The translations under genes were made by a program, and so were the position numbers. Below, one piece after another: positions 1-64,000 of a stretch of DNA of 64,000 bases; positions within the stretch are counted from its first letter, which is position 1; the number at the start of each line of letters is the position of its first letter. This DNA comes from an uncultured Clostridia bacterium (lineage in GTDB: Bacteria > Bacillota > Clostridia > Christensenellales > CAAEEZ01), in NCBI GenBank assembly GCA_934365195.1, contig CAKRNA010000008.1:3995-67994 (forward strand). Reading direction: 5' to 3'. The notes under the pieces were generated by a model. That model was given only the letters and a program-made list of their open reading frames with translations, was not told where the DNA came from and made no database searches.

Positions 1-93
1 GACGACCAAGCAATCGTCCGTCGCAACTACACCAAAGAGCAACTTGCCGAGATGTTCCCGGAAATCGACAATTTCGACAATTTGGAATTTTAG
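1..93 (+). CDS. 3' end of an ORF that starts upstream of the window (ends ...EIDNFDNLEF*)
   Basis: Frame 1 is open from base 1 to TAG at 91-93. No recognisable motif. Confidence 0.4.
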   Translation, partial: DDQAIVRRNYTKEQLAEMFPEIDNFDNLEF

Positions 94-125
94 GAGGGCG
101 TAGCAAAAGCAATGGCGTTAAGTTG

Positions 126-219
126 GGGCTAGCAACGTAGCCAACAAGCAGCGTTGACAACCGGGGTTAAACAACGTGGTTAAAAATCTGGGCGCATTGC
201 TGCGTTAAATATCGAGGTC
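126..219 (+). repeat. Copy 1 of the conserved intergenic module (GGGCTAGCAACG leader plus 64-bp core GACAACCGGGGTTAAACAACGTGGTTAAAAATCTGGGCGCATTGCTGCGTTAAAxATCGAGGTC)
   Basis: The core at 156-219 is near-identical to 7033-7096 and 8266-8329. It lies directly upstream of the RBS of the 237 CDS. Confidence 0.85.
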
Positions 220-236
220 AAAAATAAGGAGGTAAT

Positions 237-713
237 ATGACACAAAAGAAAAACAAAAAGAAACACCTATCACTACTACAAACGCTTTTTCAACGAGCCA
301 AAAACAATAACATAGTAAATCCTATAATCGTCAATACAAAAAGACATAGAGATTCTCAAGGTAACCACCCGCACATCATTATTGAAGATATTGACGATAA
401 ACACATATCGGTAGGCTTATCAACTCATTCAAAAAAAGGAAAGAGTAAAAAAGCCGGTAATAATTATTCTTTAGATATCAATCCGCTATCACACGATACA
501 AGACACTCTTATATGCGTAGACAAGGTACGGTTGATAAAAAAAGAAATTATTTTCAATCAGAACTAGGAGTAATGTCTGAAAAAGATTATAAACAAGCAA
601 AACACTATGCGGACAATGCAAAAGTTAAATACCTAAATACAAATAAAAATAAAAAAAATAGTAACACAAGTCCAAAAACTCACACGAGTAATAAGACGGA
701 CTCAAATAACTAA
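237..713 (+). CDS. Lysine-rich basic protein, unknown function (distant paralog of 8373-8903)
   Basis: RBS AAGGAGG 7 nt upstream. K-rich N and C termini. The central HPHIIIEDIDDKHISVGLSTH core is reminiscent of the HHFALYKENGRIRAVRLTH core in 8373-8903. Confidence 0.6.
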   Translation: MTQKKNKKKHLSLLQTLFQRAKNNNIVNPIIVNTKRHRDSQGNHPHIIIEDIDDKHISVGLSTHSKKGKSKKAGNNYSLDINPLSHDTRHSYMRRQGTVDKKRNYFQSELGVMSEKDYKQAKHYADNAKVKYLNTNKNKKNSNTSPKTHTSNKTDSNN

Positions 714-841
714 GTCGGCGTTACTATCTATAAATAAAATATCAAATAATATCTACCGTTGTCAACTATTTAATTAAAAAATCTACGAATAGAAGACCTA
801 AAAAGAAAAATTGCTGGCGAGCAAAAACGCTGGAGGTAAAT

Positions 842-1045
842 ATGAAAATTCGTATTATGGGAACACCCGAAGAATTGAAAAGCGCTGAAACTTACTACAA
901 AGCGCTACGTAAACAGGATTACGTCAATTACGTAGAGATATCTAAGCCGTATCCAAACAGAAACGGCAGTCAATTAAGCAGACTTTACGTAGAAGTAATT
1001 TGCAAAGATTGTACACCTAATTCGCTTTTAATAAAGAGCGAATAA
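842..1045 (+). CDS. Small protein resembling the DUF3970-type family of Firmicute phages/plasmids (from memory)
   Basis: RBS GGAGG. The pattern MKIRIMGTPEEL...SKPYPNRNGSQLSRLYVEV matches the recalled family pattern xRLxGTxEE...S.PY.NRG.S...RVYxxV. Confidence 0.5.
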   Translation: MKIRIMGTPEELKSAETYYKALRKQDYVNYVEISKPYPNRNGSQLSRLYVEVICKDCTPNSLLIKSE

Positions 1046-1058
1046 AGGAGGTATTGAA

Positions 1059-1184
1059 ATGCTGACGATAATTCTTTTGCTTTTGCTAAGCGTAAACAAA
1101 AAAGACGAAATAAAAACGTACGGACACCGTGCGGACGACATTGATTTTCTACGAGGTGCTTATGGAAAGAATACTACTAGATAA
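1059..1184 (+). CDS. Possible 41-aa peptide with hydrophobic N-terminus (MLTIILLLLLSVNKK...)
   Basis: Very good RBS AAAGGAGGT 7 nt upstream of the ATG. It is below the ORF-track size cutoff and overlaps the next ORF out of frame. Confidence 0.3.
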   Translation: MLTIILLLLLSVNKKDEIKTYGHRADDIDFLRGAYGKNTTR

Positions 1185-1422
1185 AGTGGACTACTCTAAA
1201 GTAGTGAATTTACCGGAGTTTGAAGTGCTCGAGCCTACCTTTTACGCTCACGTAGAGTACAGCGCTCCGTTTAATATCTACTATGCAACGATTACGTTTG
1301 AGAACAACACCGAAAACAGCGGCGCTTTTCCTACGTTAAACAACAAAAAAGAGGCGCTGGACAAAGTTATTGCGTTCCTTAAAAACGAACGCTCTGAATA
1401 CGACAGAGGTTTATATGACTAA
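1162..1422 (+). CDS. Hypothetical protein (start moved to MERILLDK)
   Basis: ORF 1129-1422. The internal ATG at 1162 is preceded by GAGGTG. Confidence 0.5.
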   Translation: MERILLDKVDYSKVVNLPEFEVLEPTFYAHVEYSAPFNIYYATITFENNTENSGAFPTLNNKKEALDKVIAFLKNERSEYDRGLYD

Positions 1423-1609
1423 ACAAGATTTAATCAATACGAAATTTGAAATTGAAGAAAACTGCAAGGGCGCTTGTGCCGATTGCAACGTTAAAAGAAA
1501 ATGCGAGCGAGTGTATCAACGCTACAATCTATCTTTTTACAGCGCAAATGATATTAAAACGAACTTTGCACTTAACACAATAGACGAGGTGGGAAATGAA
1601 AGAAATTAA
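1415..1609 (+). CDS. Small Cys-rich protein (CKGACADCNVKRKC), unknown function
   Basis: ORF 1370-1609. The likely start is MTKQDL at 1415, after AGAGG. It overlaps the previous stop. Confidence 0.5.
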   Translation: MTKQDLINTKFEIEENCKGACADCNVKRKCERVYQRYNLSFYSANDIKTNFALNTIDEVGNERN

Positions 1610-1775
1610 AACTCACCTATATGAAATAACTAAAAAAGAGATAAAAGAACTTGACGAAGAAACTCAAGTATTAGTTTTTAACGCCTTTGATATTAAGTAT
1701 TACATTGAAAAACCTAGCAAGGCGCTTCTATACTCTGCTTCTTCCTGTTACTTTTTCCTTTTTGATAAAGAATAG
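1596..1775 (+). CDS. 59-aa hypothetical protein (MKEIKTHLYEITKKEIKELDEE...)
   Basis: ATG at 1596 preceded by GAGGTGGGA. It fills the gap to the next gene and is just under the ORF-track cutoff. Confidence 0.45.
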   Translation: MKEIKTHLYEITKKEIKELDEETQVLVFNAFDIKYYIEKPSKALLYSASSCYFFLFDKE

Positions 1776-1791
1776 CCAAAGGAGGTAAATT

Positions 1792-2181
1792 ATGGCAACA
1801 AAAAAACCGAGCAAACCAAAAGCAAAGCCACAAAAGGCTAAAAAGACAACTGCTAACCCACGGAATCCATACATACAAAACGATACTTTTTGGCGTGGGA
1901 TATTCCATTTTTTCGGCAACAAAAAAAGAACCGGCAAATATGGTTCTTCAAAGTTTGGAAAAAAATACACAGTCAACGCAACGACGCATTTGTCCAGGGA
2001 TAATGAAATAATCACCGCTACCGTTTACAATGCTAACGGCAAATTAGTTTCAACGCATAGCGGGACAGATTTAGTAGACGCTGTAAAACCCGCTCTTACT
2101 AAGGCAGGGCTTAAAGTTAAACCCTACAACCCATTTTATACTGAAAGAAAAAGGAGGAAGAAAAATGGCAAATCAAACTAG
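1792..2181 (+). CDS. Basic protein with K/P-rich N-terminus and KRRKK C-terminus, unknown function (possible nucleic-acid binder)
   Basis: RBS AAAGGAGGT. Composition only. Confidence 0.6.
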   Translation: MATKKPSKPKAKPQKAKKTTANPRNPYIQNDTFWRGIFHFFGNKKRTGKYGSSKFGKKYTVNATTHLSRDNEIITATVYNANGKLVSTHSGTDLVDAVKPALTKAGLKVKPYNPFYTERKRRKKNGKSN

Positions 2182-2950
2182 AAAAAACACTAAAGCAAGA
2201 ACTAGCGCTCCAACAGTGCAAAGGATATCAAAAGAAGAATTTAATAAACTACGTAAGCGTAGTATTCGCAATAAATTTATTGCCGGTATATGCACGTTTG
2301 TTTTAGGCGTTGGTGCCGGCGCAGGCGCATACTTCGGCATTAAATCCGCCGTGGATAAGAAAAACCCCGGCACGACTCCTCCACCTATACAGCAAGAGCA
2401 AGAAGTAACTAATAAAAACGTTCATTATTCTAGCACGAACGATATTATAGGCGAGGCTTCACAAACATATACCGACGAATATATTAAGTTTTGGAAAAAC
2501 TATGCACAAGAGTTTCACAAGGCGTATTTTGAGAAAGACGTCACGATAGAATTGCCTATAAATATTAGACTTTTCAAAGGCGTTAATCTCGGCGATGAAG
2601 AATATGTCGTGCCGATTGTTACCGAGTACGTGGGCACTATTAGTCTAGATAAGATAGTGGTTAGAGGTGCTTACCTTGATAATGAGTTATCTACAAGATT
2701 AAAAATAAGCGAAGAAGATATCGCTAAAATCTTCCCTGAAACCGCCGGGGCAAAAATACTTCAATGTATGGCATTAAACGGCGGTGAGCCGGAAGAGAAA
2801 GCGGGACTGGTATACAAGTTCGGTAACTACGTTTTATACGTTACTAACTTTAGAGAGTTGGACAAGTTACAAATCGAAATTGCTAGTTATAAAGACCAGT
2901 ACATTTCTAAAGAAATAACTGAGTTAGATTTCTCAGTAACGATAGCGTAA
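2165..2950 (+). CDS. Single-pass (N-in) membrane protein with basic cytoplasmic tail, (GA)n-containing TM and external domain
   Basis: TM segment FIAGICTFVLGVGAGAGAYFGIKSAVDKKNPG. Paralogous N-terminus to the next gene. Confidence 0.65.
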   Translation: MANQTRKNTKARTSAPTVQRISKEEFNKLRKRSIRNKFIAGICTFVLGVGAGAGAYFGIKSAVDKKNPGTTPPPIQQEQEVTNKNVHYSSTNDIIGEASQTYTDEYIKFWKNYAQEFHKAYFEKDVTIELPINIRLFKGVNLGDEEYVVPIVTEYVGTISLDKIVVRGAYLDNELSTRLKISEEDIAKIFPETAGAKILQCMALNGGEPEEKAGLVYKFGNYVLYVTNFRELDKLQIEIASYKDQYISKEITELDFSVTIA

Positions 2951-2959
2951 AGGTTAATA

Positions 2960-3592
2960 ATGAAAAAAGTAAAAAACAGCAAAACGAAACCCGCAACGTC
3001 GAAAAAAGTGCCGCATAAAAGAGGTATAAAAATATTTATAACAATCCTATGCGTTTTTGTATTAGGTGCCGGCGCCGGCGCCGGTGCGTTCTACGGCATT
3101 AAATCCGCCTTAAACAAAAAAACTGAAACGTACGTTGTAAATAATTTAAGAGTTAGTAAAGAAAACGCTATGAATTATTATGGAGTTACCTATATAGATA
3201 CTAACAATATGTACCCCGTTCCGTTTAATATCAATTTAACTTGTATAGATAAAACTAGAGGCGTTGTTACTAACGTCGTATTTGAAAATAGTATTGCTTT
3301 TACAATATATGAGGCTGACGGCGGATTTGTTGCTATTAACCTTAAAAAACTATTTAAAGAGAACAATATTGAACTTCCTACAAGGAGCGTAGGGGAAACG
3401 ATACATAAGTGGTGGAACTTAAAAGAACAGTATCTAGACGGGCACTTTTTCTACTTTTATGACGGAGGAGGATATAATATCTTCTCGGATAGTTTTTTTA
3501 AAGAAATAGAATTTACTGCTGACTTTGCTCTTTTAATCTATTCTATTTATTTAGGAAAAGCAAAAGATATGAATTTTACTATTTTAATTTAA
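2960..3592 (+). CDS. Single-pass membrane protein, N-terminal paralog of 2165-2950
   Basis: TM segment IFITILCVFVLGAGAGAGAFYGIKSALNKKTE, the same motif as the upstream gene. Confidence 0.65.
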   Translation: MKKVKNSKTKPATSKKVPHKRGIKIFITILCVFVLGAGAGAGAFYGIKSALNKKTETYVVNNLRVSKENAMNYYGVTYIDTNNMYPVPFNINLTCIDKTRGVVTNVVFENSIAFTIYEADGGFVAINLKKLFKENNIELPTRSVGETIHKWWNLKEQYLDGHFFYFYDGGGYNIFSDSFFKEIEFTADFALLIYSIYLGKAKDMNFTILI

Positions 3593-3605
3593 AAGGAGGA
3601 ATAAT

Positions 3606-4853
3606 ATGAAAAAAAGTACATATAAAACCGCCACTATAATAACAGTAATACTTTGCTTGTTCACGCTAGGTTTAGCGTGGACAAGTGACTGGTTTACTAA
3701 CTGGAATACGGCGGAATGGACGAAAAAGTGGGAGCAACTGTTCGGCAACGAACAATCTAAGCCTAACCCTACCCCACCGGGCGACGATACGCCTACTAAC
3801 CCGGGCACTCCTAAACCGCCCGTTGATAATGACGTTGTCGCTATATCGGGTAAAGGCGATAATATGCTAGCAGGCAAAACGTACGATATGGACAACTTTG
3901 CTTATGTTTGTTCTGAAAACTCTGTTAACAAAACAATAACGTTAAATGCTACAGTTGAACCCGAGAACGCTACAGATAAAAACAATATACGCTGGAAAGT
4001 CGAATGGGTAAATCCTAACGTAGGATTTGCAAACGGCAAAAAAGTAACCGATTATATCACTATCAAGCAAGATACCACTAATCCGGCAATATGCAAAGTT
4101 AGTTATCAACAAGATTTTGGAAGCAAAATTAAAGTAGTTGCTTATATATATACTAATCCTACCGTTAATGCCGAATGCACGGTCGATTGTGTCCAAAAAT
4201 TCATACATTTTAACGCCGACGGAGCAGTTCCTTTATTCGCTGATTTTAACGGAAATACTTTTCCTAAAAACGATACCGGTAGTAACGGTTATAATATATT
4301 TTTGGCAGCATATTTAATGTCTGTATATAATTTTGAAGATTATACTCCCGGGAAAGGTGGAATAAATGTTAATCCTGATGATTATAAAAATAAAAAAATA
4401 GGCTTCTTCTATAATCAATCAATAGGTACTATTTCAAACGATATAACTTCTGCTGAAATTACCTATGCGTTAACTCCTGAATTTAAACAGTTTATAGATA
4501 GCCAAGGTTGGACTTCGGAAGTATCTACATATACCATTTCGTTGAACACAAAATCTAACGATATTATCTACAATTATCCTGAGGGTAATATCTCGTATAA
4601 AACTATTTCTACAGAGAATACATACGTTACTATGAACGATATCTATAAAAAGTTTTTTAACGTTACTTCTAATAATGATTTAAAAGCAGTCTATGATTGG
4701 ATGAAAACGGAAGGCAATAAGGCTTTTACTGAAACGATTGTTTTTCACAATAATTTTGAAGATATAACTTTTAGTGATGTGATTAACCTTGATATTTATG
4801 TAGATATCCCAGCAACTAACATAAACATTGACCAAGGCAACATTAAAGTATGA
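3606..4853 (+). CDS. Membrane-anchored protein with Pro/Thr-rich linker and Ig-like-looking external domain(s)
   Basis: RBS AAGGAGGA. N-terminal TM followed by PNPTPPGDDTPTNPGTPKPP. The rest is unknown. Confidence 0.65.
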   Translation: MKKSTYKTATIITVILCLFTLGLAWTSDWFTNWNTAEWTKKWEQLFGNEQSKPNPTPPGDDTPTNPGTPKPPVDNDVVAISGKGDNMLAGKTYDMDNFAYVCSENSVNKTITLNATVEPENATDKNNIRWKVEWVNPNVGFANGKKVTDYITIKQDTTNPAICKVSYQQDFGSKIKVVAYIYTNPTVNAECTVDCVQKFIHFNADGAVPLFADFNGNTFPKNDTGSNGYNIFLAAYLMSVYNFEDYTPGKGGINVNPDDYKNKKIGFFYNQSIGTISNDITSAEITYALTPEFKQFIDSQGWTSEVSTYTISLNTKSNDIIYNYPEGNISYKTISTENTYVTMNDIYKKFFNVTSNNDLKAVYDWMKTEGNKAFTETIVFHNNFEDITFSDVINLDIYVDIPATNINIDQGNIKV

Positions 4854-4876
4854 TAACACTTATACTTCAATTCATA

Positions 4877-4963
4877 ATGCCTATTTTCATAGGTATTTTT
4901 GGAATTTTTACTGTTAGTTTACTTTACGTAGCAATACTTTTAGTTATTGCTAAATCAAAATGA
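4877..4963 (+). CDS. Possible 28-aa hydrophobic peptide MPIFIGIFGIFTVSLLYVAILLVIAKSK
   Basis: It fills the 4854-4972 gap as a single TM with a basic C-terminus. No convincing RBS. Confidence 0.25.
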   Translation: MPIFIGIFGIFTVSLLYVAILLVIAKSK

Positions 4964-4972
4964 GAGGTACTT

Positions 4973-6982
4973 ATGCAAAAGAAAAAACTATTAGTAGTAA
5001 TAACGTTGATATGCCTACTATCTACTATGTTAGTAGGCGCTACGTCTTTTGCGTTTGCTCAAGATAGTTTCGACACCTCTAACGTTATGGACGACCTGTC
5101 CACCGCTGACGGATTCAATCTTTTAGAATATCGTCCCGACAACCAAGGCGAATTAACGTTATGTAATTTTGTCGAGTATGGTTTTAATTATAAGCAAGAT
5201 AATTCCAACAATTATGGACTATATTTTTACGTGTACAATCCACGACTTATAGATTTTGACACTAAAACTAATCGTAATACAGTTTCGTTAGCAGTAACTA
5301 ACAATGGAATAACTAGCGAGTACAAAACCTACGAATTACAATTCTTAAGCAAATCGACGAAAAAAGATGATAACCAACTATATACAGATAACCTTTTTTA
5401 CAAATTTAAGGTAAAAAATGCAGAAGAAATATTAAAACTTGTAGACAAAAACGCCAGGATTTATAATATCGCTTCTATTGAATTGTTAACTAAAGGCTCT
5501 ACAACGTTGAAAGATTATCAAACCGGAGGAGTATATACTGTAACTGGTTATGCTAAAGGGCTAGGTAATGGCAATACAACTTCGTCTTTACATCAAACTA
5601 TTAGCGAACTTTTAACAATGGAACTTGAATGTCACACTACTTTTTTTAGAACGAATACGTCACCAAAAGGACGTTTTTACCAAAATCAAATAACAAGTAT
5701 GTACTTTGCTATACCAAACAAAATATTAGATACTTATGGCGGTGTTAATAAAATATACGCCCAAACGTATAAACAACGCAGCGCTCCGTTTATAGTAACT
5801 AAAGACAAAACCTTTTATAATAAATTAAAAAATTATCTAGGAGTTACTATGCCGATAGGAGGAGATAAAGACGTGGACGAATATTTAACGTCTTATTATA
5901 AAGAAGCAGTTGGAGGTACATACGTTTACGAATGGGGCTGGAATAACGGCAGGCTATGGGGAAGTGGTGAACCAACAAGTATTCCTCTACAAATAAAAAA
6001 TCGTCTAAGTTATCTTACCGGCGTTTTTTATACCGATAGTCCAGATATGTACGTGCCAGGTAAAGAAGTTATGAAAGAAATTTTTAACTACTCTGCTAGT
6101 TATAATAATGGCGAATGTTTTAATGGAGTGTCTAACGATTTACATAGTTCAACTTTAACTAAAGACCAAATGTATAAAAAATACATCGTCAGCGCCAACG
6201 ATAAAACCAACTTGTTAGACTATAACAGTACTCACAGTTGGTGGGACAAGTTAAACGATTATGGTTTAATCAATATTGGAACGCCAACAAACGAGGAATT
6301 TAAAAACGTAGAAGGTATTAGAACGGTATCTACTAAAGATATTATTAAAAACGTTACTGAACTATCAAAAAATCTTTTAGTTGCAGAGTGCGACGTAAAC
6401 AATTTATCCTCTTTTGTTATAAAAAATGAATTAGGTAATAAGACCACATATTTAATGCGTTTTGATTTCGACGACTACTATTCAATTCCTATGACTCACA
6501 AATATGAGGCAGGCAACGTATACGGCGCCGGAACGGCAGATACGTACCTATATCAAGAACCGCTCTTTTACGACTTACAAATTATCGAAGTTCAATTCTA
6601 CCGTGACGGCAAATACACTAATATCCCTGTAGTTTCCGACCCGACAAACTATGCCGGTGGTGGCACTAAACCTATAAATCCTAAATCGCTTTTAGAACTA
6701 ATTATTGATTGGTTAAAAAGAAACTGGAAATGGATATTACTAGCATTTATATGCTTGCTACTACTTCCGGTATTGCCTAACGTTATAGTTTTCGTGTTCA
6801 AAGTAGCCTTTGCGCTGATTAAATTACCTTTTATTTTAATTAGCAAAACGTTCTATGCGTTTAAAGAAAAGGCGGTTAAACGAGAACAGCAGCAAAACAT
6901 AAACGCCTTACAGTCTATTCAAGAACTGGAACGCTACGAGGAACGTCAAGCCCGGCGTGAAAGTATAATTAAGAAAAAATAA
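4973..6982 (+). CDS. Secreted 669-aa protein with cleavable-type signal peptide and C-terminal TM anchor plus charged coiled tail (the topology of a filamentous-phage g3p-type adsorption protein or an adhesin)
   Basis: The N-terminus MQKKKLLVVITLICLL...SFAFAQD and the C-terminal WKWILLAFICLLLLPVLPNVIVFVF. A hairpin CCCGGAC-N7-GTCCGGG lies just downstream. Confidence 0.7.
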   Translation: MQKKKLLVVITLICLLSTMLVGATSFAFAQDSFDTSNVMDDLSTADGFNLLEYRPDNQGELTLCNFVEYGFNYKQDNSNNYGLYFYVYNPRLIDFDTKTNRNTVSLAVTNNGITSEYKTYELQFLSKSTKKDDNQLYTDNLFYKFKVKNAEEILKLVDKNARIYNIASIELLTKGSTTLKDYQTGGVYTVTGYAKGLGNGNTTSSLHQTISELLTMELECHTTFFRTNTSPKGRFYQNQITSMYFAIPNKILDTYGGVNKIYAQTYKQRSAPFIVTKDKTFYNKLKNYLGVTMPIGGDKDVDEYLTSYYKEAVGGTYVYEWGWNNGRLWGSGEPTSIPLQIKNRLSYLTGVFYTDSPDMYVPGKEVMKEIFNYSASYNNGECFNGVSNDLHSSTLTKDQMYKKYIVSANDKTNLLDYNSTHSWWDKLNDYGLINIGTPTNEEFKNVEGIRTVSTKDIIKNVTELSKNLLVAECDVNNLSSFVIKNELGNKTTYLMRFDFDDYYSIPMTHKYEAGNVYGAGTADTYLYQEPLFYDLQIIEVQFYRDGKYTNIPVVSDPTNYAGGGTKPINPKSLLELIIDWLKRNWKWILLAFICLLLLPVLPNVIVFVFKVAFALIKLPFILISKTFYAFKEKAVKREQQQNINALQSIQELERYEERQARRESIIKKK

Positions 6983-7015
6983 ATAACAAGTTGTTTCCCC
7001 GGACAGTTAACGTCC

Positions 7016-7160
7016 GGGCTAGCAACGGTATCGACAACCGGGGTTAAACAACGTGGTTAAAAATCTGGGCGCATTGCTGCGTTAAACATCGAGGTCAGCA
7101 TACGTAGTCAATCTACGTTGTCAAAAAACGAGGAATACTATGAAAAATAATACTAAAAAA
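7016..7160 (+). repeat. Copy 2 of the intergenic module, extended form: 64-bp core, ACGTAG-N5-CTACGT palindrome, RBS, ATG and the first 7 codons (MKNNTKK)
   Basis: 7081-7160 differs from 8314-8393 at only 2 positions. Confidence 0.9.
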
Positions 7161-8249
7161 ATAAATAAAAAAAAGAAACCACAAAACGTTTTTCTAATAA
7201 AAACGCTAATACTTTTGTCAGTTTTATTTATAGTTTTATCAACTACTCTGTTTGGTGTGCTATATGGACTGCGAAACTTGATTTTTAAGCCACAGCCTCT
7301 ACCCCCACCTGAAACTCCCGTTGAAACTATAAGTGATTTAAAAAAATGCTATTTAGGAAACAGAAATAATTACGTCGAAATGCCGGATAAGAGTATAAAA
7401 TTTGTTATTAACGTAGACGGCGATTATAGGGTTGTTAAAGGCAATTTACCGTATGACAAGACGATGAATAACGATTTTTTAGCCTATGATTTTAGCATTA
7501 TATATCCGGACTTAAAAGAGTGTACGTTATTACATTACAACGCTTTTGGTAATTATAACGTTCCAAATGGTTCGGTTCACTTTTTACCATATACCCAACC
7601 GAAAGAAGAAACTTACCAACTATTTTTAAACATAGAAAATAATGAAAGTACTGTTTATGAGGGTAACTACGAACCTAATGTTGAACTAATCTATTTTAAA
7701 AGCGATGAAAAATATATTGAAGAAGCAGTTAGAAACATACGTCCTATTATAAAACCTGAAGGGAGCGTTCCACCTGTTGAATATATCATTGAGCCTACCC
7801 GCTTTAATAATAGTTGGCACGAAAAAAATATAAACGAAGATTTTTTTATCCCCACAGAAGCAGATGAAGGCGGATATATTCGTTGCCACTTTTTTTACAA
7901 AGGTGAGCACGTATATACTACAATAGGAATGCCTTTTGCCGGGTGGCAAGGTACTAATTTAATTTTTCCACACCACTATAATATCGATAAACGTAAATTT
8001 TTGCCCGACGACGGTTTTGTTTTTAAGGGGAAATTAAGATATTGCACGAATATCGGATATAAATATTATACCTTTAATTTTGATAAACATAATGACCAAC
8101 CTTCTGCCGTTGGTGTATATCAATTAACTTATGAAGGAGTAATAGGCGACGACGGAACACCACGCTTACGTGTTAAACGTTTTTTTGGTCCGGAGTATAC
8201 AAAAATGGAAAACAATTCTTATTCGGATATATGCTTCTTCTATTTTTAA
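7140..8249 (+). CDS. Single-pass membrane protein (K-rich tail, TM, 300-aa external domain), unknown function
   Basis: MKNNTKKINKKKKPQNVFLIKTLILLSVLFIVL.... The start lies inside repeat copy 2. Confidence 0.65.
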   Translation: MKNNTKKINKKKKPQNVFLIKTLILLSVLFIVLSTTLFGVLYGLRNLIFKPQPLPPPETPVETISDLKKCYLGNRNNYVEMPDKSIKFVINVDGDYRVVKGNLPYDKTMNNDFLAYDFSIIYPDLKECTLLHYNAFGNYNVPNGSVHFLPYTQPKEETYQLFLNIENNESTVYEGNYEPNVELIYFKSDEKYIEEAVRNIRPIIKPEGSVPPVEYIIEPTRFNNSWHEKNINEDFFIPTEADEGGYIRCHFFYKGEHVYTTIGMPFAGWQGTNLIFPHHYNIDKRKFLPDDGFVFKGKLRYCTNIGYKYYTFNFDKHNDQPSAVGVYQLTYEGVIGDDGTPRLRVKRFFGPEYTKMENNSYSDICFFYF

Positions 8250-8258
8250 CACACGCAC

Positions 8259-8393
8259 CGGTATCGACAACCAGGGTTAAACAACGTGGTTATAAAGCAG
8301 GGCGCATTGCTGCGTTAAACATCGAGGTCTACATACGTAGTCAATCTACGTTGTCAAAAAACGAGGAATACTATGAAAAATAATACTAAAAAA
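8259..8393 (+). repeat. Copy 3 of the intergenic module, extended form including ATG and 7 codons
   Basis: See copy 2. The core is at 8266-8329. Confidence 0.9.
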
Positions 8394-8903
8394 CCAAATA
8401 ATAAAACATACAAAAAGAAAAACAGCAAAAATACCGGCAAACAACGAACTATAAATAATTCGTTGTTTCGTCGGTGGTTAGCAAGGTTACGAATACATAA
8501 GCCGGTTAAGGAAGCGACAAGGAATAATCTGTTTAAAAACGATAACGATATGTATTTTGCAACGATTAAAGACGGATATATTATCCCAAAATCCAAAAAC
8601 CGCAATATCCACCATTTTGCCTTATATAAGGAAAATGGACGAATACGTGCAGTACGTCTAACTCATTTATACGAACCTGACAAAGTAAAAAAACTTGAAA
8701 ATAACCGCTTAAAAGAATTAAAAATTCCTACTTTTAAGTATCCTAGTGGGTATTTAGACAGTTATAAAGATAAAACTATTAACAATAAAAATATAAACCC
8801 AATGGATTCCAAGCACATTACTTCAATAAAAGACAACGTTTTTACTGAAAAGCAAAAAAGAGAAATTAGAAAATTTGTAAAATATAAAGATAATTACAAA
8901 TAA
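8373..8903 (+). CDS. Lysine-rich basic protein, distant paralog of 237-713
   Basis: It has the same MKNNTKK start as 7140. The core is HHFALYKENGRIRAVRLTH. Confidence 0.6.
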   Translation: MKNNTKKPNNKTYKKKNSKNTGKQRTINNSLFRRWLARLRIHKPVKEATRNNLFKNDNDMYFATIKDGYIIPKSKNRNIHHFALYKENGRIRAVRLTHLYEPDKVKKLENNRLKELKIPTFKYPSGYLDSYKDKTINNKNINPMDSKHITSIKDNVFTEKQKREIRKFVKYKDNYK

Positions 8904-9016
8904 AAAAATAGCACCGCCACTTGTGTAAGCCCAAAGTCAGACACGGGGGTGCTAATAAAGGTTAAACCTTTTCTCCATTTTTATTATACACAATAAATAG
9001 GAGGAAAGTCAACAAA

Positions 9017-10489
9017 ATGAACGAAATTACAAGAAAAAACTTAAAACGTACTCGTAGATATCGCAGTATTTCCACGTATATTGCGCTGTTTAACCTTTTA
9101 ATTGCTATTGCGGTTACTGTTCCCGGCGTTATGAATAAGTCGCTTACCTGGGCAAGTGGCACAGTTATATACGCTATCATAAGTCTTATCTTTATGATAG
9201 GTAGCCTCGGCTATCTAGCGCCCTACTTCATACTTAAACACAAGGTCAACAACACGCCGTACAAGGTAAATTCTTTACTTGTGCCGATTAAAGAGAAGTA
9301 TGCCCCGCCAAGAACCGGTAAAAGTAGCAGTATGTATCTTGAGGCGCAATTTATACAGCCTGTTTTAGAGTTTCAACTTAGGTACGACTACTGGTATTAC
9401 AAAAATCATATCGAAAAATGGACTAAAGAGGGCAAAACCGACAAACTAATCAAGTGGGAAGTAATAAAAGCCTCGTATGAGTTTTGGGCAAGCCACGATT
9501 ACGCCTGGTGCGTAATGAGTTCATTGCCTTGTACGTACAAAGGCAAACAAGTTTTACAACTTAAAAAAGGACACCTATTACAACAAATATGGGCGCCTCG
9601 TTACACTTTATGGCTTATAGACGAAGCAGGCAAGTTTATGCCCCAACAATCTTTTGAAAACAAGATTACTGCCCTAGTGGACACTTACCGTGAGATAGGA
9701 CACTTTAAGTTTTGGTGTGTTTACTGCGAGCAACGTCAAGATAATATACAAATAGACGTAAGGTGTATGACACAATTAACTCAATGTATGCAAGGTCAAA
9801 AGAACTTTTGTAAACCGCATTTAATAGAACACTATTATAACCGATTACAAAGCAAAGCAATACTGCCTAAAAACGAAAATAACGTAGCCCTAGCGCTTAA
9901 ACTTGAACGGCTTAAGAATTATATTGACAGCATAGGTTTTCGTGTGTGGTACTCTACAATATGGCAATCAAACGGCAAAGAATTTACTAGCACTAAACTT
10001 ACGCTTTACTGGACACAAAATTTAGATTTTGACTATGATAACGAGTGTATGTTCGTAGCCTACAAGGCTGAACCTGACACCGTTAAAGAAAACGTTGCGT
10101 GGGAAAATACGTTGCTTACCAGGGAACAAGCGGACGAATTTTTTGCTCCGTACAAAAAACCGGACAAAAACGAGAGTTTAACTACTGAAGAACGCATTAA
10201 AAAACTTATTCCGGCGCTGAATTTTGACGTAGAACTGCCAAAAGATATAAACGTAGGGTTATTGCTTACCGAAATAAATAAATCCGACCTAGTTAAACGT
10301 TGGAAGAATTTGAGCGTAATACTAAAACATTACGACGAAATAACGTCGGGTAAGTATCGAAACAAGTCGGAAGAGGAAATTGCTGAAATCTGCAAGCAAA
10401 AAAACCGAGAAAAAGCAAAATCGGAAAAAGTAGTGCAATCAATAGAGCCGTCAGACGAAGACGACGGCGAAGTGCATTGCTTTGATTAG
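9017..10489 (+). CDS. Membrane-associated P-loop NTPase, Zot / filamentous-phage pI-like (tentative)
   Basis: There are two N-terminal TM helices. Walker A is APPRTGKS. Walker B LWLIDEAGKF is followed by YREIGHFKFWCVYCEQRQDNI, which resembles the Zot pattern FIDECGxxWP ... hRHhGWDIxxxTQ. Family assignment is from memory only. Confidence 0.5.
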   Translation: MNEITRKNLKRTRRYRSISTYIALFNLLIAIAVTVPGVMNKSLTWASGTVIYAIISLIFMIGSLGYLAPYFILKHKVNNTPYKVNSLLVPIKEKYAPPRTGKSSSMYLEAQFIQPVLEFQLRYDYWYYKNHIEKWTKEGKTDKLIKWEVIKASYEFWASHDYAWCVMSSLPCTYKGKQVLQLKKGHLLQQIWAPRYTLWLIDEAGKFMPQQSFENKITALVDTYREIGHFKFWCVYCEQRQDNIQIDVRCMTQLTQCMQGQKNFCKPHLIEHYYNRLQSKAILPKNENNVALALKLERLKNYIDSIGFRVWYSTIWQSNGKEFTSTKLTLYWTQNLDFDYDNECMFVAYKAEPDTVKENVAWENTLLTREQADEFFAPYKKPDKNESLTTEERIKKLIPALNFDVELPKDINVGLLLTEINKSDLVKRWKNLSVILKHYDEITSGKYRNKSEEEIAEICKQKNREKAKSEKVVQSIEPSDEDDGEVHCFD

Positions 10490-10504
10490 GCTTTATTAAG
10501 CCAC

Positions 10505-10640
10505 AGTCGGCTTGCCGACTATAAAAATACTGCCGGGGGGCATAGGGGGGACAAGTCCCCCCTAAGTTACCCGGCATTATATAAATTCTCCCAACCGCTT
10601 TATGAAAAGGTGTCGGGAAAACGGCGAATTTATAATTCGC
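10505..10640 (+). other. Cluster of perfect GC-rich hairpins in the non-coding right arm of the element
   Basis: AGTCGGC-TT-GCCGACT at 10505-10520. A nested hairpin TGCCGGG..AGGGGGGAC-AA-GTCCCCCCT..CCCGGCA at 10531-10576. GCGAATT-TAT-AATTCGC at 10624-10640. Confidence 0.8.
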
Positions 10641-10778
10641 TGTTGTCCTGACCGCTTTTTTATGCAAAAATTTATGAATTTTTGAGGGAATTTTTGACGT
10701 TAAACAGCAGCGTTGAGTTCCTGGGCTAACAACGGTGCCGTTCAGCGCCGCCACCGTCCTGGGCTATGCACCGGAATA

Positions 10779-10850
10779 GACAACCGGGGTTAAACAACGT
10801 GGTTAAAAATCGAAGTTAATCAACGTAGTCAAACTACGTGGTTTTTATAA
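10779..10850 (+). repeat. Copy 4 (partial) of the intergenic module, with a variant palindrome ACGTAGT-CAA-ACTACGT and no gene downstream
   Basis: 10779-10811 is identical to the first 33 nt of the core. Degenerate GGGCTA / GTTAAAC pieces occur at 10696-10778. Confidence 0.8.
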
Positions 10851-10938
10851 TAAAAAAGGCTACCGCTTTGGTAACCTTTAAAATTTGATAATGAGTGTCA
10901 AAATGAGTGTATATCTTGATTTTACTTACTTTTTAAAC

Positions 10939-10983
10939 CTGTTAACCGCAGGGTCGTTGGTTCGAGTCCAACTTGGGGAGCCA
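10939..10983 (+). other. Displaced 3' half of tRNA-Asn(GTT), from the anticodon loop to CCA; putative attR of the left element
   Basis: The fragment reads CTGTTAA CCGCA GGGTC GTTGG TTCGAGT CCAAC TTGGGGA G CCA. There is no matching 5' acceptor or D-arm upstream. Confidence 0.75.
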
Positions 10984-10987
10984 AAAG

Positions 10988-11019
10988 GGTAATTTTTAAC
11001 GAAATTACCCTATTTTTTT
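10988..11019 (+). terminator. Rho-independent terminator of the former tRNA-Asn gene
   Basis: GGGTAATTT-N5-AAATTACCC followed by a T7 run. Confidence 0.7.
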
Positions 11020-11090
11020 GCAATTTTTCCTTGTTTTTCGCTCCCTTTTATAGCGTTTTACCGCTAAAAAACCTAATTTTTTTGATTAGT

Positions 11091-11122
11091 GGTGTCAAAA
11101 TCGGTGTCAATTTTGGTGTCAA
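11091..11122 (+). repeat. Three exact GGTGTCAA direct repeats with 12-bp period
   Basis: The repeats start at 11091, 11103 and 11115. Two related GAGTGT(C/A)A units with the same 12-bp period lie at 10893-10915, on the other side of the tRNA fragment. Confidence 0.8.
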
Positions 11123-11296
11123 AAAGCACATTTTTTGCTTATCTTTTTTTTATTTTTTTAATATTGAAGTTTTAAAAATGCTAGGATAATGCAAAACGCA
11201 ACTAATTACCCACCTAATAAAAAATACGATAACCATAATATCGTTACAAAAATCTAAAATATTTAATAAATAAAAAAACCGAAACAAGCCGTTTGC

Positions 11297-11581
11297 TTAT
11301 TTCAGATTTTTCACAAGTTGTAATAATGCTTTTTTATTTTCGTTTGAAAGCAGCCTTACTCTTCTTATAAGTTCGTCTTCGCCTTCCTCTTCGCTAAAAA
11401 ACTCGGATAAAGTAATCCCAAATGCACCGCAAATCGCTCTTAACGTGGAAATTTTAGGCTCGCTTTTCCTTGAATATAGATTATTTAGAGTGGACTGAGT
11501 AAGCCCGCTCTCCATAGCAAGATAATTTATGGACCAGCCTCTCTCTTTTCTTAATACTTCAATTTTTTCAAGTACTTCCAT
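11297..11581 (-). CDS. XRE-family helix-turn-helix transcriptional regulator
   Basis: Cro/C1-type HTH: RKERGWSINYLAMESGLTQSTLNNLYSRKSEPKISTLRAICGAFGITLSEFF. Confidence 0.8.
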   Translation of the reverse strand: MEVLEKIEVLRKERGWSINYLAMESGLTQSTLNNLYSRKSEPKISTLRAICGAFGITLSEFFSEEEGEDELIRRVRLLSNENKKALLQLVKNLK

Positions 11582-11918
11582 ATTTGCTTACCCCTTATGT
11601 TAATATTTTACAACTTAAATGAGTTAAATACATAACCCACAACTATTGACATATAAACTCTTTTGAGTTAGTATAATAATTGAAGTAACAATACTTTAAT
11701 GGGGAATAATTGAATAAATTTTAATACTTATGCTATGCGTAATTATTATGGTTTTTTTATCTTTTATTATCTAAAATCCTACAAAATTTCCTCATTTCCT
11801 CTCGATTAAACCAAAAGTTTATCTATTCAACTAACAGTTGAGTTAATTACTACACTTTAATATTGTAAGAGTTTTTAAAAATTGTTATAATTATGTAAAA
11901 AACATAAGGAATTAAAAA

Positions 11919-12791
11919 ATGTACGGGGACAAAATATCACAATTAAGAAAAGAAGCAAATTTAACACAAGGTCAACTTGGTAATTTACTTAATGTAAGTG
12001 CTCAGGCAGTTTCAAAGTGGGAAAATAATTTATCAGAACCAGACCTTGCAACTGTAAAAAGGATTGCTAGTATATTTAATATATCTATTGATGAATTTCT
12101 AGATATCAAAATAGATAGCAACGTAGATGAAGAGACAACCAGTGTACAACAAAATAAAGAAGTTAGTGATGCAATTGCAAATGCTGTTACGGAAATAAAA
12201 GAAGATGTTATTGGGTATTGCACAAATTGTGGAACAAAGGTAACAAAAGACAATGTTGGAGTTACTAGTCCAAAAATTTTATGTAAAAAGTGTGCCGAAG
12301 AAGTAAGGCTAGAAGAAGATAAAAAAGAACGAGCAAAAGAGACGGCAAGACTAAATAAAAAGCAAGATTTAAGGACTAGAAAAAAGAAGAGCATTATTAA
12401 AGGTAGTATTGTAGCTGTATTAGTTTTTGTATTTGGTATGATGGTTACATTTGCAGATACTTCAGATGCCGCAGGTACAGTAGGCTTATTCTTTTTCTTC
12501 TTGTTTGTAACTTATGGAAGCTATGCTTTTACCGCAGAAATTGTTCTTGATAAAGGACCTATTGGCGATATATTATTATGGTTTGTTTCAAGGCCACTTC
12601 GTATGCCTGGTGTTATCTTTACACTTGATTTAAGTGGATTGTTTTTCTTGATATTTGTAAAACTAGGGCTTACAGTACTTAGTTTTATGTTAGGTGCATT
12701 ATTGTTTTTAGTGGGAGTATTTGTAGGCTTAATTGTTGCACCATTTTCGTTCCCATTTACAATACATAAAGTTAATAAAGAATTAAAATAA
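11919..12791 (+). CDS. Membrane-bound regulator: XRE HTH, zinc ribbon (CTNCG...CKKC) and a C-terminal multi-TM domain
   Basis: N-terminal HTH_3 motif LRKEANLTQGQLGNLLNVSAQAVSKWEN. A CxxC...CxxC pair. About 4 hydrophobic helices at the C-terminus. Confidence 0.75.
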   Translation: MYGDKISQLRKEANLTQGQLGNLLNVSAQAVSKWENNLSEPDLATVKRIASIFNISIDEFLDIKIDSNVDEETTSVQQNKEVSDAIANAVTEIKEDVIGYCTNCGTKVTKDNVGVTSPKILCKKCAEEVRLEEDKKERAKETARLNKKQDLRTRKKKSIIKGSIVAVLVFVFGMMVTFADTSDAAGTVGLFFFFLFVTYGSYAFTAEIVLDKGPIGDILLWFVSRPLRMPGVIFTLDLSGLFFLIFVKLGLTVLSFMLGALLFLVGVFVGLIVAPFSFPFTIHKVNKELK

Positions 12792-12817
12792 TATTAAAAA
12801 AACAAAAGGGGGAAAAA

Positions 12818-15295
12818 ATGAAAAAGAAAAGATTGCTAATGTTACTTACTGCAATTCTTGTTATTGCTTTGACATTTACACTTGTAGCCTGTGGCGGTGA
12901 TAAGGGAAACGATACACCAACTAAACCTGGCACAAGTCAAGATACCGGTGGTAGCACAGAGCCAGAATTAAAGGACTTAACAGGTTTTACATTTCCAAGC
13001 AAAACAGTAGATTATGATGGACACGAACAAAAAGTTGAAGTTGTTGGGGAATTGAATGGTGCAACCGTAACTTATACTAATAATAAGGCTACAAATGCAG
13101 GTACATATAATGCTAAAGCCGTAATATCTAAGGCTGGATATAAGGATTTAACATTAAATACAACCTTAACCATTAACAAAATTAATATGTCTGATAATAT
13201 TGTATTTAAAAATAGGACTTTTGAATACGATGCAACTGCACATAAAATAACTATTGAAGGTACAATACCTCAAGGTGCATCAGTTGTATATACTGGTGGT
13301 GAAGATGGTAAAAATGGTGCTACTAATGTAGGTGTATACGAGATTACTGCAACTGTTACATCAAACAACTATAATACAAAAGTATTAAAAGCTAATTTGA
13401 AAATCAACTCAACAGAGGAAGATTTAAATGTCGTTTTATATAAGGATATGTTGTTCTTCCAAAATCCATTACATAACAACTATTTCTATGGATATGATAA
13501 TGCAAATGTTTCATTTGTAAGCTATGATTCTCCAGTTTCATTTGCTATGGCTAATGAAAAGATGTATTTCTTTAGTAAAGGATTACTTTCAACAAGTATT
13601 TGTTCGTTTGATGCATTGGGTGGTAATAAAGTAACTAGTTTGTTAGAAGTAAACGGCGAAAACCTTGTAACAGATGGAATAAATCTATACTATGTAAACA
13701 ATAGCTTATTTAATGCAGAGGCTAATGGTATTTATAAGATAGCAATAGCAGACTTGGAAAACGAGAGTATTGACCCGATTCCAACAAAATTAACTAGTGT
13801 TAAAGCTGATTATTTAGCATACAACAATGGTTATATTTATTTTGCAAATAAAAAAGATGGCAATAAACTTTATAGAATAGCTACTACAGCTAACAACGGT
13901 ATAAGCACAAAAGTATACGATTATAAGGTTTCAGAGTTAATTGCATATGGCAATAAATTATACTTTAATAGACACAGCAACTTAACTGCAGCAATTTACA
14001 GTATTGATTTAACTTCTAATCCAGCATTGCCAGTTGTAGATAATAACAGTATCGTAAAGAAAATCACAGCATCAAAAGGTAAAAACCTAACAGTCATAAA
14101 TGATTATCTATTCTTTATGAATATTGATATGGCTACAACAACAATATTTGGGGATGGCATTTATAAAGCGAAATTAGATGGTAGTGCAAATGCAGAAAAA
14201 GTTATAGATGGTTCAGAAAATAAAGTGTATGCATTTACTGGTGATAATATGTATTTATATTATTACAAACAAAATGATAAGCACTTATATTCTTATGACT
14301 TAATAACAGGTAAAGAAAAAGATTGTATGGCAGGTTTTACACCACCAGAAGTAAAAGAAGTTATAACAACATATTATGAAAAAACTTTAGTTCATAATGG
14401 CGAAATGTATTATATCAATATGAAAGATGGTGGTAAACTTTATAAATACAATTTTGAAAACGGTAATGAATTTAGAATAACAGGTCTTCAAGTTGCAGAT
14501 TTTGCAATCAATGGCGATTATCTATACTTTGCATCAGTTAGATTTATGACTAATTTTGATTTATACAGAATTAACTTAATTAATGGTGAAATGGATAGAA
14601 TTTCTACAGATAAATGTTACTATTTAACATTTGATAATGATTGGATTTACTACTTAAACTTTAGTGGTAAAAACACATTAAATAAAATGAAACTTGATGG
14701 AACAAAAAATACTGTACTTTATCAAGAAAAGAAAGTAGCAGATAGACCTATTACACTAAAAGATGGTAAAATTTATTTTGTAAATGACCCATCAGTAGGC
14801 TACAAAAAGATGTTAACATACGATACTAAAAATGGTACAGTGCAAGAAGTTAATAAAGATACTTGTTCACCACTTGAATACATAATTGTTGGCAATAAGC
14901 TTATCGTAGTTAATGCACAAAAGAGCAATACTTTAGAGATTAGAGATTTAACAACAAACGCTATTCTAAATACAGTAAAACTAGGTGTTGATGATGCAAG
15001 AAGCCTTATGGTAGTAGGTAATGACTTATATTTCTATCGTAATGTAGCAGCAGGTAGTTCATCTAAAGGTTTATATAAACTAGATTTAACAAATAATAGT
15101 GCAACACCAGTATTGGTTGACGATATGGTTAGAGATGGTAAAACATACTATGTATCTAATGCTCAAATGGTTGACGGTAAATTGTACTTTATGAACGAAT
15201 GGCAAGTATTAAATTCAGTTCCAGAACCAACATTTAGTACAGGCAATCTATGTTCGTATGACTTTACCACAAAACAAATAGAAGTATTAAACTAA
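12818..15295 (+). CDS. Lipoprotein with MBG-like N-terminal domains and a DUF5050-type beta-propeller repeat region
   Basis: Lipobox LVAC|GG. Repeated xGxNLYYxN / DGxKLYR / DYLYF motifs are typical of DUF5050-like propellers. Confidence 0.7.
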   Translation: MKKKRLLMLLTAILVIALTFTLVACGGDKGNDTPTKPGTSQDTGGSTEPELKDLTGFTFPSKTVDYDGHEQKVEVVGELNGATVTYTNNKATNAGTYNAKAVISKAGYKDLTLNTTLTINKINMSDNIVFKNRTFEYDATAHKITIEGTIPQGASVVYTGGEDGKNGATNVGVYEITATVTSNNYNTKVLKANLKINSTEEDLNVVLYKDMLFFQNPLHNNYFYGYDNANVSFVSYDSPVSFAMANEKMYFFSKGLLSTSICSFDALGGNKVTSLLEVNGENLVTDGINLYYVNNSLFNAEANGIYKIAIADLENESIDPIPTKLTSVKADYLAYNNGYIYFANKKDGNKLYRIATTANNGISTKVYDYKVSELIAYGNKLYFNRHSNLTAAIYSIDLTSNPALPVVDNNSIVKKITASKGKNLTVINDYLFFMNIDMATTTIFGDGIYKAKLDGSANAEKVIDGSENKVYAFTGDNMYLYYYKQNDKHLYSYDLITGKEKDCMAGFTPPEVKEVITTYYEKTLVHNGEMYYINMKDGGKLYKYNFENGNEFRITGLQVADFAINGDYLYFASVRFMTNFDLYRINLINGEMDRISTDKCYYLTFDNDWIYYLNFSGKNTLNKMKLDGTKNTVLYQEKKVADRPITLKDGKIYFVNDPSVGYKKMLTYDTKNGTVQEVNKDTCSPLEYIIVGNKLIVVNAQKSNTLEIRDLTTNAILNTVKLGVDDARSLMVVGNDLYFYRNVAAGSSSKGLYKLDLTNNSATPVLVDDMVRDGKTYYVSNAQMVDGKLYFMNEWQVLNSVPEPTFSTGNLCSYDFTTKQIEVLN

Positions 15296-15328
15296 ATTAT
15301 TAGTTAACAAAAACCACTAATTTTAAAG

Positions 15329-15460
15329 TGCACCCCAGAAGTTAGACAAAAATATAAAACTTTTGGAGGTGCATTTTTAATGGCAAAAAAAGAACAAGCG
15401 TTTAGAAAATACTCGCCTGAGTTTAAGTTATCTGTTATACCGGATATGCGCGAAAATTTT
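15329..15460 (+). mobile_element. IS3-family remnant: left terminal repeat (TGCACCCCAGAAGTTAGAC) plus the truncated 5' end of orfA
   Basis: MAKKEQAFRKYSPEFKLSVIPDMRE resembles IS3/IS150 OrfA N-termini and then degenerates. No transposase body or right end is present. Confidence 0.5.
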
Positions 15461-15647
15461 ACAAAAAGGGAAAATTATATAAAAATAACTAAATTGATAA
15501 GTAGAAATGTAAGCACAATACCCCCACACATAACAGTATATTTTCCAATAATATAAATACAATTCGCTAATTATATAAACGCAAATCCCTTGCTAAATCG
15601 CCACCGTTGTGCTATAATTACCATTGCTAAAACTTAATACCGCTTGC

Positions 15648-15688
15648 GCTTCCGTAGTTAAATGGATATAACAGCCCCCTCCTAAGGG
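15648..15688 (+). other. 5' half of a disrupted tRNA-Arg(CCT): acceptor, D-arm, anticodon stem and loop; putative attL
   Basis: GCTTCCG TA GTTAAATGGATATAAC A GCCCC CTCCTAA GGG followed by non-tRNA sequence. The stems are complementary to the 3' half at 28806-28850. Confidence 0.75.
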
Positions 15689-15867
15689 TTTGCTATTCCT
15701 AATATGAACCCTTGAAAACGGGGCAAAACTATGCAAAAACCGCTCAAAATCGTGCATTTTGGCGATATGGCAGACGGCTAAAATAAAATTTGGTGACCTA
15801 AATGGTGACCACGGCGAAAAAAGTTCGCCAAAGTGGGTATTGCTATATCCTGTAAAATTTAATATAT

Positions 15868-15942
15868 CTTTCCGTAGTTAAATGGATATAACGGCGCCCT
15901 CCTAAGGCGCAATTTCGGGTTCGACTCCCGGCGGGAAGACCA
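15868..15942 (+). tRNA. tRNA-Arg (anticodon CCT), 75 nt with encoded CCA
   Basis: Manual cloverleaf. Acceptor CTTTCCG/CGGGAAG. D stem GTTA/TAAC. Anticodon arm GCGCC-CTCCTAA-GGCGC. T arm TCGGG-TTCGACT-CCCGG. Discriminator A, then CCA. Confidence 0.9.
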
Positions 15943-15946
15943 AAGA

Positions 15947-15971
15947 AACGACCGATTTCTCGGTCGTTTTT
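15947..15971 (+). terminator. Intrinsic terminator after tRNA-Arg
   Basis: AACGACCGA-TTTC-TCGGTCGTT followed by a T run. Confidence 0.7.
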
Positions 15972-16241
15972 GCATTGTAGTGCGTTATTTATTCTTTCTT
16001 AAATTCTGTCAGCATACGTAGATGCGCTTGCCTATAGTATTTTCTAAAGGTAGCCCACGGTAGGCTTGTATCCTGGGAGAAGGCGATTATCACGCCTATC
16101 AGTTCGCCTTAGTCCTTCGCCTCTGTAATTACCTTTTCATAATCCATTTTATTTACACTGTTTGCTCCCTATCTTTGATAAATATACAATACAGCAAATG
16201 AAAATTTAAGTCCAATAAAACCCGCCAAAAACCCAAAGAAA

Positions 16242-16265
16242 AACGACCGAATCATCGGTCGTTTT
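16242..16265. terminator. Second copy of the same hairpin; a bidirectional terminator at the 3' end of the ATPase gene
   Basis: AACGACCGA-ATCA-TCGGTCGTT with T runs on both strands. The context CCAAAGAAA(AA)CGACCGA duplicates 15941-15971. Confidence 0.65.
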
Positions 16266-16268
16266 TAC

Positions 16269-18593
16269 TTATACCTTTTGGAGTATTGTGTATAAATCAA
16301 TTATACTGTTTCTTTTTTGTTCTTCTTCGTCATTGTCAAATTGGTGCGCTGGGGAGTTGTATTCTTCTCTCTTAAGGTCAAGTTCCTTAAATAAATCTAA
16401 TCCAAGGCAACCTGTATCTTTTAGCCAATTTAACAACTCGTGAAGTTGGGTGTAATTAAAATTCGCAGTTCTTATTTCATATGCAAAATGGTATTCTAAA
16501 TGTTTTTGCATTAAAGTACGCGCATCCACTTCATTATAAGAGTGAGAAGTGCCATCCATGAAAGTAACCATAGAATGAATTGCTGATTGGTAATCGTCCA
16601 TCAACAAAGGTTCATTTTTGGGATCGATTTTTTTCAAATCATTTGTTGTCGGACCGTGGGTTATTTTTATTAAGGTAGGATTATCGTGATATGTTAATTG
16701 AACTGCTTTTTTATAGAAGTTTTGATAGTGAGTTGTAATAATTATTTGAGCAACGGAATCCTTTAATTTTTTTACTTCATTGATGAAAATATTCATTCTA
16801 TCAATATCAAAACTTGTGATAGGGTCATCTAAAAAAATAATTGTTTCACCCGATGCTGTTCTTTTTATTTTGGTGAAAAATATTGCTAATGCCAACGCTC
16901 GCCTATCCGATTCGCTTAATACAAATTGTATTTTATCTTTCGGTACTAACTCGCCTCTAAAATAAACATCAAGTGAGTAGGTTTTGTTTGTTCCTTTGGT
17001 GGTAATAACCTTTTCGATTTTATAATTCCTACTACCAAATTTTTCGAAATAAGCATTAATATCATCATAGAATTCGGTTAAGTAGGATTCTTGTTCTTTG
17101 TCAAAATCTTGCTTTTTTTGCTTAGACTGATTTGCTATATCAGTAATTTGTTTTTTTAGTAAAACAAATTGTTGAATTTTATCGTTAAGCAAATTACGCT
17201 GGACAATGATAAATAATCGGTTGTATTCATTCTCTAGTTCAATTATGTGTTTATTTATTGAATCTGCTGTTAGGTTGGCAATGTATGCGCCCGCTAATGT
17301 ATTAAATTCCTGTAATAGGGTGTTATATTGTTTTATATTTTCGTTATATGCTTTAATGGTGTTGTAAAAACTTTGCAAATCAAATGCTTCAATCGAAGTA
17401 TAAAAGTTGTCAAATTTATTTTTAATTTTTACTTCCATTGTTTCGATTAGTGTTTTAAGGCTCTTTTCGCAATTTTCATAATTAGATATAAGAATTTCTC
17501 TTGCGTCAAGCAATGAATGGTATAAAGTTGAAACCTTTTCATCGAAAACCTTTGAATTAATTGTCGCAATTAAATCTTCATTTTGTATTAATTTTGTTGG
17601 ATTAATATTTAATTTTGTTGGAAACTTAATTTTATTGAGTGATAATACCTTTTGGGTATATTCTTGTATTTCCTTGCTAAAAAATTCAATAAAAACATCG
17701 ATGCTTTCATTTCCAGTTAAGGAGGTACCACAAAAAGGACAATGTTCGTCAACAATCCATTGTGTTCCTTGTAAAATCCAATTGTCTATTGCAACTGAAT
17801 CTGATGAATTTATATAAGTGTTTTTATGATTATTATATAATTCAATTAAATCTTGTTTTTGAAAAGAATATGCACTGGCTAGTATTTTATTTATATCATT
17901 AATTACGGAAAATATATTTATATCAATGGGAAGCAAAGCAGTTGGGAATGCTAAATTTTTAATAGCAGAAATATTTTTCAAGTTTTTTGTTTCTTCTTGT
18001 ATTGTCGTTTTTATTCCCAATAACGCAACATCTTCATCGTGAATATCTGCTTGATATGGCGCTTTTATAAAGTCTTTCAATGGAAGTTTTTTTTCGATTG
18101 CACGTTCAATATCTTCGGTAAGGGAATCATATTTACGAGTAAGCTCATTTTTTTGTTCGTTTAATGCCAATAATTCTCTTGATAAATTTACGCTTTTCTC
18201 ACCAATAATAAAGCGAGTAAAGTTTTCTTTATTTTTATGCTCTATTGCATTATTTGTAAATACATTATCAAAAACAAAAGCGGTATCAAAAACCTCTATA
18301 TTTGACATGTCGCCCAACCCTGGGTCTATACACCACAAACCTCTTTGAAATTTTGCATTTTTACCATTTGAAAAATTGAATGATACAGTCGGTTGTTCAG
18401 TCTGTCCAACAGTTTTTCTTTGAGTAATATAAATGGGGTCGTTATTCTTAAGCGATTTAATGACGTCACATATAGTTGTTTTTCCTTGTGAATTTGGTCC
18501 ATACATCAGTACTAGTTTTGATAATTCAATTGACGCCGGGCGAGAACTTAAAAATGTCCCAATGTTTTTTATCTCTTGTATCCTACTAATCAT
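16269..18593 (-). CDS. RloC/PrrC-like AAA_13-type ABC ATPase with long coiled-coil insert, CxxC zinc hook and C-terminal R...NxxxH region; putative defence ATPase or anticodon-nuclease-like protein
   Basis: The N-terminus IKNIGTF...LVLMYGPNSQGKTT carries Walker A. CPFCG sits mid-way in a ~500-aa helical insert. The signature-like LSESDRRAL and Walker B IIFLDDPITSFD follow. The C-terminus reads ARTLMQKHLEYHF...EEYNSPAHQF. The 774-aa size is similar to RloC. Family assignment is from memory. Confidence 0.55.
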   Translation of the reverse strand: MISRIQEIKNIGTFLSSRPASIELSKLVLMYGPNSQGKTTICDVIKSLKNNDPIYITQRKTVGQTEQPTVSFNFSNGKNAKFQRGLWCIDPGLGDMSNIEVFDTAFVFDNVFTNNAIEHKNKENFTRFIIGEKSVNLSRELLALNEQKNELTRKYDSLTEDIERAIEKKLPLKDFIKAPYQADIHDEDVALLGIKTTIQEETKNLKNISAIKNLAFPTALLPIDINIFSVINDINKILASAYSFQKQDLIELYNNHKNTYINSSDSVAIDNWILQGTQWIVDEHCPFCGTSLTGNESIDVFIEFFSKEIQEYTQKVLSLNKIKFPTKLNINPTKLIQNEDLIATINSKVFDEKVSTLYHSLLDAREILISNYENCEKSLKTLIETMEVKIKNKFDNFYTSIEAFDLQSFYNTIKAYNENIKQYNTLLQEFNTLAGAYIANLTADSINKHIIELENEYNRLFIIVQRNLLNDKIQQFVLLKKQITDIANQSKQKKQDFDKEQESYLTEFYDDINAYFEKFGSRNYKIEKVITTKGTNKTYSLDVYFRGELVPKDKIQFVLSESDRRALALAIFFTKIKRTASGETIIFLDDPITSFDIDRMNIFINEVKKLKDSVAQIIITTHYQNFYKKAVQLTYHDNPTLIKITHGPTTNDLKKIDPKNEPLLMDDYQSAIHSMVTFMDGTSHSYNEVDARTLMQKHLEYHFAYEIRTANFNYTQLHELLNWLKDTGCLGLDLFKELDLKREEYNSPAHQFDNDEEEQKRNSIIDLYTILQKV

Positions 18594-18609
18594 GCTCTTC
18601 CTCGTTTTT

Positions 18610-19347
18610 TTATAAATGTATGTTGTACATCAGCCTGTCTTCACGGCCATTATCGTATAAAAAGGCTTTTTGGTCGTAATTAAAGACTGGCTTTGCTTTA
18701 TGTATTATACGGTGATGGTCTGGACAGACAATCATCACGTTTTTCGCGTCGTTGTTTGCTGTGAGGGAGATGGGTTGAATGTGATGTGCTTCACTTACGT
18801 CAACGCCATACATTTCAATTGCTCGTGCTCCACATATTTGGCAACGGTATTCATACAACCCTTTAAGCGATTGTTGAATTTTAGGGTCGAATACGCGGTT
18901 CTTGGATTCTTTTATCGTCTTAATAATATGAGCCGTGCTGTCCTTACCGTTTATTATTGCCTCTAATTCGTCTTCGGAGCACCCGTGAATAATTTTCCGC
19001 GCTTGCTGTCTTTCGTGCTCCTCAATGGTTATTTCTTCGTTATCGGCTAAAATAGACTGAACAATTTTAGTTAACTCTTCAAAAGTGTAATGTTTTAAGC
19101 CGTTGTGAAAGGTTTCAACTACGGCGTTAGGCATCCTTTTATTGAAACCAACGCGGTGGCTACCTGTTAATGGGTCAAACTCATCACGACGGAGTTTTAG
19201 GTAATGATTATCTTTGCCAAATTTTAAGGATAAATCGCTAAAAGCCTCGGTTAACGTAGAATAACCAAGCGCTTTCATTGCATCCCTATCAAATTTTGAA
19301 AAATAATACGCCATTATCGTGGCTTTTCTATTATTGTCGGTAAGCAC
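18610..19347 (-). CDS. HNH endonuclease (McrA-type beta-beta-alpha-Me zinc finger) with a ~110-aa N-terminal domain of unknown function
   Basis: CQICG...EAHHIQP...N...VCPDHHRIIH. GTG start with AAGGAG 7 nt upstream. It ends 16 nt before the ATPase gene, so the two form an operon. Confidence 0.8.
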   Translation of the reverse strand: MLTDNNRKATIMAYYFSKFDRDAMKALGYSTLTEAFSDLSLKFGKDNHYLKLRRDEFDPLTGSHRVGFNKRMPNAVVETFHNGLKHYTFEELTKIVQSILADNEEITIEEHERQQARKIIHGCSEDELEAIINGKDSTAHIIKTIKESKNRVFDPKIQQSLKGLYEYRCQICGARAIEMYGVDVSEAHHIQPISLTANNDAKNVMIVCPDHHRIIHKAKPVFNYDQKAFLYDNGREDRLMYNIHL

Positions 19348-19465
19348 AACCTTTCTCCTTTGTTATTCGTGTTTTACTTGGATTTCGTTATAGTCATACC
19401 TGTTTTGTTTGTGGTCAATAGTTTGGTTGTTTTCCAATATTTAAGCCAGTATTTCTTTTATAAGT

Positions 19466-20638
19466 TCAGTTTTTTTGACCAAACAACTGTTTCGCCATAT
19501 ATTCAATTACTTTTACGTTAACAGCATTCCCGAATTGTTTATAGGCTTGGTGGTCGTTAGGGTTACATATAAACGTGTCAGGGAAACTTTGTAGACGTGC
19601 AGCCTCTCTAGGGGTCAGTCTACGTTTAACCTTGCCTATGACAGGAATTTGAACCATTGCCACAAGAGCGGGGAATACGCTAGGTCTTTTTACGCGTACG
19701 CCACTTGGTCTAAACTGAATCAATGCATCCCAAACGGAAGAGCAATCTTTACCACATTGCCATTCGAATTTTTGTTCGGTCATGGTAAAGTCTTTTAAGT
19801 AATCCCATTTCTTAAGCCATTTGTCAATAAACTCTTTGTTGTTTAAGTAAAGCGCACGGCTTTTCCTAATAAATTCCTCCTTCCATTTTGGGTAACCTAA
19901 ACCTTCATACTGATACGTTTTTCCAAATTCATCAGACCATATAGGAAATCCAATTACTTTTTCTTTTATGCCTTTTATGAACTCATCCCAGCATGTTAAC
20001 ACTTTTTCTTCGTGTTCGGTAATGTAGTATTTAGCGTCAACGGAACCTTCTTCAATAATGCCAGATTCCAAGAAGTTAATTTTATCTTTGTCGGTGTGTG
20101 GTAATTCAACCTTTATTTCTGTTACGCCAAGTGATTCGTGAATACCTAGTATTACAACTCTTTCGCGTATTTGTGGAATGCCTAACTGGTGTGGACTAAT
20201 AATTATAGGTTCTTCTGTAATGACATATCCTAGTTCTTTTAAACTATTTTTAATTACACGCCAAGTATTGCCGTTATCGTGCGCTGCCAGGTTTCTAACA
20301 TTTTCAAGAATAAAGTAAGGCGTTTTGTGATACTTTAGTATTCTTATAATTTCAAAGAAAAGCGTACCACGCGTTTCATCCTCAAATCCCTTTTGATGGC
20401 CTGCTTTCGAAAATGCTTGACAAGGGAAGCCTGCACAAAGAACATCGTGTTTTGGAATCATCTCAGCAGCGACGTCACGGATGTTTATTCCAGAATCTAT
20501 GTTATAATTTAACTTATATGTCTCAATCGCATATTTATCTATTTCTGATGCAAATACGCATTCTCCACCTAAATTGCTTAACGCTTGGTGAAATCCTCCT
20601 ATTCCTGAAAATAGATCTATAAATTTAAATTTGGTCAT
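19466..20638 (-). CDS. DNA (cytosine-5) methyltransferase, R-M subunit M2
   Basis: Motifs FSGIGG (I), GFPCQAFS (IV), ENV (VI), QSFPD, GNAV (X). The start was moved to MTKFKF (GGAGG RBS). Confidence 0.9.
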   Translation of the reverse strand: MTKFKFIDLFSGIGGFHQALSNLGGECVFASEIDKYAIETYKLNYNIDSGINIRDVAAEMIPKHDVLCAGFPCQAFSKAGHQKGFEDETRGTLFFEIIRILKYHKTPYFILENVRNLAAHDNGNTWRVIKNSLKELGYVITEEPIIISPHQLGIPQIRERVVILGIHESLGVTEIKVELPHTDKDKINFLESGIIEEGSVDAKYYITEHEEKVLTCWDEFIKGIKEKVIGFPIWSDEFGKTYQYEGLGYPKWKEEFIRKSRALYLNNKEFIDKWLKKWDYLKDFTMTEQKFEWQCGKDCSSVWDALIQFRPSGVRVKRPSVFPALVAMVQIPVIGKVKRRLTPREAARLQSFPDTFICNPNDHQAYKQFGNAVNVKVIEYMAKQLFGQKN

Positions 20639-20686
20639 TATTACCTCCGCTACCAAAATAGCGTAAATATTTTTACAAGTCCAGTA

Positions 20687-21355
20687 CTATTTATTTGTTT
20701 TAAATTTATAAATTTCAAGGTTAGGATTATTTACATCGATCATAACCTTGGCATTTCTAGCCGCGCCATTAGAATTTCTAAACGCCGATTGAAATTTGCC
20801 GCAATATTGAATTGTTTCGGCATTTACCCAAGCAAAAATAAGTTCGTCAAAAGAAAAAGAAGTTTTTCTGCGTCTTGATGGTGCTTTACGTTCAACGCGT
20901 TCTTTTTCGTATTTACTGATTCCACCTTTTAATTCGTCATGCCACTTCTTAAAAGAACCGTCAGTGTCATAAATACTAACTCCGCTAGCAATGATAAAGC
21001 AAACTTGTCCATATTCGTCAATTGCGCGCATAGTTTCGTCATAGCCATTTGTTGGAATCTTACCGCCATCATTTTTGACAGGGTCAATACTGTGTGCTTT
21101 AAAATCCCAATTTATATCTCTAAAACCATCAAATTCTACTTTGCCATATTTTTTGCCTGGGCATTCCATAAAATTGTCTTTACCTAAAGTTTTTTCGCAC
21201 ATAAACTGAAAATAAAAACCAGGCCACTCCATTTGTTTCCAATGGTGGCAACCATTCTCTTTCATGTATTCAATTGATGCCTTTCCCTCCCAAACGGGAG
21301 GGATTCCTTTTTGCAATTTTTCAAAAATTGTTTTCATCATTAATTCTTTATTCAT
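20687..21355 (-). CDS. Putative type II restriction endonuclease (PD-(D/E)xK candidate)
   Basis: It lies between two m5C MTase genes. Its ATG overlaps the M1 stop (ATGA at 21352-21355). A possible catalytic core is FDGFRDINWDFK. No family was recognised. Confidence 0.55.
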   Translation of the reverse strand: MNKELMMKTIFEKLQKGIPPVWEGKASIEYMKENGCHHWKQMEWPGFYFQFMCEKTLGKDNFMECPGKKYGKVEFDGFRDINWDFKAHSIDPVKNDGGKIPTNGYDETMRAIDEYGQVCFIIASGVSIYDTDGSFKKWHDELKGGISKYEKERVERKAPSRRRKTSFSFDELIFAWVNAETIQYCGKFQSAFRNSNGAARNAKVMIDVNNPNLEIYKFKTNK

Positions 21356-22317
21356 ATGTTTTCTCCTTTATTAAGAGTTTCTTTAATTTTAATTGCAATC
21401 CTTTTAACAAGCGGTACGCATACCGTATTACCCGCTTCAGAGTATGCTTTATCTAATGTTGTCCCGCTTGCAAAAGAAAAGGTTGTCGGGAACCCCTGAA
21501 GTAATAGGCACTCCTGTGGCGTAAGGTAGCGTATACCGAATTTATCGTAAATAATGGGTTTGTGTAATTTTAACCCACCCATACTAGCGGTTAGCGTTCT
21601 GCAAATTCCGTCTTTACCTGTGCGTACTTGTCCGAAGTGTAATTGGTACATTTGACTTTTATCTTCCATTTTTGATTTTAAAAGAAAATAGTCTTCACTT
21701 TGCTTATCAATATAATAGATTGCATCGTGCTTAATAGAAAAATCAATTATATCAGTTAGTTTAACGTTTAACTCTTGTGGTTCGGGAAATTTGAAAAGTT
21801 CTCCCAAGTTCTCATCCAGAAAAGCCACAATAAAAATACGTTCTCGCTTTTGGGGAATATTCGCATATTCGGTTGGACAAAGAATTTTATATCTGACCGA
21901 ATATCCAAATTGAGCGAGGGAGGCAAATATTTTATTAAAGGTTTTGCCGTCATCATGTTCTTGAAGATTTTTCACGTTCTCAAGAAAAATAACTTTAGGT
22001 TTCTTTTTTTCTACTATACGTTCAATTTCAAAAAACAAAGAGCCTCGCTTATCTTCAAAACCACGTTGTTTGCCTGCAATGGAGAATGCCTGGCAAGGGA
22101 AACCAGCAACCAAAACGTCAAAATCAGGAATATCGTTAGGATTAACTTTTTTAATATCTTTTTCCAATAGGTTATGGTTAGGAAAGTTTTTCTTATATGT
22201 TTTGCAAGCATATTTATCAATTTCATTGGCAAAAACGATGTCAAATCCTGCTTGCAAAAAGCCTAAATCAATTCCTCCAATGCCCGAGAAAAGGCTTGCA
22301 ACTTTGATATTTGACAT
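21352..22317 (-). CDS. DNA (cytosine-5) methyltransferase, R-M subunit M1
   Basis: Motifs FSGIGG, GFPCQAFS, ENV, QGFP, GNTV. The true start is MSNIKVASLF at 22317. The ORF-track 5' extension overlaps the HTH gene. Confidence 0.9.
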   Translation of the reverse strand: MSNIKVASLFSGIGGIDLGFLQAGFDIVFANEIDKYACKTYKKNFPNHNLLEKDIKKVNPNDIPDFDVLVAGFPCQAFSIAGKQRGFEDKRGSLFFEIERIVEKKKPKVIFLENVKNLQEHDDGKTFNKIFASLAQFGYSVRYKILCPTEYANIPQKRERIFIVAFLDENLGELFKFPEPQELNVKLTDIIDFSIKHDAIYYIDKQSEDYFLLKSKMEDKSQMYQLHFGQVRTGKDGICRTLTASMGGLKLHKPIIYDKFGIRYLTPQECLLLQGFPTTFSFASGTTLDKAYSEAGNTVCVPLVKRIAIKIKETLNKGENI

Positions 22318-22322
22318 ACAGT

Positions 22323-22532
22323 TTAAATTTCTTCCTTTCCTGCATCCATTATATCGCCGATATTGCATTGTAATACCTTGCAAATGCGTAGCATTACGTC
22401 CATTGATACGGTTTCGTTTTTGCTCATTTTTGCCATAGTGGAAGAAGACATATCCGTTAAGTTGCATAGAGCCGTCTTAGTCAACTTTTTATCTATGAGT
22501 AATTTCCAAAGTTTATCGTAACTGACTGTCAT
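22323..22532 (-). CDS. Small HTH protein, controller (C-protein)-like regulator of the R-M operon
   Basis: 69-aa Cro/C1-type HTH (LTKTALCNLTDMSSSTMAKMSKNETVSMDVMLRICKVLQCNIGDIM) immediately upstream of M1. Confidence 0.7.
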   Translation of the reverse strand: MTVSYDKLWKLLIDKKLTKTALCNLTDMSSSTMAKMSKNETVSMDVMLRICKVLQCNIGDIMDAGKEEI

Positions 22533-22559
22533 ATTTACACCTCATACAGTACTGATAGT

Positions 22560-22622
22560 ATTGTAGCAAAAAAGAGGAAAAATTGCAAGTAATTCCTTTG
22601 ACATATCAAAGAAATTCTTTGA
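22560..22622 (-). promoter_or_regulatory. Promoter of the C-M-R-M operon with C-box-like operator
   Basis: On the minus strand: TTGCAA (22588-22583), 17 nt, TACAAT (22565-22560). Upstream is the 17-bp palindrome TCAAAGAA-A-TTCTTTGA (22606-22622) plus the half-site TTCCTTTGA (22593-22601). Confidence 0.6.
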
Positions 22623-22637
22623 AAAATAACAGTAAAA

Positions 22638-22668
22638 AACCGAGGCGTTTTGTTTATCCCTCGGTTTT
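22638..22668 (-). terminator. Intrinsic terminator after int (bidirectional shape)
   Basis: CCGAGG-N13-CCTCGG flanked by A6 and T5 runs. Confidence 0.7.
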
Positions 22669-22672
22669 TCGT

Positions 22673-24067
22673 CTACTCAAATATTTCTTCTATCTTTTGG
22701 GCGGCGGAACGGTCGGCTGTTTTTAGGAAGTGACTGTATATGTCGGTGGTTGTGCTGGTTCGCGCGTGACCCGCTCGACCTGCGACTGTTACGATAGGAA
22801 CTCCTGCGGCGATTTGCATAGTGATGTTGGTATGTCTAAGGCTGTGGACGGTTCGTTCTTCAAGTCCTGCCGTCTGGCATATCCGTTTCATCCACGTGTT
22901 TATCGTGCCAGGGTAAATGTTTCCGCCGTATTCACCGATAAACAGGCGGTTGCTGTTTTCCCACTTATCGCCGCACATCACTCGGTATTCTTCGTACCAA
23001 GCCTTATATTCCGTCAGCACCGCTATCAGTTTGTCAGATATGGCAATTACGCGCTTACTGCTTTCCGTTTTCGGTTCTTTCAACACCAACCCAACCTTGC
23101 GAACGACGGTGAGCGACCTTGCTATGGTTATCGTGCCGTTTTCTAAGTCGATATCCGACCATTCCAGTCCGCACAGTTCGCCACGGCGCATACCCGTTAG
23201 AAGAAGGGTAAGCATGGCCGTTTTATAGCGGATATCGGAATACTCGTCCGCCGCCTTATAGAACTTTTTAGCGTCTTCGTCATCCATATAATCAATTTCC
23301 CGTGGCGGACGCTTGGGGAATGTTATGTAATCGGCGCTAGCGTAGTTATCGACTATCAGCCTTTGCTTTTTTGCCGTAGCAAGCACCGCCCGTATGGTGC
23401 GCTTTATTTTGTTTATCGTTTCGTAGGCGTATTTTTGCGTCATATGCGTAACGTTGAATAAGTTTTCCGTTTTCTCGCCCAGCGTTTCGGCTAGCCGTTT
23501 GGCATACTCGTAACTGATTTGCTTACCTGCCAACGCGTTGGATAGGGAGCAACTGCTGAAATTCTTTTCATATCGTAGTTTCATATAACCGATACCCGTT
23601 TGGTTCATTTTCTCACGCAAGGTTGGTTTTGCCGTAACGACCGTAACGATCTTTTTCATACGGTCGAGTTTATCGTAGTATTGCTGTATGATATTCGGCG
23701 TAAGTTCTTTAAGTTTGTATCCGCCGATATGCTTATTCGTCAATTCTATGGCGCTCTCGCAGTTTACGTAATAACTCGCAGCCACTTCGTCTTTTCGCCT
23801 TTTTAGCCACCAAAGCGCGTAGTCCGAGAAAGTGGTTTCGGGGGATTGAGTCGGCTCTCCCGACGCCGTTTCTGCCGCTTTAACGGCTGTTTCGTATTCG
23901 GCGGCGAACAACACTACTTCCCGTTCCGTTTGTTTTGGGGTAAGCCCGACGGGCGGTTTCCAAGTGGTAGAGTGAACTTTGATTTCACCGCTACCCCTAT
24001 CCTTAATTTTGACCTGTATCCGATAGGTCATACCGCTTTTCCCGGGGCGTTTGCTTATACTTGCCAT
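22673..24067 (-). CDS. int: Tyrosine site-specific integrase with N-terminal arm-binding-type domain
   Basis: The C-terminus HSLRHTNITMQIAAGVPIVTVAGRAGHARTSTTTDIYSH carries R..HxxR..Y. The earlier RRGELCGLEWSDID box is present. RBS AGGAGG. Confidence 0.9.
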   Translation of the reverse strand: MASISKRPGKSGMTYRIQVKIKDRGSGEIKVHSTTWKPPVGLTPKQTEREVVLFAAEYETAVKAAETASGEPTQSPETTFSDYALWWLKRRKDEVAASYYVNCESAIELTNKHIGGYKLKELTPNIIQQYYDKLDRMKKIVTVVTAKPTLREKMNQTGIGYMKLRYEKNFSSCSLSNALAGKQISYEYAKRLAETLGEKTENLFNVTHMTQKYAYETINKIKRTIRAVLATAKKQRLIVDNYASADYITFPKRPPREIDYMDDEDAKKFYKAADEYSDIRYKTAMLTLLLTGMRRGELCGLEWSDIDLENGTITIARSLTVVRKVGLVLKEPKTESSKRVIAISDKLIAVLTEYKAWYEEYRVMCGDKWENSNRLFIGEYGGNIYPGTINTWMKRICQTAGLEERTVHSLRHTNITMQIAAGVPIVTVAGRAGHARTSTTTDIYSHFLKTADRSAAQKIEEIFE

Positions 24068-24155
24068 TAAATTACCTCCTACGGCGTTTTATTAAGGGGA
24101 CGTAGCAATCCCCTTAACAAAAGGAAGCCGTAAAAATTTAGAAAAGTCTAGCGAT

Positions 24156-24350
24156 TTAGCCTTGCGAACCGCTAAAATATTTGAATAAATCGTCTAAATC
24201 CACGAGAAGTTTCTTCCCCGTAAATACGCAACGTATTTTACCGCTTTTGCAAAGGCTGCGAACACAGTTAGGGGTTACCGCCGTCATAGGGTCTATCGCC
24301 TTAATTTCGGCTATAGTTTCGGTTATCGTTCTCATTCTGGGAATCGTCAT
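24156..24350 (-). CDS. xis: Excisionase-like small DNA-binding protein (MerR/HTH_17-like)
   Basis: 64 aa, directly upstream of int. The ending ...VRSLCKSGKIRCVFTGKKLLVDLDDLFKYF is typical of Xis/AlpA-like proteins. Confidence 0.6.
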   Translation of the reverse strand: MTIPRMRTITETIAEIKAIDPMTAVTPNCVRSLCKSGKIRCVFTGKKLLVDLDDLFKYFSGSQG

Positions 24351-24393
24351 CTAATACTCCTTCTTGCTCATATTTTTCTCCTTTTCCTTGAAT

Positions 24394-24626
24394 CTTCGTA
24401 TCTTCGTTGCATTGTTGCGTCGTTCTTCGTATCTTAGTTTCTTTGAATTTTTTGATTTTTTGAATAAATTTTGATTTTCGTGTGTATTAAAATCAAAAAT
24501 CAAAATCGAACGAAGTGGCGTATTTTTAGCATTTTTTTAAAGATTTGTCACTAAAATCGCCTTTTTCGCCACTTCGAACGAGTTTTGAAAATATTTTTTG
24601 ATTTTGCGCTTTGATTTTTGATTATG
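24394..24626. repeat. Repeat-rich AT-rich non-coding region; candidate iterons/origin or regulatory hub of the island
   Basis: TTGATTTT occurs 8 times in both orientations. The direct repeat CTTCGTATCTT occurs twice (24394, 24425). The inverted repeat CGAAGTGGCG / CGCCACTTCG lies at 24511-24520 / 24567-24576. Confidence 0.6.
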
Positions 24627-24702
24627 CGAAAACTCACGTATGATTGCCGCCCCGCTTATGAGTTAAAATCGTAGAGATTTGACATCCCCCCAGGGAACGC
24701 AA

Positions 24703-25020
24703 TTAGACCCTACCACTCTCGTCTTCCATTTTCTTGATTTCATCGCATTCCATCAGGGCGAAGTAGTGTACGTAAGCACCGTCAGGTTCTTGCTCGTACT
24801 CGTGCTTAATATAGCAACGACGGGTCAGAAATTCTTCTAATTCAAACGTCAAATTATAGGCGGTAATAATATCGATTCGTTCGTTTTTGGGCAATCCGTC
24901 GTTGTAGATATCTTGCAATTTCTTGGTGCTGAGTACCCAACCCTCGTCACCGCTTTCTTGAGCATAAATTCCTATAATATTTTTCATTCTTTTTTCTTGC
25001 GCGTTTTTAAGTTCTACCAC
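24703..25020 (-). CDS. Hypothetical protein (105 aa with GTG start, or 94 aa from ATG at 24987)
   Basis: It is adjacent to the stop of the upstream gene. No motif was recognised. Confidence 0.5.
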   Translation of the reverse strand: MVELKNAQEKRMKNIIGIYAQESGDEGWVLSTKKLQDIYNDGLPKNERIDIITAYNLTFELEEFLTRRCYIKHEYEQEPDGAYVHYFALMECDEIKKMEDESGRV

Positions 25021-25021
25021 G

Positions 25022-25840
25022 TTAAATGTCTCCGTTAATAAATTTTAATAGTTTTTTCTCGTTTTGTTTGCGTACGAGGTCACGCATATTTTCGCAGTCT
25101 AACTGCCGTTCGAATAGGCACGAGCCTTTAATTCGGTGAGCCGTCCGTTCTTCGTAATTGCAATTCGCCATTAGGGCGCTGATGCGATTATTACTTGAAT
25201 AGATGGTTGGTTTTTTAGCATTGATACGAGTATTGATAAGATCAAACGCTATCGTTTGCAACCAACCCGTACCCGCTTTAACGTTTTCTGCGCCGATATC
25301 GTCCAAAAAGAGAAAGTCAACCGTTTCGGCTTTGTTAAGTACGGCAGATTGCGCCGAGTTGTTTCCAAAGCCTTCTTTTAGTTTTCTTTCAATCTCCACG
25401 AAACTGGTAAACAGTACGGTGTATAACTTATCCGCCAGGGCGTTACCCATACATGCGGTAAGATGAGTTTTGCCAACGCCGGGAACGCCGTAAAGATAAG
25501 CACCGACGCCCGCCGCGTACATTTTGTCCGCGTGAAAGCAATAGTTCCGACACATTTGATAGACTTCCTTGTTGTTAGGTATAATCGTAACCGTTTCAAA
25601 CGTACAGTTTCTAAAATGCTTTCCGAGCGCGCTGTTACGGCGGTATTCTTCCGCTTTTACTTTCCGTTCGTACATTTTTCGCTCGTTTTCGGCTTTTTTA
25701 TAAGCCTCTTCACGGCATTTGCAGGCGACGGGGAAATAAATGTCTTCAATACGGCATACCCTTGGCGTGTGGCAGTTTTTGCAATAGGCAAGTCCGTCGT
25801 CGCCCAAGTATTCGTCGGTTTGTAGTACAATCGTATTCAT
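25022..25840 (-). CDS. DnaC/IstB-like AAA+ ATPase (helicase-loader type) with N-terminal Cys-rich region
   Basis: Walker A GVPGVGKTHL. Walker B FLFLDDIGAE. N-terminal CKNC...CKC. Confidence 0.8.
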   Translation of the reverse strand: MNTIVLQTDEYLGDDGLAYCKNCHTPRVCRIEDIYFPVACKCREEAYKKAENERKMYERKVKAEEYRRNSALGKHFRNCTFETVTIIPNNKEVYQMCRNYCFHADKMYAAGVGAYLYGVPGVGKTHLTACMGNALADKLYTVLFTSFVEIERKLKEGFGNNSAQSAVLNKAETVDFLFLDDIGAENVKAGTGWLQTIAFDLINTRINAKKPTIYSSNNRISALMANCNYEERTAHRIKGSCLFERQLDCENMRDLVRKQNEKKLLKFINGDI

Positions 25841-25845
25841 CAATC

Positions 25846-26268
25846 TTATTCGCCCCAGTCGATACCGTAATTACTTTCGTAAGAAATATTATTTTTATCT
25901 ATTCTACTTACTGTATTATAGTTAGCGTTTTTAAGCGTATGTTTTTCGCGTTTTTGAGCGTTACCCACGCTTATTTTTGACAGCGTTATTGAAGAATTCG
26001 GTTTAATAATACGCTTACGATAACCATTATCGTCTGTAATGCGACTAACGGTTATGAGTTTGTAACGTTTAAGTACCCCTATCAATCTGCTCACCGATTG
26101 AATTGACAGGTTTAATCGCCTTGCAAAATACTTATTTGATGCAAAACAAAACCCGTCGGTTTGTGATAAGGCGCAAATCTCTCCATGCAGTATTTTTGCG
26201 CGTGGCGGAATAGAAGTGATAGAATTCACTTTTTCGTCCAGTTTTATGTAGTTCCTACTAGTTATCAA
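25846..26268 (-). CDS. Winged-HTH protein, replication-initiator/organiser-like
   Basis: TTG start after AGGAGGA. The segment AKILHGEICALSQTDGFCFASNKYFARRLNLSIQSVSRLIGVLKRYKLI is typical of phage/ICE replication HTH proteins that sit upstream of DnaC-like loaders. Confidence 0.55.
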   Translation of the reverse strand: MITSRNYIKLDEKVNSITSIPPRAKILHGEICALSQTDGFCFASNKYFARRLNLSIQSVSRLIGVLKRYKLITVSRITDDNGYRKRIIKPNSSITLSKISVGNAQKREKHTLKNANYNTVSRIDKNNISYESNYGIDWGE

Positions 26269-26364
26269 CGTGTTTCCTCCTGCTTATATGTTTGTTAGCA
26301 ATATTGCGAACACTCGGGTAAAATTAAAAAGGAATCGGCAATTCCTTTTTAGGAAGGGAGCAGA

Positions 26365-26838
26365 CTAATCTTCTACGTCGGCGTCAGCCACTCCTTTTGA
26401 TATAAGACCGTCAACGGCTGAAATTATCGCAAGCGATTCGTCTTCGTTGTCGACCACTAGCGAATCCAAGTTGTCCACTTGCATTAGTTTGCGTACTACT
26501 AGTCTGGAAAATTGATTTTTGCGTAAGAATTCAGCCATATCGGGAGCAAGTTCCTTTCTTCCTAATCCGATCAATTCCATAACCTCATACTCGGTGTTTT
26601 CATTCACTCTGTAAGCAGAAAGGATTTTCTTGAGAACCTCGCCTACGGGCGGATAGCGTCTGTCGTTTTCAAGGTCGGAAAGATATGCCGGGGATATTCC
26701 TATTTCTCCACAAGCACCACGGAGCGACAAATTGCACCTTTCTCTTAACTTCTTTATCATTTTTCCGAAGGTAACGCCTTCTGCGTTTGCAATTACTGCG
26801 CCGTCTTCTCTTCTTGGCATAGCCTTATATTTTGCCAT
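26365..26838 (-). CDS. XRE-family HTH regulator of the island
   Basis: KKLRERCNLSLRGACGEIGISPAYLSDLENDRRYP. Confidence 0.75.
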   Translation of the reverse strand: MAKYKAMPRREDGAVIANAEGVTFGKMIKKLRERCNLSLRGACGEIGISPAYLSDLENDRRYPPVGEVLKKILSAYRVNENTEYEVMELIGLGRKELAPDMAEFLRKNQFSRLVVRKLMQVDNLDSLVVDNEDESLAIISAVDGLISKGVADADVED

Positions 26839-27136
26839 AGTCTTACTCCTTTAATATATGTTCGCATTTTTGCTTACATTAGTATTATATGCAACTTAAA
26901 GTCATTTGTCAACAAAATTGCGAACATTTTTTAAAATATTTTTTAATTATGTTTATTAGAATTGATAATTTACATATGAACAGGGGAAAACATGCCGTTA
27001 CAGAAAATCGTTTGACTTTTTGAAATTATTTTTTATAAAGCGATGAATTTTTGACCAAAACAAACGAAATAAATTATCGTATAGTTGGCAGTTTTTCAAA
27101 TAATAAATCGAATATTGCTTATATACGAGCAAATTA

Positions 27137-27173
27137 TTGACAAAAAGACTAAAATGTGCTAATATATTAGCAC
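27137..27173 (+). promoter_or_regulatory. hipBA promoter with overlapping perfect 18-bp palindromic operator; near-leaderless transcript
   Basis: TTGACA (27137-42), 17 nt, TAATAT (27160-65). The palindrome GTGCTAAT-AT-ATTAGCAC spans 27156-27173. The ATG is at 27175. Confidence 0.65.
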
Positions 27174-27174
27174 T

Positions 27175-27465
27175 ATGGAAAGAAAATTTGATATAAGCGA
27201 TTTCGTAAACGCACCCACTATTCAATCGACGCTCGTTTCTTTGACCGACAGGGTTAAAGCGCGCAGAAAGGAATTAAAGTTATCTCAAAAAATCCTTGCA
27301 CAAAAGTCGGGGGTTTCTTACGCGTCCGTTCGACGTTTTGAAAGCACGGGCGATATAGCGTTCGTATCCTTATTAAAAATCGCAAGCGCGCTCAATTGTC
27401 TTGAAGATTTCAACGCGCTTTTCGGCAGTAGAAGAATAACCAACTTAAAGGACTTGAAATTATGA
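27175..27465 (+). CDS. hipB: HipB-like XRE antitoxin
   Basis: HTH LSQKILAQKSGVSYASVRRFESTGDI. There is a 4-nt ATGA overlap with hipA. Confidence 0.75.
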   Translation: MERKFDISDFVNAPTIQSTLVSLTDRVKARRKELKLSQKILAQKSGVSYASVRRFESTGDIAFVSLLKIASALNCLEDFNALFGSRRITNLKDLKL

Positions 27466-28565
27466 TTAAAGACGTAAAAAAAGTTACGGTTAAGTATAAC
27501 GGTCGCACAGTCGGATATCTTGCCGAAATTGAACCGTCCGTCATCGCCTTTCAATACGACGATGCCTGGGTGAAAAACGGCTTTTCTATATCTCCTTTAT
27601 CGTTACCTCTCAATAATGCCGTTCTCGTTAGCAAAAAAGACTTATTCGCGGGATTATACGGCGTGTTCTGGGATTCTCTCCCCGACGGCTGGGGCGAATT
27701 GCTGATGAATCGTTTATTGAGCAAGAAAGGAATAAATCCCAACAAAATTTCTATTTTAACCAAGTTGTCGCTCGTGAATAAAAACGGTTTAGGCGGATTG
27801 ACGTACGAACCTACTCAACCTTTTGAATACGAATACGGCAATTTTAATTTTGACGAACTGTCAAAGGAAATCGAAAAGATATTAAACGACGAAAACGAAC
27901 CCGTTGATTTGGATTTGGTTTACGGTTTGGGCGGCTCCAGCGGCGGCGCAAGACCAAAGGCGCACATTAAACTAAACGGCGAAGAATGGATTGTAAAATT
28001 CGCTTGCAGAATCGACCCGAAAAACGTAGGCGAAAAAGAATTTATCGCAAACCAAACTGCCGAAAAATGCGGTATCAACGTAAACGAATATAAACTGTTT
28101 CCGTCCAAGTTATGCGCGGGCTATTTCGGAGTAAAGCGATTTGACCGAAAAGGTGAAAGGCGTGTCCATACGATTTCGCTTGCCGCCCTTTTGGAAACTA
28201 CTCACAAAATACCAAACCTTGACTATATGCATCTATTCCAGGTGATTCAAACCATTAGTGCGAAACCTACCGATGATTTATACGAGGCGTTCCGCCGTAT
28301 GTGTTTTAACGTGTTCTATAACAACAAAGACGACCACGGAAAGAATTTTGCATTCATTTACGACGAAACGCTTAACGGCTACGCGCTTTCTCCCGCATAC
28401 GACCTAACGCGAGTACCCGATAAATATGAGCACGAAATGACGGTAAACGGCAACGGCAATCCGACCAAAGACGATTTGCTTGCGGTAGCAAAGGAATTCA
28501 GGTTATCTGTTACCAAGTGCAAATCCATAATGAATTCGATTGAAAAAATTTGCAGGGACATATGA
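27462..28565 (+). CDS. hipA: HipA-family serine/threonine kinase toxin (short form, 367 aa)
   Basis: A HipA N-terminal coupling region. The motifs GGSSGGARPKA and NKDDHGKNFAF match the HipA catalytic motifs. Confidence 0.85.
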   Translation: MIKDVKKVTVKYNGRTVGYLAEIEPSVIAFQYDDAWVKNGFSISPLSLPLNNAVLVSKKDLFAGLYGVFWDSLPDGWGELLMNRLLSKKGINPNKISILTKLSLVNKNGLGGLTYEPTQPFEYEYGNFNFDELSKEIEKILNDENEPVDLDLVYGLGGSSGGARPKAHIKLNGEEWIVKFACRIDPKNVGEKEFIANQTAEKCGINVNEYKLFPSKLCAGYFGVKRFDRKGERRVHTISLAALLETTHKIPNLDYMHLFQVIQTISAKPTDDLYEAFRRMCFNVFYNNKDDHGKNFAFIYDETLNGYALSPAYDLTRVPDKYEHEMTVNGNGNPTKDDLLAVAKEFRLSVTKCKSIMNSIEKICRDI

Positions 28566-28641
28566 TTTTCAGTATACTGAACATAATAGCACACATTTTG
28601 GTGACCTGGGTTTATAAAATGCCTTATTTTACCTAAGATTT

Positions 28642-28683
28642 GGCAACCAAATTTGGTGACCTTTTTGGTTGCCTTGGGTTTTT
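28642..28683 (+). terminator. Intrinsic terminator after hipA
   Basis: GGCAACCAAA-N12-TTTGGTTGCC followed by TTGGGTTTTT. The loop contains one TTTGGTGACC repeat. Confidence 0.6.
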
Positions 28684-28805
28684 GAACGCTATAAAAGTTG
28701 TTAAAAGACGTAAAAATTATGCAAAATACGGCGGGCAAACGGCGAAAATGACGCAAAATACGTATTTTAGGTATTTTGCAAACCCTACGTCAGGGGCAGA
28801 TATAT

Positions 28806-28850
28806 CCTCCTACGGGGCCGTTGTGGGTTCGATTCCCGCCGGGAGTACCA
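28806..28850 (+). other. 3' half of the disrupted tRNA-Arg(CCT); putative attR
   Basis: C CTCCTAC GGGGC CGTT GTGGG TTCGATT CCCGC CGGGAGT A CCA. It pairs with the 5' half at 15648-15688 (GCCCC/GGGGC and GCTTCCG/CGGGAGT). Confidence 0.75.
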
Positions 28851-28853
28851 AAA

Positions 28854-28888
28854 AACCTAAGCCTGTTTTGGCTTAGGTTTTGTTTTTT
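28854..28888. terminator. Bidirectional intrinsic terminator serving the former tRNA-Arg and the convergent 1022-aa gene
   Basis: AACCTAAGCC-N6-GGCTTAGGTT with A and T runs on both sides. Confidence 0.7.
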
Positions 28889-28914
28889 GGTAAGAATGTT
28901 TTTTAGCGTGTAAG

Positions 28915-31900
28915 TTAGGCGATTTTGACGGGCAAAACGCCGCTATAAGCCACGCCGGTTTCGTGGTCGTCTAATTGCTTATAAAGTGAATTCTCGCTTG
29001 AATTAGAGTACAAGAAGAAGTTAAAATCTTGTGTGCCTGCTGCAAGAGGCAAGTACGTGCCTTGGTCCTGCAAGTCTTTATCGTTAGTTTCTTTAAGGAT
29101 ACCGATATTCACGTCGTAACGGGTAAAATCTTTGTAACGAGTATCCAGTTTGGATAGGTCGATATTAGCGTAGTTTTTACCGCCGCCGTATTTTACCATT
29201 GCGCTACTTAAAAACTTCTCGTTATTTTCTATAGTAAATATATCGTCGTAACTATTATCGCCCTTGCTATGAGCAATATCCACAACGCTTTCTATCATCT
29301 TTTTAATATCCAGTTTGAACCTATCGAATTTTCCGCCCGCAAACACTTCCACCAGTTGCGAACTGTCCATATTGTTCACGGATTTCCAGTCGTAAAACCT
29401 CACGTCGCCCTCAAGCCTAATAGCGCTAGCAAACATCGTACCGCCTATCTTCCAGTTTTTAGCAAATTCTTCTAGCCCTGCGTCTAATAGGTTATCACCA
29501 TTAAGCACCGGACCTGAGAAGTTACTCTCCATACCCAAAGCAAATAGCCCGCTATTTTCCAGCACGCTGTTTTTCAAGGTCAAATCCGTCATAACGTACT
29601 TGTTGTAGAAGTATTCGTCGTTAAGGTTATAATCATTCGTTTTATAAGGCTTTCCGCCGGCGTCTAGTAGGTTTGGCTCGTCGCCGTTTATTTTGCAGGA
29701 CCTAAGCGCACGGTTAGAGCCCGTTTTAATTAAAAACTCTCTTGCTACGGATATAACCGAGCCGTTTATTTCCACCTTAATTCTATCCGCTTCGGCAATA
29801 TCGTTTCCGTCTAGGCTAGGCACAAAAAAGTTTTGTCCTTCCCTGTTTCCGCCAAACACCCTCACCGCAGTTTTGCCGTTTTTTATTCTGCAATTTAGCA
29901 CCTTGCAATCAGCGTTAATTTCCAGCACCGTGCCCACGTTATTTAAGCGGTTTAATTCTACCTTATCGCCCTCCACCAAACTCTCGTCAAAGCACCCTGC
30001 AAGCGTTACGTTGGACAATGTTACCCCGTCCGTCCTAATTAGGAACGATATATTATCCTGACCTGATATTTTCATTAGTTGGTTTTGGTTTAAATAGTAC
30101 CCAACCAGCGGCAAACTGCCCGTAAATATTAGCGGTTTACCCGTGGAATCCTCCGCTTTTGCAATATGTTCTGCATTTATCATATAGCCGTTGCCGTACA
30201 CGTTATTTTTAAATTCGATAGCGTATTTTACAGCGTTAGAACCGCCGGTCGCTTTTACGTAATCGGTATTATACGTGCTTGGCATAGTGTAAATTCTGCC
30301 CTTTCTTTCCTCAATAGAATAAGGCGTTTTGTTATCCTCTTTCGTGCCAAGGTTTATATTCCTTCTTAGCACAACGGGTTTTTGGCTATCGGTAGCCTTT
30401 TTAAGTTGGTCATAGTTATATACTTCCACGCCGCCTTTAACCGCCACAAAAGTGTACTTAGCGCAAATATTCGTGCCGTAATTTTGGTTGCCCTTCCACT
30501 CGGCTTTTATGGTTACTTCACCGGTCCTTTTTATCCTAAGTTTTAGCCTGCCTCCCTCTATTGTGGTTTCAGCAATACTATTGTTCGAACCGGTGATATT
30601 AAAGTCTTTTAATTCAGGGTTTTCGCCACCGATATTTTTAAGGCTAACGTCAAAGTAATAGTCTAGCCTTGCAAGTTTCATATCCACAAACTGCGTATCG
30701 CCTATTGCGTTTAGCCCCAAAAGACCATTCCCGTCGTCATCGTTAAACGCAACGCTACTTGCCCTACCGACTACGGTTACGTTCACCGTTTTTTCCAAAA
30801 CTTTTGTGCCGTTATAAGTTGCCTTGCATATCAAAACAAACATTTGCTTTGTCTTTGCTTTAACCTTTATAGCGCCGTTTCTAATATTTTCAATAGTTTG
30901 GTTTCCGCCTATCGCTTGCCACTCGTAAGTTATATCGGAAGGGTTGGTTACCGAACTTGCGTAGAACGTTACTTCATCGCCTAAAACAGCCGTTACTTTG
31001 TTGCCTGTTTGTTTAACCAAGTCGGTCTTTACAACAAAATCAAAAGGTATTTTTTTAGCAGGGAAAGTCTGCTCCTTTTCGTCTGCCGAAACCACTACGT
31101 TAAACTCGTCTACGCCCGTATCGTTATAGGTAATATCCAAATCGTACAGCCCCTCTTCCTTTGGGGTAATTTTCCAAGATTTAATCTCCGGATTATCTTT
31201 AATTACGGGCTCTCCGTTAGGCGAATATACTATCGATTTTGACGTAAACGTGACTTTATCTATCAAAAACGTGTGATTAGCCTCGCCGTTTATCAATATC
31301 GGCGAATCTACTTTTATAGGGCTTGCATTCACGGTTAGACGCTTCGTAACGGTCTTTTTGTCACGAACTACGAACTCTATTACCGACTCGCCCTTGCTTA
31401 AAAACGCCATAGTTTTGGTGGTTTTATCCACGATAACGTTGCCGCTAATTACGTTTATTTCCACTTTGCTTTCTTTAAGCGGAATAGGTGAAGCCTCGTA
31501 ACTGTACTTACCCACGGCGACGTTTGATAAGTAGTTTTCACCATTAGTTTCAATAAGATTATTTTTGTGGTTTTCGTCCGCTATGTCGTACATACCCAGC
31601 CTTAAATCAAGCACCGAAGAGGACTCTACCACAACGTTCACGCTGTCCTTAAATCCGCCGTCGTTAGACACGATAGTTATCTTGGTAGAGCCTAGGGACT
31701 TAGCAATTAGCACGCCGTCCTTAGTTACCGTAGCCACCTTTTCGTCGCCTACAACAAAAGAATATTTTTTGTTCGATGCGTTAAGTGGGAACACGTTTAC
31801 GTTGAATTTTTTGTCATTATTATACGAAGCCATATCCACGTACATAGTTGGCTCTTTATCCTTAATTTCTATTCCGTTTACGGGAACGTTCACTTGCAAA

Positions 31901-31983
31901 CTACTAACCTGCACCACCGAAAAAACGGTGAACATAAATATTAGCGGAATAAGTAAAACAAGCGCTATTATCATTTTTTTCAT
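28915..31983 (-). CDS. Large secreted or membrane-anchored protein with Big_2-type Ig-like domains and a C-terminal parallel beta-helix-like region
   Basis: N-terminal signal anchor. VATVTKDGVLIAKSLGSTKITIVSNDGGFKDSVNVVV is Big_2-like. Repeated NxxVxNC/G strands occur in the C-terminal half. Confidence 0.7.
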   Translation of the reverse strand: MKKMIIALVLLIPLIFMFTVFSVVQVSSLQVNVPVNGIEIKDKEPTMYVDMASYNNDKKFNVNVFPLNASNKKYSFVVGDEKVATVTKDGVLIAKSLGSTKITIVSNDGGFKDSVNVVVESSSVLDLRLGMYDIADENHKNNLIETNGENYLSNVAVGKYSYEASPIPLKESKVEINVISGNVIVDKTTKTMAFLSKGESVIEFVVRDKKTVTKRLTVNASPIKVDSPILINGEANHTFLIDKVTFTSKSIVYSPNGEPVIKDNPEIKSWKITPKEEGLYDLDITYNDTGVDEFNVVVSADEKEQTFPAKKIPFDFVVKTDLVKQTGNKVTAVLGDEVTFYASSVTNPSDITYEWQAIGGNQTIENIRNGAIKVKAKTKQMFVLICKATYNGTKVLEKTVNVTVVGRASSVAFNDDDGNGLLGLNAIGDTQFVDMKLARLDYYFDVSLKNIGGENPELKDFNITGSNNSIAETTIEGGRLKLRIKRTGEVTIKAEWKGNQNYGTNICAKYTFVAVKGGVEVYNYDQLKKATDSQKPVVLRRNINLGTKEDNKTPYSIEERKGRIYTMPSTYNTDYVKATGGSNAVKYAIEFKNNVYGNGYMINAEHIAKAEDSTGKPLIFTGSLPLVGYYLNQNQLMKISGQDNISFLIRTDGVTLSNVTLAGCFDESLVEGDKVELNRLNNVGTVLEINADCKVLNCRIKNGKTAVRVFGGNREGQNFFVPSLDGNDIAEADRIKVEINGSVISVAREFLIKTGSNRALRSCKINGDEPNLLDAGGKPYKTNDYNLNDEYFYNKYVMTDLTLKNSVLENSGLFALGMESNFSGPVLNGDNLLDAGLEEFAKNWKIGGTMFASAIRLEGDVRFYDWKSVNNMDSSQLVEVFAGGKFDRFKLDIKKMIESVVDIAHSKGDNSYDDIFTIENNEKFLSSAMVKYGGGKNYANIDLSKLDTRYKDFTRYDVNIGILKETNDKDLQDQGTYLPLAAGTQDFNFFLYSNSSENSLYKQLDDHETGVAYSGVLPVKIA

Positions 31984-31984
31984 A

Positions 31985-33664
31985 TTAGCAGCCCCCTGAT
32001 ACTTCGTAGTATTTTTTCTTAAGTTTTCTAATCATATACGCCCAGCCTAACACCGCTAAAATCACCGACGTTAGCGCCGATATTACGTAAGTAATCGTAT
32101 TTGAATATACACCTTTTAGGCTTTGCGATATTTTAAAATATAGCAGCAATGCGCCCACAAGCGAGGTGGCGATAAGCCCGAACGTAATCACCCTGCTTAC
32201 AAGGTTTGTAGCCCTATCTCCGCCTTTATCGGTAAAGTCCGGAAAGTTTAGGTTGCTCCTTGTAGCAAAGCAAATTTGGGTAAAAGCAATCAACACGCCG
32301 ACTATTAGCACCAAGAACGCTCCACCCACGTTTACGTAGCCGGTTGCACCCAGCACCACGGCGTTTGCAACGTTACTGATAAATGCCACGATTAGTGCGG
32401 TTAAAACCTTTACCATCATCACTTTTTTGCCACTCACGGGCATTGCTTTAATAGAGTAGAACATTTCCCTATCCCTATTTATTCCCGTTGCGCAGAACGT
32501 ATTTGTAAGCGATACGAACAAAACGGTAAGGATAAGCGCAAGTTCCAGCGAGGTATTTACGCCCACAAGCGACTTAACCATATCCGCCGTAAGACTTACC
32601 GAGAAAAACACGATAAGCGGCATAATTAGTGCCACCGACAAATAAGAAAACGCATAACCGGGCGTTCTAAATATTATGATAAACTCCTTTTTCATTAACG
32701 CAAAAGCAGGGCTTTTTTGTTTTTTAAGCCCGTTGTGTTTGCGGTTAAAGTACAAACTATCCGTTCGGCTTTGCATAGCGCTATTAAACAGCATTTTAGT
32801 AACGATTAGCGTAACTATAATGCAACCTATGGTTAGCCCGATGCTTGCCGAGAAGTTTACCCAAAAGTTCTGCCCCAGCGTCATTCCACTAAGCCAGCAC
32901 GCCGGATAAGTATTTTTTGTAAAATTTATTATTAAATTCATACGCCTTTCGTCAAAGAAATAGCGTATATCTTCGCCAACGAGGATTTTTTGAATGCCGC
33001 CTAATAGGTAGCAATAAGCAACGATAAATCCTGCAATTAGCAAGTTTACAATAAGGAAAGACAAAGTAAATCTCTCCTTTAAAAACATTATTATTTTTCT
33101 AAGCGGCAACACTATAAACGACGCCACCGTAATAGACAAGAACGGCAAAATAAAGGTAACAAGTAGCGAGCCGAAGTAGTACCCCACGCTCTGTTCCAGT
33201 TTAACTGCAAAAGTTACGTTTACGGTAATAATAAACGCAATACTTACGATAAGTTGCCTAATATACACGCTGATTATTTTGGAAAAATACAGGCTGGTAT
33301 CAGGTATCGGCATTGCCGAAAACAGCACGTTTTCCTCCCTAAACAGCAATTTGTTCAGTTGTACTGCTCCGCTAATTATCATAATAATGAAAATAGCGTT
33401 GTACAGCATGGTCAACATTTCGTACGCCCTCTTTCCGTAGTCCTTCACGCCGTATATTTTCACGTTTAAGTAAATATCGCTAAACCTATTGAATATGCTT
33501 ACGAATATTGCAATATAGCCTGCGAATATCAAAATTTTTAAAACAAAACCCAGCACGTCGGTTTTTTGGGATTTTAGTTTGTTCCAAAACTCCGTGCCTT
33601 CCTTTTTCAGTAGTACGTTTGTCAACTTAACGTTTAGTTTTAATTTCTCTGTCTTAGTATTCAT
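31985..33664 (-). CDS. ABC transporter permease, polytopic (ABC-exporter type)
   Basis: About 12 hydrophobic helices. It overlaps the ATPase gene stop and lies 1 nt before the next gene. Confidence 0.7.
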   Translation of the reverse strand: MNTKTEKLKLNVKLTNVLLKKEGTEFWNKLKSQKTDVLGFVLKILIFAGYIAIFVSIFNRFSDIYLNVKIYGVKDYGKRAYEMLTMLYNAIFIIMIISGAVQLNKLLFREENVLFSAMPIPDTSLYFSKIISVYIRQLIVSIAFIITVNVTFAVKLEQSVGYYFGSLLVTFILPFLSITVASFIVLPLRKIIMFLKERFTLSFLIVNLLIAGFIVAYCYLLGGIQKILVGEDIRYFFDERRMNLIINFTKNTYPACWLSGMTLGQNFWVNFSASIGLTIGCIIVTLIVTKMLFNSAMQSRTDSLYFNRKHNGLKKQKSPAFALMKKEFIIIFRTPGYAFSYLSVALIMPLIVFFSVSLTADMVKSLVGVNTSLELALILTVLFVSLTNTFCATGINRDREMFYSIKAMPVSGKKVMMVKVLTALIVAFISNVANAVVLGATGYVNVGGAFLVLIVGVLIAFTQICFATRSNLNFPDFTDKGGDRATNLVSRVITFGLIATSLVGALLLYFKISQSLKGVYSNTITYVISALTSVILAVLGWAYMIRKLKKKYYEVSGGC

Positions 33665-34370
33665 TTAAGAATATTTCCTCTATATTCTTTCCTTCGTTTT
33701 GCGCCTCGGCAATATTAACGTTTAACACCACCGTTCCTCTGTTTATAATCACCACTCTATCGCACAATTTTTGCACGGTATTTAGGTTATGCGACGAAAA
33801 AACAATGCCGTTACCCATACTTGCGTACTCTTTCATATATTTGATTACGGCATTCATTGTGATAGGATCAAGTCCAAGCATAGGTTCGTCCAAAACCCAT
33901 AGTTTAGGCTGATGAATAAGCGAGCCTATCATAGATATTTTTTGTTTCATACCGTGAGAATAAGAAGATATCAGATTATAAATAGGACCGCCTAGCCTAA
34001 ACACCTCTTGCAATTTCTCCAGCCTTTCTTTTCTTTCAGTAGTGCCAACGCCGTAAATATCCGCCAAAAAATTCACGTATTCAACGCCCGTCATAGAGGT
34101 AAATACAGCGTGGTTATCGGTTACAAACCCCATATTCTTTTTGGCTTTTACGGGCTCTTTTACTATGTCACTACCCATTATGGATATAGTGCCCTCTTCA
34201 AAAGGCAACACCCCTTCCATACACTTAATTAGGGTAGACTTGCCCACGCCGTTATGCCCAAGCAAGCCCACAATTTCACCCTCGTTGCAGGTTAAAGACA
34301 CCCCTTTTAGCACAAGGTCGGCTTTTTTAGAATATCTTTTCTTTAATCCCTCAATCTTTAGTACTTCCAT
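33654..34370 (-). CDS. ABC transporter ATP-binding protein
   Basis: Walker A GHNGVGKST. Signature YSHGMKQK. Walker B LWVLDEP. Confidence 0.9.
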   Translation of the reverse strand: MEVLKIEGLKKRYSKKADLVLKGVSLTCNEGEIVGLLGHNGVGKSTLIKCMEGVLPFEEGTISIMGSDIVKEPVKAKKNMGFVTDNHAVFTSMTGVEYVNFLADIYGVGTTERKERLEKLQEVFRLGGPIYNLISSYSHGMKQKISMIGSLIHQPKLWVLDEPMLGLDPITMNAVIKYMKEYASMGNGIVFSSHNLNTVQKLCDRVVIINRGTVVLNVNIAEAQNEGKNIEEIFLNEY

Positions 34371-34371
34371 A

Positions 34372-37300
34372 TTATCCTATTCCCCAACCATCGTTAGTAG
34401 CAACGTAAGTAGTTCCTGCGCTAAACTTCGTAAGCACTCCGTCCACCATTCCACAAGCGTAACCCGTGGAAGTGAAGTAATTTGCCTTAGTTTTAAACGC
34501 ACCTTCGGACTTAGTAAAATCCTCTTTTATACTATAAGTTATCTTAGCCGCCGAGTTAATCACGACTTTTCCGCCATCTCTTGCAGTTATCTTACCCGCA
34601 AACGATGAGCCTGCATTTAAGTTCAACGTGCCTTCCACCACTAATTCAGCAGGCGTATACTTATTAAACGACCTAGTTATATTCCTAAACCACGCACTTT
34701 GACTGTCAGTAGGATAATCCCACGCTCCGTCTTGGAAACCGTCGTAAACAGCCGTTCCCCTAGGGTTTGTAGATTTATTCATAGTCAAGTATTCGTCAAG
34801 CGAATATACAAACATATTTCCGCCGTTATTTAAGTTTAGCGTTGCGCCTTTCTCCACGATAAACTTAGAGCCGGGCAACAATTTTACTCCTATTCCTACG
34901 TTCACGGTGCTACCGGTTTTGGCAACTACGTCGATATATCCGGATAGTGGTACTTGTTTGTTATTTGTTGATGCCGTGATAGAAATAAACACCTTTATCG
35001 TCAACGATATATTATTTAGTGTAACGTCGCCGTATAAATTTAAAATCATTTTCCCGGTTTTTTCATCAAACGTCTTAATAACTTTGCCGCTATTTATTTG
35101 GATAAATTCATTTTTAGTAGTTCCGATAAATTTAATATCGGATTGTGCTTCAGCACTTGCGTATACGTATGCTTTTGCAAAGTAATTGACGCCACGATTT
35201 ATCTCGGTATCTACCGTAATATTAGCAAGCGTAAATTGATTTATAGGGAATATATCGCCATATATCGCATACGTAACGGAGCCACCCTTAAAGTTTAGTA
35301 CTGCCATTGCCTCGTACACGTTTCCGCTATTTGCAACGAGTTTTCCTTCGCCGTGTACAAAACCTAACGATTCAAACACGCCGCCGTTTACAGTAATATT
35401 TGCATCCCTTTCAATCTTTATTGCTCCGTACTTATTGCCACTAGGGTTGCCCGACACACCTGCTCCGCCTGCTCTTACTGCGTTGACCAAAATATGTCCT
35501 TCGGTTACAAAGTTAACACCGCTAGGCACGGTTAAGGTTACGTAAGCCGCATCCTTACTTGTTGGAGAAAGCACGTCCTCCACCACGTTTGCTCTAATTT
35601 CATAAGTATTATCGTATGGAACTAATAAGTACTCGTTTTGCGCTAATTTATAACAATCCGCACCGTTAAACAAATCAGGGCGTTTTATTCTAACGTCACT
35701 ACTTGCAAACGAAGTATTAGCAGTAATTACAAGATAGTTGCTTACGCTTGGCTTTTTAGTAGTTGCCGTACTCTTTGCTAAAGCGTCCTCGATAGTGTAT
35801 AACGCAGCGCCATATTTTACCGACTTAACCTTTATCGCTACGTGCTTTGCCTCTGCCTTATACCACTCGTTGTCGTTTAGCGTTAGCGTTACCACATAGG
35901 TACTGCCCACGTTTATATCAACACGTGTTCTTGTTATGCTAAGCCCTGCGTACTCAATCGGTGCGCCGTTCTTTTTGTAGGAAACGGCAATTTGTACGTC
36001 GTCACTACTGATTTTACCGTTAAAGTTCATTTCAACGTCATTTGCCACTATTTCAATATTAGTTTTTTCGCCAACCACCGTTAAAGTAGTATCTAGAGGG
36101 TTGTAGTTTCTTTCGTCGGCAAGGTAAACCACCTCCACCGTTTGCTCGCCAAGACGTGGAACGTAAGACGGATTTTTAAACGTTACGTATTTTGGCGAAG
36201 TGCTGTCTGCAAGCGTTTTGTTTGGTTCTACTTTTACAAAGAACTTATCTAAAGTAACACCCTCGTAGTTTGCCTTGTTTATCACCACTTCAAAGGTTTT
36301 TGCGGTTTCTTCGTAGTTGGTTGTCTCCTCGCAAATTACCGTAATCGTCATTTTGCTGCCGTCAGGAACGTTTACAAAACTATTGTTTTCGTACCTAACG
36401 TTTCCTAGTTCTTTCGCACTTACCGTGCCCTCTATAAATTGCTCTTGTCCGTTATAGGTATAGGAGTTTTGGGTAAAACTAAAGTCGTTATCAATCTTTC
36501 TTATAACCACTTTAAAGGTATTAGATTGCATCTCTGTGCCATCTTTCATTAACCTGTATTTTACCACGTACTCGCCGGTGTTTACAAATTTTGGAGCGAC
36601 AGTAGTCCACGTTTCACCATTTAAGTATTCAACAATTATATCCGTTACTTCATCAGAAGTTACCACAACCTCGCCACCGTGCTCTGTACCGTCGTAGTCA
36701 CCCACGAAAGTGTTTATTTTCACGCTGACAAATTTATCTATCGCTAACGTAAAGTCAAATTTCAAAGCAAAGTTTTTGGTTTTGGATTCGGCGTCCTTTG
36801 TAACCTCATAGCCCTCAACCGTGAAGTTATCGTTTAAATCTCCGTTTAGCACGTACTCGCCCGTTTCGTTTGTGTTCGCTTTAATAATTCCGCTTATAGC
36901 AAAACCGCTTGGTAACCCATCAATATGCCCATTAAGTTCTGCCGACCACAAAGTATTATCGCTAGAATTATCTTTTATAAAATTGCCTCTAAACCAAACC
37001 TCTTTTGCTGTAACGTTAAACGACACGCTATTACTTATCGTAGGATAGTAGTTTTTGCTATCAGTTACAAACTCAGCGCTAACTTCGTACTTTCCAACGT
37101 CGCTAGTTTCGGTATAAGTAGTATCGTATTTCACCTTGCCCAAACTTTGAGTAGTATCGCCGTTTATCAGTCCATCGCAAGATATACTAAAAGTAGGCGT
37201 TTTTGACAAGTATACTACGTCTGCCACGTTGTTTATATAGGCGCTAACCGGAAGTTTTCCCACGGTCACGGTAGAATTAACCAGCGTAATTTCATAGTTA

Positions 37301-39984
37301 TTTGCCTTTTCTCCATCAAAAGCAAAGCCCTCTTTAAAGTTGACATCATAATTTCCAACGCCGTCATATTGAGCATAAGTGGTTTCTAACTGAGCCGTGC
37401 CCATTTTGTCCTTGTCCACGTCTAATATGCCCGTAAATTCATATTTTATCTCTGGCAAAATCTCCCCGTAAATCACGCTTATCGGGGTAATTTTAGCCTC
37501 TGCATTTTTCTTATTAACGGTTATTTCTCCCACTACGTAACTAATTTCATAGTTACTTGCAGATAGCCCTTTTCCTCTAACAAAATACGTTCCTACGTCA
37601 GAGCCTTCAACGTAATCGGTCACCTTTTCAAAAGTTCCCGTAATTACGCTCTCGTTCTCGCCGTAAACAAAGCCGTCTACCGTATAGGTTACATCTTTTA
37701 GGCTATCGCCATAGGTAACTGAGGCCTGCTCGATAGTTACGGTTAAAGTAGACTTTATTATTTCAAAGTCAAGTACGCTAGTGTTAGCGCTAACACTCTC
37801 TAACCCTTCAATGCTTGCGGTAATTACTGCTTTTACTGTGTACGTGCCGCAATCTCTAACGCTTGGAGTAAAGTTGTACGTGCCTCTATTTTCGTCAAAA
37901 CTTCCTGCCGTGCTGCCATTAACAAACCACTCAACGCCGTAGGCTATCCTCTCGTTAGCCTTTTCAAACGTTAATGTGTAGTTTGCTAGCGCCTCGCCAT
38001 AAACAAATTGCTTATCCTCTACGCTTGGGTTAAGTTCAACGTTTCTTATGCTGTCAATCTTCCATTTAACATTTACGGTTACGTCTTCGTCAGGCATTGT
38101 TTCGCCCTCAACAGTTGCGCCCGTATCCAAAACGTACTCAATGAACGTTAGCCCGTTTTCCTTAAGTTTTGTATCGGTAATTTCCGGCATAGATAACGAT
38201 ATTTCGCTATCGTACTCAACTCCTTCCACCCTATATTCTTTTTCAAACGACTTAATTATTATAGTATGCTTATTTATTTTATATGTTGCAGTATAAACAT
38301 ACTCACCCGTTGCGGTTATCATCTCGCCACTAGGAATAAACCCTGTTTCGCCATATTTCCAGCCGATGAACGTGTAGCCGATTTTTTCCGCTACTGGTGG
38401 CGCAGTTATCTTAGTGCCGTACTCTGCCGATATTGTTGTGTTTCCATCTAATTCTATAAAGTTTCCTTCTTCGTCTTGGAATCCGATGGTGTAAGTATCC
38501 ACGTTAAACTTCGCATTAACAACAAGGTTCTCTTTCACGCTTGTAAACTCTTTATCCCACCCTGCAAAAGTGTGCCCCTCTTTCGTTGGGTTTGCAGGAG
38601 CACTAGCGCTCTCTCCGTGCTTAACTTGTTGCGTTTTTAAAATCTCTTCACCGCTTTTGAAAGTCACTGTGTATACTTTGATTTCAAACTTCGCGTTTAC
38701 GGTCAAATTGCTGGTTACTACCTCAAACTCTTTGTCCCAGCCTACAAAATTGTAGCCCTCTTTCGTAGGGGTTGCAGGCGCAATAGCGCTCATGCCGTGC
38801 TCAACTTGTTGCACGTCCTTGCCGCCAACCTGTATTACCTTTCCGTCACCGTCCACGAACTTAACTTCGTACACGTTTATTTCGTATTTTCCATTAACAA
38901 TCAAATCGCACTTAACGTTGTCAAAACTTTGTTGCCAACTAAACGTGTACCCCTCTTTTTCAGGCATAGTTGGAGCAACAGCGCTCTTGCCGTACTCAAC
39001 TTTTTGCACGTCCTTGCCGTTTACTTTAATTACGTTGCCATCTTCGTCCACAAATTTTACATCGAATACTTTGATTTCAAATTTTGCGTTTACGGTCAAA
39101 TCGCTAGTTACTACATCAAACTCTTTATCCCAGCCTACAAAATTGTAGCCCTCTTTCGTAGGGTTTTCAGGCGCAACAGCGCCCTTGCCGTGCTCAACGA
39201 CTTGCGTTTTAATAGTTTTTTCACCGTTTTTGAAAGTCACGGTGTATTCACTTATCTTATAGATTGCATTAGTTACAATATCACCCTTTACGTTTGTGAT
39301 ATCTTTATCCCAACCAACAAAAGTGTAACCCTCTCTAATCGGAAGCACAGGGGCTACCGCATCTTCTCCGTAATTAACAGATTTTTTCTCGATTAGTTCG
39401 CCCTTTTCGTTTCTGAACTCTACTTCGTAAACTATTATGTTAAACTTCGCCTTAACAATAAGGTTCTCTTTCACGCTTGCAAAGTCTTTATCCCAGCCTG
39501 CAAAAGTGTGTCCCTCTTTTGTAGGGTTTTCAGGCGCAACAGCGCTCTCGCCATAAAATACTGTTTGCTCGGTTTTTCCGTCCACCTTAATAGGATTGCC
39601 GTTTTCGTCCTGAAAGGCAACTACGAAACTCTTTCTTACAAGTTCAAATTTTGCATACAAAGACAAGTTTTCATTTTTATCAATTTTGTGATAATCGAAA
39701 ATAGTGCCATCACTAAAATACCAGCCTAAAAACTTGTAAGTTTTTCCCTCTTCCTCACAATTTTTAGTTGGATCAGTCGGCATATAACCTTCAAAATCGA
39801 ATTTTTCGCTATCCACCTTTAAAGTGGACACAGGCGCAGCATCGTTTTCGTCCAAGTAGAATTTGATTTCATACTTTTTAAAAACGCCAAAATTACCAAC
39901 CTTACAGGCGGTAAGCATCATCAATGCAATGATTAAAACAGCAACAACGGTCATTACTTTTTTAACGTGTACATTTCTTTTCAT
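34372..39984 (-). CDS. Giant (1870 aa) surface lipoprotein with about eight Listeria-Bacteroides (Flg_new) repeats, several MBG-type domains and a C-terminal beta-helix-like region
   Basis: Lipobox LTAC. EGxTFxGWDKxF recurs every ~70 aa. The motifs YGE/YGD...G.Y.V....NYEI are typical of MBG domains. Confidence 0.8.
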   Translation of the reverse strand: MKRNVHVKKVMTVVAVLIIALMMLTACKVGNFGVFKKYEIKFYLDENDAAPVSTLKVDSEKFDFEGYMPTDPTKNCEEEGKTYKFLGWYFSDGTIFDYHKIDKNENLSLYAKFELVRKSFVVAFQDENGNPIKVDGKTEQTVFYGESAVAPENPTKEGHTFAGWDKDFASVKENLIVKAKFNIIVYEVEFRNEKGELIEKKSVNYGEDAVAPVLPIREGYTFVGWDKDITNVKGDIVTNAIYKISEYTVTFKNGEKTIKTQVVEHGKGAVAPENPTKEGYNFVGWDKEFDVVTSDLTVNAKFEIKVFDVKFVDEDGNVIKVNGKDVQKVEYGKSAVAPTMPEKEGYTFSWQQSFDNVKCDLIVNGKYEINVYEVKFVDGDGKVIQVGGKDVQQVEHGMSAIAPATPTKEGYNFVGWDKEFEVVTSNLTVNAKFEIKVYTVTFKSGEEILKTQQVKHGESASAPANPTKEGHTFAGWDKEFTSVKENLVVNAKFNVDTYTIGFQDEEGNFIELDGNTTISAEYGTKITAPPVAEKIGYTFIGWKYGETGFIPSGEMITATGEYVYTATYKINKHTIIIKSFEKEYRVEGVEYDSEISLSMPEITDTKLKENGLTFIEYVLDTGATVEGETMPDEDVTVNVKWKIDSIRNVELNPSVEDKQFVYGEALANYTLTFEKANERIAYGVEWFVNGSTAGSFDENRGTYNFTPSVRDCGTYTVKAVITASIEGLESVSANTSVLDFEIIKSTLTVTIEQASVTYGDSLKDVTYTVDGFVYGENESVITGTFEKVTDYVEGSDVGTYFVRGKGLSASNYEISYVVGEITVNKKNAEAKITPISVIYGEILPEIKYEFTGILDVDKDKMGTAQLETTYAQYDGVGNYDVNFKEGFAFDGEKANNYEITLVNSTVTVGKLPVSAYINNVADVVYLSKTPTFSISCDGLINGDTTQSLGKVKYDTTYTETSDVGKYEVSAEFVTDSKNYYPTISNSVSFNVTAKEVWFRGNFIKDNSSDNTLWSAELNGHIDGLPSGFAISGIIKANTNETGEYVLNGDLNDNFTVEGYEVTKDAESKTKNFALKFDFTLAIDKFVSVKINTFVGDYDGTEHGGEVVVTSDEVTDIIVEYLNGETWTTVAPKFVNTGEYVVKYRLMKDGTEMQSNTFKVVIRKIDNDFSFTQNSYTYNGQEQFIEGTVSAKELGNVRYENNSFVNVPDGSKMTITVICEETTNYEETAKTFEVVINKANYEGVTLDKFFVKVEPNKTLADSTSPKYVTFKNPSYVPRLGEQTVEVVYLADERNYNPLDTTLTVVGEKTNIEIVANDVEMNFNGKISSDDVQIAVSYKKNGAPIEYAGLSITRTRVDINVGSTYVVTLTLNDNEWYKAEAKHVAIKVKSVKYGAALYTIEDALAKSTATTKKPSVSNYLVITANTSFASSDVRIKRPDLFNGADCYKLAQNEYLLVPYDNTYEIRANVVEDVLSPTSKDAAYVTLTVPSGVNFVTEGHILVNAVRAGGAGVSGNPSGNKYGAIKIERDANITVNGGVFESLGFVHGEGKLVANSGNVYEAMAVLNFKGGSVTYAIYGDIFPINQFTLANITVDTEINRGVNYFAKAYVYASAEAQSDIKFIGTTKNEFIQINSGKVIKTFDEKTGKMILNLYGDVTLNNISLTIKVFISITASTNNKQVPLSGYIDVVAKTGSTVNVGIGVKLLPGSKFIVEKGATLNLNNGGNMFVYSLDEYLTMNKSTNPRGTAVYDGFQDGAWDYPTDSQSAWFRNITRSFNKYTPAELVVEGTLNLNAGSSFAGKITARDGGKVVINSAAKITYSIKEDFTKSEGAFKTKANYFTSTGYACGMVDGVLTKFSAGTTYVATNDGWGIG

Positions 39985-40774
39985 TTTTTACTTCCTATTT
40001 TCCTTGCTTTTATATGCATTTTTTTTACCAAATTATTCTAAAACAACTTTTTTTTGAACAAAAAATACGAACTACGTCATTCCCCGTAATTAAAAAATTG
40101 AAAATTTTAGACACGACTGATGAAAAATTTTTAAAAAATTAAATTTTTCGACTGTTTTTTTAATGTTTTAACGTTAGCCGTATTTGTTTTTTTACAAAAA
40201 AGGCTCTTTTATTAAGTTTTTCTATGTTTTTTATACATTTGTTTATAAAATATGTACCTATAAGGCGTAGACACTATACTACTTAAAATAGGATTTGTCA
40301 ACACATTTAATTGTATCTATATAATTAAACAATATTATTAACATAATAGTAAATAGCCACCTGTACCGCTAATGATACAAGTGGCTTAATTACCCCCTAT
40401 TTTTCGACAAAATTTTCAAAAAATTCTCTCTTTTTTTCAAAAATTTTTATAAATTGTTTGAATAACGTAAACTATTTTCAAAAATCTTTCCAAAGCCGCT
40501 TTTTGCTAAAAACAAAAAAGCGCAACAAAAATCATCGTGTTTTTATTACGCTAAAAAATCTTATTCATAGGCGACTTCCTCCCGTCCGTTAGTAAGTTAG
40601 TTCGTTGGTCTAGTCCTTTTTTACCTCTTTTAATACGTGCTACTTAAAAGTTTAGCAAGCATCAACTTTTATCTTTATGTTTATATTATATCATGTTTTA
40701 AAGGCGTTTTCAATAATTGCACAAATTATCATATATTGCGTTTTTTGTTTTTTAATTAGCCTTAAAATTTACAG

Positions 40775-40805
40775 AAAAAAGGAGCAAGTCAAAAATCCGA
40801 CTTGC
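40775..40805 (-). terminator. Intrinsic terminator after fucO
   Basis: GCAAGTC-N8-GACTTGC followed, on the minus strand, by CCTTTTTT. Confidence 0.7.
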
Positions 40806-40847
40806 CCTAATTTAATATCATTAGTTTTATCAAATTTCAAACAAATT

Positions 40848-41996
40848 CTAGAACGCTTTTTTGTAAAGAGCAAGAATATCCGCCTCGGTAATTTCCCTTG
40901 GATTTCCTCCCGTACAAACGTCGTTAAATGCGTCTTTTGATAGTTGTTCAAGTGCATTTTCGGGGATATTTATCTCTCTAAGCGTTTGTGGTATGCCAAG
41001 GTCAAGCGACAATTTCCTTACTGCTTGAACACCAAGTTTAGCGCCTTCCTCTTTGGTTAATCCCTCTACTTTTTCCCCCATAGACTTTGCAATATTACAG
41101 TATTTTTCAACGCAAGCAGGCATATTGTACTCCATTACAATAGGTAAAAGTAGTGCGTTTGCCACGCCGTGCGGAATATCAAATCTTGCGCCAAGTGGGT
41201 GCGCCATTGAGTGCACACAGCCAAGTCCGACGTTAGAAAAAGCCATACCTGCCACGTATTGAGCAAGCGCCATATTTTCCCTTGCCACTTTGTCTTTGCC
41301 GTTAAAAGTTGCTTCACGAAGGTTTTGAGATATTAGTTCGATAGCCTTTAACTCAAACATATCTGATAACTCCCACGCCCCTTTGGTGATGTAACCCTCG
41401 ATAGCGTGAGTAAGAGCGTCCATACCCGTCGATGCGGTTAAGCCCTTTGGCATAGACTCCATAAGTTCAGCGTCGATTATTGCCAAAATAGGTATATCGT
41501 GCGGATCTACGCACACCATTTTTCTGCCCGTTTCCTCGTCGATAATTACGTAGTTAATGGTAACCTCTGCGGCCGTTCCTGCGGTTGTCGGAAGCGCTAT
41601 AATCGGCACGCACTTGTTCTTTGTAGGCGCTACTCCCTCAAGCGACGTAACGTCGGCAAATTCAGGGTTGTTTGCCACAATTCCTATGCCCTTTGAGGTA
41701 TCTATTGCACTACCGCCGCCTATTGCGATGATAAAATCCGCTCCGGACTTTTCAAAAGCCTTTACGCCGTCCTTTACGTTAGTAACGGTTGGGTTTGCCT
41801 TAAAATCCACGAACGTTTCGTAAGGGAAGCCCTCTAAGGAAGAAGTAACCATATCCGTTACACCAAATTTTACAAGGTCTTTATCGGCCACAATAAACGC
41901 CTTTTTAAAGCCACGAGCCTTAATTTCGCCAAGTAGTTCGCTCCTTGAACCCGCACCAAAATACGAAGTTTCGTTTAGGATAAATCTGTTTGCCAT
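40848..41996 (-). CDS. fucO: Lactaldehyde reductase / 1,2-propanediol oxidoreductase (iron-containing alcohol dehydrogenase)
   Basis: Collinear with recalled E. coli FucO along the whole length: MANRxILNET..FG, IAIGGGS, NNPEFADV, PTTAGTAAEVTINYVI, CVDPHDIP, DALTHAIEGYIT, GVANA, DVCTGGNPRE. Confidence 0.9.
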   Translation of the reverse strand: MANRFILNETSYFGAGSRSELLGEIKARGFKKAFIVADKDLVKFGVTDMVTSSLEGFPYETFVDFKANPTVTNVKDGVKAFEKSGADFIIAIGGGSAIDTSKGIGIVANNPEFADVTSLEGVAPTKNKCVPIIALPTTAGTAAEVTINYVIIDEETGRKMVCVDPHDIPILAIIDAELMESMPKGLTASTGMDALTHAIEGYITKGAWELSDMFELKAIELISQNLREATFNGKDKVARENMALAQYVAGMAFSNVGLGCVHSMAHPLGARFDIPHGVANALLLPIVMEYNMPACVEKYCNIAKSMGEKVEGLTKEEGAKLGVQAVRKLSLDLGIPQTLREINIPENALEQLSKDAFNDVCTGGNPREITEADILALYKKAF

Positions 41997-42296
41997 AATA
42001 TTATCTCCTTATAATTTAGTACAGTTTTATTATATTATTCCATAATCACGTTGTCAATACTACCTCGTTTTTCCGCCCGAAATCCCCGCAAAAAATATAG
42101 CCTTATATTTTCCATACGAACAAAAATAGTTTGCATAAATATCGCCTATAATAACATAATCAAGGCTTTATAACACATTTTTGACACATAAAGTGCATTT
42201 TTACACAATACTCCCACATTATATTTTTAACGATAGAGAAAATATATAATAAAATAAGGCTACCAAACGGTAGCCTTTTAAAATAAATCTAATTTA

Positions 42297-45200
42297 CTAT
42301 TTAAGCGTGATTAGGTTGCCTTTTTCAGACACTTTGCCCGCCTTTTTCAAAAGTTGCAAAGCCTTTTCCAGTTGCATAGTAACCACGTCGCCTGCCCTTG
42401 AGTAGCCAAGGTTTTGCGCAATGTTTTTGAATAAATCGTCCTTAGTAACTTCGATATTTTGCTTTACAACCATCTCGATGCCTGCTGCAAGTTCCTCAGG
42501 AGCGATATACCTAATATCCCGTTGCTCGCCCTTTTTAGGCACTCTTAGTTCGAAAGTACCTTGGCTGGTTTTGTAGATAAATCCGCCTTTTCTAGTGATG
42601 CCTTTTATCTTGCCTAGGCTTTCGTTAAAGGAATCTTTCACCGCTTTTGTTACAAAAGTTTTATCAAACAACACGGCTGTGCGCTTCATTATCCACTCCT
42701 CGCTGACAGGGGCTTCTTTTATAATGATTTTGCAAATTAGGTTGCTATATTTCCCGTCGTAAGTGGCTTTGTTTATCGGCTCTTGCTCGTACTCTTTGTA
42801 GATAATCAAGGTGTTTTGAGTAGGCTTTTGGCTAGCGTTTTTGTTTTCACCCTTAGCACCGTCTTTTAAGCCCATCTTTGTTACGGCGTCTTTAGTAACG
42901 GTTAATAGCCTTCTCTTTTCCACCTTGTTGTTTCTAAACCAGTCGGTAGACCACACTCTGTAATATTGCCAGCCCAGTTTTTCCAAAACGGACTCACGCA
43001 GCCTATCCCTATCCCTCGTAGACTTGCTTTGAAGGTAGGTTTGCCCGTCGCACTCAATGGCAAGCACGTACTTATTCAAAGTTGGGTGCTTAACCGCTAA
43101 GTCTATCTTGTAACTAGAACTACCCACGTTCTTTTCCACAACGTAGCCTGCCGACGTCAAGAAATCGTAAATCTCGCTGACGATTGCGCTATCTCTAACA
43201 GGCGATTTCCTTTGCCTTACGTTACGCTCTAATGCTACCGCTTTATTTTCGGCGTAGTCTAGGTATTCTCTAAGCAGCCTTGCCCCCTCTGCAGCGGTTT
43301 TGTTTAGGTCTATATCGTAATATTTAATAGACGCCACCAGTTTTACGTTGTACTTTGCCCTAGTTACCGCCACGTTCAGTCTTCTTTCGCCGCCCACTCT
43401 ATTTAACGGACCGAAGTTGTGGAAGAACTTGCCCGAATTATCCCTTGCGTAGCCCACGCTGAAAATTATCGTGTCCCTCTCGTCACCTTGAACGGTTTCT
43501 AGATTTTTAACGAAGAACGGCTCTTTTTGGTTTTGGTCAAACAGTTTGTCAAGCAACTTGTTTTCGTCACGCTTTCTTGCGATTATGCGCTCGATAACCT
43601 CCTGTTGCGACTGGCTGAACGCTACTACGCCCAGCGACCTATTAGGGAATTTTCTAAGGTCGTCTATTACCATATTCGCCACTTGCTCCGCCTCGATTAA
43701 GTTGGTTTTCGTCTTTCTATCGAATACGCCGCCCTGCACGTAGTAAAAATCTACGCCGAAGTTTTTGTTCTTTTTAAGTGCAGACGGGAAAGTAACGAGT
43801 TCGCCGTTGTAGTAATTCTTGTTTGAAAAGGCAATCAAATCCTCCGTTTTGCTGCGGTAATGCCACTTCAAACGGTTTTGCGAAAACGCCGTGGTGCACA
43901 AGTCCAAAATAGACTCGAAGTCCTCTACGTCCTCGTTGTAGTCCTCCTCGCTAAAATCCTCCTCGCCGATTGATGCGGTAAAGAAATTGCTTGGCGGCAT
44001 TTGTTTGCTATCGCCAACGACTATCACTTGTTTTGCCCTGTATATTGCCCCCAAAGCGTCCTCAGGGAAGATTTGCGACGCCTCGTCGAATATTACAAGG
44101 TCAAACTCTATATCGGTATCTAAAAAAGTGCTTACGCTAAGCGGCGACATCAAAAAGCACGGTTTTAAAGTAAGGATAAGTTCAGGTATCCTACTTAATA
44201 GCATTCTTACTGGCATTTGTTTGCGTTGTTTTTCCTGCTCACGAACAAGCACCGCAACCTGACTACCCGGCGCCATTGCCTCTACGTTAGGGCGCATTGC
44301 GGATAGTTTTGCGTTGATTTGCGCTTTGGAAATCTCGAAAGTAAGTTCGTCCTTATCCTTGAATAGTTTTACGCATTTATCGTGCGACACCCTATCAAGT
44401 TCGCTTAAAACCTCGCTTTCAGAGAAGATTTGGTATGCCCATTGCTTGTAGAAAAGCAATGCGTACAGGCTTGGCATAGTCTCCGCTTTTACGTTCTTTT
44501 CCCTTGCCGTATCGATAAAGGTAAGCACGTCTAACTGCTTTGCCTCCTCTAACAACTTGTAGAAAAGCACCCAGTTTTCCAACTCGCCTATATTACCACT
44601 ACACCTAGACAGTTTTTCAATCACCTTTTCAAGATATTCTACTTTTAGGTTGAAAATCGCCTTGTCAAAGCACTCCTCCAAAAACTCGAAGTGTTGCATA
44701 TTCAGGTTTAGCACCTTGCCAAGTTTCGTGGACCAAATAGCCATACTGTATTTTAGTTCGTCAAACTCACCCTCGGCAAAGTTTGAAAGCGGCGATAGGT
44801 CTATGCCTTGGCTGTAAAAATTCTTAATATCATTGCCTTTTTTGATTGCGTAATCAAAATCGGTTTGGTAGCCCTTATAGAACTCGCCCAAAATATCCTT
44901 GATAAAGCCCTCTTTTTCCTTATATTTTGCCTCAAGCCCTTGCATTTCCTTTAACTTTTCAAGGTAGTAAACGGTGTGCTTGTAGTTTAATTTTTTGTCC
45001 GGTTTTAAACATAGGATTATGTCGGTTTTATCCTTGTTGTATCCACGCTTCAAGTCCCTAAACACGTCGCCGTATAGGTTGACGTACCTTGCGTACAAGT
45101 TGTTGCCGTCCAACTTGTAGATATTCTCGTCAAACTGCTCGTCCAGTTCGCCTTTTAGCGCCAAAATCTTACCGGCAAGTTCCTTGCACTCGGCGGTATC

Positions 45201-46853
45201 AACTATAAACCTATCCAGTTCCTTTTTGGAGAAAATGGTAGGCGACAAGAATTTCATATTGCTAACAAGCGCAAACAACTTCCTAAGTAGTTCCAGCCCT
45301 CTCACGTTCAAAATTTGAAGAGGAACGGCGGAGGTTATCTCCTTTCTTACTTTTCTTAGGTCGGTTAGTGCGCCTAGCGCCGATATTAAATGTTGTTTTA
45401 GGGTGATTTGGTGGGTGTACGACGTGTCCGTATCGATATAGCCGTACCACTCGTTTTTCTTGTAGTTTACGCCTATCGACTTGGTGTACTCCACGTACCT
45501 TTCAATAAGGGCAACCGACCTAGTTAGGTGGTCCATACCCTTGTTTTCTATATTCTTTACGATAAATTCAATCTCTTTTACGTTGTCAAGCCCTGCCACC
45601 TCGCAAAAAACTCTAAACGGCGAAACCTCGATAGTTGGCGTGGTTTCGTGAAGTTTGGTAGCGTACTCGTCCAATTTTTCCTTAACGGTGTTTAGGGTGG
45701 TAAGTTCCTCAAGCGCCTTTACGGGAACGGTGGTTTTAGGCTTGTTTAGTATCCTATTAAGTTCTGCTATAACTTCCTTTTTATTCGTCTTATAACTGTG
45801 CAGTTCAAGGCAGAAGTCGTCAAGTTCCGCTTTTTTAAGGTTGTTGTAAACCACGTTTAAAGCGGCAAGTTTTTCGCTTACGAACAATATCTTTTTGCCG
45901 TCGTACAAGCACTCTGCGATTATATTTGTTATCGTTTGGCTTTTTCCTGTTCCCGGCGGGCCTTGTAAAACGAAACTCAGCCCTTGCTTTGCCATTTTGA
46001 TAGCGTCTATTTGGCTGGAATCGGCGTCAACCACGTTGTGAAGTACAAGGTCGCTATTTTTAACCTCCTCAGCCATAGCGATATTTTCCTTTTCGTTCAC
46101 TTGCCTTTCGCCAAGCAACGTTAGTACGTTTTTGTTTTGCAAAATGTGGTCGGCGTTGTTTTTAATATCGAGGTACATATTCATTTTCAAGAACGAAAAC
46201 AAACCTATCCTCATTTCCTTAGTGGTTTTCCAGCCAAGCACAGCCACGGTTTTTGCAACTTTTACAAGGTATTCTTCAAGGTCCTCCCCGTCCTCTAAAA
46301 CGGGCAACTTGATATTTTTTTCAACGGCAAGTTTGTAACAAAGCGTAGGGTTGATTATCACCTCGTCCTCGTACTGCTCTATTACGGTAGGCGCACTTAT
46401 GCTCTCCTTTTTTATCGTGATAGGCACTAAAATTAGCGGCGCTTTGTAGTAAGAGTTATTTCCCTCTTCCTTCCACCAAACGAAACCGACAGCCAAATAC
46501 AAAACGTTGATACCCCTTTCAAGTATCGTTTCTTTTGCCTTTTTGTCTATGGCTTTAAGCACCTTATCGGTAGGAGTGTACCTATTAAGCAAGGCGATTT
46601 GATTAGCCTTTAAATCGGTAAGATTAGCGGCAATATCCCTAGTAATAGCCTTTTCAAGATGCTTTTTTTGAACGATATCGTCTATATCCACCACGTTAAG
46701 CGACGGTTTTTCGCCTGTAAAAACAGAATACACCGTTTGCACGTTTGGAAAAACCACCTCCAAAGTGTTCACCTTAGAGTCCTTGTAGTTTATAAGTTTA
46801 TTCCTTTTGCCAAGGTCTAATAATCTATCTTCCCATTTATCTAATTTCGCCAT
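42297..46853 (-). CDS. DUF4011 domain, SF1 (Upf1/DNA2-like) helicase, Vsr/DUF559-like endonuclease and DUF3320 in one protein; Hhe-like single-gene defence candidate
   Basis: N-terminus KLDKWEDRLLDLGKRNKLINY (DUF4011). Helicase motifs GPPGTGKSQT, VIFDEASQ, VVGDSKQMPP, QGDERDTIIFS, RRLNVAVTRAK. Nuclease-like KIDLAV...LAIECDG...WQYYRVWSTDW. The start was moved to MAKLDKW (GGAG RBS). Confidence 0.8.
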   Translation of the reverse strand: MAKLDKWEDRLLDLGKRNKLINYKDSKVNTLEVVFPNVQTVYSVFTGEKPSLNVVDIDDIVQKKHLEKAITRDIAANLTDLKANQIALLNRYTPTDKVLKAIDKKAKETILERGINVLYLAVGFVWWKEEGNNSYYKAPLILVPITIKKESISAPTVIEQYEDEVIINPTLCYKLAVEKNIKLPVLEDGEDLEEYLVKVAKTVAVLGWKTTKEMRIGLFSFLKMNMYLDIKNNADHILQNKNVLTLLGERQVNEKENIAMAEEVKNSDLVLHNVVDADSSQIDAIKMAKQGLSFVLQGPPGTGKSQTITNIIAECLYDGKKILFVSEKLAALNVVYNNLKKAELDDFCLELHSYKTNKKEVIAELNRILNKPKTTVPVKALEELTTLNTVKEKLDEYATKLHETTPTIEVSPFRVFCEVAGLDNVKEIEFIVKNIENKGMDHLTRSVALIERYVEYTKSIGVNYKKNEWYGYIDTDTSYTHQITLKQHLISALGALTDLRKVRKEITSAVPLQILNVRGLELLRKLFALVSNMKFLSPTIFSKKELDRFIVDTAECKELAGKILALKGELDEQFDENIYKLDGNNLYARYVNLYGDVFRDLKRGYNKDKTDIILCLKPDKKLNYKHTVYYLEKLKEMQGLEAKYKEKEGFIKDILGEFYKGYQTDFDYAIKKGNDIKNFYSQGIDLSPLSNFAEGEFDELKYSMAIWSTKLGKVLNLNMQHFEFLEECFDKAIFNLKVEYLEKVIEKLSRCSGNIGELENWVLFYKLLEEAKQLDVLTFIDTAREKNVKAETMPSLYALLFYKQWAYQIFSESEVLSELDRVSHDKCVKLFKDKDELTFEISKAQINAKLSAMRPNVEAMAPGSQVAVLVREQEKQRKQMPVRMLLSRIPELILTLKPCFLMSPLSVSTFLDTDIEFDLVIFDEASQIFPEDALGAIYRAKQVIVVGDSKQMPPSNFFTASIGEEDFSEEDYNEDVEDFESILDLCTTAFSQNRLKWHYRSKTEDLIAFSNKNYYNGELVTFPSALKKNKNFGVDFYYVQGGVFDRKTKTNLIEAEQVANMVIDDLRKFPNRSLGVVAFSQSQQEVIERIIARKRDENKLLDKLFDQNQKEPFFVKNLETVQGDERDTIIFSVGYARDNSGKFFHNFGPLNRVGGERRLNVAVTRAKYNVKLVASIKYYDIDLNKTAAEGARLLREYLDYAENKAVALERNVRQRKSPVRDSAIVSEIYDFLTSAGYVVEKNVGSSSYKIDLAVKHPTLNKYVLAIECDGQTYLQSKSTRDRDRLRESVLEKLGWQYYRVWSTDWFRNNKVEKRRLLTVTKDAVTKMGLKDGAKGENKNASQKPTQNTLIIYKEYEQEPINKATYDGKYSNLICKIIIKEAPVSEEWIMKRTAVLFDKTFVTKAVKDSFNESLGKIKGITRKGGFIYKTSQGTFELRVPKKGEQRDIRYIAPEELAAGIEMVVKQNIEVTKDDLFKNIAQNLGYSRAGDVVTMQLEKALQLLKKAGKVSEKGNLITLK

Positions 46854-47293
46854 TACTATCTCCGAAAACATTTACTAAATAATAGTTTAACATTTATTAT
46901 TATATTTCGCAATAATTATAATTAAAAACCTAAAAAAGCCACGCTTATAACGTGAAATTTTACGGTAGCCTTTCAAAATCTATTTGCACAAATAAAAAAG
47001 GCGCTGGGTATCCCTTCGCCTTTTGTTGCTATTTCACAAAAAACACGACGACTATGCGAACGCAAAAGTTTGGAAACCCGAATTGATTTACTTGGAATCG
47101 AGTTCGACGTTGCACGGGTGCTTTCCTTTTTGTTTGCGAAATACTCTTTCGTTGTTGTAATAGCATTTATATTCGCTCTTCTTATCAATTCTATCAATAG
47201 TTATTAGTAATTATAAATCGAATTTTCCCCTTGCTTTTTATATATGTGGCATTGACTTTAATCAATGCCACATAAGCTTTCTTTTTACACAGC

Positions 47294-48664
47294 TCAATCA
47301 TTGATTGATACTGTGCCGTCGGTGCAAACAACTTTGCAAGTACTTGGAACATTAAGTTTCCAGTCAGCACCTTTCGTAATATTCTGCCATTTCGCTTTTG
47401 TGCCATTGAAATTGATAGAAGTAAGTCCTGTGCAATCACGGAATGCCACCTCTCCTATACTTTTCACGCTGTTTGGTATTGTGATTGAAGTCAGTCCTGT
47501 GCAATCTTGGAATGCATAATCTCCTATACTTTTCACGCTGTTTGGTATTGTAATTGATGTTAGTCCTGTGCAATAAATGAATGCACAATTTCCTATACTT
47601 TTCACGCTGTTTGGTATTGTAATTGATGTTAGCCCTGTGCACTCAGCGAATGCACCTCTTTCTATACTTGTCACACTGTTTGGTATTGTGATTGATGTTA
47701 GTCCTGTGCAATAAATGAATGCACCATTTCCTATACTTTTCACGCCTTCCGGTATAATAACTGACTTGCCACAACCAGCCACAAGTTTTTTGGTTGCTCT
47801 TTCTATAATACAATTATTTTCACTATAATAAACTTCATTATCTTTGTGTACCGAAATGTTTATTATGTTTTTTCCTGTAATAAATAATAGCGTTCCTATT
47901 TTTATTACACTTTTTGGTATAACAATGCTAGTTATTTTCTCATTTCTTCCAATCATTACTTGACCTATTCCTCTCGTTCCTTCTTTTACTTTATATTCAC
48001 CTGAGACGGTCTCTCTTACCGCTACAAGCCAGTTGTCAACGTACAAAGAACCATCTTGCCAATTTTTTTCATCATTATAATATGCTGTGTCCTCAAAATT
48101 GGTTGCTATATATGTAATTCCCTCGTGTAAATTAATCTTAGAGAGGTTTACACAGTTGTCAACCCATCCCATTATTTTGACAGGAATACCATCGATAGAA
48201 TATGGAATAACAAGTTCTGTCAACAACACCTTGTTTGAAGCACTTACCATATAACAAGGATACTCCTCGTCCGACAAAATAATTCCTTCGCCTCCTATAT
48301 CATCGGATATATCTTGAATAATACTGAAACCTAGATATGGATAAAGTCTCTTAAGCGCCGTTGACTTGACATCGCCACAAACGTCGCAAACGTCATCGCC
48401 ATTGCCGTCTATATGCTTTGCTACGTCTTTCTTTTCACCGCAACTGCACTCATGCCAATGCTCTGTCTCGGATACTTTCCAAGGTGTGTCAAAGTTGTGC
48501 TTGTGCGCACCTTGATTGCCTCCTTGGTCCGGGGTTGTGCCTTGGTCCGGGGTTGTGCCTTGCCCCGGCTTTGCCCCTTGTCCACCCGGATTACATGCCA
48601 CCAAGCATAGCGACACCACAGTGAGAACAATCACCATCACCAAAATTTTTGAAATTTTCTTCAT
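47294..48664 (-). CDS. BspA-type leucine-rich-repeat (LRR_5) lipoprotein
   Basis: Lipobox LVAC. A Q/G/T/P-rich linker. The 23-aa repeats [23 protein letters not shown]. RBS GGGAGGG. Confidence 0.85.
47400..47765 (-). repeat. About five tandem 69-bp intragenic repeats encoding the C-terminal LRR units
   Basis: Near-identical units CCTATACTTTTCACGCTGTTTGGTATTGT(A/G)ATTGATGTTAGTCCTGTGCA.... Confidence 0.85.
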
Positions 48665-48751
48665 AATCCCTCCCTTTTGTTTAGCATATCTCTTACTAAG
48701 AGTATGTAACCTAGTTTTGCCACGATAGTGACCTTGCTATTTTTTTGTTCC

Positions 48752-48804
48752 TTATAAAAGCAAAAACGCACCGCCCCATAGGCTATTGCCTATGCAGCAG
48801 TGCG
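48752..48804 (-). terminator. Strong intrinsic terminator between the microsatellite and the LRR gene
   Basis: On the minus strand: CGCAC-TGCTG-CATAGGC-AATA-GCCTATG-GGGCG-GTGCG followed by TTTTTGCTTTT. Confidence 0.7.
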
Positions 48805-48845
48805 TTGAACTTTTGTTATATTAGCCTCAAAGGGCAGATTTACGT

Positions 48846-48927
<82 letters not shown>

Positions 48928-49278
48928 AATGATTGTCGCAAACTTGTCATACCTTGTCAACTCCTTTTGCCTGTGTTTTACATTTTTTTTTGCAGGTTTT
49001 TGCGAGATTGATAGTTACATAAGTTTATATAACATGTATTTTTTTAATTGTAACATAAGTTTTTTATAAAATCAATACCTTAATGTAAAATTACACAAAA
49101 TCAAATATTCGCCCCTATTTATTCATTTCCTCTCATTTTCAACATCTTTTGCGCTATATAAAAACGCCCCGTGTTTTTGGGGCGCTTCCACTATCTTTGT
49201 TAACTTTTTTATCGTTTGAAAGGCATTTCTTTAATTAAGTTTTAATAATTTCCTATGAGAACTACCGCTTTGGGTAGT

Positions 49279-50703
49279 TTAGTCTACTTTCATAAGTTCG
49301 AAGTTTCCTTGGTTTATTCGCTTTCTCGTCTTTTTGAAAAATACGATTGCGTACACCATAGACACAAGCATAGTTATCGTCCAGCCTATCGAGAACGACC
49401 AGCAAATTGCCTTAAACTGCATAGCGGGTACTAAGATATACGCTAGCGCCACCCTCGTACCAAGGTCTAGGAAAGTGCAAACGGTAAAGCCCACCATATT
49501 TTGACTTCCTTTTAGCAGTCCGTCGCACATAATTTTGAAACTTACCGCACAGTAAAACGGCGCAACCACGTACAAAAACTGCATTCCGTAGTCCAAAATA
49601 AGTTCACGATTGCCGTCGGTGTTTTTCGATATGAATAAGCCTATTATCTCCCTTGGTAAGCACAGCATAATGATGGTGCAAACCAGTATAAAACCTTCGC
49701 TGATTATCAGCATATCTATAAAGCCTTTCTTTATCCTTTCGATATCCAAAATGCCTAGGTTTTGTGCGGTGAAAGTGGATATTGCGTTGGACATTGCCAC
49801 AACCGACAAAGTGATAAGGCTGTTTAGTTTTAGCGCTATTCCAAACCCGGTGAACATTTCGGTGATGCCAAAGGACATTATCAAAGATTGAATAAGCAAA
49901 TTGCCCACCGATATAAAACTTTGTTGCAAGATAGAAGGAATGGCAACCTTGGTCATTTTAACTAGGGTGCTAGACGAAAAATACTTGTTTTTCTCGCCCG
50001 TTTTAATCTTTACAACCTTGCGAAGTAGTAGCACGATAGCAATAATAGATACAACGCCTTGGCATAAAAACGTAGCCCACGCAACCGCCAAGATAATATC
50101 GTCAAAAAGCAATGCAAACACTACGTCGCAAATAATATTAGATACCGACGAGATTATAAGCAAAATTAGTGGCGTTTTGCTATCGCCAAGCCCCGTGCTG
50201 ATGCTGTTTGCTATGTTGTAAATAAACAGGAAGAAAAAGCCGTAAATATAAATTTGCAAATACCTATCCGCCGCATCTATAATATCGGGCGTGGTTTTTA
50301 ATAATTCAAGCAATGGACGAGAAACGAATATGCCGATAACGGTGATAACAGCCGCCATAATCGACAAGGAGATAATAGCCGTGTAGATAGCCGTTTTCGT
50401 CGCCTTGTACTCGTGCTGCCCAAAATACCTAGAAATGATTACGCTTGCCCCGGTAGTTCCGCCAACTGCAAAGGCGATAAATATCATAACGATATTCGAG
50501 GAAGCGTTGATTGCAGCCGACGCCACCATTGAGTTTGCGCCACCCATATTGCCCGCCACAATGTTGTCCGCTAGCGAATACAGTTGCTGAAATACCATTG
50601 ATAAAAGCAAAGGCAAGGCAAACCTAAGTAGCACCTTAAACGGATTGCCTACGGTTAAGTCACCTTTCGCTATACTGTTTGACACCGATACGTTTTTGTC
50701 CAT
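49279..50703 (-). CDS. MATE-family multidrug/oligosaccharidyl-lipid efflux transporter
   Basis: 474 aa and about 12 TMs. The N-terminus ...GNPFKVLLRFALPLLLSMVFQQLYSLADNIVAG is typical of MATE/NorM proteins. Confidence 0.85.
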   Translation of the reverse strand: MDKNVSVSNSIAKGDLTVGNPFKVLLRFALPLLLSMVFQQLYSLADNIVAGNMGGANSMVASAAINASSNIVMIFIAFAVGGTTGASVIISRYFGQHEYKATKTAIYTAIISLSIMAAVITVIGIFVSRPLLELLKTTPDIIDAADRYLQIYIYGFFFLFIYNIANSISTGLGDSKTPLILLIISSVSNIICDVVFALLFDDIILAVAWATFLCQGVVSIIAIVLLLRKVVKIKTGEKNKYFSSSTLVKMTKVAIPSILQQSFISVGNLLIQSLIMSFGITEMFTGFGIALKLNSLITLSVVAMSNAISTFTAQNLGILDIERIKKGFIDMLIISEGFILVCTIIMLCLPREIIGLFISKNTDGNRELILDYGMQFLYVVAPFYCAVSFKIMCDGLLKGSQNMVGFTVCTFLDLGTRVALAYILVPAMQFKAICWSFSIGWTITMLVSMVYAIVFFKKTRKRINQGNFELMKVD

Positions 50704-50845
50704 TTTTTCCCTAAAAAAGTGTAAATTTCAGTAATTTTCCCTCACAATTTCACAAAGATTATATATCAATTTAATTCAATAAGCAAACGATTTTATCAAT
50801 TATTTTATATAATCTTACAAATTTTTTTACCAAGCGTTTTCCTTA

Positions 50846-50871
50846 CAAAAAAACGCAACGAATCGTTGCGT
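50846..50871 (-). terminator. Intrinsic terminator after the 244-aa membrane protein gene
   Basis: ACGCAAC-GAATC-GTTGCGT flanked by A7 and T runs. Confidence 0.65.
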
Positions 50872-50927
50872 TTTATTTTTAGATTTATTAAGATAACTTT
50901 TAACGTAGCACCTGCCCTAATTTTAGG

Positions 50928-51662
50928 TTAAACCTCGTTACCGTATAAGTGGCTTTCCTTTTTAACTAGGTTTTTATTAGGTAGTTTTTTGTCCATAAGT
51001 ATGTACAAAAGACCTAGCCCTGCGTACGCTAGCGCCATACCGAGTATTATCAGTATCATCCAGTAGCCTAGTACGTCAAAGTCCATAAACGGATATGGAT
51101 ATCTAGAACGAACCACCTCGCCTGCTGCCGTTTTGCCCACTACGAAAATCTTAGTTTTTTGTATGCCTGCCCTTGACGTGATTAGTATCAAATAAAAGAT
51201 AGGATACAGCAAAAACGACCATACTTTTTTGTAACTAACCGTTTTGTGCGGCATAAATGCAATCCAGTCGATAATTGCCATAATAGGCACGATATAATGC
51301 ACCAAAATATTTGCTACCACAAGTTTTATGCCCATTTGCGGATTGTTCACCATCGAGAACATCGTGCCCGACAGCATAATTGCGTACACCAAAAACGTAA
51401 TGGTAATGTAAAATACTAATGCAAGTTGCACCGAGCAATTTATGTGCGCCACTTCGTCGCCCTTTTCCTTTTTTACGATTTGCACCAAGGTTTTTACCGC
51501 CAAGGTTATCATCATAAACAAAATGAAAAAGTTTGTTTGCATAGTAAAATAGTATAGTTGCCTTACGGGTTGGTTGTCAATTACGAACAAAAACGTAATA
51601 CCGATTATGCTTAGCGTAACGGCAATACTTCTCCATAGGAGCGCTATAATTCTTTTTTTCAA
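50928..51662 (-). CDS. Integral membrane protein (about 6 TMs), unknown function
   Basis: Hydrophobicity pattern only. Confidence 0.6.
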   Translation of the reverse strand: MKKRIIALLWRSIAVTLSIIGITFLFVIDNQPVRQLYYFTMQTNFFILFMMITLAVKTLVQIVKKEKGDEVAHINCSVQLALVFYITITFLVYAIMLSGTMFSMVNNPQMGIKLVVANILVHYIVPIMAIIDWIAFMPHKTVSYKKVWSFLLYPIFYLILITSRAGIQKTKIFVVGKTAAGEVVRSRYPYPFMDFDVLGYWMILIILGMALAYAGLGLLYILMDKKLPNKNLVKKESHLYGNEV

Positions 51663-51689
51663 AATATTCTCCCTTTATTACTAGGCAGT

Positions 51690-52109
51690 TTACTTACCGT
51701 ATTTTGCCTCGAACTCCTCAACTGAATATATTTCAGCCTCAGGCGCCCATTTGCCAACGCTCAAAATTCCAGCCTTGCAAGAAGCCTTACTTGCGTAGCC
51801 TTCCTCTGAAATGCATAGCAAAGTACCGTTGTTTGCACGCAATCTATAACGGAATTTGTCTTGCTTATCCTTGTATAATTCAAATTTCGGATTAGTCAAA
51901 ACCTCATAATTTTTAACGGTTTGGTCCTCAACCTTGTCGATAACCGAGAATTTTCTTACGGAATCAATACCAAGTTTACAGTTTTTAAGTGCGGGATATA
52001 CGCCGTCGCTTACTGCGATTGTCTCGTTATTAGAGGCTTTCAATCTGAAATTGAAGTTGCCGTTTGCAGTTTTTGAATACACAAATTTACCTTTTAATTC
52101 CACAGCCAT
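51690..52109 (-). CDS. YegP-family protein (tandem DUF1508 domains)
   Basis: Two repeats of the F.F.LKA.N...I..S..Y.....C..GI.SV pattern: NFNFRLKASNNETIAVS and KFRYRLRANNGTLLCIS. Confidence 0.8.
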   Translation of the reverse strand: MAVELKGKFVYSKTANGNFNFRLKASNNETIAVSDGVYPALKNCKLGIDSVRKFSVIDKVEDQTVKNYEVLTNPKFELYKDKQDKFRYRLRANNGTLLCISEEGYASKASCKAGILSVGKWAPEAEIYSVEEFEAKYGK

Positions 52110-52374
52110 AATTTACTCCTTCTGTACAAAAATTTTGTTTTAAAATTTCACTCAATTTAAGATAATTTTATTATACTTTTTGGCAAATTAAAAGTCAATA
52201 CTATACTGCTTTTATATTCTTAGTAGTTTAATTTTATTATTATGTGCGAGCAAAAATTAACCTGTTTTTTTAAAACGTCAGCGTTATTTTTTTAAATTTA
52301 ATATATGTAAAAACGCCCCGTTTGGAGCGCATTTACGTAGGGTTATTATAAACTAATCCTAGGTAGGATTATGA

Positions 52375-52521
52375 TTAAGCGATATAGCCAAGTTTTACGA
52401 CTAAGTATACCATTATCGCAATATCAAAAATTAAAGATATAGCCAATGTGCCGTGGATAGCCCGTAGTAATCCGTCAAAAACGTCGCCGCACTCTCGTTC
52501 TTTCCTTTTTTTCTTTTCCAT
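52375..52521 (-). CDS. Possible 48-aa small membrane protein (MEKKKRKERECGDVFDGLLRAIHGTLAISLIFDIAIMVYLVVKLGYIA)
   Basis: RBS AAGGTGG just upstream. A basic N-terminus followed by one TM. Below the ORF-track cutoff. Confidence 0.4.
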   Translation of the reverse strand: MEKKKRKERECGDVFDGLLRAIHGTLAISLIFDIAIMVYLVVKLGYIA

Positions 52522-52779
52522 TTTCCACCTTTCTACCTACATTTTACAGTTTTCACTTTTTTACTTCAATATCAAGGTGTGTCATTATTAGGACGTTTGC
52601 CGTCTTTCCCCTCTTTTTTATAGTTTTTGATGAAGATTTACCTATTTTTATATAACTTTTGCCCAAATTTTCCTATTTTTATATATAGATTTTACCAAAA
52701 TTTCCTATTTTCCTGTATTTTTTTAGGCTATCTTCTCATAAAAACGTTTTCCCTAGCCCCCTAGTTTTGCTTTCTAATA

Positions 52780-52810
52780 ATAAAAAAGAGCGACTAAGAA
52801 TTCTTAATCG
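52780..52810 (-). terminator. Intrinsic terminator after rbr
   Basis: The near-perfect palindrome CGACTAAGAA/TTCTTAATCG is followed on the minus strand by CTCTTTTTTATTATT. Confidence 0.6.
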
Positions 52811-52836
52811 CCCTTACTTGTTTATTTAATTTTGAC

Positions 52837-53376
52837 TTATTTACCAAAATATCTGTTGTATAATCCGGTAAATCCTGCGCCGTGTCTTGCCTCGTCCTTA
52901 GCCATTTCGTGAACGGTGTCGTGAACGGCGTCGTAGCCTAACTCTTTTGCAAGTTTAGCGGTAGAAAGTTTGCCTTCGCAAGCGCCTGCCTCTGCTTCCA
53001 TACGCATTTTTAGGTTGGTTGCGGTACTATTAGTTAAAACGTCACCGATAAGTTCAGCAAATTTAGCAGCGTGCTCAGCCTCTTCCAAAGCGTATCTCTT
53101 GAAAGCCTCTGCAACCTCAGGATAGCCCTCTCTATCTGCTTGACGGCTCATTGCAAGATACATACCCACCTCGCTGCACTCACCGTTAAAGTTAGCGATT
53201 AAATCGTCCATAATGCGCTTGTCAACGTCTTTTGCAACGCCTACTTCGTGCTCGCAAGCATAACCCTTGCCCTCTACTAATTCCTTAAAAGTAGTTGCGC
53301 CACAAACCGGGCACTTCTCAGGAGCGCTATCGCCCTCATATACGTATCCACATACGGTACATACAAATTTTGCCAT
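52837..53376 (-). CDS. rbr: Reverse rubrerythrin (N-terminal rubredoxin domain plus a ferritin-like di-iron domain)
   Basis: CTVCGY...CPVCG rubredoxin knuckles, then [17 protein letters not shown]...EEAEHAAKF...EARH di-iron motifs. The start was moved to MAKFVC (GGAGG RBS). Confidence 0.85.
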
Positions 53377-53403
53377 AATAATTACCTCCAACGTTTTTAA
53401 ATT

Positions 53404-53787
53404 TTATTTTTTGTTTTTGCAATCCTCACACACACCGTAAAAGGTTAAGCCGTAGCCACAAAACCCGTTTTCGTCCATCTCGCAGTTTAACGCATCTACC
53501 AGCCTATCTGTTGGGAAACTATCCGTTACCTTGCCACACTTTAAGCATACTACGTGGTTGTGATTTTCCACCCTAGCGTCGTACCTTGCGCTTTCGAACG
53601 TTCCGCTGACTTCGATTATTTCGCCTTTGCTTTTAAGTAGCGCCAAATTCCTGTACACCGTGCCCTTACTAATAGACGGATTTTTTTGTCTGCACTTTTC
53701 GTAAATCCATTCGGCTGTCGGGTGACTGGTGGTATTTGACAATACTTCGTAAACCAGTTCACGTTGTTGTGAATAATTGTTTTTCAT
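53404..53787 (-). CDS. perR: Fur-family peroxide-stress regulator (PerR-like)
   Basis: HPTAEWIYEK...ISKGTVYRNL, HNHVVCLKCGKV, CEDC. The start was moved to MKNNYSQQ because a consensus promoter lies inside the longer GTG-started ORF. Confidence 0.75.
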   Translation of the reverse strand: MKNNYSQQRELVYEVLSNTTSHPTAEWIYEKCRQKNPSISKGTVYRNLALLKSKGEIIEVSGTFESARYDARVENHNHVVCLKCGKVTDSFPTDRLVDALNCEMDENGFCGYGLTFYGVCEDCKNKK

Positions 53788-53793
53788 GGTTTT

Positions 53794-53844
53794 ATTATAT
53801 AACCATTTTTTCACATTGTCAACAAAATTAGTAATAATTCCTAA
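53794..53844 (-). promoter_or_regulatory. perR-rbr promoter (leaderless) with an upstream Fur/Per-box-like palindrome
   Basis: On the minus strand: TTGACA (53822-17), 17 nt, TATAAT (53799-94), 6 nt, ATG at 53787. The box TTAGGAATTATTACTAA spans 53828-53844 (14 of 17 positions palindromic). Confidence 0.6.
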
Positions 53845-54275
53845 TTTTATTTTTTCTTATTATTTTACTTCACCCCTTACAATATAATTTTTTGCAGTAA
53901 TAAGGTTTTTATACTTGCCTATTACTCACTACTTATAAAGTTAGCAGTTAAATCATTTGCCACTCTTTTAATCGTCTTGTGAGGCGAATTCTTTGTGCCC
54001 GTAATATAACCCTTGCCAACTACAATCGCCCTCAAATAACCCATTATAATCGGCAGTAATCATACCCCTTGCCATTCGCCCTATACCAACCCCTATACTA
54101 ACCCCTTGAAGTTACCCATACAAAACAAAAAACGCCCAAACAGGCGTTTTTGATTTGCTTTAATATTTTGTTTTATTAAATTTGCTTTTTGTTTTCTTAC
54201 GATTACCTTACTTCTATATTATTTAGCATTTTATTAGTAACCGAATTTATTATATTTAAATTACTTTTGATTTTT

Positions 54276-55571
54276 TTATTGCTCACCGCTTAGTTTCTCT
54301 TTTTTGTACTTAGGATAATCCACCATACATATAATTAAACTTACTACTATTAGCGATAAAACTATCGAAATTACTGCCACTAGCACCACGCTTCTTCCGT
54401 TATTTACAACCACCACGTTTCCGGTTGGGTATTCCACCTTCGTGTTTTCTTCGTAAAACCTACTAATTGCATTTTGGCACGTCTCGGTTTTAACGATAAG
54501 CGCCTCTTTCGTTTTCTCTAAGTTTGCCGAAAACTCTGCGTGAGGAGGAATGGATATCTCACTTGGAGCAACCCACTTAGTTCCGTCGAAAGTATAACCA
54601 AGCGAAGTATAACTCGTTTTAAGTTCGTTATCGATAGTTGCGTTACGTTCGGTTAGCGCCGATATCCTCTCGGTAAACGGAGCAAGCGACTCGCTAATTT
54701 GCGTAGTACTTACGCTACCTAACTTGTCGATAATCTCATTCATTTCGGTTTTCAAACTTTTGATAATATTCTCATTATTTTCTTTTTCTTTTTCAAACGC
54801 CTTGTTTTTTGCCAAAACTTCTTCAACTTTATTTTCGCTAGTAATATATTTATTTACGTTTAAATCATTCCTTAGATAACTTAACATACTAGCGATGCTA
54901 CCTTTTAATTCTTCTTTTAATTGACTAATAGTTTGCTTATTGTAAATAAAGTTAGCATTCTTTCCTTTTTCTATTATATCATCATAATATTTTACTAACC
55001 CTTTGTATTGACTATCAAGTGCACTAAGTTTTTCTTCGTAAGTAGTTGCATAATCGTATGATGCAAAATTCATGGAGTAATCAATTTTATTTAAGTTTTC
55101 CTTTACTTCTTTCATGGCGTAGTCAACTAATGCCATCAAAAATTCTTTTGCTTGCTTTACGTCGCTAAAACAATTAGATTTAGCCTTGATAACGTAGTTA
55201 CCTGTCGGCTCGGTTTTTTTGTTATTTCCTTCGCCAACCACTTTTTGTTCCGGTGCGATACTGATATTTCCCGTAAGGCTTTCAACGTCTACCTTACTAA
55301 ACTTTGCATTGCTTTGCTTAACGGCAAGCAAATTACCTACGTACACTATCGACTCCACGTTAAATTTTTCTCCGTTTGGATAAACGTTGTCCTCGGAATT
55401 TGGATACTCGTAACCAAAAGTCAACGAATATTCCTGCTTGCCCTTATTTACAACGAATGCCATAAGACAAGAGGCAACTATCGTTACAATCAAAACGACA
55501 GCAACCACCCACCAAATACGTTTTTTTAACATTTTAGCAATATCGCCAAAAGTAATTTTCGTCTCTTCCAT
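54276..55571 (-). CDS. Bitopic membrane protein with a large coiled-coil external domain; Wzz/polysaccharide co-polymerase-like topology
   Basis: The N-terminus ...KKRIWWVVAVVLIVTIVASCLMAF and the C-terminal TM VVLVAVISIVLSLIVVSLIICMV. No diagnostic motif was seen. Confidence 0.45.
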   Translation of the reverse strand: MEETKITFGDIAKMLKKRIWWVVAVVLIVTIVASCLMAFVVNKGKQEYSLTFGYEYPNSEDNVYPNGEKFNVESIVYVGNLLAVKQSNAKFSKVDVESLTGNISIAPEQKVVGEGNNKKTEPTGNYVIKAKSNCFSDVKQAKEFLMALVDYAMKEVKENLNKIDYSMNFASYDYATTYEEKLSALDSQYKGLVKYYDDIIEKGKNANFIYNKQTISQLKEELKGSIASMLSYLRNDLNVNKYITSENKVEEVLAKNKAFEKEKENNENIIKSLKTEMNEIIDKLGSVSTTQISESLAPFTERISALTERNATIDNELKTSYTSLGYTFDGTKWVAPSEISIPPHAEFSANLEKTKEALIVKTETCQNAISRFYEENTKVEYPTGNVVVVNNGRSVVLVAVISIVLSLIVVSLIICMVDYPKYKKEKLSGEQ

Positions 55572-55794
55572 ACTCCTCCTATGAAATACAACTCTTTTGT
55601 ATTATAAATATATTATTCTTTTATACTGGTAATAAATTATGTAATTTCGCAAATCGTGGACGGCAAACTCGTTTTGTTTATACTTTATAAACTGTATTTT
55701 TATCGCTTTACCTATCTTATTTACGTGCAATTAACCTAATTTTTCTTTTTTTTATTATTCGCTTAATAACGTTTTAATTACCACAAACCGCACT

Positions 55795-56646
55795 TTATCC
55801 TGCCAAAAACTCGCTGTAAAAGTCGTTTTTCACCTTTTCACGATTATTTTCGTCTATCCTATCCAAAAACTTTAACGGGGCTTTGCGCCTTTTTAACCGC
55901 TCGGTAAACTTAGACGAATAGGCAATAAACAGCAAGTACACGTACGGCATACCAAGGTTGGTTTCCACCAGCGAATTTACGATAAGCGTTTTTAGTTTTT
56001 GGCTAAACGGCATCGTGCTAGACGGATTTCTAATACCACCTATAAGCAAAGTAAACTCCCAGCCAAACTGCACAAGAATGCCTATAATCAGTAGCCACAG
56101 GATATTGATTTTGCCGTTATTGTTGTTTTTCAAATTCCAAATTATCAGCATCAAGTAGCCCACAAACAGCATTATCGCCATGCCGCCGTGAGTAGTGCCC
56201 GTGGTTCTAAAAGTGATTATCTCGCCGCCCGCCGAGAACTTATCGGCAAGCATAGGGCCTGTTAGCCACCAGCACAATATTAGTAGCGACCACTCGAACA
56301 GGTGCTTGTCCTTTGATATCCACAGCCAAATCCACACAAAATTAGTAAAGCCGTAACTAAGCGACATCCAGCACAGTATCCAAAAAAATAACTGCTTATT
56401 TGCCATATCGCCGTTAAATAGGATAATCCGCTCCTGAAATGCGTGGTAAAATATGCCGTAATCCACCACCATATACAGCACGCCTGCAAGCGCTCCGACA
56501 AGTAGCGTCATATACTTTTTCTGCCACAGCAGTAGCCCGATAAGTACCACCAAAAAGGCGATATCAAAGTAAATAAACGCCTCGTCAAATACCCTCATAG
56601 CCACCACCATACCGTCAGGCACGTTTGGAGTTGCTAAAAAAGTCAT
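55795..56646 (-). CDS. Polytopic integral membrane protein, unknown function
   Basis: Eight or more hydrophobic helices, Trp-rich. The start was moved to MTFLATP (purine-rich RBS GAGGGGGAT). Confidence 0.55.
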   Translation of the reverse strand: MTFLATPNVPDGMVVAMRVFDEAFIYFDIAFLVVLIGLLLWQKKYMTLLVGALAGVLYMVVDYGIFYHAFQERIILFNGDMANKQLFFWILCWMSLSYGFTNFVWIWLWISKDKHLFEWSLLILCWWLTGPMLADKFSAGGEIITFRTTGTTHGGMAIMLFVGYLMLIIWNLKNNNNGKINILWLLIIGILVQFGWEFTLLIGGIRNPSSTMPFSQKLKTLIVNSLVETNLGMPYVYLLFIAYSSKFTERLKRRKAPLKFLDRIDENNREKVKNDFYSEFLAG

Positions 56647-57326
56647 ATCCCCCTCTCCCCTAATACTACTATAACTTTTCGTTACAAGCAATACTATTTA
56701 ATAAGTATATTTTATATTCTATAAACTTCTTTTGTCAATAAAAACGGGCTTTATATTTAGACAGGTTGCCATTTCAAACGGCTTAATTACTCAGTTATAC
56801 CTTTCGTTCGCCTATTTCGTATTCATATCCTTGGTTTTTCACGCCTTACGCCTCACACTTTCAAGCCTTTCGCTCTCGCTTTTCAAGTCACCCTTCACGC
56901 CGCTGCCCGCATGTTCAGACTATTCTTCCCGGCCCGACGCAACGTAGCCCTTTTACCCAAATCCTTGTAAAATCTTGCCCCTTTACTTGCCACGCCAAAA
57001 CGCAAAATCTAGCCTACGTTTATAATACCATATTTTGCTTATTTCCACAATACCACTAAAAGCAAACAAAATTCTTCTCCCGTTCTTCTCTCAAATCAAG
57101 GATAAATACTGCTGCGTATTAGTCCTGCCTTAAACAATCAGTTAAACCATATCTTTTATTTATGCAATAACAACTAATGAGGTTTAAAGTCACTTCACCT
57201 GTAATTATATAAAAAGAACTTAAAAATTCCATATTAGGCGTAAAATTCGCTTCACAATCGTACTTTTATGATATAATATTATTGACAAAACGTTGTGAAA
57301 CACGTATTAAAAACGGAGAACTCGGT

Positions 57327-57842
57327 ATGGCTTTTAAACGCAAAAAAGTATCTACTTTAAAAAAAATTATTTCTGATATTGCGATAATCCTGTTTGTGAT
57401 TATCGTAGGGGTCGTTTACGTAGCGGGCGCTCCTGAAAGATGGAATATGGTACTATTTAACGTACTCGACACCCTTAAATTAGGCAGAGCCGGCGGGGCT
57501 TTAATTTGGGTGCTTTTCTCCTTTATTATCGGCGCTATCGTCACCCCGATAACGTTAAAAGAAAGCAAGTGGAACAACAAAAATTTGGCGCTACCCGTAA
57601 TAAGCCTTAATGGTGACAAAATCGAAATAAATAATTACAATAATTCGGTTGTGCTTTGCGCTACGGATATTGCCAAAGTAACCATTATGAACAAGGATTC
57701 CGTAATCCAAATTTACACTAAAGACGGCAAACGCACCATACCCGAAAACCTAGATAGCCCTCGCCTTTCGTACGAAAAACTAAAAGAATATCTTACCGCA
57801 GTTAGCCCCGATATCACTTTCGAGGACTCTGCTAAACAATAA
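57327..57842 (+). CDS. Membrane protein (2 TMs plus a soluble C-terminal domain), unknown function
   Basis: The start was moved to MAFKRKK. Hydrophobicity only. Confidence 0.5.
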   Translation: MAFKRKKVSTLKKIISDIAIILFVIIVGVVYVAGAPERWNMVLFNVLDTLKLGRAGGALIWVLFSFIIGAIVTPITLKESKWNNKNLALPVISLNGDKIEINNYNNSVVLCATDIAKVTIMNKDSVIQIYTKDGKRTIPENLDSPRLSYEKLKEYLTAVSPDITFEDSAKQ

Positions 57843-58325
57843 CCCAAAGTTTCACGAATTTTAGCCCTAAAAAAGCAATATCGAAAACCTAACAAATGGT
57901 AAATATGCTAATAAATAGTGTGTCTATATAGTAACAAAATATAAATCTGCATAAATATACAAACAAAAACCGCCTGATGATAAAACCATTACGAAAAATT
58001 GCAACAATTTGCAAATATATTTCGATATTGATCATTTAATCAACAAGGCGCTTTTATTTTTCAAAGCAACAAAATCAATCGCAAAAGATAAGCGTAAATT
58101 ACATATTTTGCCGCAACAATTCAAGCACTCGACACGGTTAAATATCTAATACTTAAAACCCTAACCTCGCTTTCCGCTAAGTTAGGCAATATTTGGTGGG
58201 AATAATGAGGATATGTTTCAAAAGATTTATGACGTTTAGACGGCACATACTTTCATACCGAAAAAAGTTAAATAATAAAATAATACAAACCCCGTTTTTG
58301 TTTCAGGGTTCGTACAATTCGCTTG

Positions 58326-58414
58326 TGGCGGAAGCGGTGGGATTCGAACCCACGGTACCTTACGGTACAACTGATTTCGAGTCAGTCCCGTTATGACCAC
58401 TTCGATACGCTTCC
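58326..58414 (-). tRNA. tRNA-Ser (anticodon CGA), 89 nt with long variable arm and encoded CCA
   Basis: The reverse complement is GGAAGCG TA TCGAAGTGGTCATAACGG GACTGA CTCGAAA TCAGT TGTACCGTAAGGTACC GTGGG TTCGAAT CCCAC CGCTTCC G CCA. Confidence 0.9.
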
Positions 58415-58423
58415 ATAGGTCTT

Positions 58424-58452
58424 ATTATAATATAAAGTTTGCAGTTTAGCAA
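58424..58452 (-). promoter_or_regulatory. Sigma-70-type promoter of tRNA-Ser
   Basis: On the minus strand: TTGCTA (58452-47), 17 nt, TATAAT (58429-24), 9 nt before the mature 5' end. Confidence 0.55.
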
Positions 58453-58873
58453 ATCAAATTTAGGTGTTTTTAATTTTTAAGCCAAAATTCTATTTAATTC
58501 GTAATTATATTGCATTCTTAATTGATTATGTTAAAAACTCGCTGTTTTAAGGCGTTTTTCTGCTAAGAGTTTTTATTACTCTTTAAGGCGCACAAAAACG
58601 TAAACTTTTACGCCGTTTAAAAACGCTTAAAATTTGCTTAAAAACACAATTCTCCCCGCAAATTTTGTAAAATTAGCCATTTTTAACACTAAAAACCTTA
58701 TAAAGTAGGCGGATATTTACATCGCCTTTATCTCCTCTTTTACCTAAGGTTTTTCCGTTTTTTTACGTAATTTTGATACTTTAAAAGAAATTTTTACGTG
58801 AATTTGCAAGAATAATAACGCTTAGTTTTTACCTATTAAAACGGGATATCCCACAAAATAGGCAATTATTTTA

Positions 58874-58903
58874 CAAAAAAATAACGAGGTTCTTGCCCTC
58901 GTT
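58874..58903 (-). terminator. Intrinsic terminator after the 664-aa gene
   Basis: AACGAGG-N7-CCTCGTT followed on the minus strand by ATTTTTTTT. Confidence 0.7.
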
Positions 58904-58918
58904 ACTTATTTTTTAGCA

Positions 58919-60913
58919 TTATTTTTGCTCCGATTGTTTGTTAAAATCGGTATTATACGTTAGGTTGTAATAAATTATCCAGTCCTGATTATTTGCAAGT
59001 TCGTCAAACTTTTTGCCGCTGAACGAATTAACTTTGTAAGGGAAAACGTAAGCGCAACTAGCCTTATCGTCGTTATATAATAGCAACAAATCCAACAAAA
59101 GATTATTCGCTCTTTCTTGGTAATAAGGCTTGTTTTTCGGCTTTGAGTACCTGCTTAACGCCTTTGCCGTAATCACACTACTTAGGCTTGGGAAGTTATC
59201 GCCGTAAAGCCTGCTTTGACCAAACTTGTGGCTATCCCAATGCCTTATTGCCGAATCGTACATAAACACGCTTGGTTGTTTTCCGCTAAACGACAACAAG
59301 ATTTTGAACAGTTTTTTTGCCTCGATTAGATACTTATCCTCGCCCGTCAAATCGTACGCATCTAGCATAATATCGGTGGCCGACGCTACCACGCTGTCAG
59401 AGAACCTTGCGTACTCGGTAGGGAAGTGTATGCCGTGTTTTAGCACGTTTTCGATTTGTTGCAAATACTTCTCCTTTAAAGATTTTGCCACTTCTTTTTC
59501 GCCAAGTTTATCCGCAAACGCAATTATTTTAAGGATAGGCAGTTCCACGTAAGCGTTCACACCGCCCTTTTCGTAGAACTTAAACAGAATTTTAACCGCC
59601 TTGTCAAAATACCTTCTATCGCCAAAATACTCGTAAGCAAGCAAATAAAGTAGCGAATACCAGCCGTACGTGGACTTGTTTTCAATAGGTGAAACTTTAA
59701 AAATCGCCGTGTCGCACACCGTTCCGCTTTCCTTTACAATCGTCCTATCGATAAAGTCCAACCCAAGTTTAATGCTGTCCTCTAATTTTGCCTTAAATTC
59801 CTCAGTAATAGGCTGCTCCGATAGTAGCCTTGAAAGAATGGCAATAGGCATACAAACCCTGTCTTTACCAAGGTTTTTGTCGCTTTTTGCAGTTGGCTCG
59901 TGCAATTTTCTTTCCTCGCTAAAATCGTACACGTAGTAAGCCCCACGCCTTAAATCGTTTTTATCGTGGTTTTGTTGGTTATCCACAATAAAGTTAAGCC
60001 TATCGTCGATTAGTTCTAGTTCGTTTTTAATGATATTGATATCAAAATGCGTGGTATGATTGTTGTACTTAATCACGAATTTCTTTATGCCCGGAGTGTC
60101 GAACGAGCCGTGCAATAAAAACCTATCGTCACCGATTTTAGCCACCTCACACGGCTTGCCACCTGCCATTACGTTTATGGAATTGATGTTTTTGCCTTGA
60201 AGTTCCACCTTGATTTCTTCTTTTATTCTGAAGGTAAATCTATCCACGTTTATTTGTAGGTAACTTTCTTCTTTAAGCGCCTTTTCAAAGAATCTCTTTT
60301 CGTTTCTAAACGAGAAAAGTTTCAGTCTTAGGTGCAATTTATCCATAGGGTTTATGGTAAACGGCCTAAACAAAAGCACGAAGTCGCCCCTATCGTTTAT
60401 TTGCATTTTTCTAATAATAGCGTAGTCCGCAATTTGTCCGCCCACAACTTGAACGCCGAAGTTGTTATCCTCCCCGTTCATTCTAAGAGCGTAAATATAA
60501 CTGGAACTTTCGCCGCACCAGATATGCGCATGGCATTTTTTTGTAAGTTGGTGCTCCTTTGTAAACGGCGTGTAACTATCGTTAAACGGAGCAAAAATAC
60601 CGATATCGCCCGTGTTAAAGGTAAGCGGATTAAGTTGCTTGTTCGTGAACACGTAGTCAAGATAAGCGTCGTTTTCGGTCATAGTCAAATTACATACGAC
60701 CTCTAATTCGTTGTAATAGTACGTTTCGGTGATTTTATTCGGCTCGTAACTTGTTGAGGTTATCGTATTTTCGCCGTACATACTGCCAAACAGCCCGCTA
60801 TTACTCTTCACCCAGTTAAGTTGATGTTGGTCGGAGTTTAGCGTCAGTTTTTTAATTCCGCCTTTCACTTTGTCGTACTCAATTCTAAACTTGTTGTTTT
60901 GTAGTACTTTCAT
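58919..60913 (-). CDS. Hypothetical 664-aa cytoplasmic protein (possibly alpha/alpha-toroid glycosidase-like in its C-terminal half; unverified)
   Basis: No signal peptide. The ATG abuts the tex stop codon. No motif was recognised with confidence. Confidence 0.5.
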   Translation of the reverse strand: MKVLQNNKFRIEYDKVKGGIKKLTLNSDQHQLNWVKSNSGLFGSMYGENTITSTSYEPNKITETYYYNELEVVCNLTMTENDAYLDYVFTNKQLNPLTFNTGDIGIFAPFNDSYTPFTKEHQLTKKCHAHIWCGESSSYIYALRMNGEDNNFGVQVVGGQIADYAIIRKMQINDRGDFVLLFRPFTINPMDKLHLRLKLFSFRNEKRFFEKALKEESYLQINVDRFTFRIKEEIKVELQGKNINSINVMAGGKPCEVAKIGDDRFLLHGSFDTPGIKKFVIKYNNHTTHFDINIIKNELELIDDRLNFIVDNQQNHDKNDLRRGAYYVYDFSEERKLHEPTAKSDKNLGKDRVCMPIAILSRLLSEQPITEEFKAKLEDSIKLGLDFIDRTIVKESGTVCDTAIFKVSPIENKSTYGWYSLLYLLAYEYFGDRRYFDKAVKILFKFYEKGGVNAYVELPILKIIAFADKLGEKEVAKSLKEKYLQQIENVLKHGIHFPTEYARFSDSVVASATDIMLDAYDLTGEDKYLIEAKKLFKILLSFSGKQPSVFMYDSAIRHWDSHKFGQSRLYGDNFPSLSSVITAKALSRYSKPKNKPYYQERANNLLLDLLLLYNDDKASCAYVFPYKVNSFSGKKFDELANNQDWIIYYNLTYNTDFNKQSEQK

Positions 60914-63190
60914 TTATTTTACGCCTCCGAATTTGTTTTGCAAAGCCTTAAGCATATCGTCCACGCTCTTCTCGTTAGGTTTATTCCTTCTGCCGTTATC
61001 CTTGTCACGCTTGGTTACGTTGGTTTTTGCAAGTCTTTCTTTCATAAAATCGTTTTTGCAACCTATCATAGTCAGGCTGATGCGCTTTCTTTCCACGTCA
61101 ACGCCAAGGACTTTCACCTCTACGATATCGCCCACTTTCAGTACGTCGGACGGGTGTTTTACGTATCCGACGTCGGTGATTTGCGAAATGTGAACGAGTC
61201 CGTCTTGATGAACGGCAATATCCACGAACACGCCGAAATCGATTACGTTTCTAACCGTGCCTTTTAGCGTCATACCTTCCTTTAAGTTAGAAATATCCAT
61301 AAGGTCCTTTCTAAGTTCAAGTTGAGGCAATTCGTCCCTTATATCCCTGCCCGGTTTTAGTAGTTCTTCCACCACGTCCATTAAAGTCGGCGTGCCGATA
61401 TCACACATTTTTGCGATTTGCTCCACGCCCTCGCTCTCTATCCTCTTTTTTAAGTCTTGTAGTTTTTCCTCTTTTACGTCCTTTGCAGAGTAGCCAAAGT
61501 GCTCCATAAGAGTCCTAACAGCCTTGTAACTTTCAGGGTGAACGCCCGTGTTGTCCAGCACGTTTTTGCTGTTTGGAATACGCAAAAAGCCGGCGCATTG
61601 AGTGTACGCCTTAGGTCCGAGTTTTGGCACTTCTAGTAGTTGTTTTCTGCTGGTAAACGGCTGAGTTTCACGGTAAGCAACGATATTTTTTGCAATAGCG
61701 TTATTCAGCCCTGCCACGCTTTTAAGCAGGCTAACCGACGCAGTATTTAGGTCAACGCCGACGCTGTTTACACAGTCCTCCACCACTCCGCCAAGCACTT
61801 CGTCCAAGCGTTTTTCGGGCATATCGTGTTGATATTGACCTACTCCTATAGACTTAACGTCTATCTTGATTAGTTCGGCAAGCGGATCTTGTAACCTTCT
61901 TGCAATCGACACAGCGCTACGAAGCGATACGTCGAACTCCGGAAATTCCTCTGCGCCAAGTTTTGAAGCACTATAAACGCTTGCGCCCGACTCATTCACC
62001 ACCATATAACCAACGGGGGTGTCAAGTTCCTTTATCAAGTCGCTAACGAAAATCTCGCTCTCCTTACTTGCCGTTCCGTTACCTATCGATATCACTTCCA
62101 CGCCGAATTTTTTAACAAGTTTTTTGATTATTGCCTTGCTTTCCTCAATCTTACTTTGCGGTGGGGTTGGGTAAATTACGGTGGTAGCAAGTACGTTGCC
62201 GCTCCTATCGATAACCGCAATTTTGCAGCCCGTTCTATACGCAGGGTCAAGCCCTAAAATCACCTTGTTTTTAAGTGGCGCTTGCATTAGTAACGGTTTT
62301 AAGTTCACCTCGAACATTTTGATTGCTTGCTCGCTTGCCGTATCGGTCAGTTCGTTTCTAACCTCCCTTTCAATCGACGGGAAAATAAGCCTTACGTAAC
62401 TGTCCTCGATAGCCTCTATCATATACTTACTATCGCTTTTTAGTTCGTGGCTTTTTAGGTAGTCAAGAGCAAGTTCTTTATCAAGCACAATGCTTACTTT
62501 CAAGCATTTTTCTTTTTCGCCCCTGTTTATTGCCAAAATTCTGTGGCTAGGAATTTTGTTTATCGGCTCACTATACTCGCCGTACATATCGTAAACGTCG
62601 CTACTTTTTTCCTTGGTAAAAGCGGTTTCGATACTGCCCTTATCAAACAACATCTGCCTTAGCGCCTTGCGGTAATTAGCATTATCCGATATCCACTCGG
62701 CAATTATATCCTTAGCGCCGCTAATAGCCTCCTCCACGGAGTTTACGCCCTTTTCTTCATTTACGTAATCTTTGGCAATTTCCTCGATATTTTCGCCATT
62801 CTGCCCGTAAATCACCTTTGCAAGCGGCTCTAAACCACGCTCGACAGCCACGCTAGCCCTCGTTTTTTTCTTTTGCTTAAACGGACGATAAATATCCTCC
62901 ACCTCGGTTAGCGTCTTGGCAACAGTTAGCGCCATAGCGATTTCGTCGGTCATTTTGCCTTGCTCGGTAATAGCGTTTGCCACCTCTTGTTTCCTAGTTT
63001 CAAGGTTGCGCAAGTACACTAGCCTATCGTAAAATTCACGAAGCATTTGGTCGTTAGCCTCGCCCGTTTTCTCCTTTCTATACCTTGCTATAAACGGAAT
63101 GGTGTTGCCCTCGTCGATTAGGGCTATAATATTTTTGGTGTATTCCGGTTTTACGTCAAATTCTCTAGATAGCGTTAATTCAATATTCAT
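60914..63190 (-). CDS. tex: Tex-like transcription accessory protein (YqgF/RuvC-like fold, HhH and S1 domains)
   Basis: The N-terminus ...IIALIDEGNTIPFIARYRKEKTG. The C-terminal S1 domain GMTLKGTVRNVIDFGVFVDIAVHQDGLVHISQI. Confidence 0.9.
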   Translation of the reverse strand: MNIELTLSREFDVKPEYTKNIIALIDEGNTIPFIARYRKEKTGEANDQMLREFYDRLVYLRNLETRKQEVANAITEQGKMTDEIAMALTVAKTLTEVEDIYRPFKQKKKTRASVAVERGLEPLAKVIYGQNGENIEEIAKDYVNEEKGVNSVEEAISGAKDIIAEWISDNANYRKALRQMLFDKGSIETAFTKEKSSDVYDMYGEYSEPINKIPSHRILAINRGEKEKCLKVSIVLDKELALDYLKSHELKSDSKYMIEAIEDSYVRLIFPSIEREVRNELTDTASEQAIKMFEVNLKPLLMQAPLKNKVILGLDPAYRTGCKIAVIDRSGNVLATTVIYPTPPQSKIEESKAIIKKLVKKFGVEVISIGNGTASKESEIFVSDLIKELDTPVGYMVVNESGASVYSASKLGAEEFPEFDVSLRSAVSIARRLQDPLAELIKIDVKSIGVGQYQHDMPEKRLDEVLGGVVEDCVNSVGVDLNTASVSLLKSVAGLNNAIAKNIVAYRETQPFTSRKQLLEVPKLGPKAYTQCAGFLRIPNSKNVLDNTGVHPESYKAVRTLMEHFGYSAKDVKEEKLQDLKKRIESEGVEQIAKMCDIGTPTLMDVVEELLKPGRDIRDELPQLELRKDLMDISNLKEGMTLKGTVRNVIDFGVFVDIAVHQDGLVHISQITDVGYVKHPSDVLKVGDIVEVKVLGVDVERKRISLTMIGCKNDFMKERLAKTNVTKRDKDNGRRNKPNEKSVDDMLKALQNKFGGVK

Positions 63191-63197
63191 TTTTCAC

Positions 63198-64000
63198 CTA
63201 TTTCATATATTCAAAGAACAAATCTTGCTCGATAAAAGTATCTCTAATTTTTGCCACGTCGAAGTTGCCGTAGCCTATCATCAGTTTTACAAGTGCAGCC
63301 TCTATGCTAATACCCTTCAAAATCTTCACGTTATTTTCTTTAAGGGCGGTGGTGCTTGCGTAATTTTTTTGCTTAATATCCATCGGGGTTAAGTACAAAT
63401 CAATGGAGTTTTGCTTGCAATATTTTGCAAAGTTTATCAAAGACGTAGTTTCACCCTCTACGCAACAAGTACCGCTGTGGTAAAGTTCGTGCAGAATAAA
63501 TTTTGCCTTGAACTTGCTGTGGAAAAACTCGTAATTCATACTTACGTACGGTTTTATCAGCATAAACTCGTTAGAAAAGTTCGGCGTGTAGCCCGAAGGC
63601 ACGAATTTTTTGTTGTTCACCTCTTCAACGGTCGGGTTGTACTCGGACGGAATATAACAGAACTTGCCGTCCACCATTTTACCAAAAGGCTCGCCGGAAG
63701 CGGACAAAACCTCCCCCGTGATTTGAGTGGCTTGGGTGGTTCTCGTTGCAAGGATAATATTATCGCTGCCGAATTTATCACGATAAGCAACGTACACTCC
63801 CTTCACGTTGGCGTTTATTATAAAATTAGCGGCGCTCATAAAGTTGGCAAAGCCGTTGCCCGTTTCGTCCGATAGCGGCTTGTTGCTAGACACCACTACG
63901 ATAGGGATATTCACCCCTGCGAACATATAACCAAGCATACACGACGTATATGCCAAAGTGTCCGTGCCGTGCGTCACGATTATTCCGTCAGGCTTAGATT
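63198..64000 (-). CDS. L-asparaginase (type I-like), 5' end outside the window
   Basis: The frame stays open to the window edge. The reading ...KPDGIIVTHGTDTLAYTS contains the asparaginase HGTDT motif. Confidence 0.75.
   Translation of the reverse strand, partial: SKPDGIIVTHGTDTLAYTSCMLGYMFAGVNIPIVVVSSNKPLSDETGNGFANFMSAANFIINANVKGVYVAYRDKFGSDNIILATRTTQATQITGEVLSASGEPFGKMVDGKFCYIPSEYNPTVEEVNNKKFVPSGYTPNFSNEFMLIKPYVSMNYEFFHSKFKAKFILHELYHSGTCCVEGETTSLINFAKYCKQNSIDLYLTPMDIKQKNYASTTALKENNVKILKGISIEAALVKLMIGYGNFDVAKIRDTFIEQDLFFEYMK

Follow-up and report, generated by a model that had tools for sequence, protein, structure and literature searches.

An RloC-like ATPase gene and an HNH nuclease gene in the cargo region of a tRNA-Arg-integrating element of gut Clostridia

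Gene content of the locus and the surrounding element

The window, which is the entire stretch of 64,000 nucleotides analysed here, originates from an uncultured member of the Clostridia and carries an integrative element with a cargo region next to a tRNA gene. Two minus-strand ORFs of 774 and 245 amino acids, 16 nt apart, encode an ABC ATPase and an HNH nuclease, as an earlier note on this sequence had described. The features of the region, in the numbering of the window, are as follows.

15868..15942, plus strand: tRNA-Arg(CCT), attachment site of the element on its cargo side
15946..16268, no strand: conserved element end separating the cargo slot from the tRNA, ~325 nt
16239..16266, minus strand: terminator-like hairpin (12-bp stem and T run), directly 3' of the ATPase stop codon
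16269..18593, minus strand: RloC-like AAA_13 ABC ATPase, 774 aa
18594..18609, minus strand: ATPase leader with ribosome-binding site, AAAAACGAGGAAGAGC, 16 nt
18610..19347, minus strand: HNH nuclease gene, 245 aa, with a GTG start and the ribosome-binding site AAGGAG
19466..22467, minus strand: block of a C5 methylase (371 aa), a 222-aa ORF, and a second C5 methylase (396 aa)
22673..24067, minus strand: tyrosine integrase of the element, 464 aa

The element integrates at tRNA-Arg(CCT) and circulates in gut Clostridia. Its gene order runs from replication-like genes over the integrase, a methylase, the 222-aa ORF, and the other methylase to a slot, the HNH gene, a second slot, the conserved end, and the tRNA. 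Seven of ten related loci have this tRNA downstream of their cargo as well, and the conserved end, which begins with another copy of the hairpin (15946–15971), shares 82–88% identity with its counterparts in L012–L014, L016–L018, and L021. Direct repeats of the tRNA 3' end or the hairpin that would mark a second att site were not detected in the window, an Rfam scan of positions 15300–19600 matched the tRNA and no other non-coding RNA, and a promoter scan performed no better than on shuffled sequence.

The two C5 DNA methylases (19466–20656 and 21352–22467) and the ORF between them probably represent a type II restriction-modification (R-M) system that is inherited as a unit. The methylases, the integrase, and the tRNA-Arg agree with the earlier placement of an R-M system inside an integrative island, but the claim that this system is complete is unproven because the 222-aa ORF matched no restriction-enzyme model or family. 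Since the HNH and ATPase genes are co-oriented and closely spaced, with no terminator between them, they are probably co-transcribed at this locus.

The ATPase and its C-terminal domain

The motifs that had been listed for both proteins are all present, and the underlying Pfam matches exceed chance. In the ATPase, they comprise Walker A (GPNSQGKT, residues 32–39), the signature (LSESD, 559–563), the Walker B/D-loop (IIFLDDP, 585–591), CPFCG (285–289), and the C-terminal stretches ARTLMQKHLEY (691–701) and NSPAH (746–750), together with an H-loop (TTHY, 620–623). Walker A, the signature, the Walker B/D-loop, and H622 are invariant across two alignments (A2 and A3), and C285 and C288 of the CPFC hook (285–288) are invariant in 12 aligned sequences, including P0135, which is annotated as RloC. 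What the earlier note described as a helical insert of ~500 residues corresponds more exactly to the ~520 residues that separate Walker A from the signature; the hook-bearing insert itself, a putative coiled coil, comprises about 360–500 residues.

The ATPase matches Pfam AAA_13 (E 8e-29) and is covered almost end to end by the PADLOC family PDC-S06 (sub-model PDLC04895, E 7.2e-125, residues 1–767 against profile positions 1–772 of 784), with no difference at the family level; the proposal of a variant beyond the reach of current models thus fails for this protein. PDC-S06 is a candidate defence family, to judge from the naming convention a single-gene one, for which none of the papers located describes a mechanism. 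Genuine RloC-like proteins, among them P0135, are assigned to the same family. The ATPase-family profile A2 reaches P0135, annotated as 'wobble nucleotide-excising tRNase' (E 1.6e-34, 92% coverage), and the CxxC motif, R692, and H750 align with RloC, which bears out the previously noted kinship and identifies the ATPase at the sequence level as a divergent RloC relative. Sequence searches of the PDB recovered Rad50 and ABC heads and no structure of PrrC or RloC.

RloC (COG4694, AAA_13; Geobacillus kaustophilus RloC) is a wobble-nucleotide-excising anticodon nuclease. It shares with the ATPase the architecture of a single polypeptide of about 770–810 residues, with a split ABC head, a long insert with an invariant CxxC hook, and a C-terminal helical domain, in which R692 and H750 of the ATPase align with two residues of the RloC nuclease triad, R692 and H737. 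Also the mobile, R-M-adjacent setting and the link at the profile level are common to both. By contrast, the identity to the RloC-like proteins compared is only 17–20%, the usual 'SH' is replaced by 'PAH', and the PADLOC PrrC model, which does match the RloC-like proteins P0135–P0138, did not match the ATPase at E ≤ 0.1. Moreover, the RloC nuclease triad Arg-X3-Glu-X36-52-His (PMC2610378) is not conserved in the ATPase, which has a Gln (Q696) at position +4, a Glu (E700) at position +8, and a spacing of 53 between the position of the triad Glu and the His.

A second relevant comparison is PrrC, an anticodon nuclease of Escherichia coli that is associated with the type Ic R-M system EcoprrI. 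The predicted domain order of the ATPase matches that of PrrC, in which a HEPN-type nuclease domain forms the C-terminus behind an ABC NTPase; both proteins also have an upstream Arg and an Asn located four residues before the His (N352/H356 in PrrC, N746/H750 in the ATPase). However, PrrC lacks a coiled-coil/zinc-hook insert, is encoded among hsd genes, and strictly requires Glu324, whereas the ATPase is not recognized by the PADLOC PrrC model and has type II C5 methylases as neighbours.

Whether the ATPase is a tRNase is uncertain because the triad Glu is a Gln and the PrrC model is unmatched. The Gln pointed out by the earlier note is real and occurs in every relative with at least 47% identity. 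The E324Q variant of PrrC, which alters the position equivalent to Q696, is inactive (PMC3025547, Table 1), as are PrrC E324D and E324A and RloC E696A (PMC3025547, PMC2610378). Together with the missing PrrC match, this argues for a tail that has lost anticodon-nuclease activity and serves another output, such as DNA tethering or the recruitment of a factor, an alternative with a minor but appreciable chance of being correct. It is weakened by the observation that the Gln-bearing clade retains an invariant R692, a near-invariant H750, N746, and the helices around them, and that E700 and Q696 vary together, suggesting that the acidic residue has been relocated. In addition, the C-terminal domain is predicted to fold with confidence (pLDDT 87), and its nearest resemblance in the predicted model is to HEPN toxins, the top PDB matches of a fold search in which none of the similarities was significant (E about 1, TM 0.35–0.45).

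With these qualifications, we favour a model in which the ATPase would act as a self-contained abortive-infection enzyme of the RloC type. The Rad50-like ABC head with its zinc-hook coiled coil would sense a cue from DNA or infection, which would free the C-terminal HEPN-like RNase to cut the anticodon loops of tRNAs; the catalytic acid appears to have shifted from +4 (Q696) to +8 (E700) in this clade.

The HNH protein and its neighbours

The HNH protein combines a helical N-domain (about residues 1–135) with a zinc-finger HNH domain of the McrA/TagI type (about residues 155–245), which contains the motifs CQIC (169–172), AHH (187–189), and CPDHH (208–212). Matches to the Pfam families HNH and HNH_2 lie just above the gathering cut-offs. 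A PDB profile search matched TagI (6ghs) and EcoKMcrA (6ghc), which are also the top Foldseek matches (probability 1.0, E 1.5e-3); the closest relatives of the HNH domain are EcoKMcrA, TagI, and Cap5, and ScoMcrA (5zmm) aligns over the HNH part only. There are weak matches to PADLOC mREase_IV and NCBIfam PT-DNA_restrict, and the score against NF045808 (PT-DNA-binding restriction endonuclease) is 33.8 bits compared with a cut-off of 180. As in the Type IV enzymes EcoKMcrA, TagI, and ScoMcrA, a C-terminal CxxC...HH...N...CxxHH finger follows a separate N-domain; unlike in those enzymes, the N-domain does not correspond to any known reader domain in Pfam, by PDB profile, or by fold.

The N-domain, rightly called uncharacterised in the earlier note, has a confidently helical predicted fold. 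It belongs to no Pfam family, yielded only chance matches when searched alone against PDB profiles, and stayed unmatched when Foldseek was run with the full model. Homologous domains, which form 636 clusters at 50% identity, also occur in fusion with McrB-like AAA_5 ('REase_II') proteins, a TIR domain resembling ThsB, and further HNH domains. In view of the missing structural and profile matches, it is these fusion partners that fit a function as sensor or reader; the N-domain is probably a reader of a target or modification, in which case the HNH protein would be an autonomous McrA/TagI-like DNA nuclease engaged in Type IV-like restriction.

The survey of HNH loci other than the window covered 24 genome loci, plus L036–L049 and L053–L057, and the ATPase is present in none of them. 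Among them are ten loci in genomes of other Clostridia with an HNH protein that is 90–98% identical, none with a match to the ATPase; nine are informative for the downstream slot, whereas L015 is not because its available downstream sequence amounts to only about 220 nt. The downstream slot is occupied by genes for a caspase (L013), ApeA-HEPN/PDC-S58 (L018), a UvrD-like helicase (L020, L054–L057), Pycsar PycC and PycTM (L053), DUF7678, or unknown proteins, and the upstream slot by DUF2971, TIR, T5orf172, or PIN_12 genes. The constant HNH gene is thus flanked by variable genes on both sides, at distances of 10–45 nt. This arrangement is the reverse of homing-gene polymorphism, and a homing endonuclease was rejected for this reason.

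The constancy of the HNH gene amid changing neighbours might also indicate a common hub or effector for whichever gene adjoins it, with the ATPase as one of several interchangeable sensors. The purifying selection acting on the gene and the wide use of the N-domain as a fusion module in defence proteins would fit such a role. Nevertheless, many of the neighbours are complete systems or effectors in their own right (the RloC-like ATPase, Pycsar, ApeA-HEPN, TIR, PIN, and caspase), the same cassettes are also present at loci that lack the HNH gene, and the operons of more distant HNH homologues are of a very different kind, Dcm-Vsr-HNH-NUDIX being one example. These observations render a hub function distinctly unlikely; physical cooperation of the HNH protein with the cassette beside it is likewise unlikely.

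There is a small chance that the HNH protein is the type II restriction endonuclease of the adjacent C5 methylase and that the ATPase guards this R-M system in the manner of PrrC. The HNH gene starts 119 nt downstream of the 396-aa methylase, homologues with 53–55% identity likewise come last in operons headed by a methylase, an R-M linkage is known for PrrC and some RloC genes (PMC2610378), and a 95% identical copy of the ATPase (L051) likewise follows an R-M pair. However, within 6 kb of near-identical HNH genes (90–97% identity; L013, L014, L017, L020, and L021), C5 methylases are different or absent and the 396-aa methylase has no orthologue, which disfavours a type II enzyme because such an enzyme would be intolerable without its cognate methylase. 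The 222-aa ORF is a separate candidate restriction enzyme co-inherited with both methylases, and relatives of the ATPase in L010 and L011 have no R-M gene nearby.

Cassette exchange beside the HNH gene

The relatives of the ATPase that were examined (48–99% identity) do not adjoin an intact HNH gene in any other locus. The closest (L050; 99% identity) belongs to another copy of this element, about 96% identical in DNA sequence, in which a 592-bp deletion corresponding to window positions 18845–19436 has removed HNH codons 1–168 and left the ATPase intact. This deletion could be recent and deleterious. In L051 and L052 (95%), the ATPase cassette follows an NgoBV-type R-M pair and a gene for a 106-aa membrane protein, and in L007–L009 (77%), L010 (72%), and L011 and L001–L006 (48%), tblastn detected no similarity to the HNH protein. 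There is also no sign of a conserved small partner, as the upstream neighbours of the ATPase in other loci share no relationship with the HNH protein or among themselves.

The limits of DNA homology coincide with the gene boundaries. Breakpoints are located at 19346/7, 18609/10, and 16266–16273, and homology with HNH-bearing relatives stops at the HNH stop codon and restarts at the stop codon of the ATPase. Conversely, homology with L051 and L052 begins exactly at 18609, and L051 possesses the same 16-nt leader behind unrelated upstream DNA, so that the leader moves with the ATPase and not with the HNH gene. The hairpin also stays with the ATPase elsewhere, as homology extends to 16239 in L007–L009 and to 16188 in L051. 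The region from 16188/16239 to 18609 is therefore a single swappable cassette, consisting of leader, ATPase ORF, and terminator, which fills the slot that follows the HNH gene.

These observations bear directly on the Septu-like two-gene module proposed in the earlier note, in which the ATPase would license the HNH nuclease or both proteins would act as effectors. Septu pairs an ATPase (PtuA) with an HNH nuclease (PtuB), and pairs of this kind therefore exist; the shared strand and the short, terminator-free gap give the two genes a superficial resemblance to that system. However, the gene order is opposite, neither protein matches PtuA or PtuB in PADLOC at E ≤ 0.1, and the cassette boundaries lie precisely at the junction of the two genes. 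Viewed from the ATPase side or from the HNH side, the loci examined contain no second intact pair, an outcome that the earlier note had named as refuting its proposal, and L050 maintains a nearly identical ATPase beside a truncated HNH gene. A joint system is accordingly highly improbable, and the evidence makes it likely that the HNH nuclease and the ATPase represent two independent modules, placed next to each other in the cargo of the integrative element. On comparative data alone, the two proteins might still cooperate functionally in the strain represented by the window.

The HNH gene is much less diverged (dS 0.11–0.30) than the backbone genes (0.56–1.67) and is under purifying selection (dN/dS about 0.05–0.13). 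Cassettes were probably swapped by double crossover between related elements, with the conserved HNH gene and the att-proximal flank as putative homology arms; the low divergence of the HNH gene would follow from such a role. A comparable arrangement is found in the defence hotspots of other integrative elements, such as those of the SXT ICE and P4-like satellites, where conserved flanking genes bracket slots with differing defence genes. The present element differs from these in that the gene serving as anchor encodes a nuclease and is bordered by a variable slot on either side, the breakpoints lie at the start and stop codons of that gene, and its dS is below that of the backbone.

It is conceivable, albeit rather doubtful, that the Q696/E700 clade represents a variant form of RloC that still functions, with its catalytic acid displaced by one helical turn, and that the HNH protein represents a new family of Type IV-like restriction enzymes. 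The clade, if functional, possibly has a changed RNA target. The N-domain of the HNH protein may be a new reader of DNA or of its modifications that is common to McrB-like and TIR effectors, and the HNH gene may double as a recombination anchor for ORF-precise swaps of defence cassettes on both sides.

The comparison of a handful of related loci was enough to settle the question of pairing and removes a false lead, as the tight spacing of defence-type genes in mobile cargo is not evidence of a system. It also raises the questions of whether an RloC-type nuclease can work with a Gln in place of the canonical Glu and what the unnamed N-domain of the HNH protein recognizes. The locus also illustrates, at high resolution, a defence hotspot of gut Clostridia, in which complete cassettes of leader, ORF, and terminator are exchanged at codon-exact boundaries beside a conserved nuclease gene.

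A defence-cargo region next to tRNA-Arg(CCT)

The locus is the part of a tRNA-Arg integrative element that carries its defence cargo; here, an RloC-like cassette of the PADLOC candidate class PDC-S06 stands by happenstance behind a conserved McrA-like HNH gene. The two ORFs, separated by 16 nt, are as the earlier note described them, and every motif that it quoted was found at the given position; its account of the surroundings is likewise correct.

Features of the locus (window coordinates)
15868-15942: tRNA-Arg(CCT)
16269-18593, minus strand: ATPase gene (774 aa; Pfam AAA_13, E 8e-29)
18610-19347, minus strand: HNH gene (245 aa; Pfam HNH and HNH_2, scores barely over threshold)
18943-19347: unnamed helical N-domain (HNH protein residues 1-135)
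19466-22467: two C5 DNA methylases with a 222-aa ORF between them
20687-21355: the 222-aa ORF, overlapping the upstream methylase by 4 nt
22673-24067: tyrosine integrase

The 222-aa ORF, which had no match in Pfam and PADLOC searches, is co-inherited with both C5 methylases in four other loci (L012, L015, L018, and L050) and probably encodes the restriction enzyme of a type II system with two methylases.

Probably independent neighbours and proposed cassette exchange

The proposal that the HNH protein and the ATPase form a two-gene Septu-like system is not supported: a gene-neighbourhood survey run from both sides found no intact pair at the other loci examined, and neither PtuA nor PtuB was matched. 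The HNH family (>175 clusters) is far larger than that of the ATPase, which has only 13-18 relatives in a set of 5.8 billion proteins. Among 24 HNH loci (one genome per species), ten from different Clostridia MAGs (Christensenellaceae, Acutalibacteraceae, and others) encode an HNH protein 90-98% identical to that of the window. None of these ten has an ATPase match, with downstream DNA sufficient to exclude the gene in nine; each locus has a different gene following the HNH gene at a distance of 10-45 nt, and the same tRNA-Arg(CCT) as in the window lies farther downstream in seven. This downstream slot holds a caspase-like protein, ApeA-HEPN (PDC-S58), a UvrD-like helicase with or without DUF2290, DUF7678, a complete Pycsar pair (PycC and PycTM), or unknowns; the slot upstream of the HNH gene holds DUF2971, TIR, T5orf172, or PIN_12. 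The Pycsar system (AGS_C cyclase and PycTM effector; L053, 3031-5319) follows an HNH gene 95% identical to that of the window and occupies the slot corresponding to the ATPase. Upstream of the conserved HNH gene in L014, two N6/N4 DNA methylases flank a second HNH paralogue (3160-3900; 246 aa, 24% identical).

Seen from the ATPase side, the closest copy (99% identical) is in L050, which represents the same element (~96% DNA identity to the window); there, a 592-bp deletion (window 18845-19436) spares only HNH codons 169-245 and leaves the ATPase intact. In L051 and L052, the genes ahead of the ATPase (95% identical) encode an unrelated C5 methylase, a restriction enzyme of the NgoBV type, and a membrane protein of 106 aa; homology to the window starts at 18609, the first base past the HNH stop codon, and takes in the 16-nt leader. 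Copies at 77%, 72%, and 48% identity are preceded by unrelated genes or an integrase, with no HNH similarity nearby by tblastn (the upstream DNA of the 77% copies spans only 480-566 nt). A search of the upstream neighbours for a common alternative partner of the ATPase found none; they are mutually unrelated.

In blastn comparisons, homology to the window is lost at either end of the HNH ORF (19346/7 and 18609/10) and regained at 16266-16273, at the ATPase stop codon and an adjoining hairpin, from where it continues up to the tRNA. The dS of the HNH gene is 0.11-0.30 vs 0.56-1.67 for the backbone, and its dN/dS is ~0.05-0.13. We read the breakpoint pattern and the low divergence of the HNH gene as cassette exchange by a double crossover whose homology arms would be the HNH gene and the att-proximal flank.

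Ends and extent of the element

The 26-nt terminator-like hairpin is present in two copies (88% identical), one abutting the tRNA 3' end (15946-15971) and the other the ATPase stop codon (16241-16266), which bracket a conserved element end of ~270 nt. Some copies of the element carry an inserted ORF of 339 aa, on the opposite strand, between hairpin and tRNA (L012, 4277-5296; L014, 7565-8584; L050, 10650-11669, identified there as DUF4238 by Pfam); this site, with its breakpoint at window 15945, is a third variable slot. Upstream of the intact tRNA, at a distance of 220 nt, lies a 38-nt copy of the 5' half of tRNA-Arg(CCT) (15650-15687; 95% identical); it may be a relic of an earlier integration, and the arrangement is kept along with the tRNA in L012-L014, L017, and L018. 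The short ORF at 15380-15460 begins MAKKEQAFRKYSPEFKLSVI, which, as read, resembles the N-terminus of a fragmentary IS3-type transposase.

Past the integrase, genes for a DnaA/IstB-like ATPase, an HTH_36 protein, and an HTH/control-like protein (24703-26838) are shared with L050 and L051, and the element therefore reaches beyond 26.8 kb; no distal end was found. A series of very large ORFs (1022, 559, 238, and 1870 aa), all on the minus strand, occupies 28915-39984.

Affiliation of the two proteins

PADLOC, recommended in the earlier note, covers the ATPase with a full-length match to PDC-S06 (sub-model PDLC04895, E 7e-125), and its PtuA, PtuB, and PrrC models gave no match at E <= 0.1. The ATPase family profile finds P0135 (E 1.6e-34), named a "wobble nucleotide-excising tRNase" by one source; this and three further RloC-like proteins (P0136-P0138) are themselves PDC-S06 and also match the PrrC model. 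A joint alignment shows no variation at C285, C288, and R692 and almost none at H750; the cysteines align with the zinc hook of RloC, and R692 and H750 with the Arg and His of its published motif, Arg-X3-Glu-X36-52-His (PMC2610378). The RloC-like reading is supported by the hook, the Arg, the His, and the profile link to P0135, but the triad Glu, a defining feature, is absent.

Residues following the invariant Arg (ATPase residues 692-700; window 16494-16520)
Window ATPase and all relatives at least 47% identical: +4 Gln (Q696), +8 Glu (E700)
More distant relatives: +4 Glu; +8 Lys, Asn, or Ser

Gln at +4 is always paired with Glu at +8, and this co-variation suggests that the catalytic acid was relocated in the Gln clade. 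The predicted nuclease activity is uncertain because the E324Q variant of PrrC is inactive (PMC3025547, Table 1). The modelled C-terminal domain is helical (pLDDT 87, pTM 0.71), and HEPN toxins head its list of PDB matches, though at an E of about 1; a sequence search of the PDB for a PrrC or RloC structure returned none.

In the model of the HNH protein (pLDDT 86), a linker joins the helical N-domain to an HNH domain nearest to those of EcoKMcrA, TagI, and Cap5; the match to the NCBIfam model for PT-DNA restriction is weak (33.8 bits; cut-off 180). The N-domain has no match in Pfam and PDB but is widespread, recurring in 636 clusters (50% identity) at E <= 1e-3, located N- or C-terminally and fused to HNH, McrB-like AAA_5 "REase_II" proteins, or a ThsB-like TIR domain. 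Judged by its fusion partners, it fits a target-sensing domain of restriction-type proteins and is a candidate for a new sensor or reader domain. The ATPase and the HNH protein each belong to already known kinds.
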